Part shown: piece by piece, positions 1 to 64,000 of the stretch
How the letters are laid out: each line of letters opens with the position of its first letter
Numbering within the stretch: the stretch's first letter is position 1
DNA from: a virus
IMG/VR virus record: IMGVR_UViG_3300042484_001802
Reading direction: 5' to 3' (one strand)
Length of the DNA stretch: 64,000 nt
Program-made: the position numbers and the translations under genes
Notes under the pieces: generated by a model
Database searches by the model: none
Told to the model about the DNA's origin: nothing
Seen by the model: the letters and a program-made list of their open reading frames with translations, nothing else

Positions 1-2
1 CA

Positions 3-776
3 AGTGAAACAGGATCAATGACCGTGTTAAGTTCATCATATGCCTTAACTGCTTCATTTGCGTTAAATGCTGGAGGTGGTGCCGAAGGTAGGACAGCTAA
101 ACTAACACAATCATCACCTGCAACAACTTGGACATTTAACCACAATTTAGGAGAACAATACCCAGAAGTTACTGTTTATGACAGTTTAGGTTATGTGGTT
201 ATTCCTACCAATATATTGGCATACAGTAATAACCAAATGATTATCACATTCTCAAGTGCACAATCTGGTACGGTTACAGCAACAGTTGGTGGTGGTTTGC
301 CGGAAATTAGTGCGAGTTATGCTGGTTATGTATTATCAAATAATGGGACAGTACCTTCTTGGAAATCTGGAATCGTTAGTGGTTCATTACAAATAACTGA
401 ATTTGGTTATGCAATTACTGGTTCAAACACATTTACAGCTAATCAAACAATTAATGGAACCTTAACCATTAACAACGCAAAAATAGGAACAACTTGTGTG
501 TCTTTAGCGTCAACAACGACTGTTTTAAATTTAAGCACATTTGATGGTGTGAATATAGATTATGTTATCAAAAAAAGTGGTAATATGCGAGCAGGTAATG
601 TTATGGGTGTATGGAATGGAAGCACTGTAAAATATAGTGAAACGTCAACAATGGATATTGGAGATACTAGCGAATTTACATTTACAATTAACAATACTGG
701 GGCTGTTACAGCCAATTTCACAACTGGAACTTGGGTTGTTGAAATATTTTATAGAGCGATTGGCGGGTGCTCTTAA
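3..776 (+). CDS. Virion structural/tail-fibre-associated protein, C-terminal part (5' truncated by the window edge)
   Basis: Frame is open from base 3 (SETGS-M). Contains TTWTFNHNLG..YPEVTVYD, a motif common in phage fibre/baseplate proteins, plus beta-rich SGS/TGS segments. Confidence 0.6.
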   Translation, partial: SETGSMTVLSSSYALTASFALNAGGGAEGRTAKLTQSSPATTWTFNHNLGEQYPEVTVYDSLGYVVIPTNILAYSNNQMIITFSSAQSGTVTATVGGGLPEISASYAGYVLSNNGTVPSWKSGIVSGSLQITEFGYAITGSNTFTANQTINGTLTINNAKIGTTCVSLASTTTVLNLSTFDGVNIDYVIKKSGNMRAGNVMGVWNGSTVKYSETSTMDIGDTSEFTFTINNTGAVTANFTTGTWVVEIFYRAIGGCS

Positions 777-814
777 AATTAATTATTTAATACCCATTTA
801 ATTCGTTTAAAATT

Positions 815-824
815 AGTATTTATT
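815..824 (+). promoter_or_regulatory. Putative late-promoter motif AGTATTTATT
   Basis: A TATTTAT core recurs in short intergenic gaps before genes at ~4702, 6192, 9978, 30731, 46084 and (- strand) 63301. Confidence 0.45.
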
Positions 825-832
825 AGTAACAC

Positions 833-854
833 ATTAGTGGAAAGTGAAACTAAT
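833..854 (+). promoter_or_regulatory. Stem-loop (ATTAGT-GGAAAGTGAA-ACTAAT) in the translation-initiation region of the fibre gene
   Basis: Perfect 6-bp inverted repeat with a purine-rich 10-nt loop, ending 5 nt before ATG 860. Confidence 0.4.
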
Positions 855-859
855 AGATT

Positions 860-3800
860 ATGGCAAACGAATTTAAAATTAAGAACGGACTTGTTGTGTC
901 CGGATCAGCAGAAATTGAAAATAATTTAATCGTACGTGGTACCTTAACAGCGGATTTGGTAAACATCTCTCTTGTTAGTTCATCAGTACTATATGAAAGT
1001 GGTTCAACCAAATTTGGTAACACTTCAGACGATTTTCATGAATTTACAGGTTCATTATCTATTAGCGGTTCGTTAAATATTAACGGAACATCTTATACTT
1101 CAGCAACAAGCGGAACATCAGGTACTTCTGGTTCATCAGGAACTAGTGGTTCATCAGGAACTGCCGGCTCTAGTGGTACGTCAGGCACATCTGGTAGTTC
1201 AGGAACTGCTGGTACTTCGGGTTCTAGTGGCTCAAGCGGAACATCAGGAAGTTCTGGGTCTTCCGGAACAAGTGGAACCTCAGGTACGTCTGGGTCTTCT
1301 GGTTCGAGTGGTACTTCAGGTACGAGTGGGTCTTCAGGAAGTTCTGGTTCGTCAGGAACGAGTGGTACATCTGGCACTAGTGGAACGTCAGGTTCTTCTG
1401 GTAGTTCGGGGTCAAGCGGAACTTCAGGTTCTTCGGGTTCGTCTGGAACATCTGGAAGTTCAGGTTCTAGTGGAACGGCTGGCACTAGTGGTACATCAGG
1501 TTCTTCAGGTAGTTCTGGAACAAGTGGTAGTTCAGGGTCAAGTGGTACGTCTGGGACGAGTGGCACATCCGGGTCTTCAGGATCTAGTGGTACATCAGGT
1601 AGTTCAGGTTCATCTGGAACAAGTGGCACTTCAGGTACGTCAGGGTCTTCTGGTTCTAGTGGTACATCAGGGTCTTCTGGTAGCTCAGGAACGTCAGGTT
1701 CTAGTGGTACTAGTGGTAGTTCAGGTTCTAGTGGAACATCAGGTTCTTCAGGTAGTTCTGGAACAAGTGGAACTTCTGGTACATCGGGATCAAGTGGATC
1801 TAGTGGAACATCGGGATCAAGTGGATCTAGTGGAACATCAGGTTCTTCGGGTTCAAGTGGTACCAGTGGTACATCTGGCTCTAGTGGATCTAGCGGTACT
1901 GTAACAATGACTGGAACACAAGATAACGGTATCTTAACACTTAATGGTTCCTCACCAAATGCTACAGTTGAAAGTAATCTAAGATTTGATGGCTCATTAC
2001 TAACGGTTGTCGGCAATGAAACTATATCAGGTTCATTAATTGTTACAAACGACTTTACAGTATTAGGTTCTTCTTCAATATTATATGTAACATCATCACA
2101 ACTTAGAATTGCAGATAATATTATCACAGTTAACACTTCAAATCCAGGCGCCAGATTTGGTGGTTTAGAGGTATTTGATTCTGGTTCAATTAATAATGCC
2201 ACCGGATCAATTCTTTGGGATTCTGTTAATAACAGATGGATATATCAAAATTCAAGTGATGCTGGTTATGGTGGGGGTATGTTTTTATCTGGACCACGTA
2301 GTTCAGGGTCTTTAGGGTCTGAATTATCGTTAACAAGTGGTAAAATAGCAAAATCGGCAGGTGGTGACCATCTTAACGATTCAAATATAACTGATACGGG
2401 TACTTTAGTATCAATAAATTCAAATACAGAAATAACAGGTACGTTAAGAGTAACTTCAAATTTATTTATTAACGGAACTTCATATACTGCTGCTACTTCA
2501 GGTACTTCGGGTACATCAGGTTCAAGTGGTACGTCTGGAACATCCGGTTCATCGGGAACTGCGGGTTCATCTGGAACATCAGGTAGTTCAGGGTCATCTG
2601 GTACATCAGGTTCTTCAGGTTCAAGTGGAACATCGGGCACTAGTGGAACATCAGGTAGTTCAGGTTCAAGTGGAACATCTGGGTCTTCTGGTAGTTCAGG
2701 AACGTCTGGAACAAGTGGAACATCCGGTTCTAATGGTTCTAGTGGAACTTCAGGTAGTTCTGGATCATCAGGTACTAGTGGTACTTCAGGTTCGTCAGGT
2801 AGTTCAGGGTCAAGCGGAACGTCTGGGTCTTCTGGTTCTAGTGGTACATCGGGTTCTAGTGGAACGTCGGGTTCTTCAGGTTCAAGTGGTAGTTCGGGAT
2901 CAAACGGGTCAAGCGGTACTTCAGGTTCTAGTGGTTCTAGCGGCACATCGGGCAGTTCAGGTTCTTCTGGTTCGTCAGGCACTTCTGGATCTAGTGGGTC
3001 TTCAGGTAGCTCAGGATCTAGTGGTTCATCAGGTTCATCAGGAAGTTCTGGGTCTTCTGGAACATCTGGTTCTAGCGGGTCTTCTGGGACATCTGGTTCT
3101 AGTGGTAGTTCTGGCTCATCTGGATCTAGTGGTTCATCAGGAAGTTCTGGTTCGTCAGGTACTTCAGGTTCTAGTGGGTCTTCTGGAAGTTCTGGATCTA
3201 GTGGTTCATCAGGTTCATCAGGTTCATCAGGAAGTTCTGGTTCATCAGGCGCTGCGACAATTAATAGTAACGTAAACGATTATGTTTTAACAGCAACAGG
3301 TACCGCCGGACTAATTCAAGGTGAATCAAATTTAACATTTGATGGTTCAACATTATCAACGAGTAACGTTACCGCTACTGGTACGTATAATACAAATGCG
3401 TCATCAAGTAGAAACAAATATAACGTTTATTCAACGGGTGCAAGTCCTTACGCTATTGGTATGCAATCAGCAATCACTTATGGTGGTTTAAATGACTGGG
3501 GAATGACCTTCCAATTTAACAACGACAGCGGCAGAGGATTCTGGTGGGGTGACGAAGGACATTCAACAGCACAAGGTGCTATGGCATTAACTACTGACGG
3601 TAGATTAACAGTGGCAAATGATGTTAGAATCGGTTATGGTGAATCTGACGTCACAACACCAACACTACCATTACAAGTATATGGTTCTGGTGGAACAATT
3701 GTTGATATTCAAGGTTCTAGTGGGCAGTTATTCTCGGTAACAGATGATTTAACTGGTGACATATTCTCTATTTCAGATATATCAGGTATACCATTCATAA

Positions 3801-4063
3801 ATGTTAATACAACAAATGGTACTAGTTTTGGATATCATATATTCCCATCAGTTAACAACACCTATAACTTAGGTACATCAGCACTTAGATGGGCAAACGT
3901 TTTTACGAATGACTTACACTTAAGTAATGAAGGTAAAGAAGGTGGGAATGAAATTGATGGTACAACTGGTAATTGGACTATTCAGGAAGGGGAAGAAAAT
4001 CTGTATATTATCAATAATAAGAATGGTAAAAAGTTCAAAATCAATCTAACGGAAATAGAATAA
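860..4063 (+). CDS. Long fibre protein 1 with two Ser/Thr-rich Gly-X-X tracts
   Basis: 1067 aa, N-terminus MANEFKIKNG, two SGT/SGS tracts. The C-terminus NLGTSALRWANVFTNDLHLSN...WTIQEGEENLYIINNKNGKKFK is typical of phage fibre tips. Confidence 0.75.
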   Translation: MANEFKIKNGLVVSGSAEIENNLIVRGTLTADLVNISLVSSSVLYESGSTKFGNTSDDFHEFTGSLSISGSLNINGTSYTSATSGTSGTSGSSGTSGSSGTAGSSGTSGTSGSSGTAGTSGSSGSSGTSGSSGSSGTSGTSGTSGSSGSSGTSGTSGSSGSSGSSGTSGTSGTSGTSGSSGSSGSSGTSGSSGSSGTSGSSGSSGTAGTSGTSGSSGSSGTSGSSGSSGTSGTSGTSGSSGSSGTSGSSGSSGTSGTSGTSGSSGSSGTSGSSGSSGTSGSSGTSGSSGSSGTSGSSGSSGTSGTSGTSGSSGSSGTSGSSGSSGTSGSSGSSGTSGTSGSSGSSGTVTMTGTQDNGILTLNGSSPNATVESNLRFDGSLLTVVGNETISGSLIVTNDFTVLGSSSILYVTSSQLRIADNIITVNTSNPGARFGGLEVFDSGSINNATGSILWDSVNNRWIYQNSSDAGYGGGMFLSGPRSSGSLGSELSLTSGKIAKSAGGDHLNDSNITDTGTLVSINSNTEITGTLRVTSNLFINGTSYTAATSGTSGTSGSSGTSGTSGSSGTAGSSGTSGSSGSSGTSGSSGSSGTSGTSGTSGSSGSSGTSGSSGSSGTSGTSGTSGSNGSSGTSGSSGSSGTSGTSGSSGSSGSSGTSGSSGSSGTSGSSGTSGSSGSSGSSGSNGSSGTSGSSGSSGTSGSSGSSGSSGTSGSSGSSGSSGSSGSSGSSGSSGSSGTSGSSGSSGTSGSSGSSGSSGSSGSSGSSGSSGTSGSSGSSGSSGSSGSSGSSGSSGSSGSSGAATINSNVNDYVLTATGTAGLIQGESNLTFDGSTLSTSNVTATGTYNTNASSSRNKYNVYSTGASPYAIGMQSAITYGGLNDWGMTFQFNNDSGRGFWWGDEGHSTAQGAMALTTDGRLTVANDVRIGYGESDVTTPTLPLQVYGSGGTIVDIQGSSGQLFSVTDDLTGDIFSISDISGIPFINVNTTNGTSFGYHIFPSVNNTYNLGTSALRWANVFTNDLHLSNEGKEGGNEIDGTTGNWTIQEGEENLYIINNKNGKKFKINLTEIE
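1109..1900 (+). repeat. (Ser-Gly-Thr/Ser)n coding repeat, ~264 aa
   Basis: Gly at every third residue without interruption; synonymous codons highly varied. Confidence 0.95.
2498..3250 (+). repeat. (Ser-Gly-Ser/Thr)n coding repeat, ~251 aa
   Basis: Same triplet periodicity, becoming Ser-only toward the 3' end. Confidence 0.95.
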
Positions 4064-4066
4064 TAT

Positions 4067-4699
4067 ATGGCTTTCAATATTGGTGGTACAACCCTAAGTA
4101 GCTCAACAATTACACCTACAAGTGGATTGTTTACATTATCAAGTACGGAATTATCTGGAACTGGTTATGTAACAAAAGGCACAACAAAAGCATTTAGTGC
4201 TAATGGAAGTACTGGTGGTGCTTATAGTAATGGTTGGCAATATCCAAACAATACTGGGTGGGATGGTGCTGGTAATTGGCAAGTGTTTACTGGGTCAAAA
4301 ATTGGTTGGGTAACAGATGCACAAAGAGGTAGTGATTTTAGCACCTCAACAGGGAGATTTACCGCTTCTGTAGCTGGTTGGTATGTGTTTAGTGCAAGTG
4401 CATATGCGTTAAATGATTTAGCTGCGCCATATAACACTGGTTCAGGTTATATTCACTTACAATTTGCCAAAAATGGGTCAAGAGATTGGAACAACGGGTA
4501 TAACCCATTAACGATTTATATGTATGGTGCTGCAGGAGGTAATTCTGGGGCTAGTAGTGGTTATGCAGATGGCGCAACAGTAAATGGTGTTATGCAACTT
4601 GCTGTTGGTGACTACGTTGAGATGCATATGTATATAAACGCAAATTCAACAAGAGTTTATGCACCATATACTACGTTTTTTGGTGCACTAGTTGGTTAA
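4067..4699 (+). CDS. C1q-like domain protein
   Basis: AFSA...GRFTASVAGWYVFS...VMQLAVGDYVEM...TFFGALV matches the C1q/TNF-like pattern. Confidence 0.8.
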   Translation: MAFNIGGTTLSSSTITPTSGLFTLSSTELSGTGYVTKGTTKAFSANGSTGGAYSNGWQYPNNTGWDGAGNWQVFTGSKIGWVTDAQRGSDFSTSTGRFTASVAGWYVFSASAYALNDLAAPYNTGSGYIHLQFAKNGSRDWNNGYNPLTIYMYGAAGGNSGASSGYADGATVNGVMQLAVGDYVEMHMYINANSTRVYAPYTTFFGALVG

Positions 4700-4727
4700 T
4701 AATATTTATATTTATAAAAAGTAAAAT

Positions 4728-5018
4728 ATGGTAACATACACAATTACATTATCAGATGCAGAAGACAAAGCATTAGGATATGTCGCATTATCACAACAAG
4801 ATTGGATGGAAAATGCAATTAAAGCAAGATGCGAAAACGCAATTCAAGAAATTTTTCAATTAGAAGTTGAAAGAAAGATTGCTGCGGGTGAATCAATAAC
4901 TGGTACTAAAGAAGAAATTGTTTTAGCAGCTAATATTAGAAGTGCTGCTGAAAGAGCATCTGACCCACCACCAGACATTTATGGAATAACTAATATAATC
5001 CCAGATCCTTTCGTATAA
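4728..5018 (+). CDS. Small phage protein associated with C1q genes (possible chaperone/adaptor)
   Basis: 96 aa, YTITLSDAEDKAL...QDWMENA; translationally coupled to the next gene (TAATG). Confidence 0.6.
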   Translation: MVTYTITLSDAEDKALGYVALSQQDWMENAIKARCENAIQEIFQLEVERKIAAGESITGTKEEIVLAANIRSAAERASDPPPDIYGITNIIPDPFV

Positions 5019-5590
5019 TGGCAACATATATTGGTAATAGCACATTAACATCATCAACTTACACGGCATCAGGTAACTCACTTGGTGTCAGTGGTAATCT
5101 TGCTATTACTGGGAACGTTAGTATTAGTGGACAACCAGCATTTAACGCTAGAGGTACTGGTGGTTGGCTTTATAATAGTAGTTTTTCAGGTGCTGGATGG
5201 GGTGAATTAGGTTCTGGAATGGGTTGGGTGTCCACACAGCAAGGCACAGGTTCTTATGGATTTAATAATAGTAATGGCAGATACACCGCACCAATAACAG
5301 GAAAATATTATTTTCACGCATCTACACACTATTACAATGACAGTAACGGTACAGCAAATTATATACATTGGCTTTTTGGTGTGAATGGTTCACCAAGTTG
5401 GAATGTCGGAAGTACTCCATATAACATTTATGCTCACGGAGAAGTTGCCAACTATGCGGATGGTATTAACGTATCTGGTGTCATTAGTTTAAGTCAAGGT
5501 GATTATGTGAGTATACGTCCATATTGGGCTGGGAGTGGCGGTAGATTGTATGCTTACCACACATTATTTTGTGCACATTTAATCATGTAA
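5018..5590 (+). CDS. C1q-like domain protein
   Basis: QPAFNA...GRYTAPITGKYYF...ISLSQGDYVS...FCAHLI. Confidence 0.8.
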   Translation: MATYIGNSTLTSSTYTASGNSLGVSGNLAITGNVSISGQPAFNARGTGGWLYNSSFSGAGWGELGSGMGWVSTQQGTGSYGFNNSNGRYTAPITGKYYFHASTHYYNDSNGTANYIHWLFGVNGSPSWNVGSTPYNIYAHGEVANYADGINVSGVISLSQGDYVSIRPYWAGSGGRLYAYHTLFCAHLIM

Positions 5591-5593
5591 ATT

Positions 5594-6175
5594 ATGGGAA
5601 TTAACGTAGGCGGTACAACATATGATTCAACGATATTCACACCAACAGGTGGGATATTAAACATTTCTGGTAATCTAACTATTGGTACAGATTTAAAGTC
5701 ATCTGGTCAACCTTGGTTTAATTCTAGAGGTGCAGCAGGTGCTTGGAGATATGCGTCAGATTTTGGTGGTGTAAATGGTTGGAGGGAAATGGGTTCAACA
5801 ATGTCATGGACAAATAACCAACAAGGCGCTGGTTCATACGGCTTTAGTAATAGTACTGGTAGATATACCGCACCAGTTGCTGGATATTATCTTTTTTACA
5901 CATCAGATTATTACCATAATGACAGTAATAGTACATCGAACTACATACATTATAATTTTTCCAGAAATGGTTCTTCTAGTTGGAACGCTAGCCAAAGTAG
6001 TCACACAATATATGGTCATGGCACCGTTGCAAATCACGTTGATGGCGTTGTTAACTCATGTATAATGTATCTAAACGTTGGTGATTATTGCAGTAATTTA
6101 ATTTATTGGGGTAGTGGTGGTTCTGGAAGAATATATACTGATTATCACTTATTCTGCGGGATATTAATCGGTTAA
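5594..6175 (+). CDS. C1q-like domain protein (paralogue of 5018-5590)
   Basis: GRYTAPVAGYYLF...MYLNVGDY...FCGILI; shares QQGxGSYGF and YxNDSN motifs with its neighbour. Confidence 0.8.
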   Translation: MGINVGGTTYDSTIFTPTGGILNISGNLTIGTDLKSSGQPWFNSRGAAGAWRYASDFGGVNGWREMGSTMSWTNNQQGAGSYGFSNSTGRYTAPVAGYYLFYTSDYYHNDSNSTSNYIHYNFSRNGSSSWNASQSSHTIYGHGTVANHVDGVVNSCIMYLNVGDYCSNLIYWGSGGSGRIYTDYHLFCGILIG

Positions 6176-6202
6176 ATAACAAATTTTATTCTATTTATAG
6201 TT

Positions 6203-6877
6203 ATGGGTTTATATAGAGGACCAAAAATATTTACTGAAGGTTTAACATTTGCTTTAGATGCTGGAACCTCAAGATCGTATCCTGGTACAGGAACATCTTG
6301 GACAGCTATTAGAGGTAATAGTGTTGGTACACTATATAATGGTGTTGGTTACACAACTGCCAAAGGTGGTGGTTTAACTTTTGATGGATCAAATGACTAT
6401 GTTGAGTTAAATAGAAATGACATACTTTTAGGAACCAATCCATTTACATTTGAATGTTTTTATACTATCAATGCATTTAATGGTGGTGGTGAAATATTTG
6501 GAACCTATGGTTCAGGATATTCATCATCAAGTTATGTTTGGATATCTGGTGAATATGGGTTTTATATTGGGGGAGCTGTTTATTATCCCGGATACCCCCT
6601 TGGTGCCGGTACATATTGCATGACAGTAACTAGAACAAGTTTTGGGTACACTGTTTTATACAAAAATGGTGTAGCTGTTAATACCGGAACATTAACTGGA
6701 AGTTTAACTGCCGGACCAAATTATAGAATCGGTGCTGACACAACTAGTGCAGGCGGCGTTGGTGGTGAGAGATTAAATGGGGCCGTTTATTCAATAAAGG
6801 TATATGACCGAGATTTTACAGCGGATGAAGTTTTAAATAATTATAATGCTCAAAAATCAAGATACGGATTAACTTAA
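6203..6877 (+). CDS. LamG/concanavalin A-like domain protein
   Basis: GLTFALDAG..SYPGTGTSW...FDGSNDYV...IKVYDRDFTADEV.NNYNAQKSRYGL. Confidence 0.8.
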   Translation: MGLYRGPKIFTEGLTFALDAGTSRSYPGTGTSWTAIRGNSVGTLYNGVGYTTAKGGGLTFDGSNDYVELNRNDILLGTNPFTFECFYTINAFNGGGEIFGTYGSGYSSSSYVWISGEYGFYIGGAVYYPGYPLGAGTYCMTVTRTSFGYTVLYKNGVAVNTGTLTGSLTAGPNYRIGADTTSAGGVGGERLNGAVYSIKVYDRDFTADEVLNNYNAQKSRYGLT

Positions 6878-6887
6878 AATTAAAAAT

Positions 6888-7217
6888 ATGTTAGAAAATA
6901 GAAGATGGTTAGTAATACCAACAAGCACAACTGGTTCAATAAATTTTGACCAAGTAAAAGAATCAAGTATTGATAGTTTAAGGTTATCTGTCGATGGGTC
7001 TAAGACGTTTGTTAAATACGATGTGATGGTTGTTGAAACAACCACAACTGAAACTCAAATAAACGCAGAAACTGGCGATGAAATGACAATTACAACTGAA
7101 GCCGGAATTTATGGTAGACCAGACATATACTCAGAAGAATATCCTGAGTATACTCATGAAGAAATTTTAGAATTATTAAGCACAACTGAATGGACAACAC
7201 CAATAGAAAATAAATGA
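6888..7217 (+). CDS. Phage hypothetical protein (acidic, LamG-cluster associated)
   Basis: INFDQVKESS.DSLRLSVDGSKTFVKY...YTHEEILELL.TTEW; overlaps the next ATG. Confidence 0.6.
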   Translation: MLENRRWLVIPTSTTGSINFDQVKESSIDSLRLSVDGSKTFVKYDVMVVETTTTETQINAETGDEMTITTEAGIYGRPDIYSEEYPEYTHEEILELLSTTEWTTPIENK

Positions 7218-8440
7218 GTGTAAACATACCAAACATAACAAGCGATGGATTAGTTTTTGGATATGACGCACATCCTAGTAGTAGATTTGCGCCAGGTCCA
7301 CCACTAAGAAACGTGTGTTCAGGAATAGGGTTTGGTTATGGAAACCAAAATAGTTCCCTTTTCAAAAAACAGAATTCAACGTATACTGCGGTAATTCCAG
7401 GTGTTGGAACAAGAACAGTATACGCTGTTGAAACGTATAATGATTATAATGGTGGTTCGGGTAACTGTTGTTTATCATTATTTACTTTTGGTGGTGTAAG
7501 TGTTAGTTCTAGTACACCATATACGTATCAAATTATTTACAGAACGAAAACAGATAATGTTGGTGCAAACTATATGTACCACTATGAGTATGGACCAAGT
7601 GGGTATTTAACAGAATACGGATTACATAGTACAAGTAGAAGAACTGCATTAGGTGATGGTTGGTGGCACGCTTGGGGACAATTTACATCTAACGCAAGTG
7701 CCAATTATTTTAATTTGTATCTTTTTCATTATGAATATGGTGTTCACAATAAAATAGAAGTTGCAGACGTTTCATTAACACCAGGTAATAGTATTTTAAG
7801 ACCATCACAATTCCCAGCACTTAACAGTACACGCGCAGGTACTGCGGCGTTATTAGATTTAAAAGGTAACGCACTTATTAATGCGTCCGATATTACATAT
7901 GATGCAAACGGTTATCCATATTTTGATGGTACTAATGATCAAATAATTTTAGATAGCTACGCAACTACAGTACCTAACGGTAACATAACTGTGGAGGCGG
8001 TTGTTAAATTCACGGCAATGAATGCAAATAAAGTAGTTGTAGCACATGGTGGGAATGGTTCAAATGATAAAGGGTTTTTGTTCTTATATGAAAACTCAAC
8101 TTATGGTTTAGCATTTGCAATCTACGACAATCCAAATTTTGGTTGGGCTAGAACAGGTATTGGTAGCCCTGCAACACAGTACGTGAATCAATATATTCAT
8201 ATGGTTGGTACATATGATAATCAATACGTTAGATTATATATCAATGGAAATTTAATTCAAACAGTACAATTTACTGGTGGATTTGAAAGACAAAACACAT
8301 TTAGGATTGGTAATGAAGTTAATAGAAGTTATTTTATGAGTGGCGAAATACCTGTTGTTAAATTGTATAATAAAGTATTAACAGCAACAGAGATAACAAA
8401 TAATTATAATGGATATAAAAGTAGATATGGTTTAACATAA
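7214..8440 (+). CDS. LamG domain protein with an inserted beta-sandwich domain
   Basis: N-terminal GLVFGYD, C-terminal FDGTND...VKLYNKVLTATEI..NY..YKSRYGL, with an extra ~180 aa insert. Confidence 0.75.
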   Translation: MSVNIPNITSDGLVFGYDAHPSSRFAPGPPLRNVCSGIGFGYGNQNSSLFKKQNSTYTAVIPGVGTRTVYAVETYNDYNGGSGNCCLSLFTFGGVSVSSSTPYTYQIIYRTKTDNVGANYMYHYEYGPSGYLTEYGLHSTSRRTALGDGWWHAWGQFTSNASANYFNLYLFHYEYGVHNKIEVADVSLTPGNSILRPSQFPALNSTRAGTAALLDLKGNALINASDITYDANGYPYFDGTNDQIILDSYATTVPNGNITVEAVVKFTAMNANKVVVAHGGNGSNDKGFLFLYENSTYGLAFAIYDNPNFGWARTGIGSPATQYVNQYIHMVGTYDNQYVRLYINGNLIQTVQFTGGFERQNTFRIGNEVNRSYFMSGEIPVVKLYNKVLTATEITNNYNGYKSRYGLT

Positions 8441-9957
8441 TGAATATAGGCCCAAGAAATATTACAAGTGGTTTGGTTTTCGGTTATGATACTGGAGGTG
8501 AGAATAGATTTTACCCTGGGGAACCAACAACCAACATTTTACCAAGTCCAGAATACAATGGTAGATTTGCTGCTGGAAACGGTTGGGGAACTTATAATAC
8601 AAACAAATATTGTGGTAACAATGGTTGTGCGGTACATTGGACAATCCCATCAATATCAAGCGTATCAAGTAATATTATTACAACATCAAGCGCCCATCAA
8701 ATATTATCATTTGATGTTATTCAACCTAACGCAACTGGAGGCGGTGTAAATGCTGGACAAAATTATGTTGCTAAAAAAATAAGTGATACACAATTTTCAT
8801 TACATGAATATAATAGTTCTCAAGATGGTTCACAAGGTTATATAAACCCAACGACTGGATTTTTTAAAGTACATGATGCATATGCTAATGATACTAGAAT
8901 ATCTGTAAGCGCTTCTGGATTTCCGACGGGATGGTGGGGATCACCCCACTTACCAAACTCTGGTTTGATTAAAGAAATTGTACCAAACGGTGGTAGAGTT
9001 CCTGGTACAAATTCTTTAAGATTACACGCATATAGACCAGATGGTGTTGTTGACGGAATGGCGTATGGTGTTTACACATCGGTAAATCAAGGACAAGTAA
9101 TTACGTTATCATTTTGGCACAAAGCAGCGTCACCAACTTCAGTTGGTCAATCATGTGGTTGGAGTTCATATTTTGGTGGAAACTCAGCACCTAGTGGCGG
9201 GTTTACCTTGGGTGAAAAATGGCAAAAATATCAATTAACTTGGACAGCATCTGTTACATATGGTTTCATTTTATATTTTTGGCCACCAGCGTTATCTACT
9301 TTTGACATGGCGGATATGCAAGTAGAGGTAAAAGACCACGCAACACCGTTTACATTAAGTTCAAGGTCAAATACAAATGCATTGTTAGATGTTACTGGAA
9401 ACAGAACAATAAATGTGTCAAACATGTCATTTGATTCAAATGCTATTCCTGTTTTTGATGGCACAAATGATTATCTTAGCATTGGGTCTGTTAATTTATT
9501 TGCGATGACAAATTCCACACTAGAAGCGGTTATTTACATGAATAACTTGTCTAGTCCAGACAATTCATATAATATATTTGGTGGTATATCTGATGAGGGT
9601 TATCATGGTTATCATGAAATTAGAAATAGTGGTAGCGGTTATAAAATGACATATTGGACATCATCAAATGGGTGGCAATATGCAAATACGTCTTTATCCG
9701 CTGGAATATGGTATCATGTTGTTTGGGTATGGGTTGGAACAACACTTACTTGGTACTTAAATGGTGTTTCTGATGGTAGTTACGCGTTCTCATCATTTTC
9801 ACCGTATGGATTAGGTATAAATAGAATTAGTTCATTCCCAAATGAAAGGTATATGAATGGTAAAATACCTCTTGCTAAAATTTATAACAGAGCACTATCC
9901 GCTTCTGAAATATCACAACACTATTACTCATACAAAACCAGATTTGGAATAAGTTAA
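8440..9957 (+). CDS. LamG domain protein with an inserted carbohydrate-binding-like domain
   Basis: GLVFGYD..FYPGEPTTN; ITLSFWHK...WQKY...MQVEVKDHATPF; C-terminal LamG IYNRALSASEI...KTRFGI. Confidence 0.75.
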   Translation: MNIGPRNITSGLVFGYDTGGENRFYPGEPTTNILPSPEYNGRFAAGNGWGTYNTNKYCGNNGCAVHWTIPSISSVSSNIITTSSAHQILSFDVIQPNATGGGVNAGQNYVAKKISDTQFSLHEYNSSQDGSQGYINPTTGFFKVHDAYANDTRISVSASGFPTGWWGSPHLPNSGLIKEIVPNGGRVPGTNSLRLHAYRPDGVVDGMAYGVYTSVNQGQVITLSFWHKAASPTSVGQSCGWSSYFGGNSAPSGGFTLGEKWQKYQLTWTASVTYGFILYFWPPALSTFDMADMQVEVKDHATPFTLSSRSNTNALLDVTGNRTINVSNMSFDSNAIPVFDGTNDYLSIGSVNLFAMTNSTLEAVIYMNNLSSPDNSYNIFGGISDEGYHGYHEIRNSGSGYKMTYWTSSNGWQYANTSLSAGIWYHVVWVWVGTTLTWYLNGVSDGSYAFSSFSPYGLGINRISSFPNERYMNGKIPLAKIYNRALSASEISQHYYSYKTRFGIS

Positions 9958-9993
9958 TTTTTATTTTCAAAGATTTTTATTTATATTACCAAT

Positions 9994-10734
9994 ATGAACA
10001 ATATTGGGTTTGGTATATTCTGTTTTGGTGAAAATTATTATTACAAGGGAACTATTGAGAAAATGGATAAAATTCTTAGTAGTGGTTATTCATGTTATAT
10101 TTTAACAGATACCCCCGATTATTTCACAAAGAGAGAAAATTTAACAATATTAACTTATCATAGAGAATTTAAATCTTATTATGATAAGATGTTGATACCC
10201 AAGACAATATTAAAAGAAAAAGACATCTGCATCTTGCTTGATGCCGACATATATGTAAAAGATTATTCATTTTTAGAGGAATTAAAAACGTATAATTTTT
10301 TACCGGGAATTACATATGCTGAAACCCTAGAAAGACATCCAGGAAGAAACAAAACAGTTAACGATATTGGAATGACTGATAGGGAATGGACATCATATAA
10401 GTTATATGCTGAAAAGATTAGCCCAAACTTTAAAAATTTCAACACAATATGGGAATACATATTGATAATCAATAAGATAGGATTCCAACAAGAAAGATTT
10501 TACAAAGTTTATGAGAAATTACAAATAGCAAAAGAGTTCTCTGATTTAGAATTGAACAAAGAAGTTAATGGTGCTGGCGAAGGTGTGTCAATATCAATCG
10601 CAGCACAATTATCTGGTTGTGACATTCAATTAGACCCTAAGTTATTTGAAATAGTAAAAGATAAAATGGTTAGTATATCTCGAAGATTTACAAACCCAGA
10701 GTTTTTACCAGATTTTATGAAAGATGATATCTAA
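9994..10734 (+). CDS. Putative GT-A fold glycosyltransferase
   Basis: YILTD...CILLDADIY (DxD motif); first gene of the enzyme block. Confidence 0.5.
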   Translation: MNNIGFGIFCFGENYYYKGTIEKMDKILSSGYSCYILTDTPDYFTKRENLTILTYHREFKSYYDKMLIPKTILKEKDICILLDADIYVKDYSFLEELKTYNFLPGITYAETLERHPGRNKTVNDIGMTDREWTSYKLYAEKISPNFKNFNTIWEYILIINKIGFQQERFYKVYEKLQIAKEFSDLELNKEVNGAGEGVSISIAAQLSGCDIQLDPKLFEIVKDKMVSISRRFTNPEFLPDFMKDDI

Positions 10735-11452
10735 TTCCGACTATATTAAACAATATATTACTAACAACGATGATGTCGCAGTACCTTATCGTTGGACTCA
10801 TGGTGCCACTGATTTACATTTAGGCGACGGTATTGTTGTTTACTCATTAATACAGCATATGAGGGCTAAGAATTGCGTTTGTATTGGTTCTGGTGGTGGG
10901 TTTATACCTAGAATAATCACACAAGCTAGACATGATTTATATAAAGAAGGTATTTTTGAGGGTGATGATAATTTAAGTTGGGGTGATATTGGTGTTACTT
11001 ACGTTGTTGATGCCTGTAATGGCATTGGTGGACCAAATGACCTAGAAAATGAAGAATCCTTCTACAGGAAACACTTTCATCCACGTTTTATTAAGGACAC
11101 ATCTGAAAACGCCTTTTATAATTTTTTTATTCTTCAGGATATCAAAATAGATTTCTTGTTTATTGACGGTGACCATTCATATGAAGGTGTAAAAAAAGAT
11201 TTTGACCTTTATTCCACAATATTATCTGAAAAAGGTGTGATAGTTATTCACGACACTGATGAAAAATACGAAGAATCATTAATAATTTCAGAAGACGCAA
11301 AAAAAGATCATTTCCCCTTTGATGGTCCAGCTAAATTAGTTAAAGAATTACAAAATAATTCCGCCTGGAACTTGATTAATCTACATAATTTTCGTATATT
11401 ACCTACAAAACCGGCATCAACTGGGATTACAATTATTAACAGAAAATTATGA
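10724..11452 (+). CDS. Class I SAM-dependent methyltransferase (Methyltransf_24-like)
   Basis: CIGSGGG; IDFLFIDGDHSYEGVKKDF...GVIVIHD. Confidence 0.8.
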   Translation: MISNSDYIKQYITNNDDVAVPYRWTHGATDLHLGDGIVVYSLIQHMRAKNCVCIGSGGGFIPRIITQARHDLYKEGIFEGDDNLSWGDIGVTYVVDACNGIGGPNDLENEESFYRKHFHPRFIKDTSENAFYNFFILQDIKIDFLFIDGDHSYEGVKKDFDLYSTILSEKGVIVIHDTDEKYEESLIISEDAKKDHFPFDGPAKLVKELQNNSAWNLINLHNFRILPTKPASTGITIINRKL

Positions 11453-12300
11453 TTCGATTAGTTACAGTTATTGGGCATGGAGTCAAACTGCTACCGCATT
11501 TCATTAAACATTATCAAAAACATGTTGATGAAATTAATATTGTTGTCTATGAAACAGAAAACAATAGATTAATTGGTAATGAAGTTAAAGAAATTATTGA
11601 TGGCTACGAAAAGGTTAATATCGTTAAAGTTGTCAAGGATCGTGTTTTTGATTGGGAAAAGGTCACCTATCTATACAATAAAACAAAAAACAAACATCCA
11701 AATGATTGGTGGGTTATTGCAGATATAGATGAGTTTCATTTATATCCAAACGATGATTTAAAGATGTTAATAACAAATTGTAACAAATATGGTTGGGATT
11801 TAGTCAGAGGTGGCTTTATAGATAGAATTGGTCCTGATGGTGAGTTTGTTGAATTGAAAGATGATGAATCCATATGGGAACAATATCCAAACGCAGGGTT
11901 TTTTAGATATCCAATGAGTAATGCTAATCCTAATAAGATTTGTGTTATGAAAGGGTATGTTGAATTAACAAGCGGGCAACACTACGCCAAGTTAGATGGT
12001 TTTACAACATGGAAGTGGCAAGGATGGAATCATCCCCTAATATATGATTCTGGTTACGTACAAGTCCATCATTTTAAATGGGATAAAACATCAATTGATA
12101 GAATTAAGGATGTTGCAAATGTTAAGCAAGCATATGCATACTCTGACGAATATCAAGTGATGTATGATAAACTAAGAAAGAGTAAATTTAAGATAGATTT
12201 AAATAAATCAGAATTTATGTTTGAATTGGGGCTTAAAACACCAGAATATAAAACATATAGAAACTGGAATAAACTAATAAAAAAAATAAAAACAATATGA
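11449..12300 (+). CDS. Glycosyltransferase, GT2-like (Glyco_tranf_2_4 type)
   Basis: LLPHFIKHY...DWWVIADIDEF...HHFKW. Confidence 0.7.
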   Translation: MIRLVTVIGHGVKLLPHFIKHYQKHVDEINIVVYETENNRLIGNEVKEIIDGYEKVNIVKVVKDRVFDWEKVTYLYNKTKNKHPNDWWVIADIDEFHLYPNDDLKMLITNCNKYGWDLVRGGFIDRIGPDGEFVELKDDESIWEQYPNAGFFRYPMSNANPNKICVMKGYVELTSGQHYAKLDGFTTWKWQGWNHPLIYDSGYVQVHHFKWDKTSIDRIKDVANVKQAYAYSDEYQVMYDKLRKSKFKIDLNKSEFMFELGLKTPEYKTYRNWNKLIKKIKTI

Positions 12301-12512
12301 GCAAAGAAGTAACACTTAAAGACGAAAAACTTGAGGCACAACTTTTAGAACAAAGAAAAGTTAAATCCTTAGAAAAAATTGCAGCGTCATTAGACGCATT
12401 AGCCATTTGGTTTGAAGAAATCGATAAGGAAGATTGGAGCAGTAGAATACAATATTATTTATCTGAATTCCATGATGTTGTAAAACCGAAAGACCCAACC
12501 ATAAATGGTTAA
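12297..12512 (+). CDS. Small hypothetical protein
   Basis: 71 aa ORF overlapping both neighbours; predicted helical. Confidence 0.55.
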   Translation: MSKEVTLKDEKLEAQLLEQRKVKSLEKIAASLDALAIWFEEIDKEDWSSRIQYYLSEFHDVVKPKDPTING

Positions 12513-13902
12513 AAAATTAGGTATCATAGTACCCTATAGAGATAGGGAAAAGCATTTGGAAGAATTTAAAAAAAGGATGTCTAGGTATTTTAAAAACTTA
12601 GACATTCCTTATGAAATTATAATTGTTCACCAAGATAATGCTAAACTTTTTAATAGAGGCATGCTTTTAAACATTGGGTTTAAGCATGCTGAAAATTTAA
12701 AATGTGACTATGTTGTTTTTCATGATGTTGACATGTTACCATTACATGTTGATTATAGTTACTCTGATGTTCCATTACATTTAGTGACCAATTTTAGTGA
12801 AATAAAAAAGGTTAAAGCCAAGGAAATCTTTGATGAATATTTTGGTGGTGTAACTTTATTTCCAATGGACTTATTCAATAAAGTTAACGGGTTTTCTAAC
12901 AAATATTGGGGTTGGGGTTACGAAGACACAGATTTATTATTACGTTGCATTAAAAAAAATATACCATTAGATTCTGTTAAATTAACTAATTCAAGACCTA
13001 AAGGTAAATCTTTAAAATTTAACGGTGTAAATGCGTATATTAAAGGTAAAAATAATATAGATTTAAATAAACCTCAAACAATTTTCGTCTCTTTTTATCC
13101 TGATAAAATAATGTTTGACCATACTAAGGTTGTTGATGATTATAACATTTTTACAATACCTGGATATGATACCGCTTTTAGTTACAATTCATTTTTAAGA
13201 TACAACTTCTGCACTTTTAATCAAAAACATGATGCGTTATATGTTAATTCAAAGATAAAAACGAATTATAAAACCAACATGTGTGTCACTATTGATACAA
13301 ATAAAATTTGTGTTTACCAAGATGGTATTTTAATAGATAAAATTGGGAATTCAGAAAAATTGTTAAAATACAAAAATGAAAAGTTTTTTTATTTGGGTTC
13401 AAGTAAACCAGATAGCGATGAACCAAAATTTTTCAAAGGATATATCGATGCGTTTGCAATAATTCCAGAAGTATTATCTGATGAAGATGTTTTTAATTTA
13501 TCACAAAATTCAGCATACTTTTTAAACAAGGTTTGTGATTCCTTATCAATATATTATGACGCTAATTTTATTGAAAACTATAAATTAACTGATTTATCGG
13601 GAAATGATAATGATGGTGAAATTGTAAATTGTAATATTGTTGATTTGGACATTGAAGAATATAAAATAGTTAAAATACCACATAGAAGAGATTGTACTTT
13701 TTATTTACTGGATCACGAAGAAAATGGTTTTTTAAATAATAGATGGAAAACAGATGCAACAAGGTGGAATCAATTAAGATTTCATAATGAAGTTTCAAAG
13801 AATGATAAACTATTGGAAAATGATGGTTTATCTGATTTAAAATATACAAAACACGGCATAAAAGTCGTAGATAATATAACACACATTAACGTTGGAATAT
13901 GA
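12505..13902 (+). CDS. GT7 (beta-1,4-galactosyltransferase family) with an inserted LamG-like domain
   Basis: IIVPYRDR, FNRGMLLNIG, FHDVD, YFGGV, GFSNKYWGWGYED. The C-terminal DGLSDLKY...THINV follows a ~210 aa beta-rich insert. Confidence 0.85.
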   Translation: MVKKLGIIVPYRDREKHLEEFKKRMSRYFKNLDIPYEIIIVHQDNAKLFNRGMLLNIGFKHAENLKCDYVVFHDVDMLPLHVDYSYSDVPLHLVTNFSEIKKVKAKEIFDEYFGGVTLFPMDLFNKVNGFSNKYWGWGYEDTDLLLRCIKKNIPLDSVKLTNSRPKGKSLKFNGVNAYIKGKNNIDLNKPQTIFVSFYPDKIMFDHTKVVDDYNIFTIPGYDTAFSYNSFLRYNFCTFNQKHDALYVNSKIKTNYKTNMCVTIDTNKICVYQDGILIDKIGNSEKLLKYKNEKFFYLGSSKPDSDEPKFFKGYIDAFAIIPEVLSDEDVFNLSQNSAYFLNKVCDSLSIYYDANFIENYKLTDLSGNDNDGEIVNCNIVDLDIEEYKIVKIPHRRDCTFYLLDHEENGFLNNRWKTDATRWNQLRFHNEVSKNDKLLENDGLSDLKYTKHGIKVVDNITHINVGI

Positions 13903-15329
13903 ACCATAAATTAGGTATTTGTGTACCCTATAGAAATAGAAAAGAACACCTTGATAGATTAATCCCACATTTATCTAAACATTTAGATTCCCAAGGAATT
14001 GATTATAAATTTTATGTTGCACATCAAGTAGATGACAAACTTTTTAACAGAGGTGCAATGAAAAATATTGCAGCTAAACACGCATTAGAAGATGGTTGTG
14101 ATTATATTGCTTGGCACGACGTGGATATGTTGACGTTTGAAGATAGTGATTATTCATATCCAGAAGAAACTCCGATTCATATTGCAACTATGTTGTCAAA
14201 ATACAATTATGGTATAAACTATGATCAATACTTTGGCGGAGTAGTGTTGTTTAATAAAGAACATTTAGAAAAAACAAATGGGTACTCAAACGACTATTGG
14301 GATTGGGGTATGGAAGACGATGATTTGTTTTGGAGATGTTATTATGAAAATTATACAACAGGAAAAATAAAACGTTCATATACCAATAAACAATACGCGG
14401 AATTTAATGGCGTTACATCTAAAATAGAAATACCAAGTACTAGGGAATTAGTTAATTTATTACATAATGACCACACAATTTCTATTTTATTTAATGCGGA
14501 ACAACAACAAGAAAAGGTTCCAATTTGGATGATTGGTGATGAACAAAAACGCTTCATTGAATACCCCATATTTAGAAAAACCGGAGGGTATAATTACGGT
14601 TTATCTTTTAATAATTCTAGGGCAGTTACAATGTGTTTGTTTAACGAAAGAAGACAAACAATCTACAATTGGCTGAAAAGATTTGAAAACATGTGGACGT
14701 GGGTTACACTAACATATAATAAAGAAGAGGAACGAATATTCTTTTATCTAAATGATGAATTTGGTCGGAATATGAATGGAATCAAAGAAGACGCTTATTT
14801 CCCAGCGTTTGGTAAACTTCTTAGGTACAATACAACAACTCCATTTTATTTAGGACACGATTCAGACATGAACACATTCTTTAAGGGTAAAATAGCCGAA
14901 ATTAAGATATATGACAAGTTTTTTCCACACGTTGATATCGGTCAAGTGTTTGATACTGAGAAAGATGGGTTAATTTTACATCACGATTTCTCAAATAGAG
15001 AAAATAATGTTATATTTGATAATGTGGATGCTCACGAATGTATTGGAACCGATATTGTTTATGGTTCAGAGGATGTTGATGTGATTGAAAACGTAGTACC
15101 ATTTAGACGAGAGGGTAAATTTTATTGTTTACCACACGTAGATGAAGGGTTTGTTGGTGGAAGATGGGCTAAGGGTGAAACCACAGCTAAAAACGAAAAA
15201 AGATTTGTTACAGAAATGCAACAGAAAAAAATAAATTACAAAGACGATGGGTTGTCAACATTAAAATATGAATTGGTTAGCGTTGAAAACTATAGTAACA
15301 AATGTGTAATGATAAACACAAAATTATAA
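13899..15329 (+). CDS. GT7 with an inserted LamG-like domain (paralogue)
   Basis: VPYRNR, FNRGAMKN, WHDVD, YFGGV, GYSNDYWDWGMEDDD; insert FNG...FFKGKIAEIKIYD; C-terminal DGLSTLKY. Confidence 0.85.
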   Translation: MNHKLGICVPYRNRKEHLDRLIPHLSKHLDSQGIDYKFYVAHQVDDKLFNRGAMKNIAAKHALEDGCDYIAWHDVDMLTFEDSDYSYPEETPIHIATMLSKYNYGINYDQYFGGVVLFNKEHLEKTNGYSNDYWDWGMEDDDLFWRCYYENYTTGKIKRSYTNKQYAEFNGVTSKIEIPSTRELVNLLHNDHTISILFNAEQQQEKVPIWMIGDEQKRFIEYPIFRKTGGYNYGLSFNNSRAVTMCLFNERRQTIYNWLKRFENMWTWVTLTYNKEEERIFFYLNDEFGRNMNGIKEDAYFPAFGKLLRYNTTTPFYLGHDSDMNTFFKGKIAEIKIYDKFFPHVDIGQVFDTEKDGLILHHDFSNRENNVIFDNVDAHECIGTDIVYGSEDVDVIENVVPFRREGKFYCLPHVDEGFVGGRWAKGETTAKNEKRFVTEMQQKKINYKDDGLSTLKYELVSVENYSNKCVMINTKL

Positions 15330-15330
15330 A

Positions 15331-16746
15331 ATGGCGAAGAAAAAAATTAATAAGGGTGAGAATCCTTTATATGTTGACACAAAAGACAAACTAGATAAAA
15401 TAGGTCCGGGTATGTGTTTGGCAAAATGGACACAAGTTACGATACATTTACAAAATGGTCATAACCACTCTTGCCATCACCCTACGACTCATAAAATATC
15501 TGATAAGGAAATTATTAGAAATCCATCAGCTCTACATAATACTCGATATAAGAAAGAGAAAAGAAGAGAAATGTTGGAGGGTAAAAGACCTGAAGAATGT
15601 GATTATTGCTGGAGTGTAGAAGATAACTCTGATAGTTTCTCTGATCGTGTTTTCAAGTCAAGTGAGAAATGGTCTTTACCACACTATGATGCAATTGCAA
15701 ATTCTGACTGGAGAGATGACATCAACCCAAAGTATGTTGAGGTAGCATTTTCCAATGCGTGTAACTTTAAATGTTCATATTGTGCACCACAGTTCTCGTC
15801 ACAATGGACGGCTGAAATTGAAAAATTTGGTGGTTACAAAACAAGCACAAAGTTTAATGATCCAGAGCACATGTTAAGGGAAAACACCAAACCGTTCTTA
15901 CATACGGATAGTAATCCATACGTTGATGCTTTTTGGAAATGGTGGCCGGATTTATATCGTGACTTATATACGTTTAGAATCACTGGAGGAGAACCGCTAT
16001 TATCAAAAGATACTTGGGGTGTTTTAGATTATATCATAGAACAAAAAGAACCAAATAGAGAATTGAATTTAGCTATTAATTCAAATCTAGGTGTGCCAGA
16101 CAAACTGATAGATGAATTTATTGAAAAAATATCAAGAATTACCGAAGAAAATCGTGTAAAAGAATTTGTTATTTTCACATCATGCGATGCCTGGGGAGAA
16201 CAAGCTGAGTACATTAGAAATGGTTTAGTGTTTAATAGGTTTTGGGATAATGTGAATAAAATACTTAGTAAGTGTCCTAGAGTAACTTTAACGTTCATGG
16301 TGACATATAATGCGTTATCAGTGTTCTCATTTAATAAATTAATTAAAGGGGTATACGATTTAAAAAACGAATATGGCTCCAAGCAAAGATATTGGGATTC
16401 CGCAGTTTTCTTGGACACATCATACCTAAGATATCCATTTCATCAAGCAGTTCAAGTGTTACCATATCAATTTTCTAATAATGTTTTAGAACAAGCAATT
16501 AATGCTGAGTTCTTAGGTACATTGGAATTTACAAATAACTATATTGGTTACACTGATATTGAAATTCAAAAATTAAAAAGGATATATGATTGGATGATAT
16601 CACCACAAGATGCAAATAAACAAATGGCGAATAGAAAAGATTTTCACACGTTTTTCACTGAACACGATAGAAGACGTGGAACCGATTTCCTTAAAACCTT
16701 TCCAGAACTAGAAGAGTTCTATAACTTTTGTGGAACCATAAAATAA
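15331..16746 (+). CDS. Radical SAM protein with N-terminal twitch/SPASM-like Cys cluster
   Basis: CNFKCSYC, ITGGEP; N-terminal CLAKW...SCHH...ECDYC. Confidence 0.9.
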   Translation: MAKKKINKGENPLYVDTKDKLDKIGPGMCLAKWTQVTIHLQNGHNHSCHHPTTHKISDKEIIRNPSALHNTRYKKEKRREMLEGKRPEECDYCWSVEDNSDSFSDRVFKSSEKWSLPHYDAIANSDWRDDINPKYVEVAFSNACNFKCSYCAPQFSSQWTAEIEKFGGYKTSTKFNDPEHMLRENTKPFLHTDSNPYVDAFWKWWPDLYRDLYTFRITGGEPLLSKDTWGVLDYIIEQKEPNRELNLAINSNLGVPDKLIDEFIEKISRITEENRVKEFVIFTSCDAWGEQAEYIRNGLVFNRFWDNVNKILSKCPRVTLTFMVTYNALSVFSFNKLIKGVYDLKNEYGSKQRYWDSAVFLDTSYLRYPFHQAVQVLPYQFSNNVLEQAINAEFLGTLEFTNNYIGYTDIEIQKLKRIYDWMISPQDANKQMANRKDFHTFFTEHDRRRGTDFLKTFPELEEFYNFCGTIK

Positions 16747-16751
16747 TAACT

Positions 16752-17486
16752 ATGAATTTAACAGTTAAACATAAGAAACCGTATTCAATTGTTCCATTAG
16801 ACAAATACAATATTTGTAAATACACTGCAAACCCTGTAATGAATGAAAAATCTTACACGTTATTTGTTGATGTTAAAATAAATAAAGATGAGTGTGATAA
16901 AGAAGCTGGAATAATTGTTAGACCAGGTATGCACGCTGGGTTTTTATTTGCACAACCTAATCTTCTAAAGTTTGGTTTCTGGTTTTTTAAAAATGATGAG
17001 CCAATTTATAAAGAGGTTTTCAAATTATTAACTGACGATGATTTTGATGAACATTTGTTTTGTGTAGCAACCGATGACGCAGATACAAAGATTATAAAAG
17101 TATACGTTAATAGCAATTTAATTGGTGAGATTGATTACAGTGAATATGATAGAAAACACAGCTACGTTGGTACACCTTATTATTTTGGTGTCGCTAATCC
17201 ATTCTTAGTTGCTAGACCTTTTGATTACTATGGTTCGTTTAATTATAGATTTGCTGGGTTATTGGATATGATTGTTGAGGATATCGAGGAATTAAAACAA
17301 ATTCATGAACACGTCACAGTACACCCAAGATTGGAGTACAACATATTCAAAGAAGATTACAAGTATAAACCAAATTTTGTTTTTTACTTTGATTTTGAAA
17401 ACCAAAGTAACTACAAGGTTTGGGATGTTTCAGAAAACAATAATTTTCTATGTAAGATTTTAGATAGAGACAATAATTTAATTTAA
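16752..17486 (+). CDS. Stand-alone LamG-like protein (likely start 16752)
   Basis: KVYVN, PYYFG, VFYFDFEN...KVWDVSENNN; resembles the GT7 inserts. Confidence 0.5.
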   Translation: MNLTVKHKKPYSIVPLDKYNICKYTANPVMNEKSYTLFVDVKINKDECDKEAGIIVRPGMHAGFLFAQPNLLKFGFWFFKNDEPIYKEVFKLLTDDDFDEHLFCVATDDADTKIIKVYVNSNLIGEIDYSEYDRKHSYVGTPYYFGVANPFLVARPFDYYGSFNYRFAGLLDMIVEDIEELKQIHEHVTVHPRLEYNIFKEDYKYKPNFVFYFDFENQSNYKVWDVSENNNFLCKILDRDNNLI

Positions 17487-17494
17487 CATATTTT

Positions 17495-18124
17495 ATGATT
17501 AAGAATTTAGAACAATACGAAATTGTTAAAGATCCACAATACACCAAAGAAGATTTGGTTAATTTTGAAACCTTAATTAGCGAACACTGGGAAGGTGGTA
17601 AGATTAGAGGACCAGTGCATTTATCTGACGGTAATGAAGAACCGTTAATTGAAATTTTTAAAAGAGTAAAAAAAACCGATTGGGTATTTTCAACTTGGCG
17701 CTCACACTACCACGCATTACTCAAAGGTATTTCTCCGGTTTGGTTAGAAGAAGAAATCTTGGCCGGTAAGTCAATTACCATCTGTAACATACCAGAAAGA
17801 TTCTACGCGTCAGCAATCGTTGGTGGAATACTACCAATTGCTTTAGGTGTTGCAAAAGGAATTAAAATGAGTGGTGGAGATGAAAAAGTGTGGTGTTGTA
17901 TTGGTGATATGACATTTGAAAGCGGATTATTCTATGAAGTACACAAATACGCTAGACGCTTTGATTTACCATTACATTTTATTGTTGAGGATAACGATAA
18001 ATCGACCAACACACCAACATTGGCTGCTTGGAAAGAAAAGCGTGAACTACCAGACGATGTAATATACTACAAATACGAATCAAAATACCCTCACTATGGA
18101 ACTGGAAAGTGGATTAACTTTTAA
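17495..18124 (+). CDS. Minimal TPP-dependent dehydrogenase E1 alpha-like subunit
   Basis: GPVHLSDGNE, FSTWRSHYHALLKG, SAIVGG, TPP motif IGDMTFESG...EDN; only 209 aa. Confidence 0.85.
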   Translation: MIKNLEQYEIVKDPQYTKEDLVNFETLISEHWEGGKIRGPVHLSDGNEEPLIEIFKRVKKTDWVFSTWRSHYHALLKGISPVWLEEEILAGKSITICNIPERFYASAIVGGILPIALGVAKGIKMSGGDEKVWCCIGDMTFESGLFYEVHKYARRFDLPLHFIVEDNDKSTNTPTLAAWKEKRELPDDVIYYKYESKYPHYGTGKWINF

Positions 18125-19487
18125 AATAGCTTACGACTATTGGAATCCAATTACAAATATGCCCTTCCCTAACGGATGGGCAAAATTTTTAAGAGAGGAT
18201 TTTATTGAGAACGGCAAACACAATCCACAACATCACTATTCATCTACACATAGCGAACTTAACAATCAGTTTAAGTATAGAAATAGAGAAGACGTTGGTG
18301 GAATTCACATCATAACCGAAAAATATGATGAGGATATCACCTATTTCTATTTACTAGAAGGTGTGGGATGTGATTTCCGCCTTTTCATGGACATTAGTCA
18401 GGATAATCGATATAGCACACTCCTTATTAAAAATATGAGCGCTAAGGCGCTTAAAATGGCTCAGGATGGACAGTTAAAAATTGTTATTAACTATTCACAC
18501 GAACCCATAGGTGATGATTTGTTATTTGACCTAATTGGTGAGTTTTGTTCTAAAAATGGAATACCAGAAAAAAATATTATGTTTTTCACTGGGTGTATGA
18601 ATATCAATCATTTGTGTCAACAAAGTTTATCAAAATATAAGTTTAAAGTTTACACGGATAATGTTGTTATGTCAACTTCTGGACAATCACTTAGGAATCT
18701 GATGGATGGTGGAAAACATAACGAATTAAACTATGAAACGACCTTAATAACGGAATCTGAAATTGAAACAGACGTTAGAGATAAACATTTTATTTGTTTA
18801 AATAGAAATAGCCATAAAGGACATCGATTAAATCTTGGATTGTTTGTTGAAAGTGAAAATCTATGGGATAAATTCTATATTAGTTTTTTAGAGGATCTTA
18901 AATCACATGATAGAATCCATAACACCACACACGGGTTTAGAAATATGGAGTTTAGAAATCAATTACTAGACGCATTACCTGATTTTATAAAAAAAACACC
19001 GTTAGAACTTGATACACAATCACTTAACGATGAACAAAGAATGTGTTTTAGTGTTGTGAGAGCGTATCGTAAAGATTTATATCTGAACAGTTACATTTAC
19101 GTGGTTACAGAAACCAAATTTGATAAACATATCTATTTTTCAGAGAAAATCTGTAATCCAATGATAGTTCTACAACCGTTCATTGTATTTGGTGCAGCAC
19201 ACTTCTTAAAATACCTTAAAAAACTTGGATTCAAAACATTTAGTCCGTTTATTGATGAGACATATGATGATGAAGAAAATGATGAAAAAAGATTGATATT
19301 ACTATGTAATTTAATCAAAAAATTAAGTAAATTGGGTAGGTTAGAAATACATGAATGGTATAACTCTATCAAGGACATATTAGTCCACAATAGAAACTTA
19401 CTTTATCAAATGTCGTTCAATAATAATTTCGAAAACAGGTTTATAGAAACTTTAAATTATGAAAAAAATATTAATAACAGGGTGTAA
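18096..19487 (+). CDS. Uncharacterised phage protein, putative GT-B/GT10-like glycosyltransferase (paralogue 1)
   Basis: FICLNR..HR, VVTET...FSEK..NP..QPFIVFG...LGFKTF.PFIDETYD; shared with 24874 and 35928. Confidence 0.5.
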   Translation: MELESGLTFKIAYDYWNPITNMPFPNGWAKFLREDFIENGKHNPQHHYSSTHSELNNQFKYRNREDVGGIHIITEKYDEDITYFYLLEGVGCDFRLFMDISQDNRYSTLLIKNMSAKALKMAQDGQLKIVINYSHEPIGDDLLFDLIGEFCSKNGIPEKNIMFFTGCMNINHLCQQSLSKYKFKVYTDNVVMSTSGQSLRNLMDGGKHNELNYETTLITESEIETDVRDKHFICLNRNSHKGHRLNLGLFVESENLWDKFYISFLEDLKSHDRIHNTTHGFRNMEFRNQLLDALPDFIKKTPLELDTQSLNDEQRMCFSVVRAYRKDLYLNSYIYVVTETKFDKHIYFSEKICNPMIVLQPFIVFGAAHFLKYLKKLGFKTFSPFIDETYDDEENDEKRLILLCNLIKKLSKLGRLEIHEWYNSIKDILVHNRNLLYQMSFNNNFENRFIETLNYEKNINNRV

Positions 19488-21363
19488 CGGTTTGGTAGGT
19501 ACACATTTAGTTAAGAAATGCACAAACATGGGCTATGACGTTATTGGCGTGGACATTACCCCAGTAACCAATTTACAAAATGTAAATAACTTTAAGTTTA
19601 TCCAAGCGGATTTAACAAAAGGAGATGTCATTGAGCAAATTTTCAATGAAAATAACTTAGATGCTGTGTTTAACACTTTTGGTGTTAAAGGTTCTCCATT
19701 AAAAGCGAAAAATCAGCCAGTATCTTTTTTATATCCATCATTTAAAATTAACACAGAGATTATTAACCAATGTGCTAAAAAACAAATTTGGTTAGTGTTT
19801 GTAAGTTCTGTTGGGGTATATGCACCTGCTGAAAAATTTGTTGAGGATACCGTATGGAGTACATTACCATCTGATGCGGATTGGTTCCCATCTTGGAGTA
19901 AAAGAATGGGTGAACTTTTGTTAGAAGCATATAAGGTTCAATACAATTATAATAATTGGGCTATTATTCGCCCAGCAAATATTTTTGGTGAGTATGATGA
20001 TTTTGAAGGTAACGGAACAGTAATAGCATCCACAATTAAAAAGGTATTTGAAGCTAATAATGAAATTGAAGCATGGGGCGATGGTACACCAATCAGAGAT
20101 TTTGTATATGCTGGTGATGTTGCAGATGCTATTATTGATTTATACTTAAACGACAAGCGCATCACAGTTAACTTCGGTGCCGGTGAAGAAATTACTATCA
20201 AACAAATGATTGATACCGTTATCAAGGTAAGCGGTAAATCGTTGGCTGTTAAATGGGATTCAAGTAAACCTAATGGTGATATGAGAAGACAAATGGATAT
20301 CACCAAACAAAAGGAAAATAATTTATTACCAAAATTAGGTTTTGAAAATGCGATAAGTGAAACCTATTCACATTATAAAAAAACACAACAAATGATAACT
20401 AAAAATTCTAAGATATTAATCACCGGTGGATCTGGATTAGTGGGCCAAAACTTAACCAATAAATTAGTTAGTGAGGGCTACAGAGATATTCGCGTAACAA
20501 TACACAGAAAAATGCCAAGAATACAACATCCTAATGTTGAATATCTAATGATTGATTTAGAAACAAGAGAAGGCGCTTTAGAAGCTACTAAAAATGTTGA
20601 TGCGGTGTTTCATTGCGCAGCATCCACATCTAATGCGGTAGATACTGTTGTTGATCCGTTGGCGCACGTTACACCGAATGTGGCGATGAATAATTTTCTT
20701 ATTGACGCCGCCTGGAGAAATAAAGTTAAAAAATATATCTTCTTATCGTCAAATACAATATACCCACCAAAAGGTGATGAACCAGTGGTTGAAACCGATT
20801 TTGTATTCAGTGACATTTACCCAGTTTATTTCCCAGTCGGTTGGATGAAAAGATATGCGGAAATTCAATGTGAATTATATTCCAAATACCTACCAGAAAA
20901 GATGGTTACAGTTATTGTTAGACCAGCAAATCTTTTTGGACCACATGACAAATATGATTTCAATAAATGTCATGTAACACCAGCAACAATCAGAAAGGTT
21001 GCAGATAAACTGAATCCAATACCAGTATGGGGTGATGGGTTAGAAGTTAGAGATTTATTATTCATTGATGACTTTGTTGACGCGTTATTATTAATCTTAG
21101 AGAAACAAGAAACACACGATGTGTTCAATGTTGGTTCAAATAAGGGGTATACCGTAAATGATGTGTTAACAACAATGAAAAACATTGCAGAATATGATGC
21201 ACCAATTGAATATGTTCAAGGAAAACCATCAATGATTCCTGTTAGATATATTGATTCAAATAAAATTAATAAAGTACTTGGTTGGGAACCTAAAACAGAA
21301 CTATCTGTTGGACTTAAAAAGGCGTACGATTGGTATTTAACAAATAGAGAAGAATTTAATTAA
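19459..21363 (+). CDS. Tandem fusion of two NAD-dependent epimerase/reductase domains (GDP-fucose synthase-like)
   Basis: Two Rossmann motifs (TGCNGLVG; TGGSGLVG), two RPAN(I/L)FG and two WGDG...RD motifs. Confidence 0.85.
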   Translation: MKKILITGCNGLVGTHLVKKCTNMGYDVIGVDITPVTNLQNVNNFKFIQADLTKGDVIEQIFNENNLDAVFNTFGVKGSPLKAKNQPVSFLYPSFKINTEIINQCAKKQIWLVFVSSVGVYAPAEKFVEDTVWSTLPSDADWFPSWSKRMGELLLEAYKVQYNYNNWAIIRPANIFGEYDDFEGNGTVIASTIKKVFEANNEIEAWGDGTPIRDFVYAGDVADAIIDLYLNDKRITVNFGAGEEITIKQMIDTVIKVSGKSLAVKWDSSKPNGDMRRQMDITKQKENNLLPKLGFENAISETYSHYKKTQQMITKNSKILITGGSGLVGQNLTNKLVSEGYRDIRVTIHRKMPRIQHPNVEYLMIDLETREGALEATKNVDAVFHCAASTSNAVDTVVDPLAHVTPNVAMNNFLIDAAWRNKVKKYIFLSSNTIYPPKGDEPVVETDFVFSDIYPVYFPVGWMKRYAEIQCELYSKYLPEKMVTVIVRPANLFGPHDKYDFNKCHVTPATIRKVADKLNPIPVWGDGLEVRDLLFIDDFVDALLLILEKQETHDVFNVGSNKGYTVNDVLTTMKNIAEYDAPIEYVQGKPSMIPVRYIDSNKINKVLGWEPKTELSVGLKKAYDWYLTNREEFN

Positions 21364-22400
21364 TGAAATACGTACTAACATCTGGATGCTCATTTACTAG
21401 GATAGGTTTCTTTAACGGAATGTCAGTTACTGGTGATTTTAAACAAATCCACAAACAAGGCAATCCTAACCTTTTTAAATGGACTGATTGGTTACAAGAA
21501 TCATTGGGTGAGGAGTATTCTGTAATCAATCTAGCGTCACAAACAAATGATAATGTTACAATCTCTAGAACGATATTTTATTGGGTTAACGAGTTAATGA
21601 GTAAGGGTGTTAACCCAGAAGATATTCATGTGATTATTCAATGGAGCACACCACAAAGAACCAATTTTTATGTACCAAAGGATAAATTGCCGAGAGGTAA
21701 AGAATACTATGGACATACTAGTCATTATCTAAAAAATGATGACATATATGATAATGGTGTGTTTTATTTAACTGGCGGTTTTAATTTACAAGATGCTAGT
21801 GAAAAGTTTAAACTTAGAGAACTACTAAAGGAGTATATCTATTACTATGGCGGTGATAATGGCATGGTTAACCAAACACTCGCCTGGTTAGAGAATTGGT
21901 CTAATCTTAAACTATTTTTTCAAAAACATAAAATAAAACACAATTACATTTCAATGTGTGATATCTTATCAGAATCAATGCAACGAACTGGTTTTGGTTT
22001 TTACGCTGGACTTAAAGAGCACGAGTTTGAACGCGCTGTTTTGGATGAGAAACTAATTGCAGATACAAGCAAGGATCAATGTTGGTTAGAACAGAATGAG
22101 TTATTTAGACCGTATATAAATAACATAGGGCTATATGATGATTTTTGGTTATTTAAAACGCCTACACACAAGTATGGTGGATTATTAGAATGGACAATAA
22201 AAAATTATGATAAGGTTAATCTAGAAAAATACGTTAATTTTAACGAACACCAATTAGATGTTACAATCTATGAAGAATGTATTCAACAGAAAATTAATGA
22301 AAGAGATTATTTAAAATCCGGAAGATGGTACGGACATACATCATCAATAATGGCTAGAAAATTTGTAATTGAGGAATTACTACCAACATTAAATTTATAA
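21363..22400 (+). CDS. SGNH-like hypothetical protein
   Basis: LTSGCSFT...INLAS..N..I...IQWS..QR...YGHT. Confidence 0.5.
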   Translation: MKYVLTSGCSFTRIGFFNGMSVTGDFKQIHKQGNPNLFKWTDWLQESLGEEYSVINLASQTNDNVTISRTIFYWVNELMSKGVNPEDIHVIIQWSTPQRTNFYVPKDKLPRGKEYYGHTSHYLKNDDIYDNGVFYLTGGFNLQDASEKFKLRELLKEYIYYYGGDNGMVNQTLAWLENWSNLKLFFQKHKIKHNYISMCDILSESMQRTGFGFYAGLKEHEFERAVLDEKLIADTSKDQCWLEQNELFRPYINNIGLYDDFWLFKTPTHKYGGLLEWTIKNYDKVNLEKYVNFNEHQLDVTIYEECIQQKINERDYLKSGRWYGHTSSIMARKFVIEELLPTLNL

Positions 22401-22402
22401 AA

Positions 22403-23179
22403 ATGAATACATTAGTTGAAAATGGTTACATAATTGAAGATGCTAAAGATTTACTATCTGAAGAAGATTTTAAAGAACTAGATGGTTTATGTGATGCTAT
22501 AAGTGTCTCCGAAAAAAAACATACAAAATTTTATCAATTTGAATATTGTTTAACAAAAGAAGACGTAAATTATTTTGGTTTAACTGGCGAAAATTCTAGT
22601 GTTAAATTTTCAGATAGAATTGATGTTAGTGATAGTACAGAAAAAAAATTTTCAGTTGAAATGAAAAAAAAACTGATTCAAAAATACTTTGATTCGGTGC
22701 AAACATATGCTGAAAGTTTTTATGAAATAGATAGGTTTTCTTATTTATGTGATAAAATGTCACATGCAATTGCTGACAAATATTATTCACATATTTTTAA
22801 TTTAGATAATTTTAGAAAAAAAGAAATACACAGCACCACTCAAAGGATTGCAACATATGATGAAGATTGTCATATTGCTAAACATAAAGATGGTTTTAAC
22901 AATAAAAGGTTATTTGTTATTTTAGTATACCTAAATAAAGAATGGGAAGATACCAATGGGGGAGATTTAGTTATTTACTCTAAAAACAATGATAAAATTT
23001 CATTAACACCAAAAGCCCCAAGCGTTTGTGTTTTAGATTTCACAAAAAATAATTTAGAACATGAGGTGTTAAAAGTTATAGATGGTACAAGATACACATA
23101 TGTGTCTTTTTATGAGGTGTCAGAATCTTTAATGATAACAGACGAATGGAAAAAACACAAGATAAAAAAAATGATATAA
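22403..23179 (+). CDS. 2OG-Fe(II) oxygenase
   Basis: HKD...YLNKEW...GGDL...HEV..V..G.RY. Confidence 0.85.
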   Translation: MNTLVENGYIIEDAKDLLSEEDFKELDGLCDAISVSEKKHTKFYQFEYCLTKEDVNYFGLTGENSSVKFSDRIDVSDSTEKKFSVEMKKKLIQKYFDSVQTYAESFYEIDRFSYLCDKMSHAIADKYYSHIFNLDNFRKKEIHSTTQRIATYDEDCHIAKHKDGFNNKRLFVILVYLNKEWEDTNGGDLVIYSKNNDKISLTPKAPSVCVLDFTKNNLEHEVLKVIDGTRYTYVSFYEVSESLMITDEWKKHKIKKMI

Positions 23180-24363
23180 TGACAGAAACATTTTGCCCAC
23201 TACCATTTATTCATTTTAACGCATATCCAGACAAACAAATTAAACCTTGTTGCTACTCGCAATCATTTTTTGAAAATACCACATTAAAAAATCAAGATAT
23301 TGTTACCGCTTTTAATTCTGAAGAATACCAGAAACTACGAAATGATTTACTAAATGGCGTTGAACACAAGTTCTGTGATGTTTGTTGGAAAACAGAAAAA
23401 AATGGTGGAGAAAGCCAAAGAAATAAATGGTCTAATTTTTATAAAGATAAAAAAGAAGACATTATCCAAAAAACAAAAAAAGATGGGTATTATCGACCTG
23501 ACTTTGTTTCTTTAGATTTAAGACCTTCAAATATATGTAATTTCAAGTGTAGAACATGTACTCCAGATTTTTCAACAACCTGGATTGATGAAAGAACTAA
23601 ATTTAGGGAAATTATGGGCAATGAGTTTGAAGATTATAAAACTCAAATTACATCATTTGACATTCCACAAGAAAATATTGATAACCTAGAGAAAATCTAT
23701 TTTGCTGGTGGTGAACCATTGTATATGGATGAGATGTATAAGTTTCTAGACAAGATTAAAAATAAACAAAATACTGAAGTGTATTTTAATACTAATTTTA
23801 GTATTGTAAAACACAAAAATCAATCGGTTTTTGATTTATTTAAAGGGTTTAAAAACGTACACTTTGCAATATCTTGTGATGGTTATGGTGCCATTGGTGA
23901 ATATGTTAGAACTAATTTTAAGTGGGATGCGTTTAAAGAAAATGTTAACATGTTAACCAACATTATAAACAACGGAACTAATTTTTCATATGGTTTTCAA
24001 TATACCTCATCATTATTAAATTGTTTTCATTTTTTTGATTTTAGGGATAAATTGTACGAGTTGAATTTTATCTCAAACGACAATCAATTACAATTTGGGG
24101 TGGCGGAGTATCCGTTTTGGTTAAATCCAGCACATTTTGATTTAAAAGATGAGGTTATTAGGTATTTTGAAAGTAAAATAGATACAATACAAAATAGTTC
24201 GTTGCGCACTGAATTGAACAATTACATGATTTACTTGAAAACCTTCAACGACCCTCATTTTTATGCCTTGCATTATTTAAAAAATTTCATTAAATTAGGT
24301 GATGAGACCAATAACACGGTTTTACCTGAAGAATTAACATATCTAAAAAAATATCTTATATGA
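23179..24363 (+). CDS. Radical SAM protein with twitch-like Cys cluster (likely start 23179)
   Basis: FCPLPF...PCC...CDVC; CNFKCRTC; FAGGEP. Confidence 0.9.
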   Translation: MTETFCPLPFIHFNAYPDKQIKPCCYSQSFFENTTLKNQDIVTAFNSEEYQKLRNDLLNGVEHKFCDVCWKTEKNGGESQRNKWSNFYKDKKEDIIQKTKKDGYYRPDFVSLDLRPSNICNFKCRTCTPDFSTTWIDERTKFREIMGNEFEDYKTQITSFDIPQENIDNLEKIYFAGGEPLYMDEMYKFLDKIKNKQNTEVYFNTNFSIVKHKNQSVFDLFKGFKNVHFAISCDGYGAIGEYVRTNFKWDAFKENVNMLTNIINNGTNFSYGFQYTSSLLNCFHFFDFRDKLYELNFISNDNQLQFGVAEYPFWLNPAHFDLKDEVIRYFESKIDTIQNSSLRTELNNYMIYLKTFNDPHFYALHYLKNFIKLGDETNNTVLPEELTYLKKYLI

Positions 24364-24881
24364 CCTACAAAGACGAATTAACTAGAGCCATGACATATAT
24401 TGGAGAACAAGAAAATAGTGTCTTCATGGGACAATCTGTGGCTTTCCCTGGAACATCATTGTATGGTACATTAACAAATGTATCTAAAGATAAATTAATT
24501 GAATTTCCGGTATTGGAAGAAACCCAAACAGGCGTTGCGTTAGGGATGAGTTTAACCGATAAGTGTGTTGTGTCAATTTACCCAAGATGGGACTTTTTAA
24601 TATTGGCGACTAATCAATTGGTGAATCACATAGATAAGTTTGAATTGATGACAGGACACGCACCACACGTAATCATTAGAGTTGGTGTTGGTAGCACAAA
24701 CCCATTGGACCCCGGACATCAACATAAAGCAGATTATACAGAAGCATTTAAATTATTAATGCAACAAGTTGAGGTTATAAATTTAACTGAAGCAAATCAA
24801 GTTTTCGATACATATAAAAGGGCGTATGATAACAAAAAACCAATAATCATTTGTGAATACCCCGACCTATACAATGCATAG
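24360..24881 (+). CDS. Minimal TPP enzyme E1 beta/transketolase pyrimidine-binding subunit
   Basis: VFMGQSV...IEFPVLEETQTGVALGM...YPRWDFL..A.NQLVN...PGHQH; lacks the C-terminal domain. Confidence 0.8.
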   Translation: MTYKDELTRAMTYIGEQENSVFMGQSVAFPGTSLYGTLTNVSKDKLIEFPVLEETQTGVALGMSLTDKCVVSIYPRWDFLILATNQLVNHIDKFELMTGHAPHVIIRVGVGSTNPLDPGHQHKADYTEAFKLLMQQVEVINLTEANQVFDTYKRAYDNKKPIIICEYPDLYNA

Positions 24882-26235
24882 ACCAACTTTTGGATACGAT
24901 ATAATAACACCTAGGGGTGAATTACCTAATGGATTAGATCCTGCTAGATTTAAATTCATTTATGACCAAGTTAAATGGAACTTTAGGGAGATATTGTATT
25001 TTAATAGTTTAGATACTAATCCAGTTTATTTAGCTGGGCACTTTGACCACAAAATAATTAAAAAAAGTGTTTATGAAATCCACAAAAATAGACAACAAGG
25101 TATAAACGAAGTATGGTATTATACAATAGAACCATTTGGTAATTTCAGGGGATTTTTGGGTCTGTTAAATGGTAAAGTGGATGATGAATTCACTATACAT
25201 ATGTCAGATATTGCAAAACACGAAATAATCTCAGGGAACGGTCGTTTATTGATCAATTACACTATTGATGGGGGTATCGATGTTAATAGAAACACAATAA
25301 CTAAATTGTTTGAACTTTTAAAAGCAACAAACATCCCATTTCGTAAGATTTACTTTCTTATGAATGATATTAATTTTAAAGGTAATCTTGAAAAAATTAG
25401 TGGGATTCAAAATTTAAATGTGTTTCATTTTAATTTAGCGTTGATGCAAAAGTCAAATGAAATATATAATACATTATTACATGAAGGTCGTTATTTCTTT
25501 TGGAAAAATAATACTTCATTTGTTTCCAAAGTTACACGTATTGAAGATTTCGAATTAAATTTAACCAAAAAGGATAAGAAATTTTTGATGTTAAATCGTA
25601 ACTGGAAGATGCATAGATTGGAGTTAATTAAAACACTCAGGGATAACGGTTTATTGGAAGATTCATTGGTATCGTGGGATAAGAATATGGTTAGCCACAG
25701 CGAAGCAAGAGCATTTATTGAAAAATATGACGATGCTGAGTTAATGGAAATCATGAAGAACGAATCATCGATTTTAGATTATCCAGATATCGCAAATGTT
25801 CATGGTTATGGTTTTGAAACAAAAGAAATATACTTACAAAGTTTTTTTCATATTGTTGGTGAAACTATTTATTATCAAGATGACACACCATCTGGATACG
25901 TTTCAGAAAAACCGTTTAAACCAATGGCACACTTTCAACCATTTATATTTGCGGGACCGGCCGGTGTTATTAAACATTTGAATGAATTAGGATTTAAATC
26001 TTTTCACCCATATATTGATGAAACATATGATTCGATTACGGATGATAATGAGAGAATGAAAGCAATTTGTAACGAAGTCATTCGTCTAGGTAAACTAACT
26101 AAAGATGAAATGATTGATATTACGATGAAATTAAAAAGTGTTTTATACCACAACTATAGGATGCTATTTAATATTGGCTCACCAAAGCTCCAAGACGATA
26201 ATAGAAATAACGTAATTGAATTTTTAAATAAATAA
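24874..26235 (+). CDS. Putative GT-B/GT10-like protein (paralogue 2; ATG 24874 or GTG 24853)
   Basis: FLMLNR..HR, IVGET...VSEKPFKP..QPFI.AG...LGFKSF.PYIDETYD. Confidence 0.5.
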   Translation: MHRPTFGYDIITPRGELPNGLDPARFKFIYDQVKWNFREILYFNSLDTNPVYLAGHFDHKIIKKSVYEIHKNRQQGINEVWYYTIEPFGNFRGFLGLLNGKVDDEFTIHMSDIAKHEIISGNGRLLINYTIDGGIDVNRNTITKLFELLKATNIPFRKIYFLMNDINFKGNLEKISGIQNLNVFHFNLALMQKSNEIYNTLLHEGRYFFWKNNTSFVSKVTRIEDFELNLTKKDKKFLMLNRNWKMHRLELIKTLRDNGLLEDSLVSWDKNMVSHSEARAFIEKYDDAELMEIMKNESSILDYPDIANVHGYGFETKEIYLQSFFHIVGETIYYQDDTPSGYVSEKPFKPMAHFQPFIFAGPAGVIKHLNELGFKSFHPYIDETYDSITDDNERMKAICNEVIRLGKLTKDEMIDITMKLKSVLYHNYRMLFNIGSPKLQDDNRNNVIEFLNK

Positions 26236-27914
26236 TGAGTTATATAATTGGGATATCGGCATACTATCACGATTCTTCAGCTTGTTTGTTGAAGGATGGC
26301 GAATTGTTGTTTGCGTGTGAAGAAGAAAAATTCACAGGCATAAAACATGATAGTTCATTCCCAAATAAAACTATTGAATATATCTTTAAAAAGTATAATT
26401 TAACTAAAAAAGATATTGAGGCAGTATGTTATTATGAAGATTTAGATTTAAAATTACAAAGAGTTATTAATAACTCAAAAAAAGTTTTCCTTAAGGCACC
26501 AATATATGCTATTAAGAATGTATATAATGTTTTAAAAAACAAAAAAGATGTTAAGAAGAATTTAGCAAAAATATCTGATAAGGTTTTCTACTCTAAACAT
26601 CACGACTCACATACATACTATTCATTTTATACATCACCATTTAATGACGCTGTTGTTTTATCGGTTGATGGTGTTGGTGAAAGTGAAACAATACAAATTG
26701 CCACCATCTATAATAATAAGTTATATCAAATACCACACACAGAATACCCAAACTCATTAGGGTTATTTTATTCTGCTATGACATCTTTCTTAGGGTTTAA
26801 ACCCAATGAAGGTGAATATAAAGTAATGGGTTTGGCATCTTATGGAAACCCTAAAAAATATAGACAAAAAATAGATTCATTAATTTCGTACAAACAAGGG
26901 TTTTTAACTTGCAATATGGATTGTTTTGTTTGGGATAGAAGTGACAAGGTTATGTTTAATCATAACCTATCAAAAAAATTAGGGATTGAAAATAGATTAC
27001 CAGATGAAAAACTAACAGTACAACATCACGATTTAGCGGCCGCGGTTCAAGAAACCTACGAAGTTATTTTAAGTAAAATACTAGAAGAGATATCAATATT
27101 AACTAACACTAGAAATTTATGTCTTAGCGGTGGCTGTGCTTACAACGGATCAGCAAATGGAAAGTTAACAAATAACGGTTGGTTTAAAAATTTATGGATA
27201 CCTCCAGCACCATCTGATGCAGGATCGGCTATTGGTGCGTGTTTAAATTATCTGGACACTAATAATAAACTAACAAAAAAGATTGACACAACACCGTTCT
27301 TAGGCCCAGAATACACTAATGAGGAATACTTGTCGGTTATCGATGAAGAAATAGTGAGATACAGTGAAATAAGTAGAGAAAAACTATTAAAATTAATTTC
27401 TACCGAATTATATAATGGCAAAGTTGTTGGATGGTTCCAGGGTAAAATTGAATTTGGTTCTAGAGCATTGGGTAACAGGTCGATACTAGCAAATCCAATG
27501 ATAATTGGTATGCAAAAGAAGATTAATCGTGTTATAAAGAAGCGAGAACTTTTTAGACCATTTGCACCTATGGTGACAAAAGAAAATCAAACAAAATATT
27601 TTCTATATGACAAGGACGTGCCATATATGAATCAAGTTGTTAAGGTTAAAAAGGAATACGTTGGTAAGTTAATCGCAACAACTCACGTTGACGACACAGC
27701 TAGAATTCAAACAGTTACAAGTGAAAATAACGTATATGACTTATTAATTGAATTTGAAAAGATTAGTGGTGTATCAGTATTATTGAACACATCATTTAAC
27801 GTTAAAGATAAAACAATGGTGTTAACACCACAAGATGCTATGGATACTTTTTTAGACACGGAAATGGATGTCTTAGTATTAGGTAATAATGTAATTTATA
27901 AAAAAACAATATGA
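26235..27914 (+). CDS. Carbamoyltransferase, NodU/CmcH family
   Basis: YYHDSSA..EEEKF..KH, HHDSH, DGVGE, EGEYKVMGLA, EFGSRALGNRSIL, RPFAP, LLNTSFN. Confidence 0.95.
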   Translation: MSYIIGISAYYHDSSACLLKDGELLFACEEEKFTGIKHDSSFPNKTIEYIFKKYNLTKKDIEAVCYYEDLDLKLQRVINNSKKVFLKAPIYAIKNVYNVLKNKKDVKKNLAKISDKVFYSKHHDSHTYYSFYTSPFNDAVVLSVDGVGESETIQIATIYNNKLYQIPHTEYPNSLGLFYSAMTSFLGFKPNEGEYKVMGLASYGNPKKYRQKIDSLISYKQGFLTCNMDCFVWDRSDKVMFNHNLSKKLGIENRLPDEKLTVQHHDLAAAVQETYEVILSKILEEISILTNTRNLCLSGGCAYNGSANGKLTNNGWFKNLWIPPAPSDAGSAIGACLNYLDTNNKLTKKIDTTPFLGPEYTNEEYLSVIDEEIVRYSEISREKLLKLISTELYNGKVVGWFQGKIEFGSRALGNRSILANPMIIGMQKKINRVIKKRELFRPFAPMVTKENQTKYFLYDKDVPYMNQVVKVKKEYVGKLIATTHVDDTARIQTVTSENNVYDLLIEFEKISGVSVLLNTSFNVKDKTMVLTPQDAMDTFLDTEMDVLVLGNNVIYKKTI

Positions 27915-28027
27915 AAAAATTAATTAAATGGTTCTTAGATAAGATTGAAAGAATCAAAAGAGATCGTAAACTTAAAAAGAAAATTGCTGAGTTAAAGAAG
28001 AGAGACCCATTCATTTATAAACACTAA
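27911..28027 (+). CDS. 38-aa basic micropeptide ending KKRDPFIYKH (absent from the ORF track)
   Basis: ATGA overlap with the carbamoyltransferase stop; MKKLIKWFLDKIERIKRDRKLKKKIAELKKRDPFIYKH. Confidence 0.7.
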   Translation: MKKLIKWFLDKIERIKRDRKLKKKIAELKKRDPFIYKH

Positions 28028-28038
28028 AAACATTACAA

Positions 28039-29160
28039 TTGGAAAACAAGGAAATATTAAAAGATTACGTTTGCTTAATGCCATTCTTATCCACCGACGT
28101 TCAGCAAGCATCACAATTCGTTTGTTGCCCATCTTGGTGCTTTAAAAGTTTAAGAGTAGATGAGAATGGCGAAGAAGAAGATTGGGCATCTTACTTTGAC
28201 ACTAGCGCAGACGTAATGAGGAACTGGACATCAACGCCAGCACATGACATTAGAAAATCAATGGTTGATGGTTCATACAGACATTGCAATCATGTAGTGT
28301 GTCCAAGATTAAATCAATTAATCAATGGTAGTGAGACCACGCCATATATGTTTATGAAGAAGGAAGAATTTCAAAAAACCTTTAACATATACAATGAGGA
28401 AGATTTAAAAAAGTTTGACACGCCACCAGAAGAAATATTGTTTGGGTTTGATAGAAGTTGCAATCTTAAATGTCCTAGCTGTAGGGTAAACTTAATACCA
28501 AATGACAATGTCGAATCTGAGGATTATAAAAATAAATTACATCTACTAAACTCAATCGAGAAGAATTTTGCTAGTAATTTAAAAAGAATAATGATAACCG
28601 GTAGTGGTGATCCGTTCTATTCTAAAATCTATCGCGATTACTTAATAAATTTTGACAGTAGTAAGTACCCCAAGTTAGAAGCGTTACAGATTATAACCAA
28701 TGGTAACTTATTAAACGAAAAAATGTGGAATTCAATGAAAGCAACTCCACATATTAAAATCATTGAGATTAGTATTGATGCCGGAACTAAAGACACATAT
28801 GAGAACAAAACAAGGTTAAATGGTAAATGGGATGTGTTAATGGAAAATCTACGTTTTTTAAGTACCCAGAATCACATTATTGAGGAGTTTGTGTTATCAA
28901 TGGTTGTTAGTAAACACAACTATAAAGAAATGTATACATTTTACGAATTGATAACAAACATATTTAAAAATTCAAATTTTAAATGGGGACTATCAATCAA
29001 CTATAGACAATTGGTTGATTGGGGCACATTTTCTAAAGAAACATTAGAAGAATTACAGGTTTTCAACATAGAACACCCTGATTATCAAGATTTTATGTCT
29101 GAATTAAAAAAAATACACAACCAGCCGTTTGTTAATCATAATTTCAACCATCTTCTATAG
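28039..29160 (+). CDS. Radical SAM protein (TTG start) with N-terminal Cys cluster
   Basis: CLMPF...CCPSW...C...CP; DRSCNLKCPSCR; ITGSGDPF; ISIDAG. Confidence 0.9.
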   Translation: MENKEILKDYVCLMPFLSTDVQQASQFVCCPSWCFKSLRVDENGEEEDWASYFDTSADVMRNWTSTPAHDIRKSMVDGSYRHCNHVVCPRLNQLINGSETTPYMFMKKEEFQKTFNIYNEEDLKKFDTPPEEILFGFDRSCNLKCPSCRVNLIPNDNVESEDYKNKLHLLNSIEKNFASNLKRIMITGSGDPFYSKIYRDYLINFDSSKYPKLEALQIITNGNLLNEKMWNSMKATPHIKIIEISIDAGTKDTYENKTRLNGKWDVLMENLRFLSTQNHIIEEFVLSMVVSKHNYKEMYTFYELITNIFKNSNFKWGLSINYRQLVDWGTFSKETLEELQVFNIEHPDYQDFMSELKKIHNQPFVNHNFNHLL

Positions 29161-29192
29161 GTTTTTTGATTTTTTTTAGTTATATTAGTAAT

Positions 29193-29627
29193 ATGATATA
29201 CTGGTTAACAGGCCAACCTGGCGCAGGAAAAACAACCTTAGCAAAATACTTAGTGGAATACTTTCCGAAAGATGAGGTTACTCACATCGATGGAGATGAC
29301 TTAAGGGACATCTTTAAAAACAAGGACTATTCCATAACAGGTAGAAGATTAAACATCCAAAGAGCACAATACATTGCACAATTCATGCATAGTAAGGGAC
29401 ATAATGTTATTGTGTCCTTAGTTTCACCATATCGAGACCAAAGAGAAGAATTTAAATTTAGCACATCGGTTGTTGAGATTTATGTACACACCACAGAAGA
29501 TAGAGGTAGGAACCAATTTCATGTTGAGGAATATGAACCACCATTAGAAAATTTTATAGACATAGATACAACAATAAAAAACGAAACAGATTCGTATTTT
29601 GAACTATTAAAAAAATTATCATTATGA
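29193..29627 (+). CDS. cysC: Adenylyl-sulfate (APS) kinase, compact form
   Basis: IYWLTGQPGAGKTT, IDGDDLR, SLVSPYRDQR, EIYV, YEPP. Confidence 0.85.
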   Translation: MIYWLTGQPGAGKTTLAKYLVEYFPKDEVTHIDGDDLRDIFKNKDYSITGRRLNIQRAQYIAQFMHSKGHNVIVSLVSPYRDQREEFKFSTSVVEIYVHTTEDRGRNQFHVEEYEPPLENFIDIDTTIKNETDSYFELLKKLSL

Positions 29628-30139
29628 TGACAAATGGTATTATCATTGACAATTTTTTAGACAATGTTGATGAAATAAGAGAGGAAGCGTTGTTATTAGA
29701 TTATACTAAATCATTACCCGAAAGTGAAGGTTGGAAAGGGTTTAGGTGTTTAAATGGAAACATGTTGACACTTGATTTACATGAAAAAATTAAAGAAAAG
29801 TTAGTTGAAACTAATATAAAATTTGATAATTGTGATATGAGGTGTTTTTTTCATTATACATTGGAAGAACATAATGTAGGTAAAAAAAACACACATCGTG
29901 ATTATGGTTTTGATTATGCTGGGGTTTTATACCTAGCACCAAACCCACAAAAAAATTCAGGTACGTCTTTTTATAATGATTTAGGTGAAGAAACCGGTTA
30001 CTTGGAAAACGTTTATAATAGATTAGTAATTTATCCAGCGAATGAGTTACACTCTTTAAAAGAATCTTTTGGTAACGATATTAATAATGGTAGATTAACT
30101 TTCACGTTTTTTTGTAAATTAAAAAATAACAATATATGA
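29624..30139 (+). CDS. 2OG-Fe(II) oxygenase-like protein (DUF6445-type)
   Basis: IIDNFLDN.DEIRE.AL...HRD..YAGVLYL.P....GTSFY...NVYNRLVIY....H....G....GRL. Confidence 0.75.
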   Translation: MMTNGIIIDNFLDNVDEIREEALLLDYTKSLPESEGWKGFRCLNGNMLTLDLHEKIKEKLVETNIKFDNCDMRCFFHYTLEEHNVGKKNTHRDYGFDYAGVLYLAPNPQKNSGTSFYNDLGEETGYLENVYNRLVIYPANELHSLKESFGNDINNGRLTFTFFCKLKNNNI

Positions 30140-30516
30140 GTAAGAAATATGCAATGTACATCGGTAGGTGGCAAAATTGGCATAAAGGTCACGAATGGTT
30201 GATCCGTCAACAAATGGACCAAGGTAAGAACATATGGGTAGCTATTAGGGATGTTGAAGTTGACGAGAACAACCCTAAAACAGCTCAAGAGGTTTTTCAA
30301 ATGTTAATCCAGGAGCCCTTTTTTAACGAGAATTTTGATAAGATTTTACTATCAATTATCCCAGATATTGAATCGGTTAATTATGGTAGAGGTGTTGGTT
30401 ACGATGTTATTTATCACGAGCCACCGGCGGATGTTGCGGTAATAAGCGGAACTGCTATTAGAACTGGACATATGACCGCTGATGGCTCAATAAAATATGA
30501 CCAAACAAAAGGATAA
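30136..30516 (+). CDS. Minimal HxGH nucleotidyltransferase (cytidylyltransferase superfamily)
   Basis: IGRWQNWHKGH; PDIESVNYGRGVGY; ISGTAIR. Confidence 0.75.
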   Translation: MSKKYAMYIGRWQNWHKGHEWLIRQQMDQGKNIWVAIRDVEVDENNPKTAQEVFQMLIQEPFFNENFDKILLSIIPDIESVNYGRGVGYDVIYHEPPADVAVISGTAIRTGHMTADGSIKYDQTKG

Positions 30517-30731
30517 TGATTGTAGAACGTAAACGACATATAGCCAAAACAATATCCTATCGTATTATAAGCACTATAATAGGTTTCCTTATAATGTGGT
30601 GGGTTAGTGGATCTATTAAGATTGGTGCAACCTTTGGTGTGGCTGAATTAGTATACAAACCTATTCAATATTACCTACATGAAAGGATTTGGTATAGATG
30701 GATAAAGTTCGGGGTAAAAGATAAAAAATAA
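30516..30731 (+). CDS. DUF2061-like small membrane protein
   Basis: RHIAKTISYRII...YYLHERIW. Confidence 0.8.
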   Translation: MIVERKRHIAKTISYRIISTIIGFLIMWWVSGSIKIGATFGVAELVYKPIQYYLHERIWYRWIKFGVKDKK

Positions 30732-30740
30732 GTATTTATA
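30731..30740 (+). promoter_or_regulatory. Putative late-promoter motif AGTATTTATA heading the 30.7-39.8 kb cassette
   Basis: Same motif as before the two fibre genes (815 and 46084). Confidence 0.45.
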
Positions 30741-30755
30741 TATAAATTAGAAAAT

Positions 30756-32243
30756 ATGAGAACAGTATTGATAGGATCAGATTTTATGTACGATAAGGAT
30801 GGTAATTTAAGACCCATTGAAATAAACACTGCGGTTGGTTGGGATGGTCCCGAAAAAGTCGAGGAAGATGTTGATTGTTTGGATTTAACAAATTTATATC
30901 AATTTGTTGAGGATAATAATTTCCAAACGATACATTATGTTGGTGATATTGGTCCATTACACGTGACATTAATGACACATTATAGCGGAAGTTCTGTTAC
31001 ATATGAATTTCACGGGGTTGGTGCAACTTCCATTACAGTTCCATACATAGAAGATACTGAAACGACTTTAATTATTAGGAGTGCATATGACACAACAGCA
31101 CTAGTGGATGACACATATTGTAAGGATAAAATAGAGTTCATGAATCTAATTAAAGATTCTTCTTTTGGCTCCCAATTTGCGTACATTGACGAAAATAACA
31201 CATTGGTGTCAAATATCACATCTATAAATGATAACGGCGAACACCCTAATTTTATTTTAAAATCTAGATTTCCAGGTTATGACAAGTTAATTTATCCAAA
31301 ATTTTTTAAAGTTACAACTCAATCTGAATTAGACACTATAATAGCAAATAATGTTACAAGTGAGTATTTTTTAATGGAGTACCTATGTAACGTCAATAAA
31401 CTATGGGAAGGGCATTTAACGGTGATAAGAAGTTTAAACATTTTAGTCCCACCAAATTTAGAATCAATTCAAATTGGCCAATATACAAAATTGAATCAAA
31501 ATATGTTACTAGATAATGTGACATATGATTCAATCACATTTGAAGTATATTCAGATTTCAAAGAGAGTTATAGTACAAACCCACCTACCGGTTTTCAACC
31601 TAAATTATTGAATACTGATATGGTAGAAATGGCAGATGGGACATTAAAAACTGCATTGGATTTACAAATTGGGGACGTTATTAAAACAATTGAAATACCA
31701 AATGAAAAGGGAACTAGTATAGATAGTTACGTATCCTCCGAATTTGGGCTTACGTACGATACGTTGGTAAGTGATGCAATATATACAACTAATGTCGTAA
31801 CCAAAAAACAAAAAGTAAACACCTTAACTTTTATAAATGAATTAACATTTGAAGATGCTAGTACCTGGGAAGATACTATGGGCTCAAAGTATTTGATAGA
31901 CAGAGAAGGTGTGGTTATGTTTAAATCATTATGGGGGATATTTCCAGGAGATGTGGTTATATTATTAGATACTACTGATGATAATATAAATTTTGTAAGA
32001 AAAACAGTTACATCAAATATTCAAGTTAAGAGAGTGTTCTCTGGTTGGTTTATTTCAGTTGATACCGCTATGTTATTTTTAACTAAAACAGCCGGGTCAA
32101 CCAATAACGAATCATATGTTTCAATTGAACATAACCTTATATCTTGTCCCAATTGGACATGTACAAACGCTTGCTGGTCCATCTGTCCATCATGTCCGAA
32201 GTATATGTCTTGTCAATCTAATTACTGTTTTCCAGTATGTTAA
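30756..32243 (+). CDS. Circularly permuted ATP-grasp-like domain + Hint domain + C-terminal 8-Cys peptide
   Basis: aa1-282: DFMYDKDGNLRPIEIN, FILKSR, YFLMEY. aa283-460: MVEMADGTLK..DLQIGDVI...VSIEHN. aa461-495: Cys-rich tail. Confidence 0.65.
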   Translation: MRTVLIGSDFMYDKDGNLRPIEINTAVGWDGPEKVEEDVDCLDLTNLYQFVEDNNFQTIHYVGDIGPLHVTLMTHYSGSSVTYEFHGVGATSITVPYIEDTETTLIIRSAYDTTALVDDTYCKDKIEFMNLIKDSSFGSQFAYIDENNTLVSNITSINDNGEHPNFILKSRFPGYDKLIYPKFFKVTTQSELDTIIANNVTSEYFLMEYLCNVNKLWEGHLTVIRSLNILVPPNLESIQIGQYTKLNQNMLLDNVTYDSITFEVYSDFKESYSTNPPTGFQPKLLNTDMVEMADGTLKTALDLQIGDVIKTIEIPNEKGTSIDSYVSSEFGLTYDTLVSDAIYTTNVVTKKQKVNTLTFINELTFEDASTWEDTMGSKYLIDREGVVMFKSLWGIFPGDVVILLDTTDDNINFVRKTVTSNIQVKRVFSGWFISVDTAMLFLTKTAGSTNNESYVSIEHNLISCPNWTCTNACWSICPSCPKYMSCQSNYCFPVC

Positions 32244-32272
32244 TAACCTTCTTAAATAAATTTAAATAAAAA

Positions 32273-32362
32273 ATGGCAACAATTATATCAAATACAGACA
32301 TCAATACTTTAAACACCACAATTACAACAATAGGTAGTTTAATTGTAACAGCAAACAGTTAG
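32273..32362 (+). CDS. 29-aa Thr/Ile/Asn-rich micropeptide (absent from the ORF track)
   Basis: MATIISNTDINTLNTTITTIGSLIVTANS; A-rich leader; fills the gap between two genes. Confidence 0.6.
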   Translation: MATIISNTDINTLNTTITTIGSLIVTANS

Positions 32363-32385
32363 TATAAAATCTAATAAGTTATTTT

Positions 32386-32919
32386 ATGATACATTTCATA
32401 CCAAATATTCTTACTAAGGATGAGTGTGAATACTTAACGAATCAATTTGATTTCGAAAGAAAATATCAAATCTCGGCGGATAATGAATATACTGGCACCA
32501 ATATATCATATGGGTTTGCCCCTTCATTTGCGTTTAATACCTATTTAAATAAATTAAAATCAAAAGTGTTAGAATATAACAATAATTTTGATGATTTATT
32601 CAATGTAAACACATTTGTTAGGGAATATATGAACACCTCAATGTTAAAAAAACATTTAGATAGAAAAGACATTAGTGTTACTATGTCTATATGTTTAGAA
32701 TCCACAATAAATAAAGAATGGCCGTTATGTGCGGAAATCGGAAATAAGGAATATTGTTTCAACACAAATATTGGTGACGGTATTTTATTATTTGATGCGG
32801 ATAAAATCACACATTGGAGGGAACCCTTAATATGTCTGGAGAAAGAAAGAGTTGTCCAATTTTTTTTACATTGGAAACCTTCTGATTACGTCGCAAAAAA
32901 AACAAAATCATTATTATAA
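32386..32919 (+). CDS. 2OG-Fe(II) oxygenase
   Basis: REY....LKKHLDR...SVTM.....WPL...GD...HWREP...QFFLHW. Confidence 0.8.
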   Translation: MIHFIPNILTKDECEYLTNQFDFERKYQISADNEYTGTNISYGFAPSFAFNTYLNKLKSKVLEYNNNFDDLFNVNTFVREYMNTSMLKKHLDRKDISVTMSICLESTINKEWPLCAEIGNKEYCFNTNIGDGILLFDADKITHWREPLICLEKERVVQFFLHWKPSDYVAKKTKSLL

Positions 32920-32930
32920 AAAAATAAATT

Positions 32931-33515
32931 ATGCCATTTACATATACAATAGAGTCAACCTTTTTAACAAAAGAAGAATGTGATTTAATATTAGATTTTT
33001 CATTAAAAGAATTAAAATTAGTACCATCGGAAATTCTTACCAATTACACCGATGGTGGCGACGTTAATACCGATATTAGAAAATCAAATCAAGTATTTTA
33101 CCCCTATTATAAAAAATTTCCATTTTTATTAGAAAAAATGAGTAAATTATTAAATCAACATATTTTTGTTAAAGGGTTCGATTTAGATTTTAAAGAAAGT
33201 CAATTTCAGTTTACTGAGTATCATCCAGGCGGACATTTTGGCTGGCATAGAGATGCTCATGGAAAAAAAATAACGGATTATGACAGGTATTGTTCATTAG
33301 TGATACAACTAAATGATGAGTATGGAGAGGGTGATTTACAAATAAAAGATGATCAGAATGGGACCCTAACAGTTGAAAAGGGTACAGGAAATTTGATATT
33401 ATTTTTATCAAATATTGAACATAGAGTAGTGCCAGTAAAAAGTGGGATTAGATATACACTAGTTAATTGGGTGAAATTAAAACAAAAAAAAGATTATAAA
33501 AAAACACTTTTATAG
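32931..33515 (+). CDS. 2OG-Fe(II) oxygenase (PKHD/prolyl hydroxylase-like)
   Basis: QFTEY..G.HF.WHRD...SLVIQLND.Y..GDL...HRV.PV.SG.RY.LV.W. Confidence 0.9.
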   Translation: MPFTYTIESTFLTKEECDLILDFSLKELKLVPSEILTNYTDGGDVNTDIRKSNQVFYPYYKKFPFLLEKMSKLLNQHIFVKGFDLDFKESQFQFTEYHPGGHFGWHRDAHGKKITDYDRYCSLVIQLNDEYGEGDLQIKDDQNGTLTVEKGTGNLILFLSNIEHRVVPVKSGIRYTLVNWVKLKQKKDYKKTLL

Positions 33516-33516
33516 C

Positions 33517-33834
33517 ATGAAAATAAATTTTAAAGAAATATTAAATGCTTGGTATAATGTTATAAATCACACACCAGAACAAAAGGAATTAGCAGATAAA
33601 AGATTCGCTATATGTTTAGAATGCCCCTCTAAAATAGAAATTTTAAAAGACAAGAAATGGCTTTTTAAATGTAAAGAATGTGGTTGTCCTTTAGGCGCAA
33701 AAGTTTACACTGAAACAACATACCTTACTAAAGACAAATCTTGTCCACTTGATAAATGGAAAGAAGTTGAAATGGAATTTATGAGTAAACATAGTGACAC
33801 GATTAAATATAAAACTAAAAAAACATTTCTTTAG
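33517..33834 (+). CDS. Small Cys-rich zinc-binding protein (DUF6171-like)
   Basis: RFAICLECP...CKECGCPL.AK......CPLDKW. Confidence 0.7.
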   Translation: MKINFKEILNAWYNVINHTPEQKELADKRFAICLECPSKIEILKDKKWLFKCKECGCPLGAKVYTETTYLTKDKSCPLDKWKEVEMEFMSKHSDTIKYKTKKTFL

Positions 33835-33836
33835 TT

Positions 33837-34526
33837 ATGGGTTATTTAATAAACGATGACCTTTTATGGGTGATCACCCCTAAATGTGCTAGCGACTCAA
33901 TAGAAACTGCATTATTAAACTCAAGTTTAAATTTAAAAAAATATAGCGAGCACTTCGAACAACATACCCATATGCATATACCACTAAACGAGTGCTTAAC
34001 TAAGTTTGGTAAAAAAGAAACAATATGTATCACTAGAGATTGGTTTGAAAAATGGTTAAGTTCATTAAATTTTATTTGGGATTATATAGAATTATATAGT
34101 GAATATGAACCAGTATGTAAATGGGAGGACATCAATAATAATGTTATTTATGAGATATTTGATAGCGAATTTGTAAATAAACTTTACTCATTAAATCATA
34201 CCTCTAATGAAGAATGTTTTTTGAAATTATTAAAAAGGAACACCGAAGATATTATAAACGTACCCAAAGAAATTTATGGAATAATAATAACTCTAATATC
34301 TGAACGCTATTGGAAAAGTAATGTAAAATGCACATATGAATTTGATATTAAAAAATTAGACGATTTTGTTAATTTCATTGAAAATAGGTTTGGTGAAAAA
34401 TTAATAATAGAAAAGAAAAACGTATCTACAAAAAGACCAAATAAATTAATAGTAAATAATGAATTAAAATCTTTTGTTTGGGAAAAATTTGAAAAAATAT
34501 TTGAAAAAAGAAATCAATTAATTTAA
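33837..34526 (+). CDS. Sulfotransferase-like protein
   Basis: 5'-PSB-like PKCASDSI and 3'-PB-like ITRDWFEKWLS. Confidence 0.65.
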   Translation: MGYLINDDLLWVITPKCASDSIETALLNSSLNLKKYSEHFEQHTHMHIPLNECLTKFGKKETICITRDWFEKWLSSLNFIWDYIELYSEYEPVCKWEDINNNVIYEIFDSEFVNKLYSLNHTSNEECFLKLLKRNTEDIINVPKEIYGIIITLISERYWKSNVKCTYEFDIKKLDDFVNFIENRFGEKLIIEKKNVSTKRPNKLIVNNELKSFVWEKFEKIFEKRNQLI

Positions 34527-34527
34527 T

Positions 34528-35196
34528 ATGGCAACTATTTGGACATTTGGGGATTCATTTACTTCTGGAGACGGGTGTGTAGAAAACCTAAGAATTAGAG
34601 ACGGCGATTTTAGATATTATAACGAATATAAAAAACTAGGTAGTGATATATGGCCTAATTTATTAGGTAAAACTTTAGGATATGACGTAAAAAATCTAGG
34701 AAAAAGTGGTGCAAGTAATGACTATATTTTAGATTCTATTATTGATAATTTTAACATGATAGAACCAAATGATGTGGTGATAATTGAAAAAACATTTTAC
34801 CAAAGATTTGATATACCTAAATCAACGGGTGATGGGTTTCAAACAATTTACGCTGAAGGACTTTATCAACTTTCTATTGATTTAAAAATGGAAAGATATT
34901 CTTGTGAAGATAAATTAGAAATTGAAACGGTATTAAATTATGGTGTTTTATTTTCCGACAATAAATTATTTAAAGAAAGACAAGATAAACGATTTGAATT
35001 TATACAAGCACAATTAAATAATAAAACAGATAAAATATTAATATGGGATGTTTTAGATTTTTTAGACGGTAAAATTGAAACGATAGGTCAACACACTGAG
35101 GGTAATATAAAAGATTATCATTTTAGTTTTAATGGTCATAAAAGATTTAGCGAATTTCTATACAAAAAATTATATATTAAACCCTCATTAGTTTAA
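34528..35196 (+). CDS. SGNH/GDSL-like hydrolase or acyltransferase
   Basis: FGDSFT, NLGKSGASNDYI, DYHFSFNGH. Confidence 0.7.
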   Translation: MATIWTFGDSFTSGDGCVENLRIRDGDFRYYNEYKKLGSDIWPNLLGKTLGYDVKNLGKSGASNDYILDSIIDNFNMIEPNDVVIIEKTFYQRFDIPKSTGDGFQTIYAEGLYQLSIDLKMERYSCEDKLEIETVLNYGVLFSDNKLFKERQDKRFEFIQAQLNNKTDKILIWDVLDFLDGKIETIGQHTEGNIKDYHFSFNGHKRFSEFLYKKLYIKPSLV

Positions 35197-35928
35197 ATGT
35201 TAGTCGATAAAAAATTTATTTTTATAAGTTTACCAAGATGTGCATCAACATCATTTATGATTACGTGTGTTAAAAACAAAATACCAATAGAGCATTTCAA
35301 CTCAAACCATGATAATCAGTTGATTAAAATCAATGAATGGGAAAAAATGGGTAATGAAGAATTGGCAGATAGATTAGTACATGCACACGAACCATTACAT
35401 ATGTTACAAGAAAAATTTGGGACGAGCAACCAAATTATTTCAATAAGACGAAATAAGTACGATAGATTTTTATCTTTATGGAAACACATCATAGACGAAT
35501 TACACAGAATTAACAAACTTGATATTGCTGACATCTTTTCAAAATTAACAACTAATGATCTGTTTGATAATATTAAACCAAATGACATTTATAATTCGGA
35601 AAATAGAGTTAAAGTTATTGATAATTTTTTATCTAGGTTAGAAATTTCAAAAGAAGAATCTTACACTAAAAATATGTTAGATATATTGTTTATGCCAGTA
35701 GTTGAACTTACAAATAACGACCCAAATATTATCTGGTTTGATATTAACAGTTTGAGAGATTTAGAAAATTGGGTGTCAAAAAAACTAAATAGAGATTTTA
35801 AAATGGAAAAAATAAATTCAAGTAAACATTTTAATTCAGTAATGGAGAACGATGATAATTTTAAACAGAAATATGATAATCTTTATAAAGAATTTGACCA
35901 AAGAAAAACAACTAAAACATTATTGTAA
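35197..35928 (+). CDS. Sulfotransferase-like protein
   Basis: FIFISLPRCASTSF; IRRNKYDRFLSLW; KINSS. Confidence 0.7.
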   Translation: MLVDKKFIFISLPRCASTSFMITCVKNKIPIEHFNSNHDNQLIKINEWEKMGNEELADRLVHAHEPLHMLQEKFGTSNQIISIRRNKYDRFLSLWKHIIDELHRINKLDIADIFSKLTTNDLFDNIKPNDIYNSENRVKVIDNFLSRLEISKEESYTKNMLDILFMPVVELTNNDPNIIWFDINSLRDLENWVSKKLNRDFKMEKINSSKHFNSVMENDDNFKQKYDNLYKEFDQRKTTKTLL

Positions 35929-37097
35929 TGGAAATTCAATTTTGGTATAGCGATATTTTACCAAATACAAATATTAGAAATTCAATCGAAAAAATAGATA
36001 GTGACATCTTATTTAAAAATATCCACACCGATAAGGTAGATGTTACAAAATTAAATTTTTTATTTTTTTTGTTAGAAACTGAATGGACTAATTCCGATAT
36101 CCCAAACATAGCGTATACTCATTCTAGTGAATTTATTGAATTACTAATTAAATTACAATCTGAAAATTTCTATTTTATGTGTAATAATTCTGGGGAAGCC
36201 GAACTTTGGGTGGATAATTTATCCTTGAATTTTTTTAATTTGTTAAAAAAAAATAAAATTGATTTTAACAGATTAATAATTGTAAATAACGATTCATCTA
36301 AAATTGGTATAGGTAAAACAAAATATGGGGATTTTATATTAAACACCTGTTTTTTTCCTAATTTCTTTTTATCTACCTATGAGCATTTAAAGTCATATGT
36401 AACTGAATTAAACCCTAACACCATACCTGATAAAAAATTCTTATGTTTAAATAGAAGAATGGGTTATGAAAAATATAAATTAATCGAGAGGTTATATCAT
36501 ATGGGGTTGTTAAATGACACCAGATTTTCTTGGGTAAAAAATAGCACGAATAAAAATCTGTTAAATAAAGAATTACTTAATGAATTAAACATAGATGTTG
36601 ATAACTTTAACCCTATTCAGTTAGAAGATGATGTAATGTATGGTGCTGATTTAGTTATGGAAAAGTATCTTTACACCATAAACCCCAAATGGTATTATAA
36701 AAGTAAAGTTAATATTATATTGGAAACAATGCTATACCCAAATTCAATTCATCTGACAGAAAAAACCTGGAAAGCAATTTATTTAGGTGTCCCGTTTGTT
36801 ATATATTCACCATCTAAACACTATCTTAAAACCTTAAGGGATATGGGATTCAAGACATTTAATTCTGTGATTAATGAGGATTATGATGAGATGCTAGGTA
36901 AAGATAAAATAACACAAGTTATAAAAAGCGCTGAAGAACTGGCTAGTATCTATGACACCCCCAAAGTATTAGATATATGTAGATTTAACCAAGAATTATA
37001 TTTTAATTTTCAACACAGAAAAAAAATATATAATGAGTTTTTTTTAAATAAAATTTGTGATGTTAAAAACTTAACAATTCCTAAAACATTAATTTAA
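35928..37097 (+). CDS. Putative GT-B/GT10-like protein (paralogue 3)
   Basis: KKFLCLNR, IILET...LTEKTWKA...PF...LRDMGFKTF..VINEDYD. Confidence 0.5.
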   Translation: MEIQFWYSDILPNTNIRNSIEKIDSDILFKNIHTDKVDVTKLNFLFFLLETEWTNSDIPNIAYTHSSEFIELLIKLQSENFYFMCNNSGEAELWVDNLSLNFFNLLKKNKIDFNRLIIVNNDSSKIGIGKTKYGDFILNTCFFPNFFLSTYEHLKSYVTELNPNTIPDKKFLCLNRRMGYEKYKLIERLYHMGLLNDTRFSWVKNSTNKNLLNKELLNELNIDVDNFNPIQLEDDVMYGADLVMEKYLYTINPKWYYKSKVNIILETMLYPNSIHLTEKTWKAIYLGVPFVIYSPSKHYLKTLRDMGFKTFNSVINEDYDEMLGKDKITQVIKSAEELASIYDTPKVLDICRFNQELYFNFQHRKKIYNEFFLNKICDVKNLTIPKTLI

Positions 37098-38147
37098 ATG
37101 GGTAATAAAATTGATTTAAAAAATTATACGTGTAGTGTGCCATTTACATCATTAGAAATACATAACAATGTTTGTTTTGTGTGCTGTCCATCCTGGTTAC
37201 CAAACAAAGTAGAACTTAGTGAAATTCCATTAAAAGATGTTTATAATAGCGAACCAATTATTGATATAAGAAACTCGATATTAGATGGTTCATTTAGATA
37301 TTGTAGTCAAGAGCTTTGTCCTTATTTAAGTAAATTAGTGAAGTATGGTGCGGAATCTGGGCCAGTCACTTTAAAATCAAATTCAAATGTTAATAGCCCT
37401 ATTGTAAAAAATAACGCACCAGATTATTTGATGATGAATTTTGATAGAACATGTAACTACAAATGTCCATCATGTAGAGTTGATTTAATAGTTGAAAATA
37501 GTGAGGGTATAAAACGTGTAGAAAAAACAATAGAGGAGATTGATAATCACTACTCGAAATATGTTAAAACCCTATATATTACTGGATCAGGGGATCCGTT
37601 TGTTTCTGTCGGATTCAGAAATTATCTAAGAAATTTTAACCCTAAAAAATACCCAAACTTAAATTCCATACACCTACACACAAATGCGTCTATGTGGAAT
37701 AAAGAAATGTGGGATAGTATGCCAAACATACACGGATATGTCCACTCTTGTGAAATTAGCATCGACGCTGGTACAAAAGACACCTATGAAAATAAAACCA
37801 GGTTGGGTGGTAAATGGGATAATTTAATTGATAATTTAAAATTCATAAGCACTCTACCAATTTCAATTAAAACATCATTTGTGGTTCAAGATTCCAATTA
37901 CATGGAAATGGGTATTTTTTACAACTTAATGTACTCAATATTTGGTAAAAGAGTAAATGTGTTTTTTGGTAAGATAACTAATTGGGGGACATTTTCAGAA
38001 GGTGAATTTAAATTAAAACAAGTATGGGATACGGAACATCCAGAACATGAGTTATTTAAAAAAGAGTTTAATAAAGTATGGAAAAATGAAAACCTTTTTC
38101 ATAATTTATATGAGTTTATTGACAACACAAATAAAACTTTAATATAG
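37098..38147 (+). CDS. Radical SAM protein (close paralogue of 28039-29160)
   Basis: CSVPF...CCPSW; DRTCNYKCPSCR; ITGSGDPF; ISIDAGTKDTYENKTRL identical to the paralogue. Confidence 0.9.
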   Translation: MGNKIDLKNYTCSVPFTSLEIHNNVCFVCCPSWLPNKVELSEIPLKDVYNSEPIIDIRNSILDGSFRYCSQELCPYLSKLVKYGAESGPVTLKSNSNVNSPIVKNNAPDYLMMNFDRTCNYKCPSCRVDLIVENSEGIKRVEKTIEEIDNHYSKYVKTLYITGSGDPFVSVGFRNYLRNFNPKKYPNLNSIHLHTNASMWNKEMWDSMPNIHGYVHSCEISIDAGTKDTYENKTRLGGKWDNLIDNLKFISTLPISIKTSFVVQDSNYMEMGIFYNLMYSIFGKRVNVFFGKITNWGTFSEGEFKLKQVWDTEHPEHELFKKEFNKVWKNENLFHNLYEFIDNTNKTLI

Positions 38148-38708
38148 ATGAGAATTTTAATACTATCACATACAAGATGTGGTTCTACCACATTATGTAA
38201 ATGGATATCAAAAGAATTGAATTTTGAAGTAGATTATGATCATTACGATGCTAACACATTTAATTCAATTTTCATTAAAAATAATATAATAAAAAAAATT
38301 GTTATCGAAGAATACAATCCACCAAATGAAGTTATTGAAAAATTTGATAAAGTTATTTGTTTAAGTAGGGAAAATAATATTGACAGTGCCATAAGTTTTA
38401 TTAATGCTGATAACAAAAGCAGGTGGCACGACATATATGAAATAACAAATGAGTGGATTGAAGATAATAAAAATAAAATAATAGAAACTGTTTACAAATA
38501 TGAACAATTAAAAACCTTATTAAAAAATAAAGATTTATTTCAAATAACGTATGAAAATATGTATATTAATAAAATAGACGTTAATAGAGTTATTAGTTAT
38601 TTAAACATTGAAAACCCAAAACATTTGGATATGCTTGATTATGATAAAAAATATAGAAAAGACACATATACTTTAACACATGATTTTAAGAGAAAAAATA
38701 TCATTTAG
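38148..38708 (+). CDS. Stf0-like sulfotransferase
   Basis: ILILSHTRCGSTTL; LSRENNIDSAIS; ITYE. Confidence 0.65.
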   Translation: MRILILSHTRCGSTTLCKWISKELNFEVDYDHYDANTFNSIFIKNNIIKKIVIEEYNPPNEVIEKFDKVICLSRENNIDSAISFINADNKSRWHDIYEITNEWIEDNKNKIIETVYKYEQLKTLLKNKDLFQITYENMYINKIDVNRVISYLNIENPKHLDMLDYDKKYRKDTYTLTHDFKRKNII

Positions 38709-39210
38709 TAAAGATGAGTGTGATTACATAATAAATTTATCCAAAGAGTTGGATGAACTTAAACCATTTGGTTATGATGACAATGTTAATAAAGAAAAAA
38801 TAACAATTAGATATTTTGTTTGGGTTATCAATAGAAACAATAAAACCCAATGGATATTTGATAAAATTCAAACGTATTTTATAAATAAAACTAATATAAA
38901 GATAAAAAAAGAATTAGATAAAATATATATACACAAATATGACACCGGCCAACAATTTGAAAAACATGCTGACACATATTATAAAACACAAATACACAAT
39001 GTAGGGGTATGTTTAAACAATGATTATGATGGAGGTGAATTTGTTTTATATAATCCAGAAGAACAATTACCAAAAGAAACGGGTAACATATATACTTTCC
39101 CTAGTCAAAGAATACATGAAGTAAAAAAAATAATAAAGGGTGAAAGGTGGAGCATTATTGGATTTTTACATATTGATAATTTAGATTTCCCTAAAAAATT
39201 ACTAATATGA
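38680..39210 (+). CDS. 2OG-Fe(II) oxygenase
   Basis: KY..G..F..HAD...LN.DYDGGEF...HEVK.I.KGERWS. Confidence 0.85.
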   Translation: MILREKISFSKDECDYIINLSKELDELKPFGYDDNVNKEKITIRYFVWVINRNNKTQWIFDKIQTYFINKTNIKIKKELDKIYIHKYDTGQQFEKHADTYYKTQIHNVGVCLNNDYDGGEFVLYNPEEQLPKETGNIYTFPSQRIHEVKKIIKGERWSIIGFLHIDNLDFPKKLLI

Positions 39211-39764
39211 AAATTGGAATAACAGGACATTCTAACGGAATTGGAAATGACATTTATTCAAATTTAATAAAAGAATATGATGTTATAGGATTTAGTAGAA
39301 GTAATGGTTTTGATATTAAAAATACGGATAAAATTATAGAACAATTGGATGATTGTGATATTTTTATAAACAACGCTTACGAAGGAAACTATCAAACAAT
39401 ATTATTTGAATTAATTTTTGATAAATGGAAATTTTTACCAAAAACAATTATTAATATGAATAGCAGTTGTGTGTATCATTCATCCGATTGGTCGCCAGAA
39501 TATGCAAATAATAAAAAAGAGTTAAAAGAAGTATCTTTAAATGCGATTAGAAATAATAAAAATAAAAAAGTTAGGGTCATAAATTTATATCCATCCACCT
39601 TATCAACTCATATGGGGTTTGAAAGTTTAAATAAATTAGATACTGAAAATCTTGCAAAAATTATAAATTGGTTAATAAAACAACCACAAGAAATAGAAAT
39701 TAGAGAGATGAGTATATATTGTACAACATTGGAGAAAGAATTTAAAACAAATAAATTAATATGA
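39207..39764 (+). CDS. Short-chain dehydrogenase/reductase, compact
   Basis: ITGHSNGIG, FINNA, YANNK (YxxxK). Confidence 0.75.
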   Translation: MKIGITGHSNGIGNDIYSNLIKEYDVIGFSRSNGFDIKNTDKIIEQLDDCDIFINNAYEGNYQTILFELIFDKWKFLPKTIINMNSSCVYHSSDWSPEYANNKKELKEVSLNAIRNNKNKKVRVINLYPSTLSTHMGFESLNKLDTENLAKIINWLIKQPQEIEIREMSIYCTTLEKEFKTNKLI

Positions 39765-40531
39765 AATCAATAAAATTTTGGAATAAAAGCGGATTCGATG
39801 TTGCAACTTATAAATGGAATTTATCAGAAAGACGTAATAAAACATTTAATGGCTCTGGTTCGGATGATAGTGAAACCAATACCTACACATATAATGAACT
39901 AGGATTCAGAGGTGATTCAATATACAAGGATGGTTTTAGAATTCTGTCTGTCGGTTGTTCACATACGGAAGGTGTGGGGGTAAATGACTGGGAAACTTGG
40001 CCGCATATATTTTCTAGGTTAATACCTAATGGTATTGATTTAAATGCTGGGTTTGGTGGTAGAAGTAATGATTACATTGCTAGGTGTATTGTGTCCTTAA
40101 TTGACACCTTTAGACCCAATCTGGTTAATCTAATGTACACATACCCCTCAAGAAAAGAATACTACAAGTTTAATGGGGATTTAGAGCCCTTTCATATGAC
40201 ACCCTGGGGATATTTCAAAGAAGATTCGGAAGGTGTTGATGAATACAAGGCAATCGCAAAGATAACCCATGATGAAAATGATTTGATTAATTGGTATAAA
40301 AATCATTTATTAATAACCAATTTCCTATCACTAAGAAAAATCCCATACACTTGGAATGGTTCGTTTCTAATGGATGATGTTATTTCAGATAAACATCGTT
40401 TTGATGGTGACTATGGCAACTTCAGAGAGTTTTCCGTTGACGGTAAACATGCAACAGGAAAACACAATGAAGAATATGCCAAAAATTTATATGACTTCAT
40501 TAAGAAAAACTTCCCAATATATATCCCTTAG
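39761..40531 (+). CDS. SGNH-like phage protein
   Basis: YNELGFRG, VGCSHTEG.G, NAGFGGRSNDYI, DGKH. Confidence 0.6.
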   Translation: MKSIKFWNKSGFDVATYKWNLSERRNKTFNGSGSDDSETNTYTYNELGFRGDSIYKDGFRILSVGCSHTEGVGVNDWETWPHIFSRLIPNGIDLNAGFGGRSNDYIARCIVSLIDTFRPNLVNLMYTYPSRKEYYKFNGDLEPFHMTPWGYFKEDSEGVDEYKAIAKITHDENDLINWYKNHLLITNFLSLRKIPYTWNGSFLMDDVISDKHRFDGDYGNFREFSVDGKHATGKHNEEYAKNLYDFIKKNFPIYIP

Positions 40532-40534
40532 GGG

Positions 40535-40563
40535 CTTGGTTTTCTCGCAAATTTTCCTTATTT
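40535..40563 (+). promoter_or_regulatory. Possible sigma70-like promoter (TTGGTT-N17-TATTTT) with a very short leader
   Basis: 17-nt spacer, ATG 40573 close downstream. Similar TTG..TATATT arrangements occur near 11372 and 63322. Confidence 0.3.
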
Positions 40564-40572
40564 TAGGTATCA

Positions 40573-43293
40573 ATGAATATTTTAGCACATACATCATTTA
40601 TTGGTACTACTGGGTATGCCAATCATGCAAGGTCGTTTTTCTGCGCCTTAAACAAGCATCACAAAGTAAGGGTTAGAAACCTTACCATTGGTAATAGTTG
40701 GAACGAGTATAACCCTAAACCACACGAGGGTGAATCATATATCACCGATGAGATGAAGGAGATGTTAACCCTTCAAACCTTGTTTAACGCTGATGGGTCA
40801 ACTAGTGATTATCCAATTTATAATTTTAAAAAAGATTTTGTTCCAGATGTTCACATTGTTTTGGTGGAAACCGACAACATATATTTTTATCATGATTATG
40901 ATGGTTATAAAATAGCATACAATGTTTGGGAATCAACATTATATCCAGATAATTTCTTCAAGCGACTATTTTACTTTGATGAGGTTTGGGTGCCGACCAA
41001 GTGGCAGTTTGATTGTTTAGTTGCGCAAGGGTATCCTGCTGAAAAAATATCTATTGTTCCAGAAGGCGTTGACGTTGATACGTTTAAACCAATAGAAAAA
41101 TACCCACAAAGAGATAAGATTAGATTTGTGCATTTTGGTCGTTGGGATTATAGAAAAGGAACGACTGAAGTGCTCAGAGCTTTTGGTGAGGTCTTTAAAG
41201 ATGTTGATGATGTAGAATTAATTGCATCAGTTGAGAATCCATACCCGAACGATGGTTTAAAGTCAACAGAGGAACGAATTAAAAAACACGAAATTGATAC
41301 AGAGAAAATAACCTTTGTTAATTTTCCATCGAGAGAAGAATATGTAAAATACTTGCAAGAAGCACACGTATTTGTTTCTTGTGCTAGAAGTGAAGGTTGG
41401 AATCTACCGCTTATTGAGGCGATGGCTTGCGGTACACCGGCCATTTATTCTAATTGGGGTGGTCAACTAGAATTTGCTGAAGGTAAAGGTGTTCCGGTTA
41501 GTATCAAGGAATTAAGACCTGCTAACATAGAAAGAAAAGAATTTCCAGGCGAATATTGTGAACCAGATTGGGATGACCTTAAATGGAAAATGAGACAAGC
41601 GTACGATTATCAAACAGCTATGTGGATTAAATCCAGATCTGATGCTAAAGATATTCACAAGAACTTTAATTGGGAAACAATAGCTGAAAACGCATCAAAA
41701 ATAATCAACTCTAGATTCAAATCGTTTGCGTTTGTTACAACCGGTAATTTACAATACATGCCGGTGATAGAGAAAATGGTCCAATCATTATTGGAATTCA
41801 GCAATCAAAAAGTAATTGTTTACGGTGTTGATTGTGAGGTTCCATTTGATTACCCTAATGTTATTAAGAGAACAATAAACCCACCAAAAATTTCAGAACA
41901 CGATAAGTGGTATTGGAAACAATGGGCTTGTTTGGAATCATTAAACGAAGATTTTGATTATTATATTTGGGTTGACGGTGATGTTGTTGTTAATTACAAT
42001 ATCGATACCGTTACAAAATATTTCAAACATGTTGGTAGATATCCATTGTCAGATATACATGTTCAAGAAGAATTCTTTGGAACATATGATGACGGTAAAA
42101 CGCAATTGTTCAATGAAGAGTTAGCTAAAAGATGGGGAGTTGAAAAACAACAACCATACATGCATATTTGTTTCTACATTTATAATCAAGGTTCAAGAGG
42201 TTTTTTTGATGGTATATTGGGATATTATGACACAATGATGAAAGGTAGCCCTGAAGATTATAAACGATATTTTTTATGGAATGATGAAGGTATTGATAAT
42301 GCAATAAGATGGAACCACGGTTTTACTAATCATTTACCAATATCAAATTTTGATACATCATCATATGATGGGGATGAAGGGTTTATTGATAAAACGTTAC
42401 ATCAGTTTTATAAGTTCTGGAATGAGGATGGACCACAAAACTTTAATAGAATATTTGGGTATCAATTTATACCAGAAGATAAATCAAACATATTATATTT
42501 CCACGGGAATAAAAATGCTGAGATATCAGACAAGATGATTGAGTTCATTAAAATGAAAAGAGATGATTCATTTTATAAATCATATTGCTTTTATACTGAC
42601 GTATATAAATTGGAAAACTTTAATCAATATTTCAATATTGAAGGGGGTACAATTGAGATAGCAAATAAACATGGTTGGTTTGTTGCAATATTTCACGAGA
42701 TATTTAATCTTTTGGATTATTATAAAAATAGAGAGAGAAGAATCTTTGATGGCGACGTTGTAGTTGAGTTGGGTGGGAATATTGGTATCTTCAATAGATG
42801 GGCATATAGTCAAGGTGCTAGTAAAGTTATTTCCTTTGAGCCAGATAAAAGATACTTTAAACTTCTTTCATTAAATGCTGACCCTCGTTCTATTTTATTC
42901 AATGCTGCGGGAAGTGATTCTATTGGCGAATTAAGTTTATTTGAGAGTACACACATAGGTGGGTCTAATTTATTTGGAACACAAGAAGGTGCTAAAGAAT
43001 ATAAAGTAAGAACATATACATTAGATTATCTTTTTGAAACTGGATTGGTTGACAAAATAGATTTTTTAAAGGTTGACATTGAGGGGGCAGAACATCAAGC
43101 ATTCAAAGGTATCAGCGATGAAAACCTAATGAAAGTTAAAAACATTTCAATGGAATATCATCATAGCCACTTTGATTATGACGATGAATTGAGGCAAGGT
43201 TTAATTAATCGAATGACTAGATTAGGTTTTAACCCCTACACATTGTTTATGGGTGATAATAACGCGCTACAAATGATATATTTTACAAGATGA
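40573..43293 (+). CDS. Three-domain fusion: GT4 + GT-A (DxD) + FkbM-type methyltransferase
   Basis: RSEGWNLPLIEAMACG (GT4); IWVDGDVV (GT-A); VELGGNIG...FEP...IDFLKVDIEGAE (FkbM). Confidence 0.85.
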   Translation: MNILAHTSFIGTTGYANHARSFFCALNKHHKVRVRNLTIGNSWNEYNPKPHEGESYITDEMKEMLTLQTLFNADGSTSDYPIYNFKKDFVPDVHIVLVETDNIYFYHDYDGYKIAYNVWESTLYPDNFFKRLFYFDEVWVPTKWQFDCLVAQGYPAEKISIVPEGVDVDTFKPIEKYPQRDKIRFVHFGRWDYRKGTTEVLRAFGEVFKDVDDVELIASVENPYPNDGLKSTEERIKKHEIDTEKITFVNFPSREEYVKYLQEAHVFVSCARSEGWNLPLIEAMACGTPAIYSNWGGQLEFAEGKGVPVSIKELRPANIERKEFPGEYCEPDWDDLKWKMRQAYDYQTAMWIKSRSDAKDIHKNFNWETIAENASKIINSRFKSFAFVTTGNLQYMPVIEKMVQSLLEFSNQKVIVYGVDCEVPFDYPNVIKRTINPPKISEHDKWYWKQWACLESLNEDFDYYIWVDGDVVVNYNIDTVTKYFKHVGRYPLSDIHVQEEFFGTYDDGKTQLFNEELAKRWGVEKQQPYMHICFYIYNQGSRGFFDGILGYYDTMMKGSPEDYKRYFLWNDEGIDNAIRWNHGFTNHLPISNFDTSSYDGDEGFIDKTLHQFYKFWNEDGPQNFNRIFGYQFIPEDKSNILYFHGNKNAEISDKMIEFIKMKRDDSFYKSYCFYTDVYKLENFNQYFNIEGGTIEIANKHGWFVAIFHEIFNLLDYYKNRERRIFDGDVVVELGGNIGIFNRWAYSQGASKVISFEPDKRYFKLLSLNADPRSILFNAAGSDSIGELSLFESTHIGGSNLFGTQEGAKEYKVRTYTLDYLFETGLVDKIDFLKVDIEGAEHQAFKGISDENLMKVKNISMEYHHSHFDYDDELRQGLINRMTRLGFNPYTLFMGDNNALQMIYFTR

Positions 43294-43946
43294 GTACATT
43301 AGATAAATTAGCAAAATCACACGGAACTGATAAGAGTTCTGATATACACAATTACTGCGTTAAGTATGAAAAGTATCTACCATTTAATCGTTATGATAAG
43401 TTAATGATGATGGAGATTGGTGTGTTAGATGGTAAATCCTTATTAACTTGGAAGGATTATTTTTATCGTTCACATATTCTAGGTATTGATATAAATCCTG
43501 AATGTAAAAAATACGAAGAAGAAAGAATTACAATTGAGATTGGTTCTCAAGCTGATGGTGGTTTCTTATCTAGAACCAGCGAACATTATGGACCATTTGA
43601 CATCATTTTAGATGATGGTTCACATATGAATGACCATGTAACTTATTCTTTCCAACATTTATTTGATTCAGTAAAACCGGGTGGTGTTTACATTGTTGAA
43701 GATTGTGCCACAGCTTACTGGGATGAATACGGTGGTGGTTATTTAAAACCAAGTACAAGTATAGAATATTTTAAATCCTTATCAGATGATTTAAACTTCC
43801 GTGGACTAATGAATCACAATAAACCAAATGTACACGCAAGAAGGGAAGATTGGTTAATTGAAAATTCAAAAAGCATCCCAACATGTAGAACGGATATTGA
43901 ATCCATAAATTTCCTAAATGGAATTATTATTGTAACTAAGAGATAA
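43290..43946 (+). CDS. SAM-dependent O-methyltransferase (MycE/TylE-like sugar methyltransferase)
   Basis: GTDK...HNY...EIGV..G.SL..W...GIDI...GSQAD...DIILDDGSH...GGVYIVED. Confidence 0.8.
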   Translation: MSTLDKLAKSHGTDKSSDIHNYCVKYEKYLPFNRYDKLMMMEIGVLDGKSLLTWKDYFYRSHILGIDINPECKKYEEERITIEIGSQADGGFLSRTSEHYGPFDIILDDGSHMNDHVTYSFQHLFDSVKPGGVYIVEDCATAYWDEYGGGYLKPSTSIEYFKSLSDDLNFRGLMNHNKPNVHARREDWLIENSKSIPTCRTDIESINFLNGIIIVTKR

Positions 43947-46069
43947 TGTACACACAATTCACTGAAGATATATTTGTAATTGATTGTTGGCTTGACACTA
44001 AAGAGAAAGAGCTGGCACTAACTAATTTAATTGAAAGGGTTAAAGTTTATAATATACCAATAATACTATGTGGTCATTATCCAATTAAACCTGAGTTCCA
44101 GGAAATGGTTGATTATTGTATCTATGACAAGAACAATGATATTTTAGAAGAAAAGGATTTTGAAGAGTATGGTGTTGTTAGTGATAGATGGACAGAGACA
44201 GACGATTTTAAAATAAGTAACAAGGTTACATTCCACCATGATTATGCTATATGGTTAACAATGAAGAATGCTTTTAACCTAGCAAATCAATTGGGTAAGA
44301 AGTACATACACTTTCTTGAGTACGATAACCTACCAGATGAAATTCAATATCGCCAAGCATTTATTGAATACATCAGACATCATGATGCGGTTGTTTATGA
44401 ATATAGTGAAGGATCTACTAATGAGGCGTCACCCTTTTCCGCCACCTACATATTTTCAATTAAAACAGACATTGCATTAAGTTTGGTTAATAAAATTAAC
44501 AGTAAGAAGAAGTTCTTTTCAAGAAAACAACATGAATGGCAATTAGAAAAAACGTTTTACCAAACATTACAAACTGTTACTAACAAAATATTTGTAACAA
44601 AATACATTGCTAATGACGATGAGTTAAATCTCTTTGCTGCGTGGAATCGAGATGGTATCAATAGAAACGGCGCTAGATTTCAAACATATCTAGGTGTTGA
44701 CGATAATGAAGATTTGTCAATTCATTTTATATCTGGTTTTAACGATAAACCGGCTACGCAAGATTATGTGGTTGAAATCAACTATGGTGATGTTAAAGAG
44801 TTTTATAAAATCATTAAAGGTAATTTTCATTTAAAAAAACTTGGGAAGTATGTTAAAGGGTTACCGGTTAAAGTGTATTATCAAGGAATAGAAGTATTTT
44901 CAGATTCTCTTTTAGATGATGTTATGGAATTTAAACGAAAGAATAATATAACAAGAAAAAACAAAGAGATATCAAAAAACATTAATGTTAATTTTATTGA
45001 CGGACCATTCATTGAGATACTAGAAAAAACCACCAAAGAATATCATATTGAATTTATTGATAATAAAAGTGGAAGAGTGTTACATGAAACAAATATTAAA
45101 AGTAATCACTGGGCTAAAGCGTCAATAAAATATTATGTTGATTGGTTAATAAAGGTTAGTGGTGTCGATAACGATTTTTACTTTGAACATAAATTTAACC
45201 CTAATGAAAATAGATTCTTCATTAGTTTTGAGAGCAAATCATTAGGTGACAGTTTAGCATTTATACCATATGTGGATGAGTTTAGAAAGAAACATAATTG
45301 TTCAGTTGTTTGTTCAACATTCTTTAATGATTTATTTAAAAATGAATACCCTGAAATTGAATTTGTTTCACCTGGTTCAACTGTTAATAACATCTACGGT
45401 CTTTATCGAATCGGTATGTTCTATAATGATTATAAAATGATTGATTATGATAAACATTTGACCGACCCCAAAAAGGAGCCATTATTAAAAATTGCATCAG
45501 ATATTTTAGGTTTAGATTATAAGGAGGTTAGACCCAAGTTACCAAAAATTGGTAACACTAAACAGAAATTAGTAACTATAGCAATTCATTCTACAGCACA
45601 AGCGAAATATTGGAATAACCCAACTGGTTGGCAAGATGTTGTTGATTACTTAATTGGTAAAGGATACGAGGTTAGGTTGTTATCAAAAGAAGAAGACGGT
45701 TACATGGGTAACATTCACCCAAAAGGAATCACACAGCAACCAGCAGGTGATTTAAACAGTGTAATTAAAACAATACAAGAATCTGAATTCTTTATTGGTA
45801 TCAGCAGTGGTTTGAGTTGGTTAGCTTGGGGATGTGGAACTCCGACAATAATAATATCCGGATTTACAGACATATTTACAGAACCATTTCAAAATATTTA
45901 CCGAGTAATAAATAAAGAAGTTTGTAATAGTTGTTGGTCTGATTATGATTTTGACGCCGGTAACTGGAATTGGTGCCCAGTACATTCAAATACCGATAAA
46001 CAATTTGAATGTTCTAAACAAATAACATCAAAACAAGTTATAGGGGAAATTGATAAATTAATTAACTAA
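43946..46069 (+). CDS. N-terminal unknown/GT-like domain fused to an autotransporter O-heptosyltransferase (TibC/Aah-like)
   Basis: SKSLGDSLA.IPY; STAQAKYWNN..GW..V; FIGISSGLSWLAW; ISGF; CNSCW...WCP...FECSKQI. Confidence 0.8.
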   Translation: MYTQFTEDIFVIDCWLDTKEKELALTNLIERVKVYNIPIILCGHYPIKPEFQEMVDYCIYDKNNDILEEKDFEEYGVVSDRWTETDDFKISNKVTFHHDYAIWLTMKNAFNLANQLGKKYIHFLEYDNLPDEIQYRQAFIEYIRHHDAVVYEYSEGSTNEASPFSATYIFSIKTDIALSLVNKINSKKKFFSRKQHEWQLEKTFYQTLQTVTNKIFVTKYIANDDELNLFAAWNRDGINRNGARFQTYLGVDDNEDLSIHFISGFNDKPATQDYVVEINYGDVKEFYKIIKGNFHLKKLGKYVKGLPVKVYYQGIEVFSDSLLDDVMEFKRKNNITRKNKEISKNINVNFIDGPFIEILEKTTKEYHIEFIDNKSGRVLHETNIKSNHWAKASIKYYVDWLIKVSGVDNDFYFEHKFNPNENRFFISFESKSLGDSLAFIPYVDEFRKKHNCSVVCSTFFNDLFKNEYPEIEFVSPGSTVNNIYGLYRIGMFYNDYKMIDYDKHLTDPKKEPLLKIASDILGLDYKEVRPKLPKIGNTKQKLVTIAIHSTAQAKYWNNPTGWQDVVDYLIGKGYEVRLLSKEEDGYMGNIHPKGITQQPAGDLNSVIKTIQESEFFIGISSGLSWLAWGCGTPTIIISGFTDIFTEPFQNIYRVINKEVCNSCWSDYDFDAGNWNWCPVHSNTDKQFECSKQITSKQVIGEIDKLIN

Positions 46070-46082
46070 CATTCAAACGAAC

Positions 46083-46093
46083 AAGTATTTATC
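46083..46093 (+). promoter_or_regulatory. Putative late-promoter motif AAGTATTTATC
   Basis: Intergenic, before fibre gene 2. Confidence 0.45.
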
Positions 46094-46114
46094 TAAGTAT
46101 AATACCATATTTAG

Positions 46115-49100
46115 ATGAATATATTTGACGCACACATATCGGGATCATTATCCGTATCAAGTTCAGCCGAAATTTCGGGTGATTTAAAAGTTTTAGGAAC
46201 AATTAGTGGTTCCTTTAGTGGTGATGGCTCTAATATCACAAACATCCCAGCGGGTGGTGTTGTTGGACTTAATTTAACACGAATAGCTGACGGTGCATCA
46301 ACAGCATCAATTTCAAATACAGATGGTTTAAGAATTAATACAAATTCAGAAATTACTGGTTCATTAATTATAACCGGTGATTTAATTATAAGTGGAACAT
46401 CTTTTAATGCCGCGACCTCAGGTACATCTGGCACATCAGGAACCTCAGGTACATCTGGAACCTCAGGGTCTTCAGGTTCAAGTGGCACATCTGGTACTAG
46501 TGGAACCTCAGGTTCAAATGGTAGTTCAGGCACGAGTGGTTCATCAGGTTCATCTGGAAGTTCAGGTACGTCAGGTACTAGTGGAAGTAGCGGTTCTTCA
46601 GGAACATCTGGTTCTTCGGGAACATCTGGTTCAAGTGGTAGTTCTGGAACTAGTGGAAGTAGTGGTTCTTCAGGAACCGCTGGAACATCAGGAACCTCAG
46701 GTTCAAGTGGTAGTTCTGGAACTTCAGGTTCTAGTGGATCTAGCGGAACCGCTGGTACAAGTGGCACATCGGGATCTTCTGGTTCTAACGGGTCCTCAGG
46801 TACTTCAGGAACGAGCGGTACATCAGGTTCTAGTGGAACATCAGGTTCATCAGGGTCTAGTGGAACTAGTGGTAGTTCTGGCTCATCAGGAACATCAGGT
46901 TCTAACGGGTCGTCAGGTACTTCAGGAACAAGCGGAACATCAGGTTCTTCAGGAACAAGCGGTTCATCAGGATCTAGTGGAACATCTGGGTCTTCAGGGT
47001 CAAGCGGAACATCAGGTTCTTCAGGAAGTTCAGGAACATCCGGAAGTTCAGGGTCTAGTGGTACAGCGGGGACATCAGGAACCTCTGGTTCTAGTGGATC
47101 TAGTGGATCTAGCGGAACCGTAACAATGAGCGGAACACAAGACAATGGTGTTCTAACACTTAATGGTTCCTCACCAAACGTAACTGCGGAAAATAATTTA
47201 AGATTTGATGGTTCACTTTTAACCGTTGTTGGTAACGAAACAATATCTGGTTCCTTAATTGTGACAAACAATTTTACAGTATTAGGTTCATCCTCAATAA
47301 CATACGTAACATCATCTCAATTAAGAGTTGAAGACAATATTATCACAGTAAACACTGCTAGCCCTGGATCTAGATTTGGTGGACTAGAAGTTCATGATTC
47401 AGGATCGGTTGGTATTGCTACTGGTTCAATTCTTTGGGATTCTGTTAACAATAGATGGATTTATCAAAACTCAAGTGAGGCGGGTTATGGTGGCGGTGTA
47501 CTATTGTCAGGTCCTAGAAGTTCTGGTTCACTAGGTAGTGAATTAACATTAACTAGTGGTAGAGTTGCAAAGTCAGCGGGCGGAGACCACTTAAATGATT
47601 CAAATATAACAGACAACGGTACAACCGTTTCGATAAATTCAAATACAGAAATCACTGGTTCATTAATTGTTACTGGTGATAAAATAACAGTAAAAGCGGT
47701 TGGTGGTGATGAGGGTGGTGAGATTTTATTAGGTAAAGCAGTAACCAATACAACACTTGTTGGTGATGGTGTTACTGTAGATATTTGGCAAAATAGATTA
47801 AGATTTTTTGAACAGGGCGGAACTGCTCGAGGTGCATATATTGATATCTCAAGTTTAGCGGCAGGTGTTGGTACCAACTTGGTTGGTGCTGGTTCATCAG
47901 GTACTTCTGGAACTAGTGGTACCTCTGGCACATCGGGTTCTAGTGGAACATCAGGATCTAATGGTTCGTCTGGTACGTCAGGTTCATCAGGAACAAGTGG
48001 TACAAGTGGTAGTTCAGGATCTAATGGTTCATCTGGCACGTCAGGTTCTTCAGGTTCTAGCGGAACATCGGGATCTAATGGTTCATCTGGTACGTCAGGA
48101 ACATCGGGTTCTAACGGATCTAGCGGAACCTCAGGTTCTTCAGGTTCAAGCGGAACATCTGGTTCATCTGGAAGTTCTGGTTCAAGTGGTACATCTGGTT
48201 CATCTGGTAGTTCGGGTTCATCAGGAACAAGTGGAAGTTCGGGAACATCGGGTTCTAACGGATCTAGCGGAACCTCAGGTTCTTCAGGCAGTTCAGGATC
48301 AAGTGGAACGTCAGGGTCTTCTGGTTCTAGTGGCACTTCGGGTACTTCAGGAAGCTCAGGAACGAGTGGATCTTCGGGTTCTAGTGGGTCTAGTGGAACA
48401 TCAGGTTCTAACGGATCTAGTGGTACGTCGGGTTCATCAGGTTCTAGCGGTTCTAGTGGAACATCAGGTTCTTCTGGTTCTAGCGGAAGTTCAGGAACAA
48501 GTGGATCTTCAGGGTCTAGTGGTTCAAGTGGAACCAGTGGTAGTTCGGGGAGTTCTGGCTCAAGTGGAACATCTGGGTCTTCAGGAAGTTCTGGTTCTAG
48601 TGGGTCTTCAGGAAGTTCAGGTACTTCTTTCGCCAATACTTTTAATATAAATCAAAATTTAGGAACAAGTAACTCGCCAACATTTGGTGGTTTAACAATT
48701 ACAGGTGGTGGTTCAGTTAGTACAACATTGACAGGTGCTAACGTTGGTGATTTATTGTATGCTTCAATTGCAGATAACGATTTTTTTAGATTAAGAGTTG
48801 GTGGTACCGCAACAAATGCCGGTTATGTTGAAATAGCAACTTCCGATGATGGTACAGAACCAATATATGTTAGACAATATACGGGTGTTTTTAGTAGTTT
48901 AACTAGGACTGCAACATTACTAGATGGTAGTGGTAACACATCATTTCCAGGTACAATTACAGCCCCAACATTCTCAGGAGCACTATCCGGAAACGCAACC
49001 ACTGCAACTACTGCGGGTAGTGCACCAAACGCTAGTAATTTAAACGCATCTTATGGTGTATCAACGGGTAATGGAAACGGATTAAAATTTTGGGGAGGTT

Positions 49101-49525
49101 CCGACACGTATAAAATTCATATGGGTAATGCCGCCGAATATTGGTATGGACCTGTGACAGATTATTCCATAAAGTGTAATATAGATAGTGTTGGTTCAAC
49201 AAGAGGTTTTACTTGGGGACAAAGTGGAGTAACACCAATTGCCGCGTTAAACGTAGGAAATGGAAATTATCAAATTGCGGGAACATTCACATCAGGTGGA
49301 AGTATATTACCATTAAGTAATGGTACGTTAAACTTAGGTTCATCTGGAGCAAGATGGAACACATTATTTACATCGGATTTATCGTTATCAAACGGTATTG
49401 GTGATTACACAATTGTTGAGGGTGAGGATGATTTGTTCTTATATAATAATAAAAGAAATAAAGTATATAAATTTATGTTGCAAGAAGTAAAACCAGAAGA
49501 TGCAACACCAAAGCGACCAGAATAA
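46115..49525 (+). CDS. Long fibre protein 2 with two Gly-X-X Ser/Thr tracts (paralogue of 860-4063)
   Basis: 1136 aa; shared central domain; C-terminal NLGSSGARWNTLFTSDLSLSN..YTIVEGEDDLFLYNNK. Confidence 0.75.
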   Translation: MNIFDAHISGSLSVSSSAEISGDLKVLGTISGSFSGDGSNITNIPAGGVVGLNLTRIADGASTASISNTDGLRINTNSEITGSLIITGDLIISGTSFNAATSGTSGTSGTSGTSGTSGSSGSSGTSGTSGTSGSNGSSGTSGSSGSSGSSGTSGTSGSSGSSGTSGSSGTSGSSGSSGTSGSSGSSGTAGTSGTSGSSGSSGTSGSSGSSGTAGTSGTSGSSGSNGSSGTSGTSGTSGSSGTSGSSGSSGTSGSSGSSGTSGSNGSSGTSGTSGTSGSSGTSGSSGSSGTSGSSGSSGTSGSSGSSGTSGSSGSSGTAGTSGTSGSSGSSGSSGTVTMSGTQDNGVLTLNGSSPNVTAENNLRFDGSLLTVVGNETISGSLIVTNNFTVLGSSSITYVTSSQLRVEDNIITVNTASPGSRFGGLEVHDSGSVGIATGSILWDSVNNRWIYQNSSEAGYGGGVLLSGPRSSGSLGSELTLTSGRVAKSAGGDHLNDSNITDNGTTVSINSNTEITGSLIVTGDKITVKAVGGDEGGEILLGKAVTNTTLVGDGVTVDIWQNRLRFFEQGGTARGAYIDISSLAAGVGTNLVGAGSSGTSGTSGTSGTSGSSGTSGSNGSSGTSGSSGTSGTSGSSGSNGSSGTSGSSGSSGTSGSNGSSGTSGTSGSNGSSGTSGSSGSSGTSGSSGSSGSSGTSGSSGSSGSSGTSGSSGTSGSNGSSGTSGSSGSSGSSGTSGSSGSSGTSGTSGSSGTSGSSGSSGSSGTSGSNGSSGTSGSSGSSGSSGTSGSSGSSGSSGTSGSSGSSGSSGTSGSSGSSGSSGTSGSSGSSGSSGSSGSSGTSFANTFNINQNLGTSNSPTFGGLTITGGGSVSTTLTGANVGDLLYASIADNDFFRLRVGGTATNAGYVEIATSDDGTEPIYVRQYTGVFSSLTRTATLLDGSGNTSFPGTITAPTFSGALSGNATTATTAGSAPNASNLNASYGVSTGNGNGLKFWGGSDTYKIHMGNAAEYWYGPVTDYSIKCNIDSVGSTRGFTWGQSGVTPIAALNVGNGNYQIAGTFTSGGSILPLSNGTLNLGSSGARWNTLFTSDLSLSNGIGDYTIVEGEDDLFLYNNKRNKVYKFMLQEVKPEDATPKRPE
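46418..47119 (+). repeat. (Ser-Gly-Thr/Ser)n coding repeat, ~234 aa
   Basis: Gly every third residue; occasional Asn/Ala. Confidence 0.95.
47891..48628 (+). repeat. (Ser-Gly-Ser/Thr/Asn)n coding repeat, ~246 aa
   Basis: Gly every third residue. Confidence 0.95.
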
Positions 49526-49574
49526 TATTGATTAAATAAAAAATAATCATTATATTTTAACAAACCATAAACCA

Positions 49575-50348
49575 ATGCCTTTAGATATTAATAGTAATAT
49601 AATCAGTTCATCAGATATAACAAGTACTGGTATTTTTAAAACTAAAGTGCAGAGAGATGGGATGGTTTTACATTTAGATGCCGGTGATCTTGATTCATAT
49701 CCAGGTAGTGGAACTGCGTGGAATGATTTAAGTGGTAATGGTTATAACTTTATTATAAACGCATCGGCTTACAATTCCTCTGGACCAAAATATATGGACT
49801 TTAATGGTTCATATGGTTGCGCAAAGAAAACAAGTTCAGATGTCCCTTTGTCTGGTAATGCAACATGTATTTGCTGGACTAGAGTTAAAAATAGTACTGC
49901 GGAATGGAGAACTTTATTACGAGGTTTAAGTTCAGGAGCAGACCACCAAGTGATTATTCAATCAGGTGCGTGGGCAATTGGTATGTACGATAACACAAAT
50001 GGTACAGGTTTTAATAGTAACGGATTTAGTCAACAAAGTTTACCAGCATATGGTACATCTTCTTGGGATATGTTAGTTTGGAGATGGTACGATGCTGAAG
50101 TTCCTTATCATCTCTTTAGTTATAATGAAACTGCGGGGGTTATACGAGGATCAATTTCAAGTTCAAACGCAAGATTTAAACATGGTTTTTGTTCTGTCGG
50201 CGCATATAATAATGGTTCACAAAATGATCCAAATGCGTCAAGCCAACCTTGGGGGGACATTGGGATGATATCACTTTATGATAGAGTTTTACACCCGTAT
50301 GAAATAAACGAATATTTTCAAGCAACAAGAGCTAGATTTGGTAGATAA
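49575..50348 (+). CDS. LamG-like domain protein
   Basis: GMVLHLDAG..SYPGSGTAWNDLSGNG...LYDRVL..EI..YF.ATRARFG. Confidence 0.8.
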   Translation: MPLDINSNIISSSDITSTGIFKTKVQRDGMVLHLDAGDLDSYPGSGTAWNDLSGNGYNFIINASAYNSSGPKYMDFNGSYGCAKKTSSDVPLSGNATCICWTRVKNSTAEWRTLLRGLSSGADHQVIIQSGAWAIGMYDNTNGTGFNSNGFSQQSLPAYGTSSWDMLVWRWYDAEVPYHLFSYNETAGVIRGSISSSNARFKHGFCSVGAYNNGSQNDPNASSQPWGDIGMISLYDRVLHPYEINEYFQATRARFGR

Positions 50349-50357
50349 AATAATTTT

Positions 50358-51185
50358 ATGGGTATAGATATTGGCGGAAACGTATTTGATGCAACTGATT
50401 TTAACCCAAGCGGTGAGGCGGCAAGCCCTGCGGTTGTAACCAGAGGATTGGTGTTATGGTTAGATAGTGGAAACAATGCATCATATATTAACACATCCAA
50501 CTATTATGATTGTGGATATGGTTGTCAATACTACTCATCAAATCCCGGCTGTACGAATTGTAACACTCAATGGAAAGATATGAGTGGTAATGGGTACGAT
50601 GGAACATTCAACGGTGCTACGGCCGTCTCATATAATGTTGGAGGTGGGTCAATTTATTTTAGTGGGTCTCCTGATTTTGTGAGTGCTGGTAATATAGGTT
50701 CATTCTCAACATTTACTGTTGAAATTTGGTTTAAATCAGATTCAGTTTCTAACTATAAAAACCCAATCGATTGTAATTTTTTAGTGTTTAATGGGGGGGC
50801 TAGTGGATATAGTAATATTGGACCAAGATTGGAACAAGATTCGAATGGAACACTAGGTTGGGTTGTTGGAGATGCTGCTGGAAACTATACTGGAGTTAAT
50901 GTTGTACCATCAGGATTAAGTTCCTCTGGAATACATTGTGCCGTTATTACTAAAACAGGTGCAAGTAGTTTTTTAAGTTATTACAATGGGGCTAATGTAT
51001 CAAGTTTAACTTTTTCAAATTGGACGGGAACTATGGCTAATGTAAATATTGGCAGAGGATTTAGCACAAGTGGTGAAAGATGGTTCAATGGTGGTGTATC
51101 AATCGTAAGAATATATAATAGAGCATTATCCGCATCCGAAATTTTACAAAATTATAATAACGGAAGACCAAGGTTTGGAGTTTAA
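50358..51185 (+). CDS. LamG-like domain protein with a Cys-rich insert
   Basis: GLVLWLDSG...WKDMSGNG...FTVEIWF...RIYNRALSASEILQNYN. Confidence 0.8.
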   Translation: MGIDIGGNVFDATDFNPSGEAASPAVVTRGLVLWLDSGNNASYINTSNYYDCGYGCQYYSSNPGCTNCNTQWKDMSGNGYDGTFNGATAVSYNVGGGSIYFSGSPDFVSAGNIGSFSTFTVEIWFKSDSVSNYKNPIDCNFLVFNGGASGYSNIGPRLEQDSNGTLGWVVGDAAGNYTGVNVVPSGLSSSGIHCAVITKTGASSFLSYYNGANVSSLTFSNWTGTMANVNIGRGFSTSGERWFNGGVSIVRIYNRALSASEILQNYNNGRPRFGV

Positions 51186-51199
51186 AATATTTAATTTAT

Positions 51200-52843
51200 A
51201 TGCCAATATTATTTAGAAGAACAAACATTTTAGATCCATACTCTTGGGCGGTAGGTTCAGGGGGTACTGGTGCTTTTGGTCAAAACGGAAGTACAGATGA
51301 AAACGAAAGAGTAATAGGTACTGATCCTTTTGGTAATAGTGCTGTTGTCTGGGAATCTAGACCAAACGGTTCCGCAGCTGATGATGGTGGTTGGGGCACA
51401 GGATTCTATGATGTGGATGAATATTCATTATATAGATGGTCAGTTTGGGTTAAAAGAACAACATCAAGTGCTGGAGGAACATCATATCTGGGACTTTACG
51501 GTAGTCCTAATGCTGTTATTAGAATAGATAACGGAGCACAAGAAGGTAATCCATATTGGGAATGTAATGGCACGGGTGCGTATACTCAAAACGTTTGGTA
51601 TCTACTTGTTGGACATTGTTTTCCATCTAATTACACTGGTGGTGCAACAACACATCCTGATTCTGGTAGATACATAACAAGCGGCAGAAATGGTGGTGTT
51701 AATTTTTGTAACATTGGTGGTGACGTAAAATGGTATCCAGGAACGACAGGTGGATATCATAGAGTATATCATTATTATTGTGGTGATAATACAACCAGAT
51801 TACAATGGTTTGACCCAAGATTAGATAAATGTGATGGCTCAGAACCAACAATATCTGACTTACTAAACAACAGACAAGCAAAATTGGAATCTACAACCGT
51901 GACAGTTGAAGGTGCCGCACTTAAACAACAAAAAGTAGTCGCAACAGGTGGTGTTATCACAACTGTTGGTGAATATAGAGTTCATAGATTTAATAGTAGT
52001 GGAACTTTCACATTATCATCACTTAGATCGGGATCAATTGAGGTTGAATATCTAATAGCAGCTGGCGGTGGCGGTGGTGGTACTAATATGGGCGGTGGAG
52101 GTGGAGGTGGAGGTGTCCTTAATGGAACCACAATTCTAACTCCAACAACATATACAATAACTGTTGGTGGAGGTGGCGCAGGTGCGCCCGCGGGAACCAC
52201 AGGTGGACACCCAACCGTAACAGGTGGTAATGGGGGTAATTCTTCATTTAATGGTTTAACCGCTATAGGTGGTGGATGGGGTGGTGTTTCATATAACACA
52301 CAAGGATTAGGTATACATTTTGGTAATTCGGGTGGTTCGGGTGGTGGACATGCCGGTTATAATAACGATTTTGTGGCTCCGGGAACATATGGTTCGGGTG
52401 CTGGTACTTCAGGACAAGGATTTAGAGGCGGTTATCAAGGTAACGCATACTACTCAGGTGGTGGTGGAGGTGCAGGTGCCGCTGGTGCGGATGGAAACAA
52501 TAGACCCGATGGTGGTGCCGGTAAATTAACGGGAATTTTAGGTAAACCATTTTACTTTGGTGGTGGAGGTGGTGGTGGTAGTTATTCACTATCGACAGGT
52601 GGTTATGGTGGTGTTGGCGGAGGTGGAGGTGGTGCGTTAGGTACCGCACTTGGTGGAAGAAATGGTTTAGCGTGGGGTTCAGATGGCGGTGGTGGTGCAT
52701 GTTGTACATGGGCTAACACACCTGGCGGAAATGGCGCAACAAACACTGGTGGTGGCGGTGGTGGCGGTGCTCACTATAATGCAACAAATAAGGGTGGAGA
52801 TGGTGGAAGTGGAATAGTTATAATAAGATACAAATATAGATAA
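51200..52843 (+). CDS. Virion protein: N-terminal beta-sandwich + Gly-rich domain (adhesin-like)
   Basis: ATGGVITT.GEYRVHRF.SSGTF..EVEYLI.AGGGGGG...GGSGIVIIRY. Confidence 0.7.
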   Translation: MPILFRRTNILDPYSWAVGSGGTGAFGQNGSTDENERVIGTDPFGNSAVVWESRPNGSAADDGGWGTGFYDVDEYSLYRWSVWVKRTTSSAGGTSYLGLYGSPNAVIRIDNGAQEGNPYWECNGTGAYTQNVWYLLVGHCFPSNYTGGATTHPDSGRYITSGRNGGVNFCNIGGDVKWYPGTTGGYHRVYHYYCGDNTTRLQWFDPRLDKCDGSEPTISDLLNNRQAKLESTTVTVEGAALKQQKVVATGGVITTVGEYRVHRFNSSGTFTLSSLRSGSIEVEYLIAAGGGGGGTNMGGGGGGGGVLNGTTILTPTTYTITVGGGGAGAPAGTTGGHPTVTGGNGGNSSFNGLTAIGGGWGGVSYNTQGLGIHFGNSGGSGGGHAGYNNDFVAPGTYGSGAGTSGQGFRGGYQGNAYYSGGGGGAGAAGADGNNRPDGGAGKLTGILGKPFYFGGGGGGGSYSLSTGGYGGVGGGGGGALGTALGGRNGLAWGSDGGGGACCTWANTPGGNGATNTGGGGGGGAHYNATNKGGDGGSGIVIIRYKYR

Positions 52844-52844
52844 T

Positions 52845-53234
52845 ATGGCACATTTTGCACAAATAGATTCTAACAACGTAGTTGTTGATATTTTAGTTGT
52901 TCCTGATGAACAACAACATAGAGGAAATGATTATTTATCCAGTGATTTACAATTAGGTGGAACATGGATTCAAACATCATATAATAGTAATATAAGAAAA
53001 ATGTATGCAGCAATTGGGTATTGGTATTTACCCGAATTAGACATTTTTTTACCACCCAAACCATTTGAATCGTGGTCTTTGGATACAGTTAATCAAATTT
53101 GGAAAGCCCCAATTGAATGCCCTGAACAAGAAGAAGGTAAAGTACATATTTGGGACGAAGAAACCCAACAATGGAGAACCGAACTCTTACCCATTGCTGA
53201 CGTTAATAATTTACCAGAACAAGCATTACCTTAA
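52845..53234 (+). CDS. MAHFA-type small phage protein that accompanies Gly-rich genes
   Basis: MAHFAQID..NVV...WIQTSYN..IRK.YA.IG...D.F.PPKPF.SW. Confidence 0.7.
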   Translation: MAHFAQIDSNNVVVDILVVPDEQQHRGNDYLSSDLQLGGTWIQTSYNSNIRKMYAAIGYWYLPELDIFLPPKPFESWSLDTVNQIWKAPIECPEQEEGKVHIWDEETQQWRTELLPIADVNNLPEQALP

Positions 53235-53247
53235 TTAGAAATTTAAA

Positions 53248-53403
53248 ATGGGAGAAGTAACAAACATAGAAATTTATTTAGAAAACCAATGTTGGTACGT
53301 AAAATACGTACAAGATGGTGAAACAATTATAAGTAATCCATTTATGGAAGAGGAACACGCAACCAACTATTGTGTAAGGTATTTACAATCAACAAATACA
53401 TAA
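53248..53403 (+). CDS. 51-aa hypothetical protein (absent from the ORF track)
   Basis: MGEVTNIEIYLENQCWYVKY...; A-rich leader, co-oriented with neighbours. Confidence 0.5.
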   Translation: MGEVTNIEIYLENQCWYVKYVQDGETIISNPFMEEEHATNYCVRYLQSTNT

Positions 53404-53480
53404 AATATCGTACCGCTTGTTAATCTAAAACTTTACATTTAATAGAAAAATATTTACATTTACTATCAAGTTTATATAAA

Positions 53481-53747
53481 ATGAAACAAGAAACTAAAGG
53501 TAAATTTATTAAATCAGAAAAAACTTTGGTGGTTCTAGAAACTATCGGTGTAATAATGAGGATTATGGCATTCGGTATGTTATCCATATTAAACAAGGAC
53601 ACACCGTTTTTATTGATGTGGATATGGAATACTATCGATGCGTTAATATTAACTTATTGTGCTTGGGAAAGAAGCAATACACCATATATCATACTTAACA
53701 TATTCTGGTTAATAGTTGGTGCTGTTGGAATTTATAATAGTATTTAA
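53481..53747 (+). CDS. Small membrane protein
   Basis: 88 aa, ~3 hydrophobic segments, YIILNIFWLIVG; stop overlaps the convergent operon. Confidence 0.6.
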   Translation: MKQETKGKFIKSEKTLVVLETIGVIMRIMAFGMLSILNKDTPFLLMWIWNTIDALILTYCAWERSNTPYIILNIFWLIVGAVGIYNSI

Positions 53748-54847
53748 ACTTTTCTTTTAATCTCAATTTTCATATTACCAGTACGATATTCACCCGGATC
53801 ATATTGTGGTATGCTTAATCTTAAACGATAAAGTGTCATAATATCTTCCGGAGTGAATTCACCCTCTTCATATACCATAACATCAACAGTTTCAGTGAAC
53901 AGGAACTTACTCCTTAAATCATAATTTGTTGTCTTCTGTTGCACATCAATATAATCTTCAGGAACCTCACCCAAATCAATCTTATCGAAGAATGGTTCTA
54001 TCTCAAATAATCGATTTCTGTTTCTAGTGGTTAAACCCATAGAAAATGTTTTAAAGTCAAAAACAGAATCTTCCCAATATCTAATTTCATTAAACATTGA
54101 AATTGGTATTCCCCACTTCCTTACAAAATTTCTATTAGAATTCATTTCAATTTGAATTCTGTTATGTTTAAATTCCTCGCTGAATCTAGATGTTTGACTA
54201 ACAAAATGATAAACAACTGCTTTGTTGGTTGTCTTTAAATCATAGCCCTTTAATTTGGTTCTGATGATGAAATCATCGTCTTCACAAAACGCTGGGAAAA
54301 AACTAAATCCATCGAAGTATCCAACATCCTCGAATAATTTTTTATATCCACTCATAAAGAATGTACCACCGCTAACAATCTTGCTCTCACGGTTTCTTTG
54401 TTCCAGATATTGATTAAATAAATCGTACCTAAAATCAAGAAACGATGAGCCGAGGTCCATGATTTCTTTCCCCGGCCTAATGTGACCTTTAAATATCGGG
54501 GGTTCAACAGTCGTGTAACATAATAATGTTTTTTCATTTAAATCTTCTTCTAATGCTTCTAAAAAACCATGACCAATAACCATATCATTATGTATTAGAA
54601 CCAATTTCTCGGTGTCTACCAGCTTGATTCCGGCGTTATATGTGTCGGAGAATGGTAACTTATCATCGTCGTGAATAAATGACAAATTTTCGTCCATTAA
54701 CGACTCTAACCATTCTTTGGTACCATCATTAGAACCACCACTACTAATCACTAATGGAGTTGTTGGATACAACTCTCTTAGATGTTTATAACATTCTTTA
54801 GTTATAGATAGGTTATTGTAAACAGCTAATACGAAACTTATATTCAT
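53744..54847 (-). CDS. GT2 glycosyltransferase
   Basis: ISFVLAVYN, GSNDGT, LIHNDM, FCEDDD, VYHF.S.T. Confidence 0.85.
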   Translation of the reverse strand: MNISFVLAVYNNLSITKECYKHLRELYPTTPLVISSGGSNDGTKEWLESLMDENLSFIHDDDKLPFSDTYNAGIKLVDTEKLVLIHNDMVIGHGFLEALEEDLNEKTLLCYTTVEPPIFKGHIRPGKEIMDLGSSFLDFRYDLFNQYLEQRNRESKIVSGGTFFMSGYKKLFEDVGYFDGFSFFPAFCEDDDFIIRTKLKGYDLKTTNKAVVYHFVSQTSRFSEEFKHNRIQIEMNSNRNFVRKWGIPISMFNEIRYWEDSVFDFKTFSMGLTTRNRNRLFEIEPFFDKIDLGEVPEDYIDVQQKTTNYDLRSKFLFTETVDVMVYEEGEFTPEDIMTLYRLRLSIPQYDPGEYRTGNMKIEIKRKV

Positions 54848-55676
54848 TTATGTAATCTTCAATATTTTTTTGTGGTTTCCACCCCAATAATTTTTTAGCT
54901 AATGAACTATCGCACAGTGTGTTTTGTGCTTCACCAGGTTTATCGTCCATGTATACTCTCTCACCGCCAAACATATCTGCAATTTGGTTAATAGAGTAAT
55001 TTTTACCTCGACCGAGTTCAAAGGTATTCCCCCAAGATTCGTTTTCTTTAATTTTAATTAACCCATCAACAATATCGTCAACGTGTGTAAAATCTCTTTT
55101 CTTTTTACCATTACCATAAATTGTTAATGGTTCATTCTTTTCTGTTAAGTTTTCCCATCTACCGATTAATGTTGTGTAGCCACCAGTTTTAAGGTGATGT
55201 GGACCGTATACATTATAAAACCTAGCTATGGATGATTTAAGATTATAATGTTCCTGATTCAATGCAATAATTTCTTCACCAATACTTTTACTAAAGGTAT
55301 AAGGGTTTTTAAATTTACCACTATGGTGTGAACTACTACCTGCATAAATTAATGGTATATTATACTCACCACAAAAATGCGCTAATAGAAATGTAGCGGT
55401 AGCGTTATTGTTAAAATAAGTTACAGGTCTTTCAAATGATGGTTGAATTCTAGCGATAGCGGCTAAATGGTAAACAACATCTATTGTGTCACCAAAATAC
55501 GCCTTACCGATGCTTTCTTTAATGTCATGTTCAATGTACTCAGCACCTTCAACATGATTTGATTTAACACCTGTTGTATAATTGTCGAATGATGTCACTG
55601 TGTGACCTTCAGCAATTAATCTTTTAATTAGATTAGTACCAACAAAGCCGGCACCACCAGTTACAACTACATTCAT
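54813..55676 (-). CDS. NAD-dependent epimerase/dehydratase
   Basis: VTGGAGFVG, HLAA, PYTFSK, RFYNVYGP, RDFTHVDD. Confidence 0.9.
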   Translation of the reverse strand: MNVVVTGGAGFVGTNLIKRLIAEGHTVTSFDNYTTGVKSNHVEGAEYIEHDIKESIGKAYFGDTIDVVYHLAAIARIQPSFERPVTYFNNNATATFLLAHFCGEYNIPLIYAGSSSHHSGKFKNPYTFSKSIGEEIIALNQEHYNLKSSIARFYNVYGPHHLKTGGYTTLIGRWENLTEKNEPLTIYGNGKKKRDFTHVDDIVDGLIKIKENESWGNTFELGRGKNYSINQIADMFGGERVYMDDKPGEAQNTLCDSSLAKKLLGWKPQKNIEDYINEYKFRISCLQ

Positions 55677-55682
55677 TATTTT

Positions 55683-56450
55683 TTAGATTAAGTTAAAATT
55701 TTTTAAACCTCTATTTTCACTATCAATGTTTGAGTTTTGAGTGCCAGATATATAACCTCTTTCACCTTCAACACAAAATTCTGAAACCCTATAATACGGT
55801 GATCCTTGCAAAACTTTAATGCGGTTTTTATTTATAAAACTCATCAATGGGTAAACAGTGTTATTCCAGTCACTAACTTGGTGAACATCTCTATTACCAA
55901 ATTTCTCACCAACCCTTGTTAATTTAACCATAGACAAATCAAATTTACCACCAATTTTCTCTATCATAGATTTTTTAAAAAATTCACAAGAACCTCTTAA
56001 CATACCAATTGGAGCACCCACACTGTTTGTCCATATTTCCCATTTGTCAAATAGTTCGTGCTCAATAACTTTTTTAAACCAATCATCTTTAAGGATCAAA
56101 TTATCGTCATGTGTAAATAACATGAACTCATAATTTTGATAATTGTATTCTTCTAACCATTGATTGGAACATCCCCAATCACCAACAGTGTTTGGATATT
56201 CTTTATAAGTCCAACCTAGATTTTCAATTTCTTCAATTGTTGCAATTTTAGAATATAGTTTTTCATCTAAATGTTTTCTATCACCTTTTAAAACCACATC
56301 TTTCTTTTCTATTTCAGAATATTGCGGATCCCTATGTGAAACACAAAACATATCCATTGACCAATCATCTGGAAGTATTTGTTTAGATATACTTTCATAA
56401 AAATGTAATGGGTAGTGCCACCCGGAACACACTACTGCAATTTTTTTCAT
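55683..56450 (-). CDS. Putative GT-A glycosyltransferase
   Basis: MLFTHDDNL; operon context. Confidence 0.45.
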   Translation of the reverse strand: MKKIAVVCSGWHYPLHFYESISKQILPDDWSMDMFCVSHRDPQYSEIEKKDVVLKGDRKHLDEKLYSKIATIEEIENLGWTYKEYPNTVGDWGCSNQWLEEYNYQNYEFMLFTHDDNLILKDDWFKKVIEHELFDKWEIWTNSVGAPIGMLRGSCEFFKKSMIEKIGGKFDLSMVKLTRVGEKFGNRDVHQVSDWNNTVYPLMSFINKNRIKVLQGSPYYRVSEFCVEGERGYISGTQNSNIDSENRGLKNFNLI

Positions 56451-57004
56451 AATAATATTTTTGAAACTGATGGAAAATTTTGATTCAAAACCTCGTAGTT
56501 TATTTTATTCTTGATTGAATTTATTGGTATTTTATTATACTTTTTCATCCATTCAATATTATCTCTTTCTATAGAACCACCTTCAAATATCATTGTTGCA
56601 CCATTCTCAAGATTATTTTTAACCTTATTAAAAACATCTGTTATTGTGTTACCATCATTTGATATGTCTAAATGAAGTAAATCAAAATCTTCAACATCCC
56701 AGTCACTTATATTCATTTGTTTTAATTCAATAAAATCAAGTAATGAATACTTTTTAAGCGATTCCTTTGTTTTATCAATTGTTGAATGTTTATATGGATA
56801 GGCATCCCACAAATCATAACAGATTATTTTACCACCGTTATTAATTTCTTGTAACGCCATTCCCATACTAATTGCAGAATAACCATTTAACGTACCGAAT
56901 TCAATTATTTTCTTTGGTTTTAATTCTAAAACTAAATTATATAATGTTTGTCCGATATCATGTTCACTGTACGAACTTTCAACCTCAGGATTTTTATAAA
57001 TCAT
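56447..57004 (-). CDS. Class I SAM-dependent methyltransferase
   Basis: KPKKIIEFGTLNGYSAI...YD...FDLLHLDI. Confidence 0.75.
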   Translation of the reverse strand: MIYKNPEVESSYSEHDIGQTLYNLVLELKPKKIIEFGTLNGYSAISMGMALQEINNGGKIICYDLWDAYPYKHSTIDKTKESLKKYSLLDFIELKQMNISDWDVEDFDLLHLDISNDGNTITDVFNKVKNNLENGATMIFEGGSIERDNIEWMKKYNKIPINSIKNKINYEVLNQNFPSVSKILL

Positions 57005-57005
57005 A

Positions 57006-58190
57006 CTACCAACCTTTTTTTATGCAATCAACAATATATTCCCTTTCTTCTTTAGAAACCCACCAGCCAACTGGTATTGATGACACTTTTTTAATTGTGT
57101 TATCTAAATTAGGTAATATGTTTTTATATTCTCTAACACAAGAATGAACATCATTTCTTTCATGAACCTGAGATGTTGCGATACCTTTTTCAGACATATA
57201 TCTTTGAAAATCATCTCTGTTGTCAACAAGAATACTATAAATCCAAAAAGAAGATTCTCTGTCTTTATGTCTCTCTAATAACTCAACACCACTAACATTT
57301 TTAAGTTCCTTATCATAAAATTTAGCATTCTCCTTATGTTTAGATGTAATTTCGTCAACGTGTTTAAAATTCTCATTACCTATGGATGCATTTATGTCAT
57401 TCATATGAAATTTAAAACCCCATTCAGATATGTCAGATTCACATCTAAAATCTTTTCTGTTTCCATCTCTATCAATACCATACCATCTTAATAACTTTGC
57501 TCTTTTGTAAAGATCATCATGTGGTAAAAATAATAAACCACCATCACCAGAAGTAATGTGCTTTATTGCTTGTAAACTAAAGGTACATATATTTCCGTGA
57601 GTACCTATAAATTTATTTTTATATTTACTACCCATAGCATGTGCACAGTCCTCAATAATTGCTGGCTTAAATCCATATAACCTATATGATTGCTCTTGTA
57701 TGTCTTTTAATTTATCTAAATCAATAGGATAACCACCCCAATGCACAACAAAAATCGCTTTAGTTTTTGGTGTGATTTTTCTTGCTAAGTCATCTAAATC
57801 CATATTTAATGTCTTTGGATCGATGTCTACCCATTTAATATTGAAGCCATTTGCAATTATAGGCCAATTAGTTGCTGTGCACGTTAATGGTGTTGTTAAT
57901 ATTTCATCACCAGGTTCAATCCCAGGCCAACTTGATTCATATTGTGCATATCCATCAATGCCTTTTAAAAATTTATTGGGTTTTTTTAATAAGTGTAACG
58001 CTAAATGTTCAGCAGACGTTGCTGAATTTAGAGTTAATATTTTATCATGTCTAAAATATTGTTTTACATTTTCTTCAAACGCATCAACAACTGGACCCTG
58101 ACCGATAAAACCACTTTTTAGCACCTCGGATACTTTATCAGTTACGGTATCTGACATAAAAACCTTAAATAACGGTATACTTTTTTTCAT
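57006..58190 (-). CDS. DegT/DnrJ/EryC1/StrS nucleotide-sugar aminotransferase
   Basis: NSATSA.HLAL, VVHWGG, IEDCAHA, FSLQAIKHITSGDGG. Confidence 0.92.
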   Translation of the reverse strand: MKKSIPLFKVFMSDTVTDKVSEVLKSGFIGQGPVVDAFEENVKQYFRHDKILTLNSATSAEHLALHLLKKPNKFLKGIDGYAQYESSWPGIEPGDEILTTPLTCTATNWPIIANGFNIKWVDIDPKTLNMDLDDLARKITPKTKAIFVVHWGGYPIDLDKLKDIQEQSYRLYGFKPAIIEDCAHAMGSKYKNKFIGTHGNICTFSLQAIKHITSGDGGLLFLPHDDLYKRAKLLRWYGIDRDGNRKDFRCESDISEWGFKFHMNDINASIGNENFKHVDEITSKHKENAKFYDKELKNVSGVELLERHKDRESSFWIYSILVDNRDDFQRYMSEKGIATSQVHERNDVHSCVREYKNILPNLDNTIKKVSSIPVGWWVSKEEREYIVDCIKKGW

Positions 58191-58235
58191 TTACTATTTT
58201 ATTTATTACAATTTAATTATTTTTTTTTATATTAT

Positions 58236-58258
58236 AAAGGGGTTTAAATGCACCCCCA
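58236..58258 (-). terminator. Weak hairpin (GGGGT/ACCCC) right after the DUF616 gene
   Basis: GC-rich inverted repeat in an AT-rich gap; only a short T run. Confidence 0.35.
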
Positions 58259-58259
58259 T

Positions 58260-58958
58260 TTAATACTTTAAATGTCTTCCTTGGTCGTCAAAGTAATCAT
58301 TACCACTTTTCTGCCCTTCCATTGTGAAAAGGTTGGCGTAACCTTTTAATCGTTTTCTTTTTAGTTTATTACCCATCTTCCATAAGCAAAATGGTAAACT
58401 GATTTGATCCCTAGACGAGAATTTACAAATCTGTTCCCACCACATTAGTTGAAATTCTTTTGTTGCGTTAGTTGTTTTAACTATAAATGTCGACATCTCG
58501 TACAAACCCAACTTCTCAGGTACCCCTAACGACTTATAATATCTAAATTGCAACTCAACTAATTCACGATAATCTAATTGCCACTGAGCAACAGCTTGCA
58601 TTTCTTCATAGGTACATTTCCTATCTGGATGTTTAAATAAAAGAATATCATTGTCATCTCCGTACTCGTCAATTATAAGTTGTGGGTCCATCTTTAATTG
58701 ATGATTACCATCTTCCCATATTATGTATTCATACTGTGGGAACATTATTGCTGATAATATTTTATACGTTTTAGCATTTCTTCTATTAACGTATTTGTCT
58801 AAGGATGAGAATTTTAAAACTTGTCTTTGTTCCCAAACTTTAACATCATATTCTTTATCAACAAATGCTATGTAATCACAGTTATCAAAAACTTGAGGTG
58901 GATCTATTAGTTTATCCTTACCGTCTGTGATGGATGTTAAAACTAAAAATTTTTTCAT
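58260..58958 (-). CDS. DUF616 (TOD1/MUCI70-like) glycosyltransferase
   Basis: TSITDGKD.L, IWEDGN, HPDR.C.YEE, WW.QI...S.RDQISL. Confidence 0.8.
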   Translation of the reverse strand: MKKFLVLTSITDGKDKLIDPPQVFDNCDYIAFVDKEYDVKVWEQRQVLKFSSLDKYVNRRNAKTYKILSAIMFPQYEYIIWEDGNHQLKMDPQLIIDEYGDDNDILLFKHPDRKCTYEEMQAVAQWQLDYRELVELQFRYYKSLGVPEKLGLYEMSTFIVKTTNATKEFQLMWWEQICKFSSRDQISLPFCLWKMGNKLKRKRLKGYANLFTMEGQKSGNDYFDDQGRHLKY

Positions 58959-59575
58959 ATTGATTTATAATACTTATTTTGTTTTTCTTGCTTTGAAATT
59001 GTTTTGTGGTGTTGAATGCAATATACGGAATTTGTTGGTAATGTTGAAAAATTCTGCCCACCAATAATCTTCTCATGAACTCTGCCATACCAAGACATAT
59101 TTTTTCTATAAACTCTGCCTTGCCAATCAGGAAAGTTAACATAGTTGTTTTCATCTAAGCGCCACCCCCATTGTTTAATATGTTCTTCAGTTAAACCTTG
59201 AACTGTATTAATTCTTGGTACAAATATAAGGTCAACCTTGGGATTCATTTCTAATATGGTACTAATATTTTTAACCATATATTCATCAATCATCTCATCT
59301 GCATCTAATTGAAACACATAGTCCCCAGTACAGTAATCATTTAATTTATTTTTCCAATCGGCAAAGTCATTATCCCAATCAATACTTCTCCAGGTTTGAA
59401 CATTTGGTTTAATGTTAAATGGTAATAAGAAATCTAAAACTTCTTTGGAACCATTCTTCTCATCAAATAAAATCACAATCTCATCTTCAATTCTTTTATT
59501 CTCTAAAAGAAAAGGTACTAATCTTTTAATTTCATCTAACTCATTACAAACTGTTATGGCAAAACTTATTTTCAT
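58955..59575 (-). CDS. GT2 glycosyltransferase
   Basis: ISFAITVCNE, FADWKN...GDYVFQLDADE, VPRIN, FPDWQGR...VHE. Confidence 0.85.
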   Translation of the reverse strand: MKISFAITVCNELDEIKRLVPFLLENKRIEDEIVILFDEKNGSKEVLDFLLPFNIKPNVQTWRSIDWDNDFADWKNKLNDYCTGDYVFQLDADEMIDEYMVKNISTILEMNPKVDLIFVPRINTVQGLTEEHIKQWGWRLDENNYVNFPDWQGRVYRKNMSWYGRVHEKIIGGQNFSTLPTNSVYCIQHHKTISKQEKQNKYYKSI

Positions 59576-59859
59576 TTGTTTTCTTTTGCAAATATTTTAA
59601 GTTTTTTCCCGTCTATTCCGTTAAACTCAAGCGAACCTGTTGTGCTGTTATCGATAACAAATGTAAGTTGATTTTGACCCTCATCAAATGATGTTGCAAA
59701 AACAATTGGTTCATCATCGTCAAACTGAAACGCCCAAACACAATTATCTATTTTTGGTGACTGTAAAAAAAGAACACTACTACTACTAGTAAACAATAGG
59801 TCATTAGATGCTAATTCGGGATTTATTATTGAACCCGCTTCAATAGTACTTGCTGGCAT
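59572..59859 (-). CDS. Hypothetical protein
   Basis: 95 aa ORF packed inside the operon. Confidence 0.5.
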   Translation of the reverse strand: MPASTIEAGSIINPELASNDLLFTSSSSVLFLQSPKIDNCVWAFQFDDDEPIVFATSFDEGQNQLTFVIDNSTTGSLEFNGIDGKKLKIFAKENK

Positions 59860-59861
59860 AA

Positions 59862-61127
59862 CTAATTGATTTTTTCTAATTTAGGTAGAACTAATTTAGT
59901 CATTTTTGGTTGATTTACCAAATTTTCAACCATGTTTTTTAACTTATTCTTCATCGCTTCAAAACTAAAATTGATATGGTTTTGTTCTCTTAATTTTTCA
60001 GAACGTTCTGTGAAAGTGTCATAATCTTTGTGTACTATTTTAATCACTTGAGAAAACTCGTCATAATTTGCTGTGAACCACTTTGAATCCGCAAGGACGT
60101 AACTATCAACTGCACTTTGATGTACGGGTGTTAGTGAACCCCCAATTAAGATTGCTTTGTCAATCGGTAGGAAATCTCTATGACCAGACCAATTAGATGC
60201 TATGATTGGCTTTCCCGTCATTGAGAACTCTAACAACGGTCTACCAAACCCTTCACCTTTTGTTAACGATACCATTGATTTAACTTTTGGATGGTTATAT
60301 AGATTATTCATTTCATCGTCCGTAAGTTCGCCAAAAATTAAATAAACCGATGGTGGATTCTCAATACCAGCAACAACTCCCTCGATTTTCTTACGCATCT
60401 CTTCTCTAGCTTTAACTGAGAAATTTGTTGATGATGTTTTAAGAATTAGTGCTGGTTTATTTTCGTGTTCACCTTTAAATGTTTCACAAAAAACTTTTAT
60501 CAACATCCCCACATCCTTTCTATCTTGACCTGTAGAACCTTTTAACCAATGCCCAACAAACAAGTAACAGAAATCTTCTTTTACGTTGATTTTCAATGGT
60601 TTATTTAATTTTGTTAATGTGTTTTTATAAATCGACGTATCAACACCCTCAAATAGCACCTCAATGTTTTTTGTGATTCTATGTTGTTTAACTAACTTAC
60701 CAGTATTATTTTCGTTCTCGTTATAAACGGTTGAAACTAAAACCTCTTTAGAAAAATTAGAGGTTACAATAATTGAATCCATCCTATTGCAACCATCAAT
60801 CCAATCTTTTGGTGCTATGGTTGTTTCAATACCCGCCGTAATTCCTATGTTGTATTTGCCGACTGGGTTGAATTCATTCGGAACTGTTACCTGAACATAA
60901 ACATCTGGTGTTGCATTGGTTGAATTAATTATGTTATTCTCAATCCAAATATGGAATGGTTTGTTTTTGTTTAATGCGGTCATTGGCGTTACACCCCAAG
61001 CACAACTATCGATTTTAATATCAAATAAATCTAATTCGTACAATGCTTGTAAAATATCTCTTGAATGAGCACCATAACCACTCATGGTTTTTACCGGCCC
61101 TCTAAATAATAAAAATGGTTTACTCAT
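59862..61127 (-). CDS. GT4-like glycosyltransferase
   Basis: SGYGAHSRD, TAGIET, FVGHW...DRKD, GEGFGRPLLEF..GKPIIAS.WSGH.DF. Confidence 0.85.
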   Translation of the reverse strand: MSKPFLLFRGPVKTMSGYGAHSRDILQALYELDLFDIKIDSCAWGVTPMTALNKNKPFHIWIENNIINSTNATPDVYVQVTVPNEFNPVGKYNIGITAGIETTIAPKDWIDGCNRMDSIIVTSNFSKEVLVSTVYNENENNTGKLVKQHRITKNIEVLFEGVDTSIYKNTLTKLNKPLKINVKEDFCYLFVGHWLKGSTGQDRKDVGMLIKVFCETFKGEHENKPALILKTSSTNFSVKAREEMRKKIEGVVAGIENPPSVYLIFGELTDDEMNNLYNHPKVKSMVSLTKGEGFGRPLLEFSMTGKPIIASNWSGHRDFLPIDKAILIGGSLTPVHQSAVDSYVLADSKWFTANYDEFSQVIKIVHKDYDTFTERSEKLREQNHINFSFEAMKNKLKNMVENLVNQPKMTKLVLPKLEKIN

Positions 61128-62473
61128 ATTACTTTATATAATTCAAATCTTTTTCTTGGTTTATATTTTTTTAATGTTGTTTCAATACCATCTATAATAC
61201 CATCACACATTATTTTTGATGATAGGTTTTGTATCGCGAACTCACGACCCTCTAACCCAACTTCTTTTCTTTTTTCTTTACCCTGTTTGTATACCGTATA
61301 AATTGCTTCAGCAACATCATCATCATTCACTCTGTCGTCAAAAATATATGGCGTGAGCGGTGATCCGTTAAGGTTAATAGCCGCCGGCCAAACAGGAACA
61401 ACCCAGCTACCTGGAACAGCATCCTTTGTTTTATGTAAGGTTTTTATATTGATGTAATCATCAGCGGTATAGTCAAAACCACATTGGTCTTGTAAACCAC
61501 CGGTAACACTAACAATAATAGGTGTTCCAGCCATAATACTTTCTGCTGTTGCCAAACCAAAACCTTCATTATTTGCTATATTAATTGTACAATCAGATAA
61601 ATTATATATTTGATTTAATGTGTCCTGTTCTATTTTTGTGTTAGTGAACCTAACATCATAGTTTGGACACAACGCATCAACCACTGCTAATAAATCGGTT
61701 CCATTGTTATCTACTGGTGTTGTATGCATTAATAGTAAACATTTATTAGCTTCCTCTTTCGTTAATTTATCACAAAAAGTATTAAATGAATATATGACAT
61801 CAGATGGTTGCTTTCTTCTAATATTTCTATTATTAAAGAATAATATAAAATCATATTCCTTACCACCTAAAATTGTTTTAGTTAGTTGTTCATCAATTAC
61901 ATCCAACGGCTTAAATACGTTTGGGTTAATACCGTGTGGAACATATGATACTTGCCAATCTTCGAATTGTGATTGTGTTGCTTTAGTGTTGATAGCCCCA
62001 ACTCGCTTAACAATACCGTATGTTTGTTTAGAAATGCAACCAATCCAGTCACAGCTTTCATACGAATCTTTATTATATTTAGGATCTGGTAAATCATCCC
62101 AAACATGGTAATATAAAATAGGGACCTGTTGTCTAATTTCATGCTCATTATCATATAACCATTGCCAGTAATGTGGATCGGTAAAATGTAGTATTGCATC
62201 TGGTTTTTCAAGTTCAATAATTCTTCTCAACATCGCAATATCACCGTAACCATTATATGTGTAAATTTTTGCACACGCATCTTCAATACCAGTTCTTTTC
62301 CTAATGTCATCATTTAAATCTATAATCTTACCATTTTCTGGATGTGATATAGCGGCTCCTAATTGTACCCAATCAAATTTATGAATGGTTCCTAATACAA
62401 TCTCTTTTGACATTGTTGAAATCCCAGAGGTCATTCTAATGTCATCAGATAATAATAATATCTTCTTCTTCAT
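61124..62473 (-). CDS. GT4-like glycosyltransferase
   Basis: ILLLSDD, VPHGI, NRNIRRK, NEGFGLATAES..AGTPII...TGGLQDQ. Confidence 0.85.
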   Translation of the reverse strand: MKKKILLLSDDIRMTSGISTMSKEIVLGTIHKFDWVQLGAAISHPENGKIIDLNDDIRKRTGIEDACAKIYTYNGYGDIAMLRRIIELEKPDAILHFTDPHYWQWLYDNEHEIRQQVPILYYHVWDDLPDPKYNKDSYESCDWIGCISKQTYGIVKRVGAINTKATQSQFEDWQVSYVPHGINPNVFKPLDVIDEQLTKTILGGKEYDFILFFNNRNIRRKQPSDVIYSFNTFCDKLTKEEANKCLLLMHTTPVDNNGTDLLAVVDALCPNYDVRFTNTKIEQDTLNQIYNLSDCTINIANNEGFGLATAESIMAGTPIIVSVTGGLQDQCGFDYTADDYINIKTLHKTKDAVPGSWVVPVWPAAINLNGSPLTPYIFDDRVNDDDVAEAIYTVYKQGKEKRKEVGLEGREFAIQNLSSKIMCDGIIDGIETTLKKYKPRKRFELYKVI

Positions 62474-62476
62474 TAA

Positions 62477-62674
62477 TTAAAACTTTTTCTCTGACCCATG
62501 ATTTATTTTATGTGAGTTTACTTTAACCCTAAAACTCTCATCACAATTGTATAAATCCATTGCTCTATTTACTAATTTCTGTAAGTTTATTGAACCGTCA
62601 ATTACTTCAATCTTAAATTTTTTGTATAAGTCGTCAATGACGTGTACCGTAGTTAGTTTTGTTTTTGTTTTCAT
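62477..62674 (-). CDS. Small ribbon-helix-helix-like protein leading the GT operon
   Basis: LTTVHV.DDLYKKFK......LQKLVNRAMDLY: a strand-helix-helix pattern. Confidence 0.5.
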   Translation of the reverse strand: MKTKTKLTTVHVIDDLYKKFKIEVIDGSINLQKLVNRAMDLYNCDESFRVKVNSHKINHGSEKKF

Positions 62675-62706
62675 AATATATGTATATCAATATATATCCT
62701 TATGGC

Positions 62707-62729
62707 AAAAAAAAGGGGAGTTAACCCCT
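62707..62729 (-). terminator. Rho-independent terminator
   Basis: Minus strand AGGGG-TTAACT-CCCCT plus a T tract, immediately after the stop of 62731-62883. Confidence 0.7.
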
Positions 62730-62730
62730 C

Positions 62731-62883
62731 TTAATTTCCTGATTTAGTTGCCATTTCTTTTAGCACAGCGCTAATTTTAATTACTTGATCTGAAGTTGTG
62801 TTTTCAGGTAGTGGCACCGAAGTTACTTGTGGTGTTTGTTGTGTTGTAACCGGGTTGTTCTTTTTTTTGCATCCGCAGGCCAT
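62731..62883 (-). CDS. 50-aa protein starting MACGCKKK (absent from the ORF track)
   Basis: MACGCKKKNNPVTTQQTPQVTSVPLPENTTSDQVIKISAVLKEMATKSGN; A-rich leader and its own terminator. Confidence 0.65.
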   Translation of the reverse strand: MACGCKKKNNPVTTQQTPQVTSVPLPENTTSDQVIKISAVLKEMATKSGN

Positions 62884-62949
62884 ATTTTTTGTGTTTTAAA
62901 TAATTTTATTTATGTTCTATAATAACGATTTTTATTTTTATTTTAAATA

Positions 62950-63297
62950 TTAAACTGGATTTTTTTTCGTACCTAGATATAGGTTTGCGTAGTCCCCAGG
63001 TTTCCACCCATCACAGGTACCGGCCGGAAATTCAAAAACCATATTACCTGACGCTGTGTAGTGCTGACAATCTTCATCAGAACATGGTTGACAATCATTA
63101 AACACCTTTGTTACCCTATCATTAGTAACAAAAACGATATCTAATGGTATCAAACAATCCTTCATCCAAAATGAATGAAAACCTTTTTTGAGTTTAAAAC
63201 CCATACACCCATCCAAGGACTCCCTACCCATCATACCCTGTTGGATATCTTGAGAAAATTCAACCTGAAAGGTTTTACCGTTAACAGTTAATTCCAT
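62950..63297 (-). CDS. DUF192 family protein (true start probably 63297)
   Basis: GMMGRESL...M.F......FWMKDCLIPLDIVF...V.EFPAG...GD. Confidence 0.85.
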   Translation of the reverse strand: MELTVNGKTFQVEFSQDIQQGMMGRESLDGCMGFKLKKGFHSFWMKDCLIPLDIVFVTNDRVTKVFNDCQPCSDEDCQHYTASGNMVFEFPAGTCDGWKPGDYANLYLGTKKNPV

Positions 63298-63355
63298 AAC
63301 AATAAATATTAGGTATTTTTTTTGTTTTTTAAATAATTTCCCATATATTAGCCCC

Positions 63356-63592
63356 ATGGTATCAATATTTGGAGGTTTATTAGAGTTAAAAGACGAAAAC
63401 CAATTAACTGGTTTAGCTGATAATTTAGACACAAAAATGGCTGTTAAGCTGTTAGAATTTGCGTTGGAAAATTGTACAGATAAATTCACATTATTTGAGA
63501 ACCATTTGATTTACAAGTGTTTAGAAACAATTAAATATGAAAATAAGACAAGTAACTTACGTAATGATGATCCTAACGGGGATTCTAATTGA
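63356..63592 (+). CDS. Hypothetical protein
   Basis: 78 aa; TATATT just upstream; divergent from DUF192. Confidence 0.5.
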   Translation: MVSIFGGLLELKDENQLTGLADNLDTKMAVKLLEFALENCTDKFTLFENHLIYKCLETIKYENKTSNLRNDDPNGDSN

Positions 63593-63710
63593 GCGGTACG
63601 GAATTAAGGGCGCTGACCCAGATATAGTTAAATACTTTGGATATGGTGCCATATCTTTGGGTTCGTTTAACATTATATTAGATTATATTCGAAAACCTAA
63701 AAATAAATAA
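63537..63710 (+). CDS. 57-aa putative membrane protein (absent from the ORF track)
   Basis: MKIRQVTYVMMILTGILIERYG...FGYGAISLGSFNIILDYIRKPKNK; two hydrophobic stretches; stop lies 1 nt before the next ATG. Confidence 0.45.
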   Translation: MKIRQVTYVMMILTGILIERYGIKGADPDIVKYFGYGAISLGSFNIILDYIRKPKNK

Positions 63711-63711
63711 C

Positions 63712-64000
63712 ATGGACTTAACAGCGGAAATGGAGAATTACAACAAGGTTAAAGACATAGTACTGAACAAATTAGTAAGCGAAGGTTTACTAGACCAATC
63801 AGATTCGGAAGAATTTTCTGAAAGATGTCAGGTTTTAGCTTACAAAGGTAAATGGTTTAGTAAATGGTTTGATAAGAACGTAAAGTCAGAAAACTCGGAT
63901 GCAAATCCTAATGGCTATTATATTCGTATAATCGAAATGAAAGAAAAAGAAGATGAAGTTGATAGGTTATTAAGAAGAACAACTGGCAATTATGACGAAT
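63712..64000 (+). CDS. Hypothetical protein (runs to the window edge)
   Basis: MDLTAEMENYNKVKDIVLNKL... open to base 64000. Confidence 0.55.
   Translation, partial: MDLTAEMENYNKVKDIVLNKLVSEGLLDQSDSEEFSERCQVLAYKGKWFSKWFDKNVKSENSDANPNGYYIRIIEMKEKEDEVDRLLRRTTGNYDE

Follow-up and report, generated by a model that had tools for sequence, protein, structure and literature searches.

Which process brings together, in one phage operon, eleven genes that end in a shared C-terminal tag and a protein that fuses a ligase to a Hint domain? We addressed this question in a 64,000-nucleotide stretch of DNA (IMG/VR record IMGVR_UViG_3300042484_001802, hereafter the window) from an uncultured large phage, in which positions 30733-40531 form a single tightly packed module with a promoter-like motif at its head. 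Our leading reading, held tentatively and just short of even confidence, is a portable phage operon built around the ligase-Hint fusion (the hub protein), whose most likely task is to make or attach a modified peptide. We found no published description of this layout, i.e., hub, micropeptide, zinc-ribbon protein and tagged enzymes. A preliminary description from the sequence alone had proposed a peptide or protein maturation cluster, which our analysis partly supports. The features are as follows.

29166-30731 (+): untagged accessory block, made up of the next four genes
29166-29627 (+): APS kinase (PF01583, E 2.5e-17)
29624-30139 (+): DUF6445 protein (Pfam)
30136-30516 (+): 126-aa HxGH-type protein
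30516-30731 (+): DUF2061 membrane protein (Pfam)
30733-30740 (+): TATTTATA, 8-mer core of AGTATTTATA, 16 nt before the hub ATG
30756-31601 (+): hub residues 1-282, circularly permuted ATP-grasp amide ligase of glutathione synthetase/GspS/YgiC type
31602-32135 (+): hub residues 283-460, Hint domain predicted to cut only at its C-terminal end
32136-32243 (+): hub residues 461-495 and stop, hypervariable 35-aa tail with 8 Cys and a single Lys (K482, motif C-P-K)
32273-32362 (+): conserved 29-aa micropeptide ending IGxLIVxANS-COOH
32386-32919 (+): tagged 177-aa protein, KSLL; only an N-terminal motif resembles P4H-type oxygenases
32931-33515 (+): tagged 2OG-Fe(II) oxygenase, KTLL (PF13640, E 1e-13)
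33517-33834 (+): tagged Cys-rich zinc-ribbon-like protein, 105 aa, KTFL (alignments), core partner of the hub
33837-34526 (+): tagged sulfotransferase-like protein, NQLI (fold match)
34528-35196 (+): tagged SGNH/GDSL-like protein, PSLV (sub-threshold Pfam GDSL matches; family in 50 loci)
35197-35928 (+): tagged paralogue of the sulfotransferase-like family, KTLL (same BLAST family as 33837)
35928-37097 (+): tagged 389-aa protein, KTLI, paralogous to untagged sugar-island genes
37098-38147 (+): tagged radical SAM enzyme, KTLI (PF04055, 31.1 bits against a cut-off of 29.5)
38148-38708 (+): tagged P-loop protein, KNII (weak Stf0, Sulfotransfer_3 and NodH hints only)
38680-39210 (+): tagged 2OG-Fe(II) oxygenase, KLLI (PF13640, E 6e-11)
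39207-39764 (+): tagged short-chain dehydrogenase-like protein, NKLI (sub-threshold adh_short and SDR matches)
39761-40531 (+): SGNH-type protein, untagged here, with an early end in this lineage

The run of eleven tagged genes reported earlier is consecutive (32386-39764; spacers of -29 to +11 nt), and nine of its members match the strict tag pattern; in a complete related genome, the same pattern is matched by 9 of about 390 ORFs lying outside the cassette. The consensus, K-[TS]-L-[IL]-COOH, is carried by at least 22 families. Across the complete 335-kb genome, 15 of 400 ORFs match the tag pattern, six of them inside a 6-kb cassette. Tag frequency reaches ~85% at positions +1 to +5 after the hub and ~10% upstream, and in distant clades the tagged genes, with an unchanged tag logo, flank the hub on either side. 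Synonymous codons vary at the tag positions (Ser TCA/AGT/TCG; Leu TTA/TTG/CTA/CTT; Thr ACA/ACT/ACC), which argues for selection at the protein level, and the KLLI of the second 2OG oxygenase (38680) is KSLI in 99%-identical relatives. Untagged paralogues of cassette enzymes occur in the same genome, and 2OG homologues of the cultured cyanophage S-MbCM6 lack the tag. Taken together, the sequence comparisons indicate that the tag is a protein-level signal specific to this system. Short C-terminal addresses on unrelated proteins are familiar from PTS1 (SKL-COOH), class I PDZ ligands, ClpX C-motif 2 and encapsulin cargo-loading peptides. The tag resembles them in its few residues, its free flexible C-terminus (disordered in the AF2 model of the sulfotransferase-like protein) and its presence on unrelated enzymes, but differs in sequence and in being confined to one phage operon.

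To follow the module across phages, IMG/VR was entered from three directions (the hub, the zinc-ribbon protein and the sulfotransferase-like enzyme), about 160 loci were retrieved, and family co-occurrence was counted in 108 loci. The hub, the micropeptide, the zinc-ribbon protein and tagged 2OG oxygenases co-localise from all three entries, while other enzymes vary. In agreement with the preliminary description, tagged enzymes almost always flank homologues of the gene at 30756, with the tag persisting as the enzyme set changes. The coupling of tag to hub extends over hundreds of loci, down to about 27% hub identity, and the cassette occurs in unrelated genomic contexts, including some without any sugar island or fibre genes. 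The module is both coherent and portable and suits either peptide maturation or conjugation. In one context (L173/L178) a tagged sulfotransferase-like gene has no hub nearby; the hub may lie elsewhere on that genome.

The motif at the head of the module had been described as a copy of AGTATTTATA. The exact 10-mer occurs once in the window, where 0.83 copies are expected by chance, and meaningful recurrence is limited to the core, TATTTATA. This core is kept 12-30 nt upstream of hub homologues; five of its six + strand copies in the window stand 4-18 nt before gene starts, and 62 of 107 copies in the complete 335-kb relative lie at most 60 nt upstream of a same-strand ORF, including those of terminase and a tail fibre/baseplate protein. 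TATTTATA therefore behaves as a genome-wide phage promoter-like motif.

The Hint precursor claimed earlier was recovered as ORF 30756-32243 (495 aa), with Hint at residues 283-460 followed by the Cys-rich tail. The ligase part is modelled by AF2 at pLDDT 88, and Foldseek matched it to GS and YgiC (E 2e-5 to 2e-4). With VIA-align, residues 1-278 align to permuted ligases at Z 7.5-8.1, whereas alignments to classical ATP-grasps begin only near residue 55. Fold and permutation are those of glutathionylspermidine synthetase, E. coli YgiC/YjfC and eukaryotic glutathione synthetase, with a D...ExN metal-site motif at the N-terminus; the hub ligase differs in being smaller and fused to Hint and a peptide, and the match is of fold only, profile searches having returned no sequence-profile similarity to these enzymes. 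Because its charged invariant residues are kept (invariant: D9, E22, N24, R108, D118, K169 and R225), the ligase is probably catalytically active and not just a site for docking.

Structure alignment places hub residue 283 at intein residue 1 and residue 460 at the terminal Asn (BIL2, 6TMM, and inteins: Z 15.3, rmsd 2.5 A, 145 residues aligned), and the Hint profile matches 2JMZ in the PDB (E 7e-6). The nearest parallels are A-type BIL domains, BIL2 of Tetrahymena BUBL (6TMM/6Y75) and pretoxin-HINT (PF07591), with which the hub shares the Hint fold, an invariant terminal His-Asn (His459-Asn460 in 52 of 52 sequences, the +1 residue being variable) and a variable C-terminal payload. It departs from them at position 1, which is Lys here and His, Lys, Ile or Leu in homologues, never Cys or Ser and thus never a nucleophile, so that neither a thioester nor splicing would be possible. 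It also departs in its fusion behind an ATP-grasp ligase and in its payload, a 25-55-aa Cys peptide or, in long relatives, BACON repeats. Asn cyclisation can cleave without an N-terminal step (PMC4031507). With the nucleophile absent and His-Asn kept, the modelled Hint would be able to cut at its C-terminal end only. Some relatives carry a canonical intein with Cys1 after the tail, and tagged enzymes persist there.

The tail itself is disordered in the AF2 model. Each of 64 non-redundant tails holds 6 or 8 Cys and one Lys or more; in 52 of the 64 there is a single Lys. Hypervariability, a kept Cys framework and an ever-present Lys would suit a core peptide or a modifier. A search for enzyme-tail correlation gave a sole case, the P-loop family with tail Trp, which was non-significant once relatedness was allowed for.

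Under the favoured reading, the tag would be a flexible, system-specific address that gathers the enzymes at a shared reader, with the hub as the most plausible candidate. There they would modify the tail of the hub, the micropeptide or both, first by hydroxylation and then by sulfation with phage-made PAPS, plus optional steps. Cyclisation of Asn460 would then release the tail, and the ligase would form a single amide bond, with either the lone Lys of the tail or the C-terminus of a peptide taking part. The substrate, the tag reader and the ligase reaction are those that we infer from this arrangement. RiPP clusters similarly pair a precursor, whose N-terminal part is conserved and whose C-terminal core is hypervariable, with tailoring enzymes (radical SAM among them) encoded alongside, and borosin-type RiPPs have the precursor fused to its own enzyme. 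Here, however, the mark for recognition would sit on the enzymes, as the tag, in an inversion of the RiPP scheme in which RRE domains read a leader; Hint would take the place of a protease in release, and none of the known RiPP class markers is present. We counted against the peptide scheme the probable activity of the ligase, the glycan-type sulfotransferase fold, the enzyme families equally typical of glycan work, the sugar-island setting, the nearly enzyme-free locus L102, the second-intein relatives and the non-significant enzyme-tail correlation.

Alternatively, the tag or the micropeptide C-terminus could be the ligase's carboxylate substrate, joined by an isopeptide bond to the tail Lys or to the new N-terminus left by Hint cleavage, in logic a phage ubiquitin/Pup/BUBL-like system coupling a Cys-rich peptide to defined enzymes. 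GS and GspS are established activators of peptide C-terminal carboxylates, and the fold match to these and YgiC-type ligases, together with the kept charged residues, favours such a reaction. So do the peak of tag conservation in its last two residues, at the free end, the Lys content of the tails, the Cys1 intein of some relatives, which would make the tail C-terminus a thioester, and the nearest solved Hint, BIL2, which comes from BUBL, where a ubiquitin-like domain is conjugated to lysines. Yet each conjugation would use up a hub, it is hard to see why enzymes should receive a knot peptide, and conservation of Lys at tag position -3 reaches only 52-62%; we consider this route unlikely.

The enzymes themselves bear on what is modified. 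By sequence family and modelled fold, they are of protein- or peptide-modifying types. Members of the 2OG family occur in all 108 loci (tag on 218 of 248 copies), and the sulfotransferase-like family in 95 loci (107 of 107 copies tagged). The protein at 33837 (AF2 pLDDT 84, last four residues disordered; motifs PKCAS and R67-x7-S75) returned sulfotransferases as all top 12 chains of an unbiased structure search (3F5F Z 8.5, 5T03 Z 7.5), nearest to carbohydrate sulfotransferases (HS2ST, HS6ST), with tyrosylprotein sulfotransferase at Z only 4.2. The P-loop protein (family in 69 loci) is possibly another sulfotransferase. For the radical SAM enzyme, the best NCBIfam match is a sub-threshold twitch-domain rSAM; the 177-aa protein (39 loci, tagged in 36) has no match in Pfam or NCBIfam. 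Hydroxylation and radical chemistry, as claimed, are thus backed by family or fold, and sulfation probably so, whereas the proposed glycosylation and acylation have weak or no matches. The 389-aa protein has no Pfam or PDB match, its glycosyltransferase role being putative, and the label 'GT10-like' found no such support either. SGNH, SDR-like and 389-aa families are equally typical of glycan and peptide work. The SGNH-type protein at 39761 (GCS...GGRSND...H motifs in alignment; consensus end LI) belongs to a family that is a cassette member in other phages, usually tagged. An APS kinase lies directly upstream, as stated earlier; it, the 126-aa protein and the DUF2061 protein each adjoin the hub in ~40% of loci (41-47 of 108), and PAPS supply is the likely role of this block.

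In predicted 2OG, sulfotransferase and PAPS synthetase operons, a co-encoded protein, collagen-like or tail-collar, would be hydroxylated, then sulfated, with tandem dioxygenase arrays in cyanophages such as Syn9 (Iyer et al. 2010, PMC2938197). Our cassette shares this logic, the phage-supplied activated sulfate and the tandem dioxygenases, but those operons lack the ligase-Hint hub, the micropeptide, the zinc-ribbon partner and the shared tag. The tagged enzymes might act on collagen-like tail fibres, other virion proteins or a glycan, the hub being only a neighbour or regulator. In that case the tag would be read by host or other phage machinery, as a ClpX C-motif-2-type degron, by a PDZ-like reader or as a packaging/compartment signal; class I PDZ ligands ([ST]-x-hydrophobic-COOH) are presumably similar to it in form, as is the basic-hydrophobic ClpX signal of MuA type. 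The window places the cassette inside a 40-kb sugar-biosynthesis island between collagen-like tail fibres, which is in line with such targets, as are the glycan-type fold, the published substrates and a promoter-like motif common to morphogenesis genes. Against this, tag and hub are tightly coupled, the cassette is also found apart from sugar and fibre genes, and fibre-adjacent 2OG genes of cultured cyanophages are untagged, so we give this reading little credence.

Each hub homologue is immediately followed by the 29-aa micropeptide noted earlier (24-47 aa in distant clades). Across 21 alleles, codon differences are 1789 synonymous and 1032 nonsynonymous, with synonymous changes at invariant residues, indicating a genuine gene. 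Practically all loci have the zinc-ribbon protein next to the hub; this family shows a weak likeness to DUF6171 and linkers of variable length before the tag, and in a homologue next to lysis genes linker and tag are both missing. Locus L102 is a minimal system of hub, micropeptide and zinc-ribbon protein with almost no enzymes. Small-molecule synthesis on a peptide scaffold, comparable to LysW carriers or pearlin scaffolds, would have the ligase load an amino acid or amine on the micropeptide C-terminus and the tagged enzymes tailor the appended group. A short, universal peptide beside a ligase, conserved in its C-terminal part, and a variable, metabolite-like enzyme set suit this idea, but the last residues differ by clade (ANS, THS, KHLS, VTQ) and Hint domain, Cys tail and tag would all go unexplained, making it very doubtful.

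That the shared ending is functionless, a by-product of A/T-rich composition, translational coupling or a recombination scar at gene junctions, has a negligible chance: the run is 26% GC with AAA, ACA, TTA and ATA as common codons, but the ending is absent from 398 non-run ORFs of the same phages, its codons vary even across Ser classes, the gap from stop to start ranges between overlap and +11 nt, and opposite-strand genes and last genes of runs carry it too.

Composition also bears on the origin of the module. The A/T-richness noted by eye holds for the tagged run (26.3% GC; 31.2% upstream, 32.5% downstream) but not for the hub gene (32.3%). The claim of a self-contained module stands, given its portability into unrelated contexts, whereas separate acquisition is weakly supported by composition, because the hub gene has flank-like GC. 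Upstream duplicates were confirmed for radical SAM (28039, 37% identity; 23146), 2OG (22403) and the 389-aa family (18096 and 24874, 24-28% identity to 35928), while the second SGNH-like gene proved to lie downstream (39761). The cassette radical SAM groups with those of other phages' cassettes, apart from its untagged upstream copy.

The cassette belongs to a large tailed phage and lies among sugar and modification genes spanning about 40 kb between two collagen-like tail-fibre genes (860-4063 and 46115-49525; PHROGs, Pfam). Its first gene codes for a 495-aa protein, hereafter the hub, composed of an ATP-grasp-like part, a Hint part and a Cys-rich tail (residues 461-495), followed by a micropeptide ORF and by eleven genes carrying at their C-termini an ending of the type K-[TS]-L-[IL]-COOH, hereafter the tag:

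30756-32243, + strand: hub ORF, 495 aa
32273-32362, + strand: micropeptide ORF, 29 aa
32386 to 39764, + strand: eleven tagged genes, head to tail with the hub and micropeptide ORFs

Gene spacing across the run ranges from a 29-nt overlap to 11 nt, and the eleven endings read, in order, KSLL, KTLL, KTFL, NQLI, PSLV, KTLL, KTLI, KTLI, KNII, KLLI and NKLI. Upstream lie an APS kinase (PF01583, E 2.5e-17), a 126-aa protein and a DUF2061 protein. The preliminary description had judged the cassette richer in A/T than its flanks and to duplicate families present upstream, and both observations hold for the tagged run: GC content is 26.3% in the tagged run, compared to 31.2% upstream and 32.5% downstream (32.3% in the hub gene), and paralogues of the radical SAM, 2OG and 389-aa proteins were found in the upstream sugar island. 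The gene just past the run, of SGNH type (39761-40531), is a member of a cassette family whose copies carry the tag in most related phages; in this lineage it is shortened, stopping about 10 residues earlier without the tag.

Searches of IMG/VR were entered with the 495-aa hub (36 loci, 44-99% identity), an alignment of the 105-aa zinc-ribbon protein encoded at 33517 (more than 518 loci, 80 of them fetched) and the 229-aa family encoded at 33837 (63 loci). In nearly all loci of judgeable length, the hub, a small ORF behind it, the zinc-ribbon protein and the tagged run co-occur. Uncultured aquatic phages carry the system in abundance, IMG/VR having over 760 hub clusters (90% identity) and over 500 zinc-ribbon loci. 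Among the 50,697 deposited genomes of INPHARED phages, neither the cassette DNA nor the hub protein had a match, a search sensitive to close relatives returned none among 185,579 prokaryote species genomes, and our literature search found no paper with this layout. Enzyme content was compared across 108 loci, the preliminary description having proposed to ask whether it differs between hub neighbourhoods while the tag stays. Every one of the 108 had the 2OG family; the 229-aa family was found in 95 loci, the P-loop family in 69, radical SAM proteins in 55 and SGNH proteins in 50, with the tag on 218 of 248 copies of the 2OG family and 107 of 107 copies of the 229-aa family, and at least 22 families had at least 60% of their copies tagged. 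Enzyme content thus differs from locus to locus, and the tag is retained throughout. Elsewhere the cassette adjoins Hsp20, peptide deformylase and other unrelated genes, and its radical SAM proteins form a single clade (SH-aLRT 98) separate from the untagged sugar-island copies, a tree that rules out the radical SAM gene as the product of a recent local duplication. Together, the clade and the unrelated neighbours indicate that the cassette moves as a unit.

About 85% of the genes in the five positions following the hub are tagged, against about 10% of those upstream. In clades whose hubs are less than 40% identical, tagged genes occur on both sides of the hub and the logo is the same, with K at 54-62% (position -3), T/S at about 60% (-2), L at 72-77% (-1) and I/L at 96-99% at the end. 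Every position shows synonymous codon variation, including the unlinked Ser classes TCA and AGT, which rules out an origin of the tag at the DNA level. None of 398 ORFs outside the runs showed a tag-type ending. The ending is constant behind a linker of variable length in the zinc-ribbon family, and the final four residues are disordered in the model of the 229-aa protein. By these patterns, selection on the tag acts at the protein level.

The tag is also specific to the hub system. The sugar-island paralogues are devoid of it, and in a complete 335.6-kb relative the strict pattern occurs in just 15 of 400 ORFs, six of them inside a 6-kb cassette. A zinc-ribbon homologue beside lysis genes ends straight after the fold, and 2OG homologues adjoining fibre genes in the cultured cyanophage S-MbCM6 have C-termini quite different from the tag. 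The resemblance of the tag to PTS1, PDZ ligands, ClpX degrons and encapsulin cargo peptides is one of form only. We noticed that the zinc-ribbon homologue without linker or tag lies, at L086, L097 and L115, between a 940-aa fibre-like protein and a group of small membrane proteins with a lysozyme-like gene, the hub not being nearby. In the Synechococcus phage S-MbCM6 (L187, 28.9-32.7 kb of the record), untagged 2OG genes come immediately after the tail fibre genes and three "sericin-like" genes rich in Ser, a gene order that fits fibre modification. Within the sugar island of the window, tag-like endings occur on a radical SAM protein (23146-24363, LKKYLI) and a 244-aa protein (16752-17486, RDNNLI), which may be due to chance or represent stray members of the system. 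On two contigs of 94 and 44 kb (L173 and L178), the 10 kb to each side of a tagged sulfotransferase-like gene contain no hub.

An AlphaFold model of the hub built from 52 homologues (pLDDT 88, pTM 0.85) was confident save for residues 463-495. Residues 283-460 form a Hint domain, aligning over 145 residues with BIL2 of Tetrahymena BUBL (6TMM; Z 15.3, rmsd 2.5 A) and with many inteins at Z 12-15; a profile search against the PDB likewise matched mini-inteins (2JMZ, E 7e-6). By structure alignment, residue 283 corresponds to intein residue 1 and residue 460 to the terminal Asn. H459 and N460 are invariant (52 of 52 sequences), residue 283 is K in the window and H (18), K (17), I, L or, once, T in homologues, never Cys or Ser, and the residue after Asn460 varies among A, L, P, V, I and G. 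A splicing intein is rejected, given the lack of Cys, Ser or Thr at position 1 (K283) and of a +1 nucleophile. From sequence and model, C-terminal cleavage by Asn cyclisation would be the only reaction chemically possible for this domain. Such cyclisation is known to proceed without coupling to the N-terminal step (PMC4031507).

In the structure search, the only matches for hub residues 1-278 were circularly permuted ATP-grasps acting as amide ligases, namely the glutathione-synthetase-like 5OEU (Z 8.1), YgiC (7UKA, 7.9), T. brucei GS (2WYO, 7.8), GspS (2IO7, 7.5) and trypanothione synthetase (6.3), Z values kept at a middling level by searching with the entire 495-aa model. Foldseek placed the hub against permuted ATP-grasps at E 2e-5 to 2e-4, and alignment with the classical ATP-grasps RimK, LysX/ArgX and TTLL starts only at about residue 55. 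Residues D9, E22, N24, R108, D118, K169 and R225 are invariant, suggesting that the ligase part is a working enzyme; as judged by conservation, D9, E22, N24, K169 and R225 are candidates that fit the metal- and ATP-binding pattern of permuted ATP-grasps. The hub had no match in Pfam or NCBIfam, its N-domain alignment retrieved nothing significant in a PDB profile search, the RimK model had no match in four related phage genomes, and a feature search of the ESM Atlas gave only leads below 0.9, to ATP-grasp and Hint clusters.

Hypervariable in sequence, the 64 non-redundant tails measure 25-55 aa, contain 6 or 8 Cys and are poor in charged residues. The split of the hub is of precursor type, residues 1-460 being conserved and the tail hypervariable, with tailoring-type enzymes adjacent. 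In its conserved part, variable core and co-encoded enzymes the system resembles, at the level of its genes, a RiPP cluster. A graspetide (omega-ester peptide) core, rich in Asp/Glu with Thr/Ser/Lys as cross-linking side-chain partners, is rejected, 44 of the 64 tails having 0-1 acidic residues. In some hub relatives, up to 1,200 residues including BACON domains replace the tail; such domains follow the Hint part in place of a short Cys peptide in P0076, P0078 and P0085 (1129-1667 aa). Four other homologues (L063, L067, L068 and L072; 625-648 aa) bear a canonical mini-intein (Cys1 ... VHN) behind the Cys-rich tail, with just 2-8 residues past it and no +1 nucleophile, an arrangement that could convert the tail C-terminus to a thioester. 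A micropeptide ORF of 24-47 aa stands behind every hub. Among 21 alleles, 1789 synonymous codon differences were counted against 1032 nonsynonymous ones, and invariant residues are written with several codons, which marks the ORF as a true gene. The P-loop family was associated with Trp in the tail (18/2 against 4/15, Fisher 1.7e-5 on raw counts), although with relatedness allowed for, eight independent pairs gave a sign-test p of about 0.2; striking in raw counts and not significant once kinship is counted, the link is a lead only.

Among the tagged enzymes, 32931 and 38680 are 2OG-Fe(II) oxygenases (PF13640, scoring 52.4 and 43.5 bits where the cut-off is 27), and 37098 is a radical SAM protein (PF04055, 31.1 bits, cut-off 29.5) with the CxxxCxxC motif present as CNYKCPSC and twitch as its best, sub-threshold NCBIfam type. 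For the 229-aa family (model pLDDT 84), the best 12 chains of the 48,161 in an unbiased structure search were all sulfotransferases, though with a best Z of 8.5, a Foldseek E of 0.09 and Pfam matches below threshold. The top matches were heparan sulfate 2-O- and 6-O-sulfotransferases (Z 8.5 and 7.5), tyrosylprotein sulfotransferase reaching Z 4.2, and the sequence carries the motifs PKCAS and R-x7-S. The 186-aa P-loop family (38148) gave faint sulfotransferase hints only, and the SGNH and SDR matches were sub-threshold. The 389-aa family (35928; 11 members) matched no Pfam or PDB profile and shows only an ITEKTWK-like motif, leaving the label "GT10-like" of this protein unsupported. Pfam and NCBIfam returned no match for the 177-aa, 229/243-aa, 389-aa and 186-aa proteins, and PDB profile searches with the sulfotransferase-like, P-loop and 389-aa alignments returned nothing significant.

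From these parts and their coupling, we infer a peptide maturation or conjugation operon in which the tag recruits enzymes to a common reader, a scheme that we favour tentatively, at somewhat under even chances. The tag would gather the enzymes at one reader, for which the hub is the most plausible candidate; the tail, the micropeptide or both would undergo hydroxylation, sulfation and other tailoring; cyclisation of Asn460 would release the tail; and the ligase would form one amide bond. It is rather unlikely that the enzymes target fibres or glycans while other machinery reads the tag: the sugar-island setting in the window, the carbohydrate type of the sulfotransferase-like fold and the prediction of Iyer et al. 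for operons combining 2OG, sulfotransferase and PAPS genes (PMC2938197) are in its favour, whereas the coupling of hub and tag and the occurrence of the cassette away from sugar genes argue against it. Every one of the 64 tails holds at least one Lys, and 52 hold exactly one, within C-P-K or a terminal P-K-L (K482 in the window). In a covalent version of the scheme, which we regard as improbable, this Lys would be the acceptor and the C-terminus of the tag or micropeptide the substrate of the ligase. We similarly doubt that K-[TS]-L-[IL]-COOH serves as carboxylate substrate of the hub ATP-grasp ligase, making the operon a viral protein-peptide conjugation system. Were it so, Hint cleavage and ATP-dependent ligation would couple a fast-evolving Cys peptide to more than 20 enzyme families, through the single lysine of the tail or its freed amino end, following a ubiquitin-like logic with entirely different parts. 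If instead the hub reads the tag as an address, as in the recruitment scheme that we favour, modification pathways could be organised in a way that is new: the enzymes, and not a leader on the substrate, would bear the specificity in the form of a four-residue label, and a crippled Hint domain would take the place of a protease in release. Peptides modified or conjugated by a virus could be studied directly in this system, which could also yield portable tools, namely a short tag for docking or ligation and a Hint module cleaving only C-terminally.

A minimal hub system with almost no tagged enzymes occurs at L102, preceded by seven tandem paralogues of about 121 aa (431-3088), each starting MKEYKVKV.

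Upstream of the hub, the 10-mer AGTATTTATA is ruled out as a meaningful repeat in the window, where it has a single copy against 0.83 expected by chance. Its 8-mer core, TATTTATA, lies 12-30 nt upstream of the hub start in nearly all loci, and five of its six + strand copies in the window stand 4-18 nt before gene starts (4728, 6203, 9994 and 30756), the copy before the hub being the only + strand one inside the cassette:

4703, 4709, 6192, 9978 and 30733, + strand: copies of TATTTATA ahead of gene starts

Scans for sigma-70 promoters and terminators stayed at chance level. In the complete 335.6-kb relative (L116-L132), 62 of 107 copies of TATTTATA fall within 60 nt upstream of a same-strand ORF, with about 4% expected, and the genes so headed include the large terminase, a fibre/baseplate protein and an HNH endonuclease. 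Given this placement before genes that include the terminase, TATTTATA behaves as a genome-wide promoter-like phage element, 4-30 nt before start codons and possibly of late type.

Follow-up and report, generated by a model that had tools for sequence, protein, structure and literature searches.

Hint domains carry out protein splicing, add cholesterol to Hedgehog and release toxin tips, and ATP-grasp enzymes build amide bonds. In ATP-grasp enzymes of the glutathione synthetase (GS)/GspS type, a carboxylate is phosphorylated with ATP and the acyl group is passed to an amine; eukaryotic glutathione synthetase and the enzymes of the GspS/YgiC group join the C-terminal carboxylate of a peptide to an amine. 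In bacterial polymorphic toxins, PT-HINT (Pretoxin-HINT, PF07591) stands before an exchanged C-terminal cargo, whose release by autoproteolysis has been predicted (Zhang et al. 2012, PMC3482391). A-type BILs retain Cys1 and can splice by aminolysis (PMC4031507). Our literature searches found no description of a ligase and a Hint domain fused before a hypervariable disulfide-type peptide, nor of this layout in work on ATP-grasp together with Hint or intein-like domains in phages.

The window analysed here is a stretch of 64,000 nucleotides (IMG/VR record IMGVR_UViG_3300042484_001802) from an uncultured large marine phage. It contains a genuine ORF at 30756-32243 (+), which is free of stops and encodes 495 aa. 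Judging from its sequence and structural model, the product is probably a three-part polypeptide in which an amide ligase that uses ATP is followed by an intein-like (Hint) domain in crippled form and by a fast-evolving 35-residue peptide (Table 1). With such a layout, small peptides may be released and attached in a way that is new.

Table 1 Features of the fusion gene and its surroundings in the window
Feature	Position (nt)	Strand	Basis
Upstream block: APS-kinase-like, DUF6445, 126-aa nucleotidyltransferase-like, DUF2061 membrane protein	29166..30731	+	Pfam, NCBIfam
DUF6445 protein	29624-30139	+	only in closest loci
ATP-grasp-like amide ligase domain, permuted GS/GspS type, aa 1-282	30756..31601	+	structure matches and invariant residues
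Putative Mg/ATP site D9, E22, N24	30780-30827	+	analogy with YgiC
Conserved K169	31260-31262	+	kept in at least 90% of 84 relatives
Hint domain, aa 283-460, reduced to C-terminal cleavage (predicted)	31602..32135	+	Z 12-15, Foldseek, profile match
Predicted scissile bond N460-L461, Asn cyclisation to succinimide	32133..32138	+	N460 invariant, +1 variable non-nucleophile, homology boundary
Cargo peptide, 35 aa, 8 Cys, one Lys, then stop codon	32136..32243	+	variability and fixed Cys frame
Conserved Lys K482	32199-32201	+	fixed in tail alignment
Conserved 29-aa micro-gene directly downstream, Thr/Asn-rich, ends ...ANS	32273..32362	+	ORF conservation
2OG-Fe(II) oxygenase (PF13640), frequent neighbour	32931..33515	+	Pfam E 1.1e-13; 67/86 loci
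105-aa zinc-ribbon-like protein, CxxC...CxxC	33517..33834	+	tblastn across loci

The N-terminal ligase-like domain

AlphaFold run on the alignment of relatives gave a model with pLDDT 87.9 and pTM 0.85, which is divided into an ATP-grasp part (aa 1-280), a Hint part (283-460) and a poorly ordered tail (461-495; pLDDT 49-63). From the single sequence, the pLDDT was 35 and the model unusable. All motifs quoted in the initial annotation lie where it had placed them: D..G....IEIN (aa 13-24), FILK (166-169) and FLMEY (205-209) in the first domain; block A from K283 (nt 31602), TMGS (374-377) and SIEHN (456-460) in the second; then N460 at nt 32133-32135 and the 35-aa tail with eight Cys at nt 32136-32240.

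The best structural matches of residues 1-277 are GspS, the YgiC/YjfC peptide-spermidine ligases and eukaryotic glutathione synthetase (7uka, 2io7, 5oeu, 1m0w). Z values against YgiC, GspS and eukaryotic glutathione synthetases range from 7.3 to 8.2, with VIA-align giving 8.2 for YgiC (7uka; 193 aligned, rmsd 4.0), 8.0 for the GS-like protein GSS22 (5oeu) and 7.6 for GspS (2io7). In addition, the Foldseek E-values against glutathione synthetases were 3e-5 to 9e-5. For both eukaryotic glutathione synthetase and the GspS/YgiC group, the alignment starts at model residue 1, which agrees with the circular permutation claimed earlier for the ATP-grasp domain; canonical ATP-grasps (ArgX, RimK, TTL, PurD) align only from about residue 56. 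The order of elements is that of these GS/GspS-type enzymes, with a D-x12-E-x-N hairpin first, and the register of D9/E22/N24 equals that of YgiC D102/E115/N117. Because the best Z (8.2) is middling, residues 1-282 are assigned to an ATP-grasp fold that starts with the Mg-binding hairpin (permuted GS/GspS type) at the level of the modelled fold.

Among 84 diverse relatives, D9, E22, N24, R108, D118 and R225 are invariant. By analogy, D9, E22 and N24 would be a putative metal site, and K169 and the Arg residues putative ATP ligands. The phage domain differs from the GS/GspS-type enzymes in being smaller and in its fusion to a Hint domain and a peptide. At the sequence level it shows no significant similarity to them: when the family profile was compared with E. 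coli YgiC, hhalign gave a probability of 0.3%. ATP-grasp Pfam families match in none of the 84 family members, and a search of the nearest virus record with Pfam GSP_synth gave no match. As a lead only, language-model look-alikes include ATP-grasp clusters at 0.88. Complex prediction of the ligase domain with the 35-aa tail scored 0.00 and gave no verdict.

The Hint domain and its predicted cleavage site

A Hint fold had been proposed for residues 283-460, and the model bears it out, since it superposes on inteins, BIL and Hedgehog with Z of 12-15. The best superposition is with 4o1s (Z 15.0, rmsd 2.5, 145 aligned), followed by BIL2 (Z 14.4) and Hedgehog 1at0 (Z 14.0; model 283-460 on chain 258-402). 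In the superposition on inteins, K283 coincides with the first intein residue and N460 with the final one. The best Foldseek match is BIL2 of BUBL1 (E 4.7e-7), and the profile of the 84 relatives matches the KlbA intein among PDB sequences (E 3.7e-7). Both the Hint fold and the C-terminal His-Asn of block G are thus present. H459 is kept in 83 and N460 in all 84 of these relatives; across a larger set, the terminal Asn is found in 203/203 and His-Asn in 195/203. The initial annotation had made its reading depend on this conservation. Taken with the structural matches of both domains, the agreement goes well beyond chance.

The other catalytic positions have drifted. Cys1 is replaced by K283, and position 1 among the 84 relatives reads K31/H22/L13/I8. 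The block B His position is S377 here and S, T or A in relatives. The block F:4 position is variable, and a Cys occurs within the Hint in only 16/84 members, none of them conserved. The +1 residue varies among the 203 relatives (A, Y, L, F, G, V and others) and is Cys in a single case. Class 1, 2 and 3 splicing each need a position-1 nucleophile, a +1 nucleophile or a Hint Cys (PMC4031507). We rejected all three intein mechanisms for this domain, the required nucleophiles (position 1, Cys+1 with Ala1, block F Cys, and a +1 Cys/Ser/Thr for ligation) being absent; since +1 holds no nucleophile and the Hint no conserved Cys, every splicing route is closed. The block F His, which is Met here and His in only 31/84 relatives, often aids Asn cyclisation, and some inteins manage without it (PMC4031507). 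Since the position-1 nucleophile, the block B His and the +1 nucleophile are lost and the Asn is always kept, C-terminal Asn cyclisation is the only reaction that would be possible, and any cut made by the Hint is probably confined to its own C-terminus.

A-type BILs and Tetrahymena BUBL (BIL-ubiquitin-like-BIL) (6y75, 6tmm; 2lwy) resemble the phage domain in having a C-terminal His-Asn without a +1 nucleophile. In contrast to A-type BILs, the phage Hint lacks Cys1 and cannot form a thioester. The likeness to Pretoxin-HINT lies in the position of the Hint directly before a polymorphic, freely exchanged C-terminal cargo. However, the phage Hint has neither Cys1 nor the block B His, and the window protein gives no match to PF07591; the first Hint of one relative (P0197) matches PT-HINT weakly, at 21.3 bits against a cut-off of 27.7. 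In addition, the phage system has an ATP-grasp in front and is devoid of a toxin/immunity pair, a secretion domain and any RHS or filament part. BIL and pretoxin-Hint domains, to which the initial annotation likened it, normally keep Cys1, so that the phage Hint is more reduced than they are.

Cargo exchange and conserved neighbours

The most variable stretch of the protein begins with the tail. Non-Cys tail positions have an entropy of 2.47 bits, versus 0.82 for the ligase and 1.04 for the Hint, and the fixed positions are the Cys residues, P465, P481 and K482. A tail that varies strongly after His-Asn on a fixed Cys frame is what had been anticipated. In the least diverged pairs, omega is 0.42-0.51 at non-Cys tail sites and 0.06-0.10 in the body; because dS is saturated in most pairs, we take this as a faster non-synonymous rate and not as positive selection. 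The 159 short tails contain an even number of Cys in 157 cases and at least one Lys in every case. No acidic position is conserved. We rejected Zn(Cys)4 as the main reading of the tail, since six-Cys forms are common. The eight Cys most likely form four disulfides once outside the cell, and the calculated mass of the released cargo is 3954.6 Da in the reduced form. Such variability around an unchanging Cys frame suggests that the peptide serves in recognition or in an arms race with hosts.

Homology to relatives spans residues 1 to about 460, beyond which the cargos are unrelated, so that the exchange begins at residue 461, as in the Pretoxin-HINT arrangement. Tail lengths run from 5 to 1242 aa. 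In distant relatives, His-Asn is followed by domains of 100-1240 aa, BACON, S74 or Cys-rich cargos, whereas in P0217, another relative, the chain ends just 7 residues past HN. Some distant relatives carry the peptide and then a second, canonical Hint (Cys1, TxxHPF, HN), which scores 57.9 bits with Intein_splicing and 43.5 bits with PT-HINT, exceeds the cut-off of the NCBIfam intein N- and C-terminal models and has both Cys1 and His-Asn, the two marks of A-type BILs. As in BUBL, a small module is here enclosed between a Hint ending in HN and a Hint starting with Cys. Unlike in BUBL, this module is a Cys-rich peptide and not a ubiquitin fold, and the window protein has one Hint only. The peptides between two Hints, seven in all, contain no Lys; in these proteins, a Lys lies in the 2-13 aa after the second Hint.

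In one lineage, the peptide is followed by Peptidase_S74 (PF13884; 29.1 bits against a cut-off of 22), a tail-fibre intramolecular chaperone that should cut itself at the Ser of SD. This domain normally sits on long trimeric fibres and is found here on a Cys-rich piece of 25-90 aa; the window protein is devoid of it. The S74-cut peptide would end in Lys, like its stop-terminated cousins. From these sequences, the far end of the cargo is predicted to be cut as well in some lineages, by the second Hint or by S74. The swapped cargos, the second Hint or S74 of some relatives, the obligatory Lys and the two conserved partner genes became visible only by comparison.

Clustering divides the family into 767 clusters at 90% identity and leaves 253 representatives at 50%; it occurs on 76 IMG/VR contigs. 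Its members are nearly all from viruses, and the single match in a prokaryote bin is to a Flavobacteriaceae MAG. Neither the ligase nor the first Hint domain is covered by a model in Pfam, NCBIfam or PHROGs, and the window protein itself gave nothing useful against Pfam, PHROGs, NCBIfam and PDB sequences; its Adeno_hexon_C and ataxin AXH matches were set aside as weak chance or fold-level echoes. A tblastn search of 50,697 phage records returned no match, and megablast with 20 kb of the window returned a 150-nt collagen repeat as sole match. The BFVD fold search recovered only Hint domains of other viral proteins, and the whole architecture in none.

Two partner genes accompany the fusion. In 82/85 loci, the stop of the fusion gene is followed, no more than 120 nt away, by the start of a 19-71 aa ORF. 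The product of this micro-gene is 29 aa long in close relatives and 25 aa in those at intermediate distance; in distant relatives it has 44-49 aa and ends K-H-L. The zinc-ribbon-like gene is found by tblastn in 82/86 fusion-bearing loci, including 11 of the 15 in which the fusion is less than 40% identical. Its product is 40% identical to that of the gene adjoining the 997-aa relative P0156, and a weak DUF6171 match is recorded for a relative. The order of the upstream block is repeated beside relatives of 25-30% identity, and its three recurring genes are each present in 36-38 of the 86 loci, many of which have cut flanks.

Proposed processing and alternatives

The reading that we favour, at somewhat better than even confidence, is that of a self-processing precursor with an active ligase, an Asn-cyclising Hint, a freed Cys peptide and an amide bond involving the cargo. 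Residues 1-282 would be an active permuted GS/GspS-type ATP-grasp amide ligase. The Hint would perform neither an N-terminal reaction nor splicing; N460 would cyclise to a succinimide and the N460-L461 bond would break. This would release the 35-residue peptide (about 3.95 kDa) with its variable surface, eight-Cys frame and conserved K482, and the fused ligase would then most likely form an amide bond involving the freed cargo. Candidates for the amine are the Lys side chain or the new N-terminus of the cargo. The carboxylate could come from a virion protein or be a C-terminus, either that of the cargo itself or that of the 29-aa micro-peptide. The folds, the pattern of conservation, the boundary between the modules, the exchanged cargos and the partner genes are shown here; we infer the cleavage at N460-L461 and, more weakly, the ligase substrate and the final destination of the product. 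The two-Hint relatives keep an intact ligase though a thioester could already activate the peptide C-terminus, so that simple C-terminal activation does not account for all forms.

More specifically, and held tentatively, the protein could be a viral cut-and-ligate system, in which the Hint exposes the cargo and the fused ATP-grasp joins it covalently to something else. The link could involve the conserved Lys or a terminus. The cargo could be joined to the micro-peptide (Pup-/ubiquitin-like tagging without E1/E2/E3), to a virion protein or, closing a ring, to itself. Disulfide-rich peptides in conjugated or cyclic form would then have a new enzymatic origin, present across hundreds of large aquatic phages.

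It is rather unlikely that the protein is a release module only, in which the Hint frees a polymorphic cargo (effector, toxin or virion decoration) and the ATP-grasp has an unrelated job, such as the synthesis of a small amide metabolite or the modification of a glycan or of some other protein of the island. The cargo placement and its swapping by unrelated domains do resemble the PT-HINT architecture (PMC3482391), the gene lies within a large island of sugar- and peptide-modifying enzymes, and small molecules (glutathione, spermidine, E-64 precursor) are what the structurally closest enzymes to the ligase work on. However, ligase and Hint are fused in every full-length relative fetched, at 25-99% identity, the obligatory Lys in an otherwise free-running peptide calls for a chemical role, and the micro-gene and the zinc-ribbon gene track the fusion, not the island. 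Macrocyclisation, in which the ligase would activate the cargo C-terminus and join it to its own N-terminus or Lys to give a cyclic cystine-rich peptide, appears improbable, since cargos of 100-1240 aa are unlikely to be cyclised and closure from Lys to the C-terminus is implausible where Lys is the last residue (29/203). Speaking for a ring, enzymes with the closest ligase folds use small peptides as substrates and activate their C-terminal carboxylates, 56/203 relatives end in Cys (compare the gamma-Glu-Cys substrate of glutathione synthetase), both peptide ends would be freed in all three architectures and the SICLOPPS construct 5ol6 is among the structural matches. The order Hint(HN)-peptide-Hint(Cys1) is that of engineered SICLOPPS cyclisation constructs.

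The Hint could also be a structural relic, the protein working intact with its tail as a metal-binding or disulfide-stabilised domain. Most Hint catalytic residues are indeed lost, the block F His among them, and eight Cys could hold two Zn ions. What makes this very unlikely is that a relic would not retain both Asn-cyclisation residues (195-203 of the 203) amid surrounding drift, that six-Cys tails (37/159) are a misfit with Cys4 sites, that the cargo swaps precisely at HN, and that extra self-cleaving domains bracket the peptide in two lineages. Finally, the initial annotation had listed a RiPP-like product among its options. Its combination of ligase, autoprotease and peptide is supported, but a classical graspetide-type RiPP, with ATP-grasp-made side-chain ester or amide cross-links in a core peptide as in microviridins, is exceedingly improbable. 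An ATP-grasp enzyme and a short ribosomal peptide do share one locus. Yet 54 of the 159 short tails have no Asp or Glu, the conserved Thr/Ser-Asp/Glu pattern is absent, the ligase fold is nearest to the GS/GspS group, not to microviridin ligases, and the fusion of peptide and enzyme makes a leader peptide unnecessary.

If the ligase of the proposed self-processing precursor acts on the released peptide, the system would be a compact, genetically encoded means of making and attaching or cyclising small cystine-rich peptides, of interest to peptide engineering and intein technology, and could account in part for the modification islands that large marine phages carry for reasons not yet explained. 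Given the tail-fibre S74 and BACON cargos of relatives and the location of the gene between fibre genes, we favour a product that is extracellular or sits on the virion surface. The island is flanked by collagen-repeat and lectin-type fibre genes, and the relative P0156 is located just upstream of a tail sheath gene.

The Hint domain and its terminal residues

Direct family scans of P0001, the 495-residue fusion protein, returned no family match. Among the sequences of solved structures, a family profile of 84 diverse members matches the KlbA intein (E 3.7e-7) and, more weakly, other inteins, a BIL domain and Hedgehog. In an AlphaFold model made from the family alignment (pLDDT 87.9, pTM 0.85; tail residues 461-495 at pLDDT 49-63), residues 280-461 superpose on inteins, Tetrahymena BIL2, a Clostridium BIL domain and the Hedgehog autoprocessing domain (Z 12-15), with K283 as Hint residue 1 and N460 as the last residue. 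The top Foldseek match is Tetrahymena BIL2 (E 4.7e-7). The predicted structure and the profile match bear out the Hint fold proposed in the initial annotation, whose quoted sequence strings all occur at the residue numbers given in the translated frame and whose domain borders are correct (see the table).

Across the 84 members, Lys, His, Leu or Ile stands at position 1, Ser, Thr or Ala takes the place of the block B His, and conserved Cys are absent throughout the domain. Of the same members, 83/84 retain the penultimate His and 84/84 the last Asn. Where the Hint end is complete (203 relatives), it always closes with Asn (203/203), preceded by His in 195; the terminal His-Asn thus proved conserved. 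The +1 residue is variable (A, Y, L, F, G, V, S, D, P and others) and is Cys once. These counts agree with the proposal that standard splicing is precluded and that only C-terminal Asn cyclisation is possible. As judged from sequence, the Hint keeps the residues for one reaction only, the Asn cyclisation that would cut the C-terminal junction. Class 1 inteins require a position-1 nucleophile, class 2 inteins Cys+1, class 3 inteins a block F Cys, and A-type BILs Cys1 (PMC4031507). All four mechanisms were rejected for the P0001 Hint, since the needed residues are absent. By membership tests, it falls outside inteins, A-type BILs and PF07591; it would work like the release modules of pretoxin-Hint and BIL proteins (PMC3482391).

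A variable Cys-rich cargo

The initial annotation asked whether the cargo, that is, whatever follows the Hint His-Asn, is hypervariable yet Cys-rich, and this is what 120 near relatives show. The mean entropy per alignment column rises from 0.82 bits in the ligase and 1.04 in the Hint to 2.47 at tail positions other than Cys, and of all 15-residue windows in the protein, the one that varies most starts at 461, directly after the invariant N460. The tail Cys residues, P465, P481 and K482 are invariant. In the least diverged pairs, omega rises from 0.06-0.10 in the body to 0.42-0.51 at tail sites other than Cys; since synonymous sites are saturated outside these pairs, positive selection is not claimed. 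Among 159 short tails, 118 have 8 Cys, 37 have 6, two have 4, and one each has 10 and 7. The even count in 157/159 fits disulfide pairing better than Cys4 metal sites. These tails favour Cys, Gly, Pro, Ser and Tyr and contain few charged or aliphatic residues. Every one contains at least one Lys (159/159), and 128 contain exactly one, though Lys makes up 3.2% of tail residues.

Distant relatives match P0001 over residues 1 to about 460; beyond this point, a module boundary, they differ, with tails of 5 to 1242 aa (median 38); the long cargos include a BACON domain. In one lineage, a Cys-rich peptide of about 27-35 aa is followed by a second, canonical Hint (Cys1, TxxHPF, terminal HN), which passes Pfam and NCBIfam intein models, and by a short Lys-bearing end. 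This layout is that of the Tetrahymena BIL-ubiquitin-like-BIL loci. None of the seven peptides lying between two Hints contains Lys, and the residues after the second Hint always do. In another lineage, the Cys-rich piece precedes Peptidase_S74, a self-cleaving tail-fibre chaperone; in one such locus (L081), the predicted S74 cut would give the peptide a C-terminal Lys, as in stop-terminated cousins. On a simple reading, the second Hint would be an A-type-BIL-like insertion whose excision restores the common product, a Cys peptide with its Lys, and the cargo Lys would be a chemical handle.

The putative ligase domain and partner genes

For residues 1-277, superposition gives Z 8.2 with E. coli YgiC, 8.0 with a glutathione-synthetase-like protein, 7.6 with GspS and 7.3-7.4 with eukaryotic glutathione synthetases. 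All these alignments start at model residue 1, whereas those with the canonical ATP-grasps ArgX, RimK, TTL and PurD start only at about residue 56. This difference argues for a permuted ATP-grasp, in which the metal-binding hairpin would be shifted to the front as in eukaryotic glutathione synthetase, in line with the circular permutation first suggested for this domain. Relatives down to 23% identity all share D9, E22, N24, R108, D118 and R225, and nearly all share K169. The hhalign comparison with YgiC is not significant; its single aligned piece sets D9/E22/N24 on YgiC D102/E115/N117, in the register of the structural superposition. Pfam ATP-grasp models match no family member. We therefore consider the assignment as an ATP-grasp ligase nearest to the GspS/YgiC and eukaryotic glutathione synthetase group, resting on fold and motif, less secure than that of the Hint.

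A micro-gene starts at most 120 nt past the fusion-gene stop in 82/85 loci, which indicates a real gene. The product, whose pattern stays recognisably related, has 29 residues in near relatives, 25 at mid-distance and 44-49 in distant relatives, and is likely a partner or substrate of the fusion protein. The zinc-ribbon-like gene is present in 82/86 loci, including 11/15 with a fusion protein less than 40% identical; its product is 40% identical to that of a gene adjoining a 33%-identical relative. A 2OG oxygenase gene occurs in 67/86 loci. The APS-kinase-like, nucleotidyltransferase-like and DUF2061 genes keep their order beside relatives of 25-30% identity and may constitute a module that activates sulfate or nucleotides.

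Features of the fusion-gene region and its surroundings
Feature	Position	Strand	Basis or remark
Collagen-triple-helix-repeat protein, very long	860-4063		Pfam Collagen, E 2.6e-70
Radical SAM protein, paralogue 1	28039-29160		Cys-rich N-terminal part
APS-kinase-like, 126-aa nucleotidyltransferase-like (weakly like NMN adenylyltransferase), DUF2061	29166-30731		
Fusion ORF (P0001, 495 aa)	30756-32243	+	Open frame, translation
Start of Hint residue 283	31602		
N460	32133-32135		
Tail	32136-32240		
Micro-gene, 29 aa, Thr/Asn-rich, directly downstream of fusion gene	32273-32362		ORF conservation in relatives
Zinc-ribbon-like protein, 105 aa, CxxC...CxxC	33517-33834		Co-occurrence with fusion gene
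Radical SAM protein, paralogue 2	37098-38147		Cys-rich N-terminal part
Collagen-triple-helix-repeat protein, very long	46115-49525		Pfam Collagen, E 3.3e-66

Proposed pathway, alternatives and genomic setting

In the best-supported portion of the mechanism, P0001 would fold, N460 would cyclise and a 3.95 kDa peptide would depart from the 52.0 kDa enzyme. We give little credence to a relic Hint in a protein that works intact. The block F His, a frequent helper of Asn cyclisation, is Met in P0001 and His in 31/84 members, which is one weak point of the cleavage reading; some inteins function without it (PMC4031507). On the other side, two lineages place self-cutting domains on both sides of the peptide, an arrangement that makes little sense if the peptide is not destined for release.

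We think that the freed cargo is the predicted substrate of the fused ligase, since the ligase residues are strongly constrained in every architecture and the domain never occurs apart from the Hint. It is rather unlikely, if worth keeping in mind, that the Hint frees the cargo while the ligase does something unrelated to it. The nearest folds of the ligase form an amide between the C-terminal carboxylate of a small peptide and an amine. Candidate reactions are joining of the micro-peptide C-terminus to K482 or to the new N-terminus of the cargo (Pup-like tagging), joining of the cargo to a virion protein, and closure of the cargo into a ring. Such macrocyclisation seems distinctly improbable, and cross-linking of core-peptide side chains by the ATP-grasp, as in graspetides, very improbable indeed. 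The fibre-gene setting, the S74 and BACON cargos, a sheath gene beside one relative and the disulfide-type composition suggest that the product works outside the cell, probably on or with the virion.

The family comprises 767 clusters at 90% identity, nearly all of about 495 aa, 253 representatives at 50% identity, and 76 IMG/VR contigs (largest 335 kb). Among 185,579 prokaryote species genomes, the one match (locus L010) lies on a 248-kb contig (CBFHJJ010000001.1) binned in a Flavobacteriaceae MAG, probably a binned phage genome; the binning hints at the host group. One 211-kb viral contig (IMGVR_UViG_3300042892_005961) carries two copies about 38 kb apart (L054 and L065), with cargos of 8 and 6 Cys. 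Among the records searched, the one nearest to the window is a virus fragment from IMG/VR whose copy is 99% identical; sequence searches found no close cultured phage. We found no description of a ligase-Hint-cargo fusion in the literature and no BFVD structure with the whole architecture; as far as we can tell, the family is undescribed.

In the window, densely packed plus-strand genes extend over about 53 kb, and the fusion gene sits among them, within an island of enzymes that modify sugars and peptides (carbamoyltransferase, two radical SAM proteins, APS-kinase-like protein, 2OG oxygenases, glycosyltransferases). The island is bracketed by both collagen-repeat genes and several ConA-like lectin-type "virion structural protein" genes. 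Both radical SAM paralogues weakly resemble twitch-domain radical SAM proteins, under every curated cut-off, and radical SAM neighbours also occur beside relatives of the fusion gene.

About 20 consecutive unrelated ORFs (10724-39764) share a similar C-terminus of Lys/Asn, 1-2 residues and Leu/Ile-Leu/Ile, such as KSLL, KTLL, KTLI and KLLI (for example, ORFs ending at 32919, 33515, 33834, 35928, 37097, 38147, 39210 and 39764), and in most of them the stop codon overlaps or directly adjoins the start of the following ORF. The shared ending may be a peptide tag, or it may be a side effect of an A/T-rich signal for translational coupling. For comparison, the micro-peptide of distant relatives ends in K-H-L, and their cargos in K-L.

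Follow-up and report, generated by a model that had tools for sequence, protein, structure and literature searches.

Peroxisomal targeting signal 1 (PTS1) has the form [SAC]-[KRH]-[LM]-COOH and is recognized by Pex5 through its TPR domain. Encapsulin cargo follows a design in which unrelated enzymes carry a common short C-terminal peptide. The HK97 fold is common to phage capsids, and the virions of jumbo phages contain numerous packaged proteins. A signal read by ClpX, RRKKAI-COOH of MuA, has the same design of basic residues followed by a hydrophobic end that is described below (table in PMC8138137). In T4-like cyanophages, a number of unrelated 2OG dioxygenases are encoded in tandem arrays (Iyer et al., 2010, PMC2938197). 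Related bacterial dioxygenase clusters are linked to sulfotransferases and PAPS synthetases, and a role in peptide or metabolite modification has been proposed for them (PMC2938197).

We analyzed a stretch of 64,000 nucleotides (the window) from a large uncultured phage, IMG/VR record IMGVR_UViG_3300042484_001802. In this window, 11 adjacent genes, which mostly encode unrelated enzymes, share a tail of approximately Lys-Thr-Leu-Ile. The cassette (32386 to 39764) and its surroundings comprise the following features.

28039..29160, + strand: radical SAM paralogue outside the cassette; untagged, ends NFNHLL
29166..30731, + strand: PAPS-supply set of APS kinase (29166), adenylyltransferase-like (30136) and DUF2061 (30516) genes; untagged; Pfam/NCBIfam
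start 29624, within 29166..30731, + strand: DUF6445/2OG-like gene, same cluster as the PAPS-supply set; untagged
30756..32243, + strand: hub gene, permuted ATP-grasp, Hint and Cys-rich peptide; untagged
32273..32362, + strand: 29-aa ORF immediately 3' of the hub gene; untagged, ends VTANS; tblastn
32386..32919, + strand: tagged gene 1, putative 2OG, family 14, 177 aa; ends KKTKSLL; 13/13 unique homologues tagged
32931..33515, + strand: tagged gene 2, 2OG-Fe(II) oxygenase (Pfam E 1e-13); ends DYKKTLL
33517..33834, + strand: tagged gene 3, Cys-rich Zn-finger-like protein, 105 aa; ends KTKKTFL
33837..34526, + strand: tagged gene 4, sulfotransferase-like, family 4; ends EKRNQLI; 44/46 unique homologues tagged
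34528..35196, + strand: tagged gene 5, SGNH/GDSL-like (weak Pfam GDSL match); ends YIKPSLV; 10/12 homologues tagged
35197..35928, + strand: tagged gene 6, paralogue of gene 4 (family 4); ends KTTKTLL
35928..37097, + strand: tagged gene 7, putative GT10-like, family 15, 389 aa; ends TIPKTLI
37098..38147, + strand: tagged gene 8, radical SAM enzyme (Pfam and NCBIfam matches); ends NTNKTLI
38148..38708, + strand: tagged gene 9, sulfotransferase-like (Atlas look-alikes), family 5; ends FKRKNII; 34/35 homologues tagged
38680..39210, + strand: tagged gene 10, 2OG-Fe(II) oxygenase (Pfam E 6e-11); ends FPKKLLI
39207..39764, + strand: tagged gene 11, SDR-like (weak Pfam adh_short match); ends FKTNKLI; 3/3 homologues tagged
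39761..40531, + strand: family 2 gene; untagged in the window, ends PIYIP; 22/39 unique homologues in related phages tagged

All 11 genes of the cassette end in two hydrophobic residues with Lys or Arg before them. Their last four residues are, in gene order, KSLL, KTLL, KTFL, NQLI, PSLV, KTLL, KTLI, KTLI, KNII, KLLI and NKLI, and the consensus is roughly K-x-[K/N]-[S/T/K/N]-[L/I]-[I/L]-COOH. These endings, the PIYIP terminus of the gene at 39761 and the gaps from each stop to the next start (+11, +1, +2, +1, 0, -1, 0, 0, -29, -4 and -4) were found exactly as the first-pass annotation had listed them. Its fold assignments held for the 2OG enzymes at 32931 and 38680 and for the radical SAM enzyme at 37098, all by Pfam; for GDSL (34528) and SDR (39207) the Pfam matches were weak. 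Atlas look-alikes are the sole basis for calling 33837 and 38148 sulfotransferases, and those of 33837 carry Sulfotransfer_2, which we treat as a lead.

For counting, we used a loose motif (last residue L, I, V or M; penultimate residue L, I, V, F or M; K or R anywhere from -3 to -6) and a strict motif, [KR][STN][LIFMV][LIVM] at the C-terminus. The loose motif occurred in 11/11 cassette genes versus 6/58 other genes of the window, and the strict motif in 7/11 versus 0/58. At internal positions of the same proteins, the loose motif was matched at a rate of 3.0%, which gives a binomial P of 1.6e-17 for the cassette. The concern that such endings might be equally frequent at other C-termini was thus not borne out. 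A complete relative of 335 kb has 408 genes, of which 33 matched the loose motif and 8 the strict one. The loose matches included 7 of the 9 genes directly after the ATP-grasp/Hint gene versus 26/398 elsewhere (Fisher P 1e-6). The four strict matches outside the cassette of this relative (an SNF2 helicase, a nuclease, a sugar dehydrogenase and one unscanned gene) look like chance hits. Genome-wide, the loose motif was found at 6-10% of C-termini versus 2-3% of internal positions. The weaker upstream matches at 22403, 23146 and 26235 are no better than this background of about 6-10%.

Tagging was bimodal by family. Across 146 related IMG/VR loci, 17 unrelated families were tagged in at least 70% of cases, and 48 families in less than 10%. 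Among the tagged ones are 2OG oxygenases, radical SAM, sulfotransferase-like, Zn-finger, SGNH, SET and SDR proteins. In the pooled logo, the last position was I (0.66) or L (0.26), the penultimate position L (0.76), and position -4 K (0.53) or N (0.21). Among database homologues, 119 of 120 relatives of the 2OG enzyme 32931 ended in T and two hydrophobic residues, mostly KKTL[LIVM], and all 120 relatives of the Zn-finger protein 33517 ended in [S/T]-hydrophobic-hydrophobic. When 66 unique loci were collected with the hub protein as sole query, the tag was present at 65-86% in the four genes after the hub and at 31% just before it, and at about 5-14% more than 12 genes away. The PAPS-supply enzymes, encoded in the same operon as the tagged genes, are untagged. 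The tag is therefore module-specific, and its strict genomic association supports a tie to gene 30756.

Comparison with paralogues agreed with the internal controls of the first-pass annotation. The radical SAM protein 37098 runs 8 residues past its paralogue 28039, the two GT10-like paralogues that lie away from the cassette, 18096 and 24853, have the C-termini NINNRV and EFLNK, and the Zn-finger protein has a variable linker and the tag beyond its conserved CPLxKW motif. Aligned, the members of the Zn-finger family likewise have a conserved domain and a conserved C-terminal motif in common, and the linker between the two differs in both length and sequence. AF2 modelling of 32931 puts the end of the last strand at residue 185, with a pLDDT of 45 for residues 191-194; the tail (186-194) is thus predicted to be disordered. 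An inspected cyanophage homologue of 32931 stops right after the last strand and has no tail, and its neighbours are tail-free too. The tag sits on a flexible, disordered C-terminal tail.

The shared ending might also have arisen at the nucleotide level, if the 3' end of each gene doubled as the A-rich initiation region, lacking a Shine-Dalgarno sequence, of the next gene, or marked a recombination junction. The genome has a GC content of 25-30%, start codons in the window lack Shine-Dalgarno sequences and have A-runs at about -10 to -20, 8 of the 11 cassette gaps lie within -4 to +2, and, as noted above, C-termini across the genome show a mild excess of the loose motif. However, members of the tagged families kept the tag in 39/42 cases with a gap of more than 30 nt, in 14/15 cases with the next gene on the opposite strand, and in 23/23 cases with an overlap of at least 8 nt. 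In contrast, tightly coupled genes of untagged families had the tag in 0/64 cases, and families 8, 10 and 11 (the 29166..30731 group) were 0% tagged despite tight coupling. The tag of gene 9 (38148) cannot be the leader of the next gene, because gene 10 starts 29 nt before gene 9 stops.

Codon usage pointed in the same direction. Synonymous codons at tag positions occurred in genomic proportions, with Ser encoded by both AGT and TCN codons. Between related pairs, nonsynonymous differences per pair were 0.11-0.19 at positions -1, -2 and -4 versus 0.3-0.5 in the preceding linker, whereas synonymous rates at most tag positions were equal to or above those of the linker; substitutions at the tag are thus skewed to synonymous ones. 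Eighty homologues of the radical SAM protein 37098 keep N-K-T-L-I with the codons act/aca/acc/acg, tta/ttg/cta and ata/att, and they do so while downstream genes vary. Homologues therefore conserve the amino-acid pattern and let the DNA vary synonymously, and the earlier claim of a C-terminus-anchored signal at the protein level, as opposed to a ribosome-binding-site artefact, is strongly supported, with both of the computational refutation tests set by that annotation turning out in its favor. The ending is a genuine short linear motif, selected as protein. The nucleotide-level explanation is largely refuted by this analysis, and we assign it a negligible probability.

The hub protein 30756 (AF2 pLDDT 83) consists of a circularly permuted ATP-grasp domain (residues 1 to ~280), a Hint/BIL domain (residues 283-460) that lacks an N-terminal nucleophile and ends His-Asn, and, according to the family alignment, a hypervariable C-terminal peptide of ~35 aa with 8 Cys. 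Foldseek matched it to inteins, BIL2 and glutathione synthetase, and residues 283-460 matched inteins with a VIA Z of 14.3. The Hint domain is predicted to be capable of C-terminal cleavage only. The ATP-grasp domain has the permuted fold of eukaryotic glutathione synthetase and keeps catalytic motifs (invariant E22 and N24, plus K169). It is probably an active ligase with a job of its own and not a passive receptor. Within the hub, conservation peaks at the active-site motifs, and the hub's own peptide is hypervariable. Distant hub variants end His-Asn-Lys and have no fused peptide, and the tags are still present in those modules. With tblastn, the 29-aa ORF (32273) was recovered in the corresponding place of over 50 loci, with identities as low as ~40%. 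No ATP-grasp/Hint hub protein was found among 50,697 deposited phage records.

We tentatively favor, as the most likely reading, an undescribed docking or address tag that brings the peptide-tailoring enzymes of the module to one common reader, because the tail is selected at the protein level and marks one gene module. We infer both the docking role and the identity of the reader. The tag labels macromolecule-modifying enzymes (hydroxylases, sulfotransferase-like proteins, radical SAM enzymes, SET methyltransferases, SGNH, SDR and Zn-finger proteins), and the families that carry it modify proteins or peptides, such as SET domains and prolyl-hydroxylase-type 2OG enzymes. These small single-domain enzymes would be gathered on one reader, probably the precursor (hub) protein itself, and might then act one after another on its Cys-rich peptide. 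Pfam detected no RRE-like domain in the tagged families. Against docking at the hub, the ATP-grasp domain keeps its catalytic motifs, tags persist where distant hubs lack the peptide, and the ClpC/ClpP of the lineage offer an alternative reader. A search for module-specific co-variation of rare terminal residues found none, and hubs that share just 40% identity go with one and the same motif; a phage-shared or host-supplied reader is therefore as good a fit as the hub.

The chief competing reading is a C-degron, since related phages encode ClpP and a ClpC without N-domain. The tag would hand the enzymes to phage ClpC-ClpP or host ClpXP/ClpAP and so limit their activity to a time window. The need for the very C-terminus, the basic residues with a hydrophobic end, the resemblance to the MuA signal (PMC8138137) and the disordered tail would all fit. 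A true ClpP was present in 5/5 large cassette-bearing contigs searched (E ~1e-56) and a two-ring Clp ATPase in 3/5, the remaining two contigs being ~63% complete; in the complete relative, the one Clp ATPase sequence read lacks the N-domain and has the VGF ClpP-docking loop. Yet the tag is confined to one module and does not extend across early or regulatory proteins (26/398 loose matches in the rest of the 335-kb genome), the operon's own PAPS enzymes lack it, and the L-I ending in 17 families is sharper than degron conservation usually is. We consider a degron rather unlikely. An improbable alternative makes the tag a substrate element of the ATP-grasp ligase of the module, which would activate the tagged C-terminal carboxylate and join it to an amine, for example in a Hint-released peptide or a Lys side chain. 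Eukaryotic glutathione synthetase, whose fold the hub domain shares, activates the C-terminal carboxylate of a peptide, and RimK, TTL and LysX act at or beside protein C-termini. Conservation of the hub is highest at the active site and lost in its own peptide, and the tag is the only conserved peptide of the module and strictly C-terminal. However, coupling one peptide to 2-13 different enzymes has no obvious purpose, each hub molecule would turn over once, and the fused peptide is just as plausible a target of the ATP-grasp domain. Even less probable is a packaging or localisation signal that would direct the enzymes to the inside of the capsid or to some other compartment, by analogy with cargo-loading peptides on the HK97-fold encapsulin shell. 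The shared peptide on unrelated enzymes, the capsid fold and the large packaged complement of jumbo phages favor it, but the motif is unlike known cargo-loading peptides, the tagged genes adjoin the ATP-grasp/Hint gene and not head genes, and cofactor-dependent hydroxylases and sulfotransferases would be odd virion cargo.

Among known systems, the cyanophage arrays are likewise phage-encoded and contain several unrelated 2OG dioxygenases, but no common C-terminal tag has been described for them (PMC2938197), and the homologue and neighbours that we inspected are tail-free. ClpX C-motif-2 (MuA RRKKAI-COOH) and ssrA-type C-degrons share the basic stretch, the hydrophobic free C-terminus and the unstructured tail, with genes for ClpP and a ClpC-type unfoldase present in related phages; the phage motif differs in its limitation to one module and in an L-I ending far sharper than MuA-like signals. 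Like PTS1, which is read by one receptor, the tag is a very short, basic and hydrophobic motif at the free C-terminus of many unrelated enzymes, with a helpful basic upstream context. Unlike PTS1, it ends in two hydrophobic residues with Lys at -4, and it occurs in a phage, where there is no peroxisome, within one operon-like module. Encapsulin cargo-loading and BMC encapsulation peptides are similar in that unrelated enzymes encoded beside a hub gene have in common a short terminal peptide, attached through a flexible linker. Their sequences differ, though, the phage hub is an ATP-grasp/Hint protein and not an HK97-fold or BMC shell, and up to 13 genes are tagged per phage module versus one to a few cargo genes.

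Judged from its genes, the module also resembles RiPP systems with leader/RRE recognition: a precursor-type protein, long in its N-terminal portion and hypervariable in its C-terminal core, is ringed by radical SAM, 2OG, and methyl- and sulfo-transferase tailoring enzymes that must find it. The polarity would be reversed, however, as the phage enzymes have no Pfam-detected RRE but a common tail of 4-6 residues, and the 'leader' is a folded 460-aa enzyme-plus-Hint protein. If docking to the hub is true, the module would invert the usual RiPP logic, in which each enzyme has its own leader-binding domain.

Eleven consecutive plus-strand genes (32386-39764, the cassette) end in a Lys-rich, hydrophobic C-terminal tag. 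As listed in the first-pass annotation, the endings in gene order are KSLL, KTLL, KTFL, NQLI, PSLV, KTLL, KTLI, KTLI, KNII, KLLI and NKLI, and the gaps between each stop codon and the next start codon were identical to those reported there. Several of the folds proposed for these proteins were backed by Pfam, two of them weakly. Two sulfotransferase-like assignments rest on protein-atlas look-alikes only and are also consistent with the APS kinase gene next door.

Cassette genes with fold assignments, named by their start coordinates
32931, + strand, 2OG oxygenase (Pfam)
38680, + strand, 2OG oxygenase (Pfam)
37098, + strand, radical SAM protein (Pfam)
34528, + strand, GDSL protein (weak Pfam match)
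39207, + strand, SDR (weak Pfam match)
33837 and 38148, + strand, sulfotransferase-like (protein-atlas look-alikes only)

The window is AT-rich (GC 25-41%), and its genes are dense and co-directional. No match to the cassette (blastn) or to the radical SAM protein and the hub protein (30756-32243, + strand, untagged; tblastn) was found among deposited phages, and a megablast query with window positions 1-20000 returned a single match of 150 nt, in a 735-kb uncultured phage. Relatives of the window were found in the hundreds among uncultured viral contigs, which reach 335 kb. A single match to the hub protein was obtained from bacterial and archaeal genomes, and it lies on a MAG contig of 2 kb. 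The cassette is embedded in a much larger sugar/glycan-modification region (10000-46000, + strand) with a double epimerase/dehydratase, TPP-enzyme halves, a GT4-FkbM fusion and a heptosyltransferase-like gene, and this region adjoins a Ser-rich fibre gene (46115-49525). A second common C-terminal ending, R-[YF]-G-[LIVR]-[TSV]-COOH, was noted on five genes near fibre-like genes. Since three of the five are paralogues, it may represent a C-terminal domain that structural proteins have in common.

Genes with the second C-terminal ending
6203-6877, + strand, ends SRYGLT
7214-8440, + strand, ends SRYGLT
8440-9957, + strand, ends TRFGIS
49575-50348, + strand, ends RARFGR
50358-51185, + strand, ends PRFGV

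Tag frequency was assessed with two motifs. The loose motif required L, I, V or M as the last residue, L, I, V, F or M as the penultimate residue, and K or R within positions -3 to -6; the strict motif was [KR][STN][LIFMV][LIVM] at the C-terminus. All 11 cassette C-termini matched the loose motif, compared with 3.0% of internal positions in the same proteins (binomial P = 1.6e-17) and 6 of the 58 other genes in the window. The strict motif was present in 7/11 cassette genes and in 0/58 of the remaining genes. Genome-wide counts were taken from a related phage with a complete 335-kb genome, where 33 of 408 genes carried the loose and 8 of 408 the strict motif, and where the loose motif was found in 7 of the 9 genes directly after the ATP-grasp/Hint (hub) gene (Fisher P = 1e-6). 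The two sets of counts place the background for the loose motif at 6-10% of C-termini in such genomes, with the cassette far above it. The motif is therefore not equally frequent at other C-termini; equal frequency would, according to the first-pass annotation, have refuted its proposal.

A family-weighted logo pooled from 18 families defined the tag more closely. The last residue is mostly Ile or Leu (I 0.66, L 0.26) and the penultimate one Leu or Ile (L 0.76, I 0.16). Position -3 holds S or T in 46% of the weighted tags, K in 26% and N in 14%; position -4 is K (0.53) or N (0.21), and positions -5 to -7 are Lys-rich. The hydrophobic pair is never followed by any residue, suggesting that the free carboxylate is probably part of the recognized element.

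In the Zn-finger family (33517 in the window), the conserved domain extends to CPLxKWxxV[D/E] and is followed by a linker that varies in length and sequence, and then by the conserved ending, in agreement with the earlier remark that this protein runs on past its CPxxKW end. Untagged Zn-finger homologues, sought in order to compare tag loss with hub loss, were not found; the ending was kept in 120 of the 120 matches listed. In the AF2 model of the oxygenase 32931, the last strand ends at residue 185 and the final residues are coil (pLDDT 45). A cyanophage homologue of this protein stops six residues after the corresponding strand and is untagged. Likewise, the radical SAM protein 37098 indeed has 8 more residues than the untagged paralogue 28039. 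Such a conserved ending on a flexible tail is characteristic of short linear motifs.

The shared endings could in principle be a DNA-level artefact, if the 3' end of each cassette gene served as the translation initiation region of the next. The majority of the gaps in the cassette lie between -4 and +2, and starts in the window lack a Shine-Dalgarno sequence but are preceded by A-runs located about -10 to -20. However, gene calling in 80 loci retrieved with the radical SAM protein, together with the window (1,622 proteins, 340 families), showed that tagging is bimodal by family, with 17 families tagged in at least 70% and 48 families in less than 10% of members. Within tagged families, the tag was present in 39/42 cases with the next start more than 30 nt away, in 14/15 cases with the next gene on the opposite strand, and in 23/23 cases with an overlap of at least 8 nt, whereas it was present in 0/64 tightly coupled cases of untagged families. 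Codons in the tag track genomic usage (ACA, ACT, ACC and ACG for Thr, TTA, TTG, CTA and CTT for Leu, and both AGT and TCN for Ser). Among related sequences, nonsynonymous differences per pair were 0.11-0.19 at positions -1, -2 and -4 compared with 0.3-0.5 in the preceding linker, and synonymous differences were equally or more frequent at most tag positions. The radical SAM family retains N-K-T-L-I across many synonymous variants, and the motif stays at the stop codon although the downstream gene and the spacing change, so that homologues conserve the amino acids and not the DNA. Family bimodality, independence from the downstream gene, codon choice and the substitution pattern essentially refute a DNA-level origin, and the earlier view that the tag is not a ribosome-binding-site artefact is borne out by its independence of gap and strand, by codon usage and by the substitution bias.

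All start codons in the window have A/T-rich leaders without a Shine-Dalgarno sequence, as in Bacteroidota-type initiation, which provides a hint at the host. In addition, the Lys codons of several tags contain A7-A8 runs 9-12 nt before the stop codon (32895-32905, 33494-33500 and 33813-33819). As potential slippery sites, the runs could permit slippage into the following gene, but its frame relation varies between junctions.

The tagged families represent at least 8 folds and comprise several 2OG oxygenase families, radical SAM proteins, two sulfotransferase-like families, the Zn-finger family, SGNH proteins, SET domains, SDRs, a 389-aa family (family 15) and several families of unknown fold. 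Untagged members of the cluster are the APS kinase, the adenylyltransferase-like protein and DUF2061, and mostly also the carbamoyltransferase (exceptions in 4/24 cases); all of these make or use small molecules. Comparison of gene ends confirmed that paralogues of tagged families outside the cassette are untagged. Cassettes contain as many as 13 tagged genes and invariably lie next to gene 30756. In a gene-rank profile of 66 unique loci, retrieved with the hub protein alone, tag frequency was 65-86% in the four genes after the hub gene, 31% just before it, and about 5-14% more than 12 genes away.

Two observations concern the borders of the cassette. The gene that follows it (39761-40531, + strand, family 2) ends in PIYIP and is untagged here, and roughly half of the homologues that related phages encode are tagged, indicating that the tag was gained or lost within one family. 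Just upstream of the hub gene, the genes for the APS kinase, the adenylyltransferase-like protein and DUF2061 (29166-30731, + strand) occur together in most relatives, apparently as a phage-encoded module that supplies PAPS to the sulfotransferase-like enzymes.

The hub protein itself was only marginally matched to Hint/AXH entries when its profile was searched against the PDB. Its AF2 model had a pLDDT of 83, with low confidence for the final 35 residues. Structure comparison matched residues 1 to about 280 to eukaryotic glutathione synthetase, a circularly permuted ATP-grasp, and identified residues 283-460 as a Hint/BIL domain (VIA Z 14.3, rmsd 2.5 Å over 145 residues versus inteins). Alignment of the family showed no variation in the ATP-grasp motifs or in the His-Asn that terminates the Hint fold (H459, N460). 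The last 35 or so residues, after His-Asn, are hypervariable and contain 6-8 Cys across homologues (8 in 30756). The Hint fold has K283 at position 1, directly after P282, and varying residues (L, G, A, N, P and others) at +1 past His-Asn. Protein splicing, which depends on an N-terminal Cys, Ser or Thr nucleophile and a +1 nucleophile, is ruled out by the Lys at position 1 and the variable +1 residue. By analogy with intein chemistry, this leaves C-terminal cleavage by Asn cyclization as the only plausible reaction, and 30756 looks like a self-releasing peptide precursor. Distant hub variants contain one to three canonical, Pfam-recognizable Hint domains, end in His-Asn-Lys and lack a fused peptide; tagged neighbours persist next to such variants (L061, 912 aa; L078, 616 aa).

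Directly 3' of the hub gene, a 29-aa ORF (32273-32362, + strand; MATIISNTDINT...LIVTANS) recurs in this position in over 50 related loci, with identities as low as about 40%, and distant cluster variants have a 50-51-aa ORF in its place. The hub protein may have its product as a partner or as a second substrate.

The hub gene and its neighbours resemble a RiPP cluster, in which tailoring enzymes are co-localized with a precursor with a hypervariable core: the Cys-rich tail of 30756 is hypervariable, and radical SAM, 2OG, SET and sulfotransferase-like genes flank it. Pfam searches, which use sequence profiles only, detected no RRE or PqqD-like domain for leader recognition in the 11 tagged proteins. 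The strict association of the tag with the module, its restriction to macromolecule-modifying enzymes, the lack of a Pfam-detected leader-binding domain, and the anatomy of a docking motif suggest that the tag most likely serves to gather small single-domain tailoring enzymes at a shared reader that is part of the module. The precursor would be a natural candidate for this reader, as the fold of its ligase domain handles peptide C-terminal carboxylates. Tentatively, the ATP-grasp/Hint protein might be a folded leader that carries the receptor, and peptide maturation would then be organized in a new way. The receptor could be the site in the glutathione-synthetase-type ligase domain that binds carboxylates. 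As many as 13 interchangeable enzymes could then be recruited, each by a tail of 4-6 residues alone, and the finished Cys-rich peptide would be set free by Asn cyclization in the Hint domain. Co-folding of the hub protein (alignment A1) with the Zn-finger protein (A2), run as a single job, gave a score of 0.01, which weighs on neither side of binding. Rare terminal residues (F, M, V) were also sought as a pointer to a module-encoded reader, and gave no signal of module-specific co-variation: two or more F endings were found in 6/125 modules, as expected by chance. A 211-kb contig (G006) carries two hub copies about 38 kb apart (L139 and L154), and each copy has Zn-finger and sulfotransferase-like genes of its own downstream. 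Both tags of its small module end in ...KTLF, and those of the large module end in I, L or V.

The strongest rival to recruitment is that the tag is a C-degron read by a Clp-type protease. ClpX recognizes the signal RRKKAI-COOH of MuA (PMC8138137), which the tag resembles. ClpX/ClpA degrons are expected on a free, unstructured C-terminus that ends in hydrophobic residues, with or without basic residues upstream, and these features are apparent from the logo and from the coil end of 32931 (pLDDT 45). A true ClpP is encoded in 5/5 large cassette-bearing contigs searched and a two-ring Clp ATPase in 3/5; the one that was read lacks the N-domain and has a VGF loop for ClpP docking. The complete 335-kb relative (G002) has both components:

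L086:9705-11717 (- strand) and L091:12530-13207 (+ strand), together encoding a true ClpP and a 670-aa two-ring ClpC-type unfoldase (no N-domain, VGF loop)

Arguments against a degron are the restriction of the tag to a single module and its absence from the PAPS enzymes, which belong to the same operon. Weaker rivals are that the tag is a substrate handle for the module's ATP-grasp ligase, or a signal for loading into the virion. Should the tag serve to dock enzymes on the precursor, it would be an economical alternative to the leader-binding domains of peptide natural-product pathways and a portable handle of 4-6 residues for enzyme recruitment, and the tailoring enzymes of a widespread freshwater phage group would be recognizable by sequence alone. 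If it is instead a private degron of phage-encoded ClpC/ClpP, the phage would run its own proteolytic timing code.

We found no description of the tag in the literature. Tandem dioxygenase arrays of cyanophages have been reported without mention of a shared tag (Iyer et al., 2010; PMC2938197), and the cyanophage dioxygenase example that we inspected is untagged. The class I PDZ ligand pattern [S/T]-x-hydrophobic-COOH is fitted by 7/11 window tags (S/T at -3 in 46%, family-weighted); as potential phage-encoded readers, PDZ_2 (PF13180) and Peptidase_S41 had no match above cut-off in the complete 335-kb relative. Peroxisomes, encapsulins and proteolysis provide known examples of short terminal address tags common to unrelated enzymes; for such a tag in a phage biosynthetic module, there was no match in the literature or in deposited phage genomes. 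The peroxisomal PTS1 consensus [SAC]-[KRH]-[LM] differs from the tag, in which the penultimate residue is L (0.76) or I (0.16) and not K, R or H, and the last residue is I (0.66) or L (0.26). Encapsulin cargo is expected to combine a CLP-like motif with an adjacent HK97-fold shell gene; the tagged module has no shell gene, and its hub is an ATP-grasp/Hint protein. In principle, the tag is like PTS1, encapsulin cargo peptides and ssrA-type degrons, but it is a member of none of these classes.
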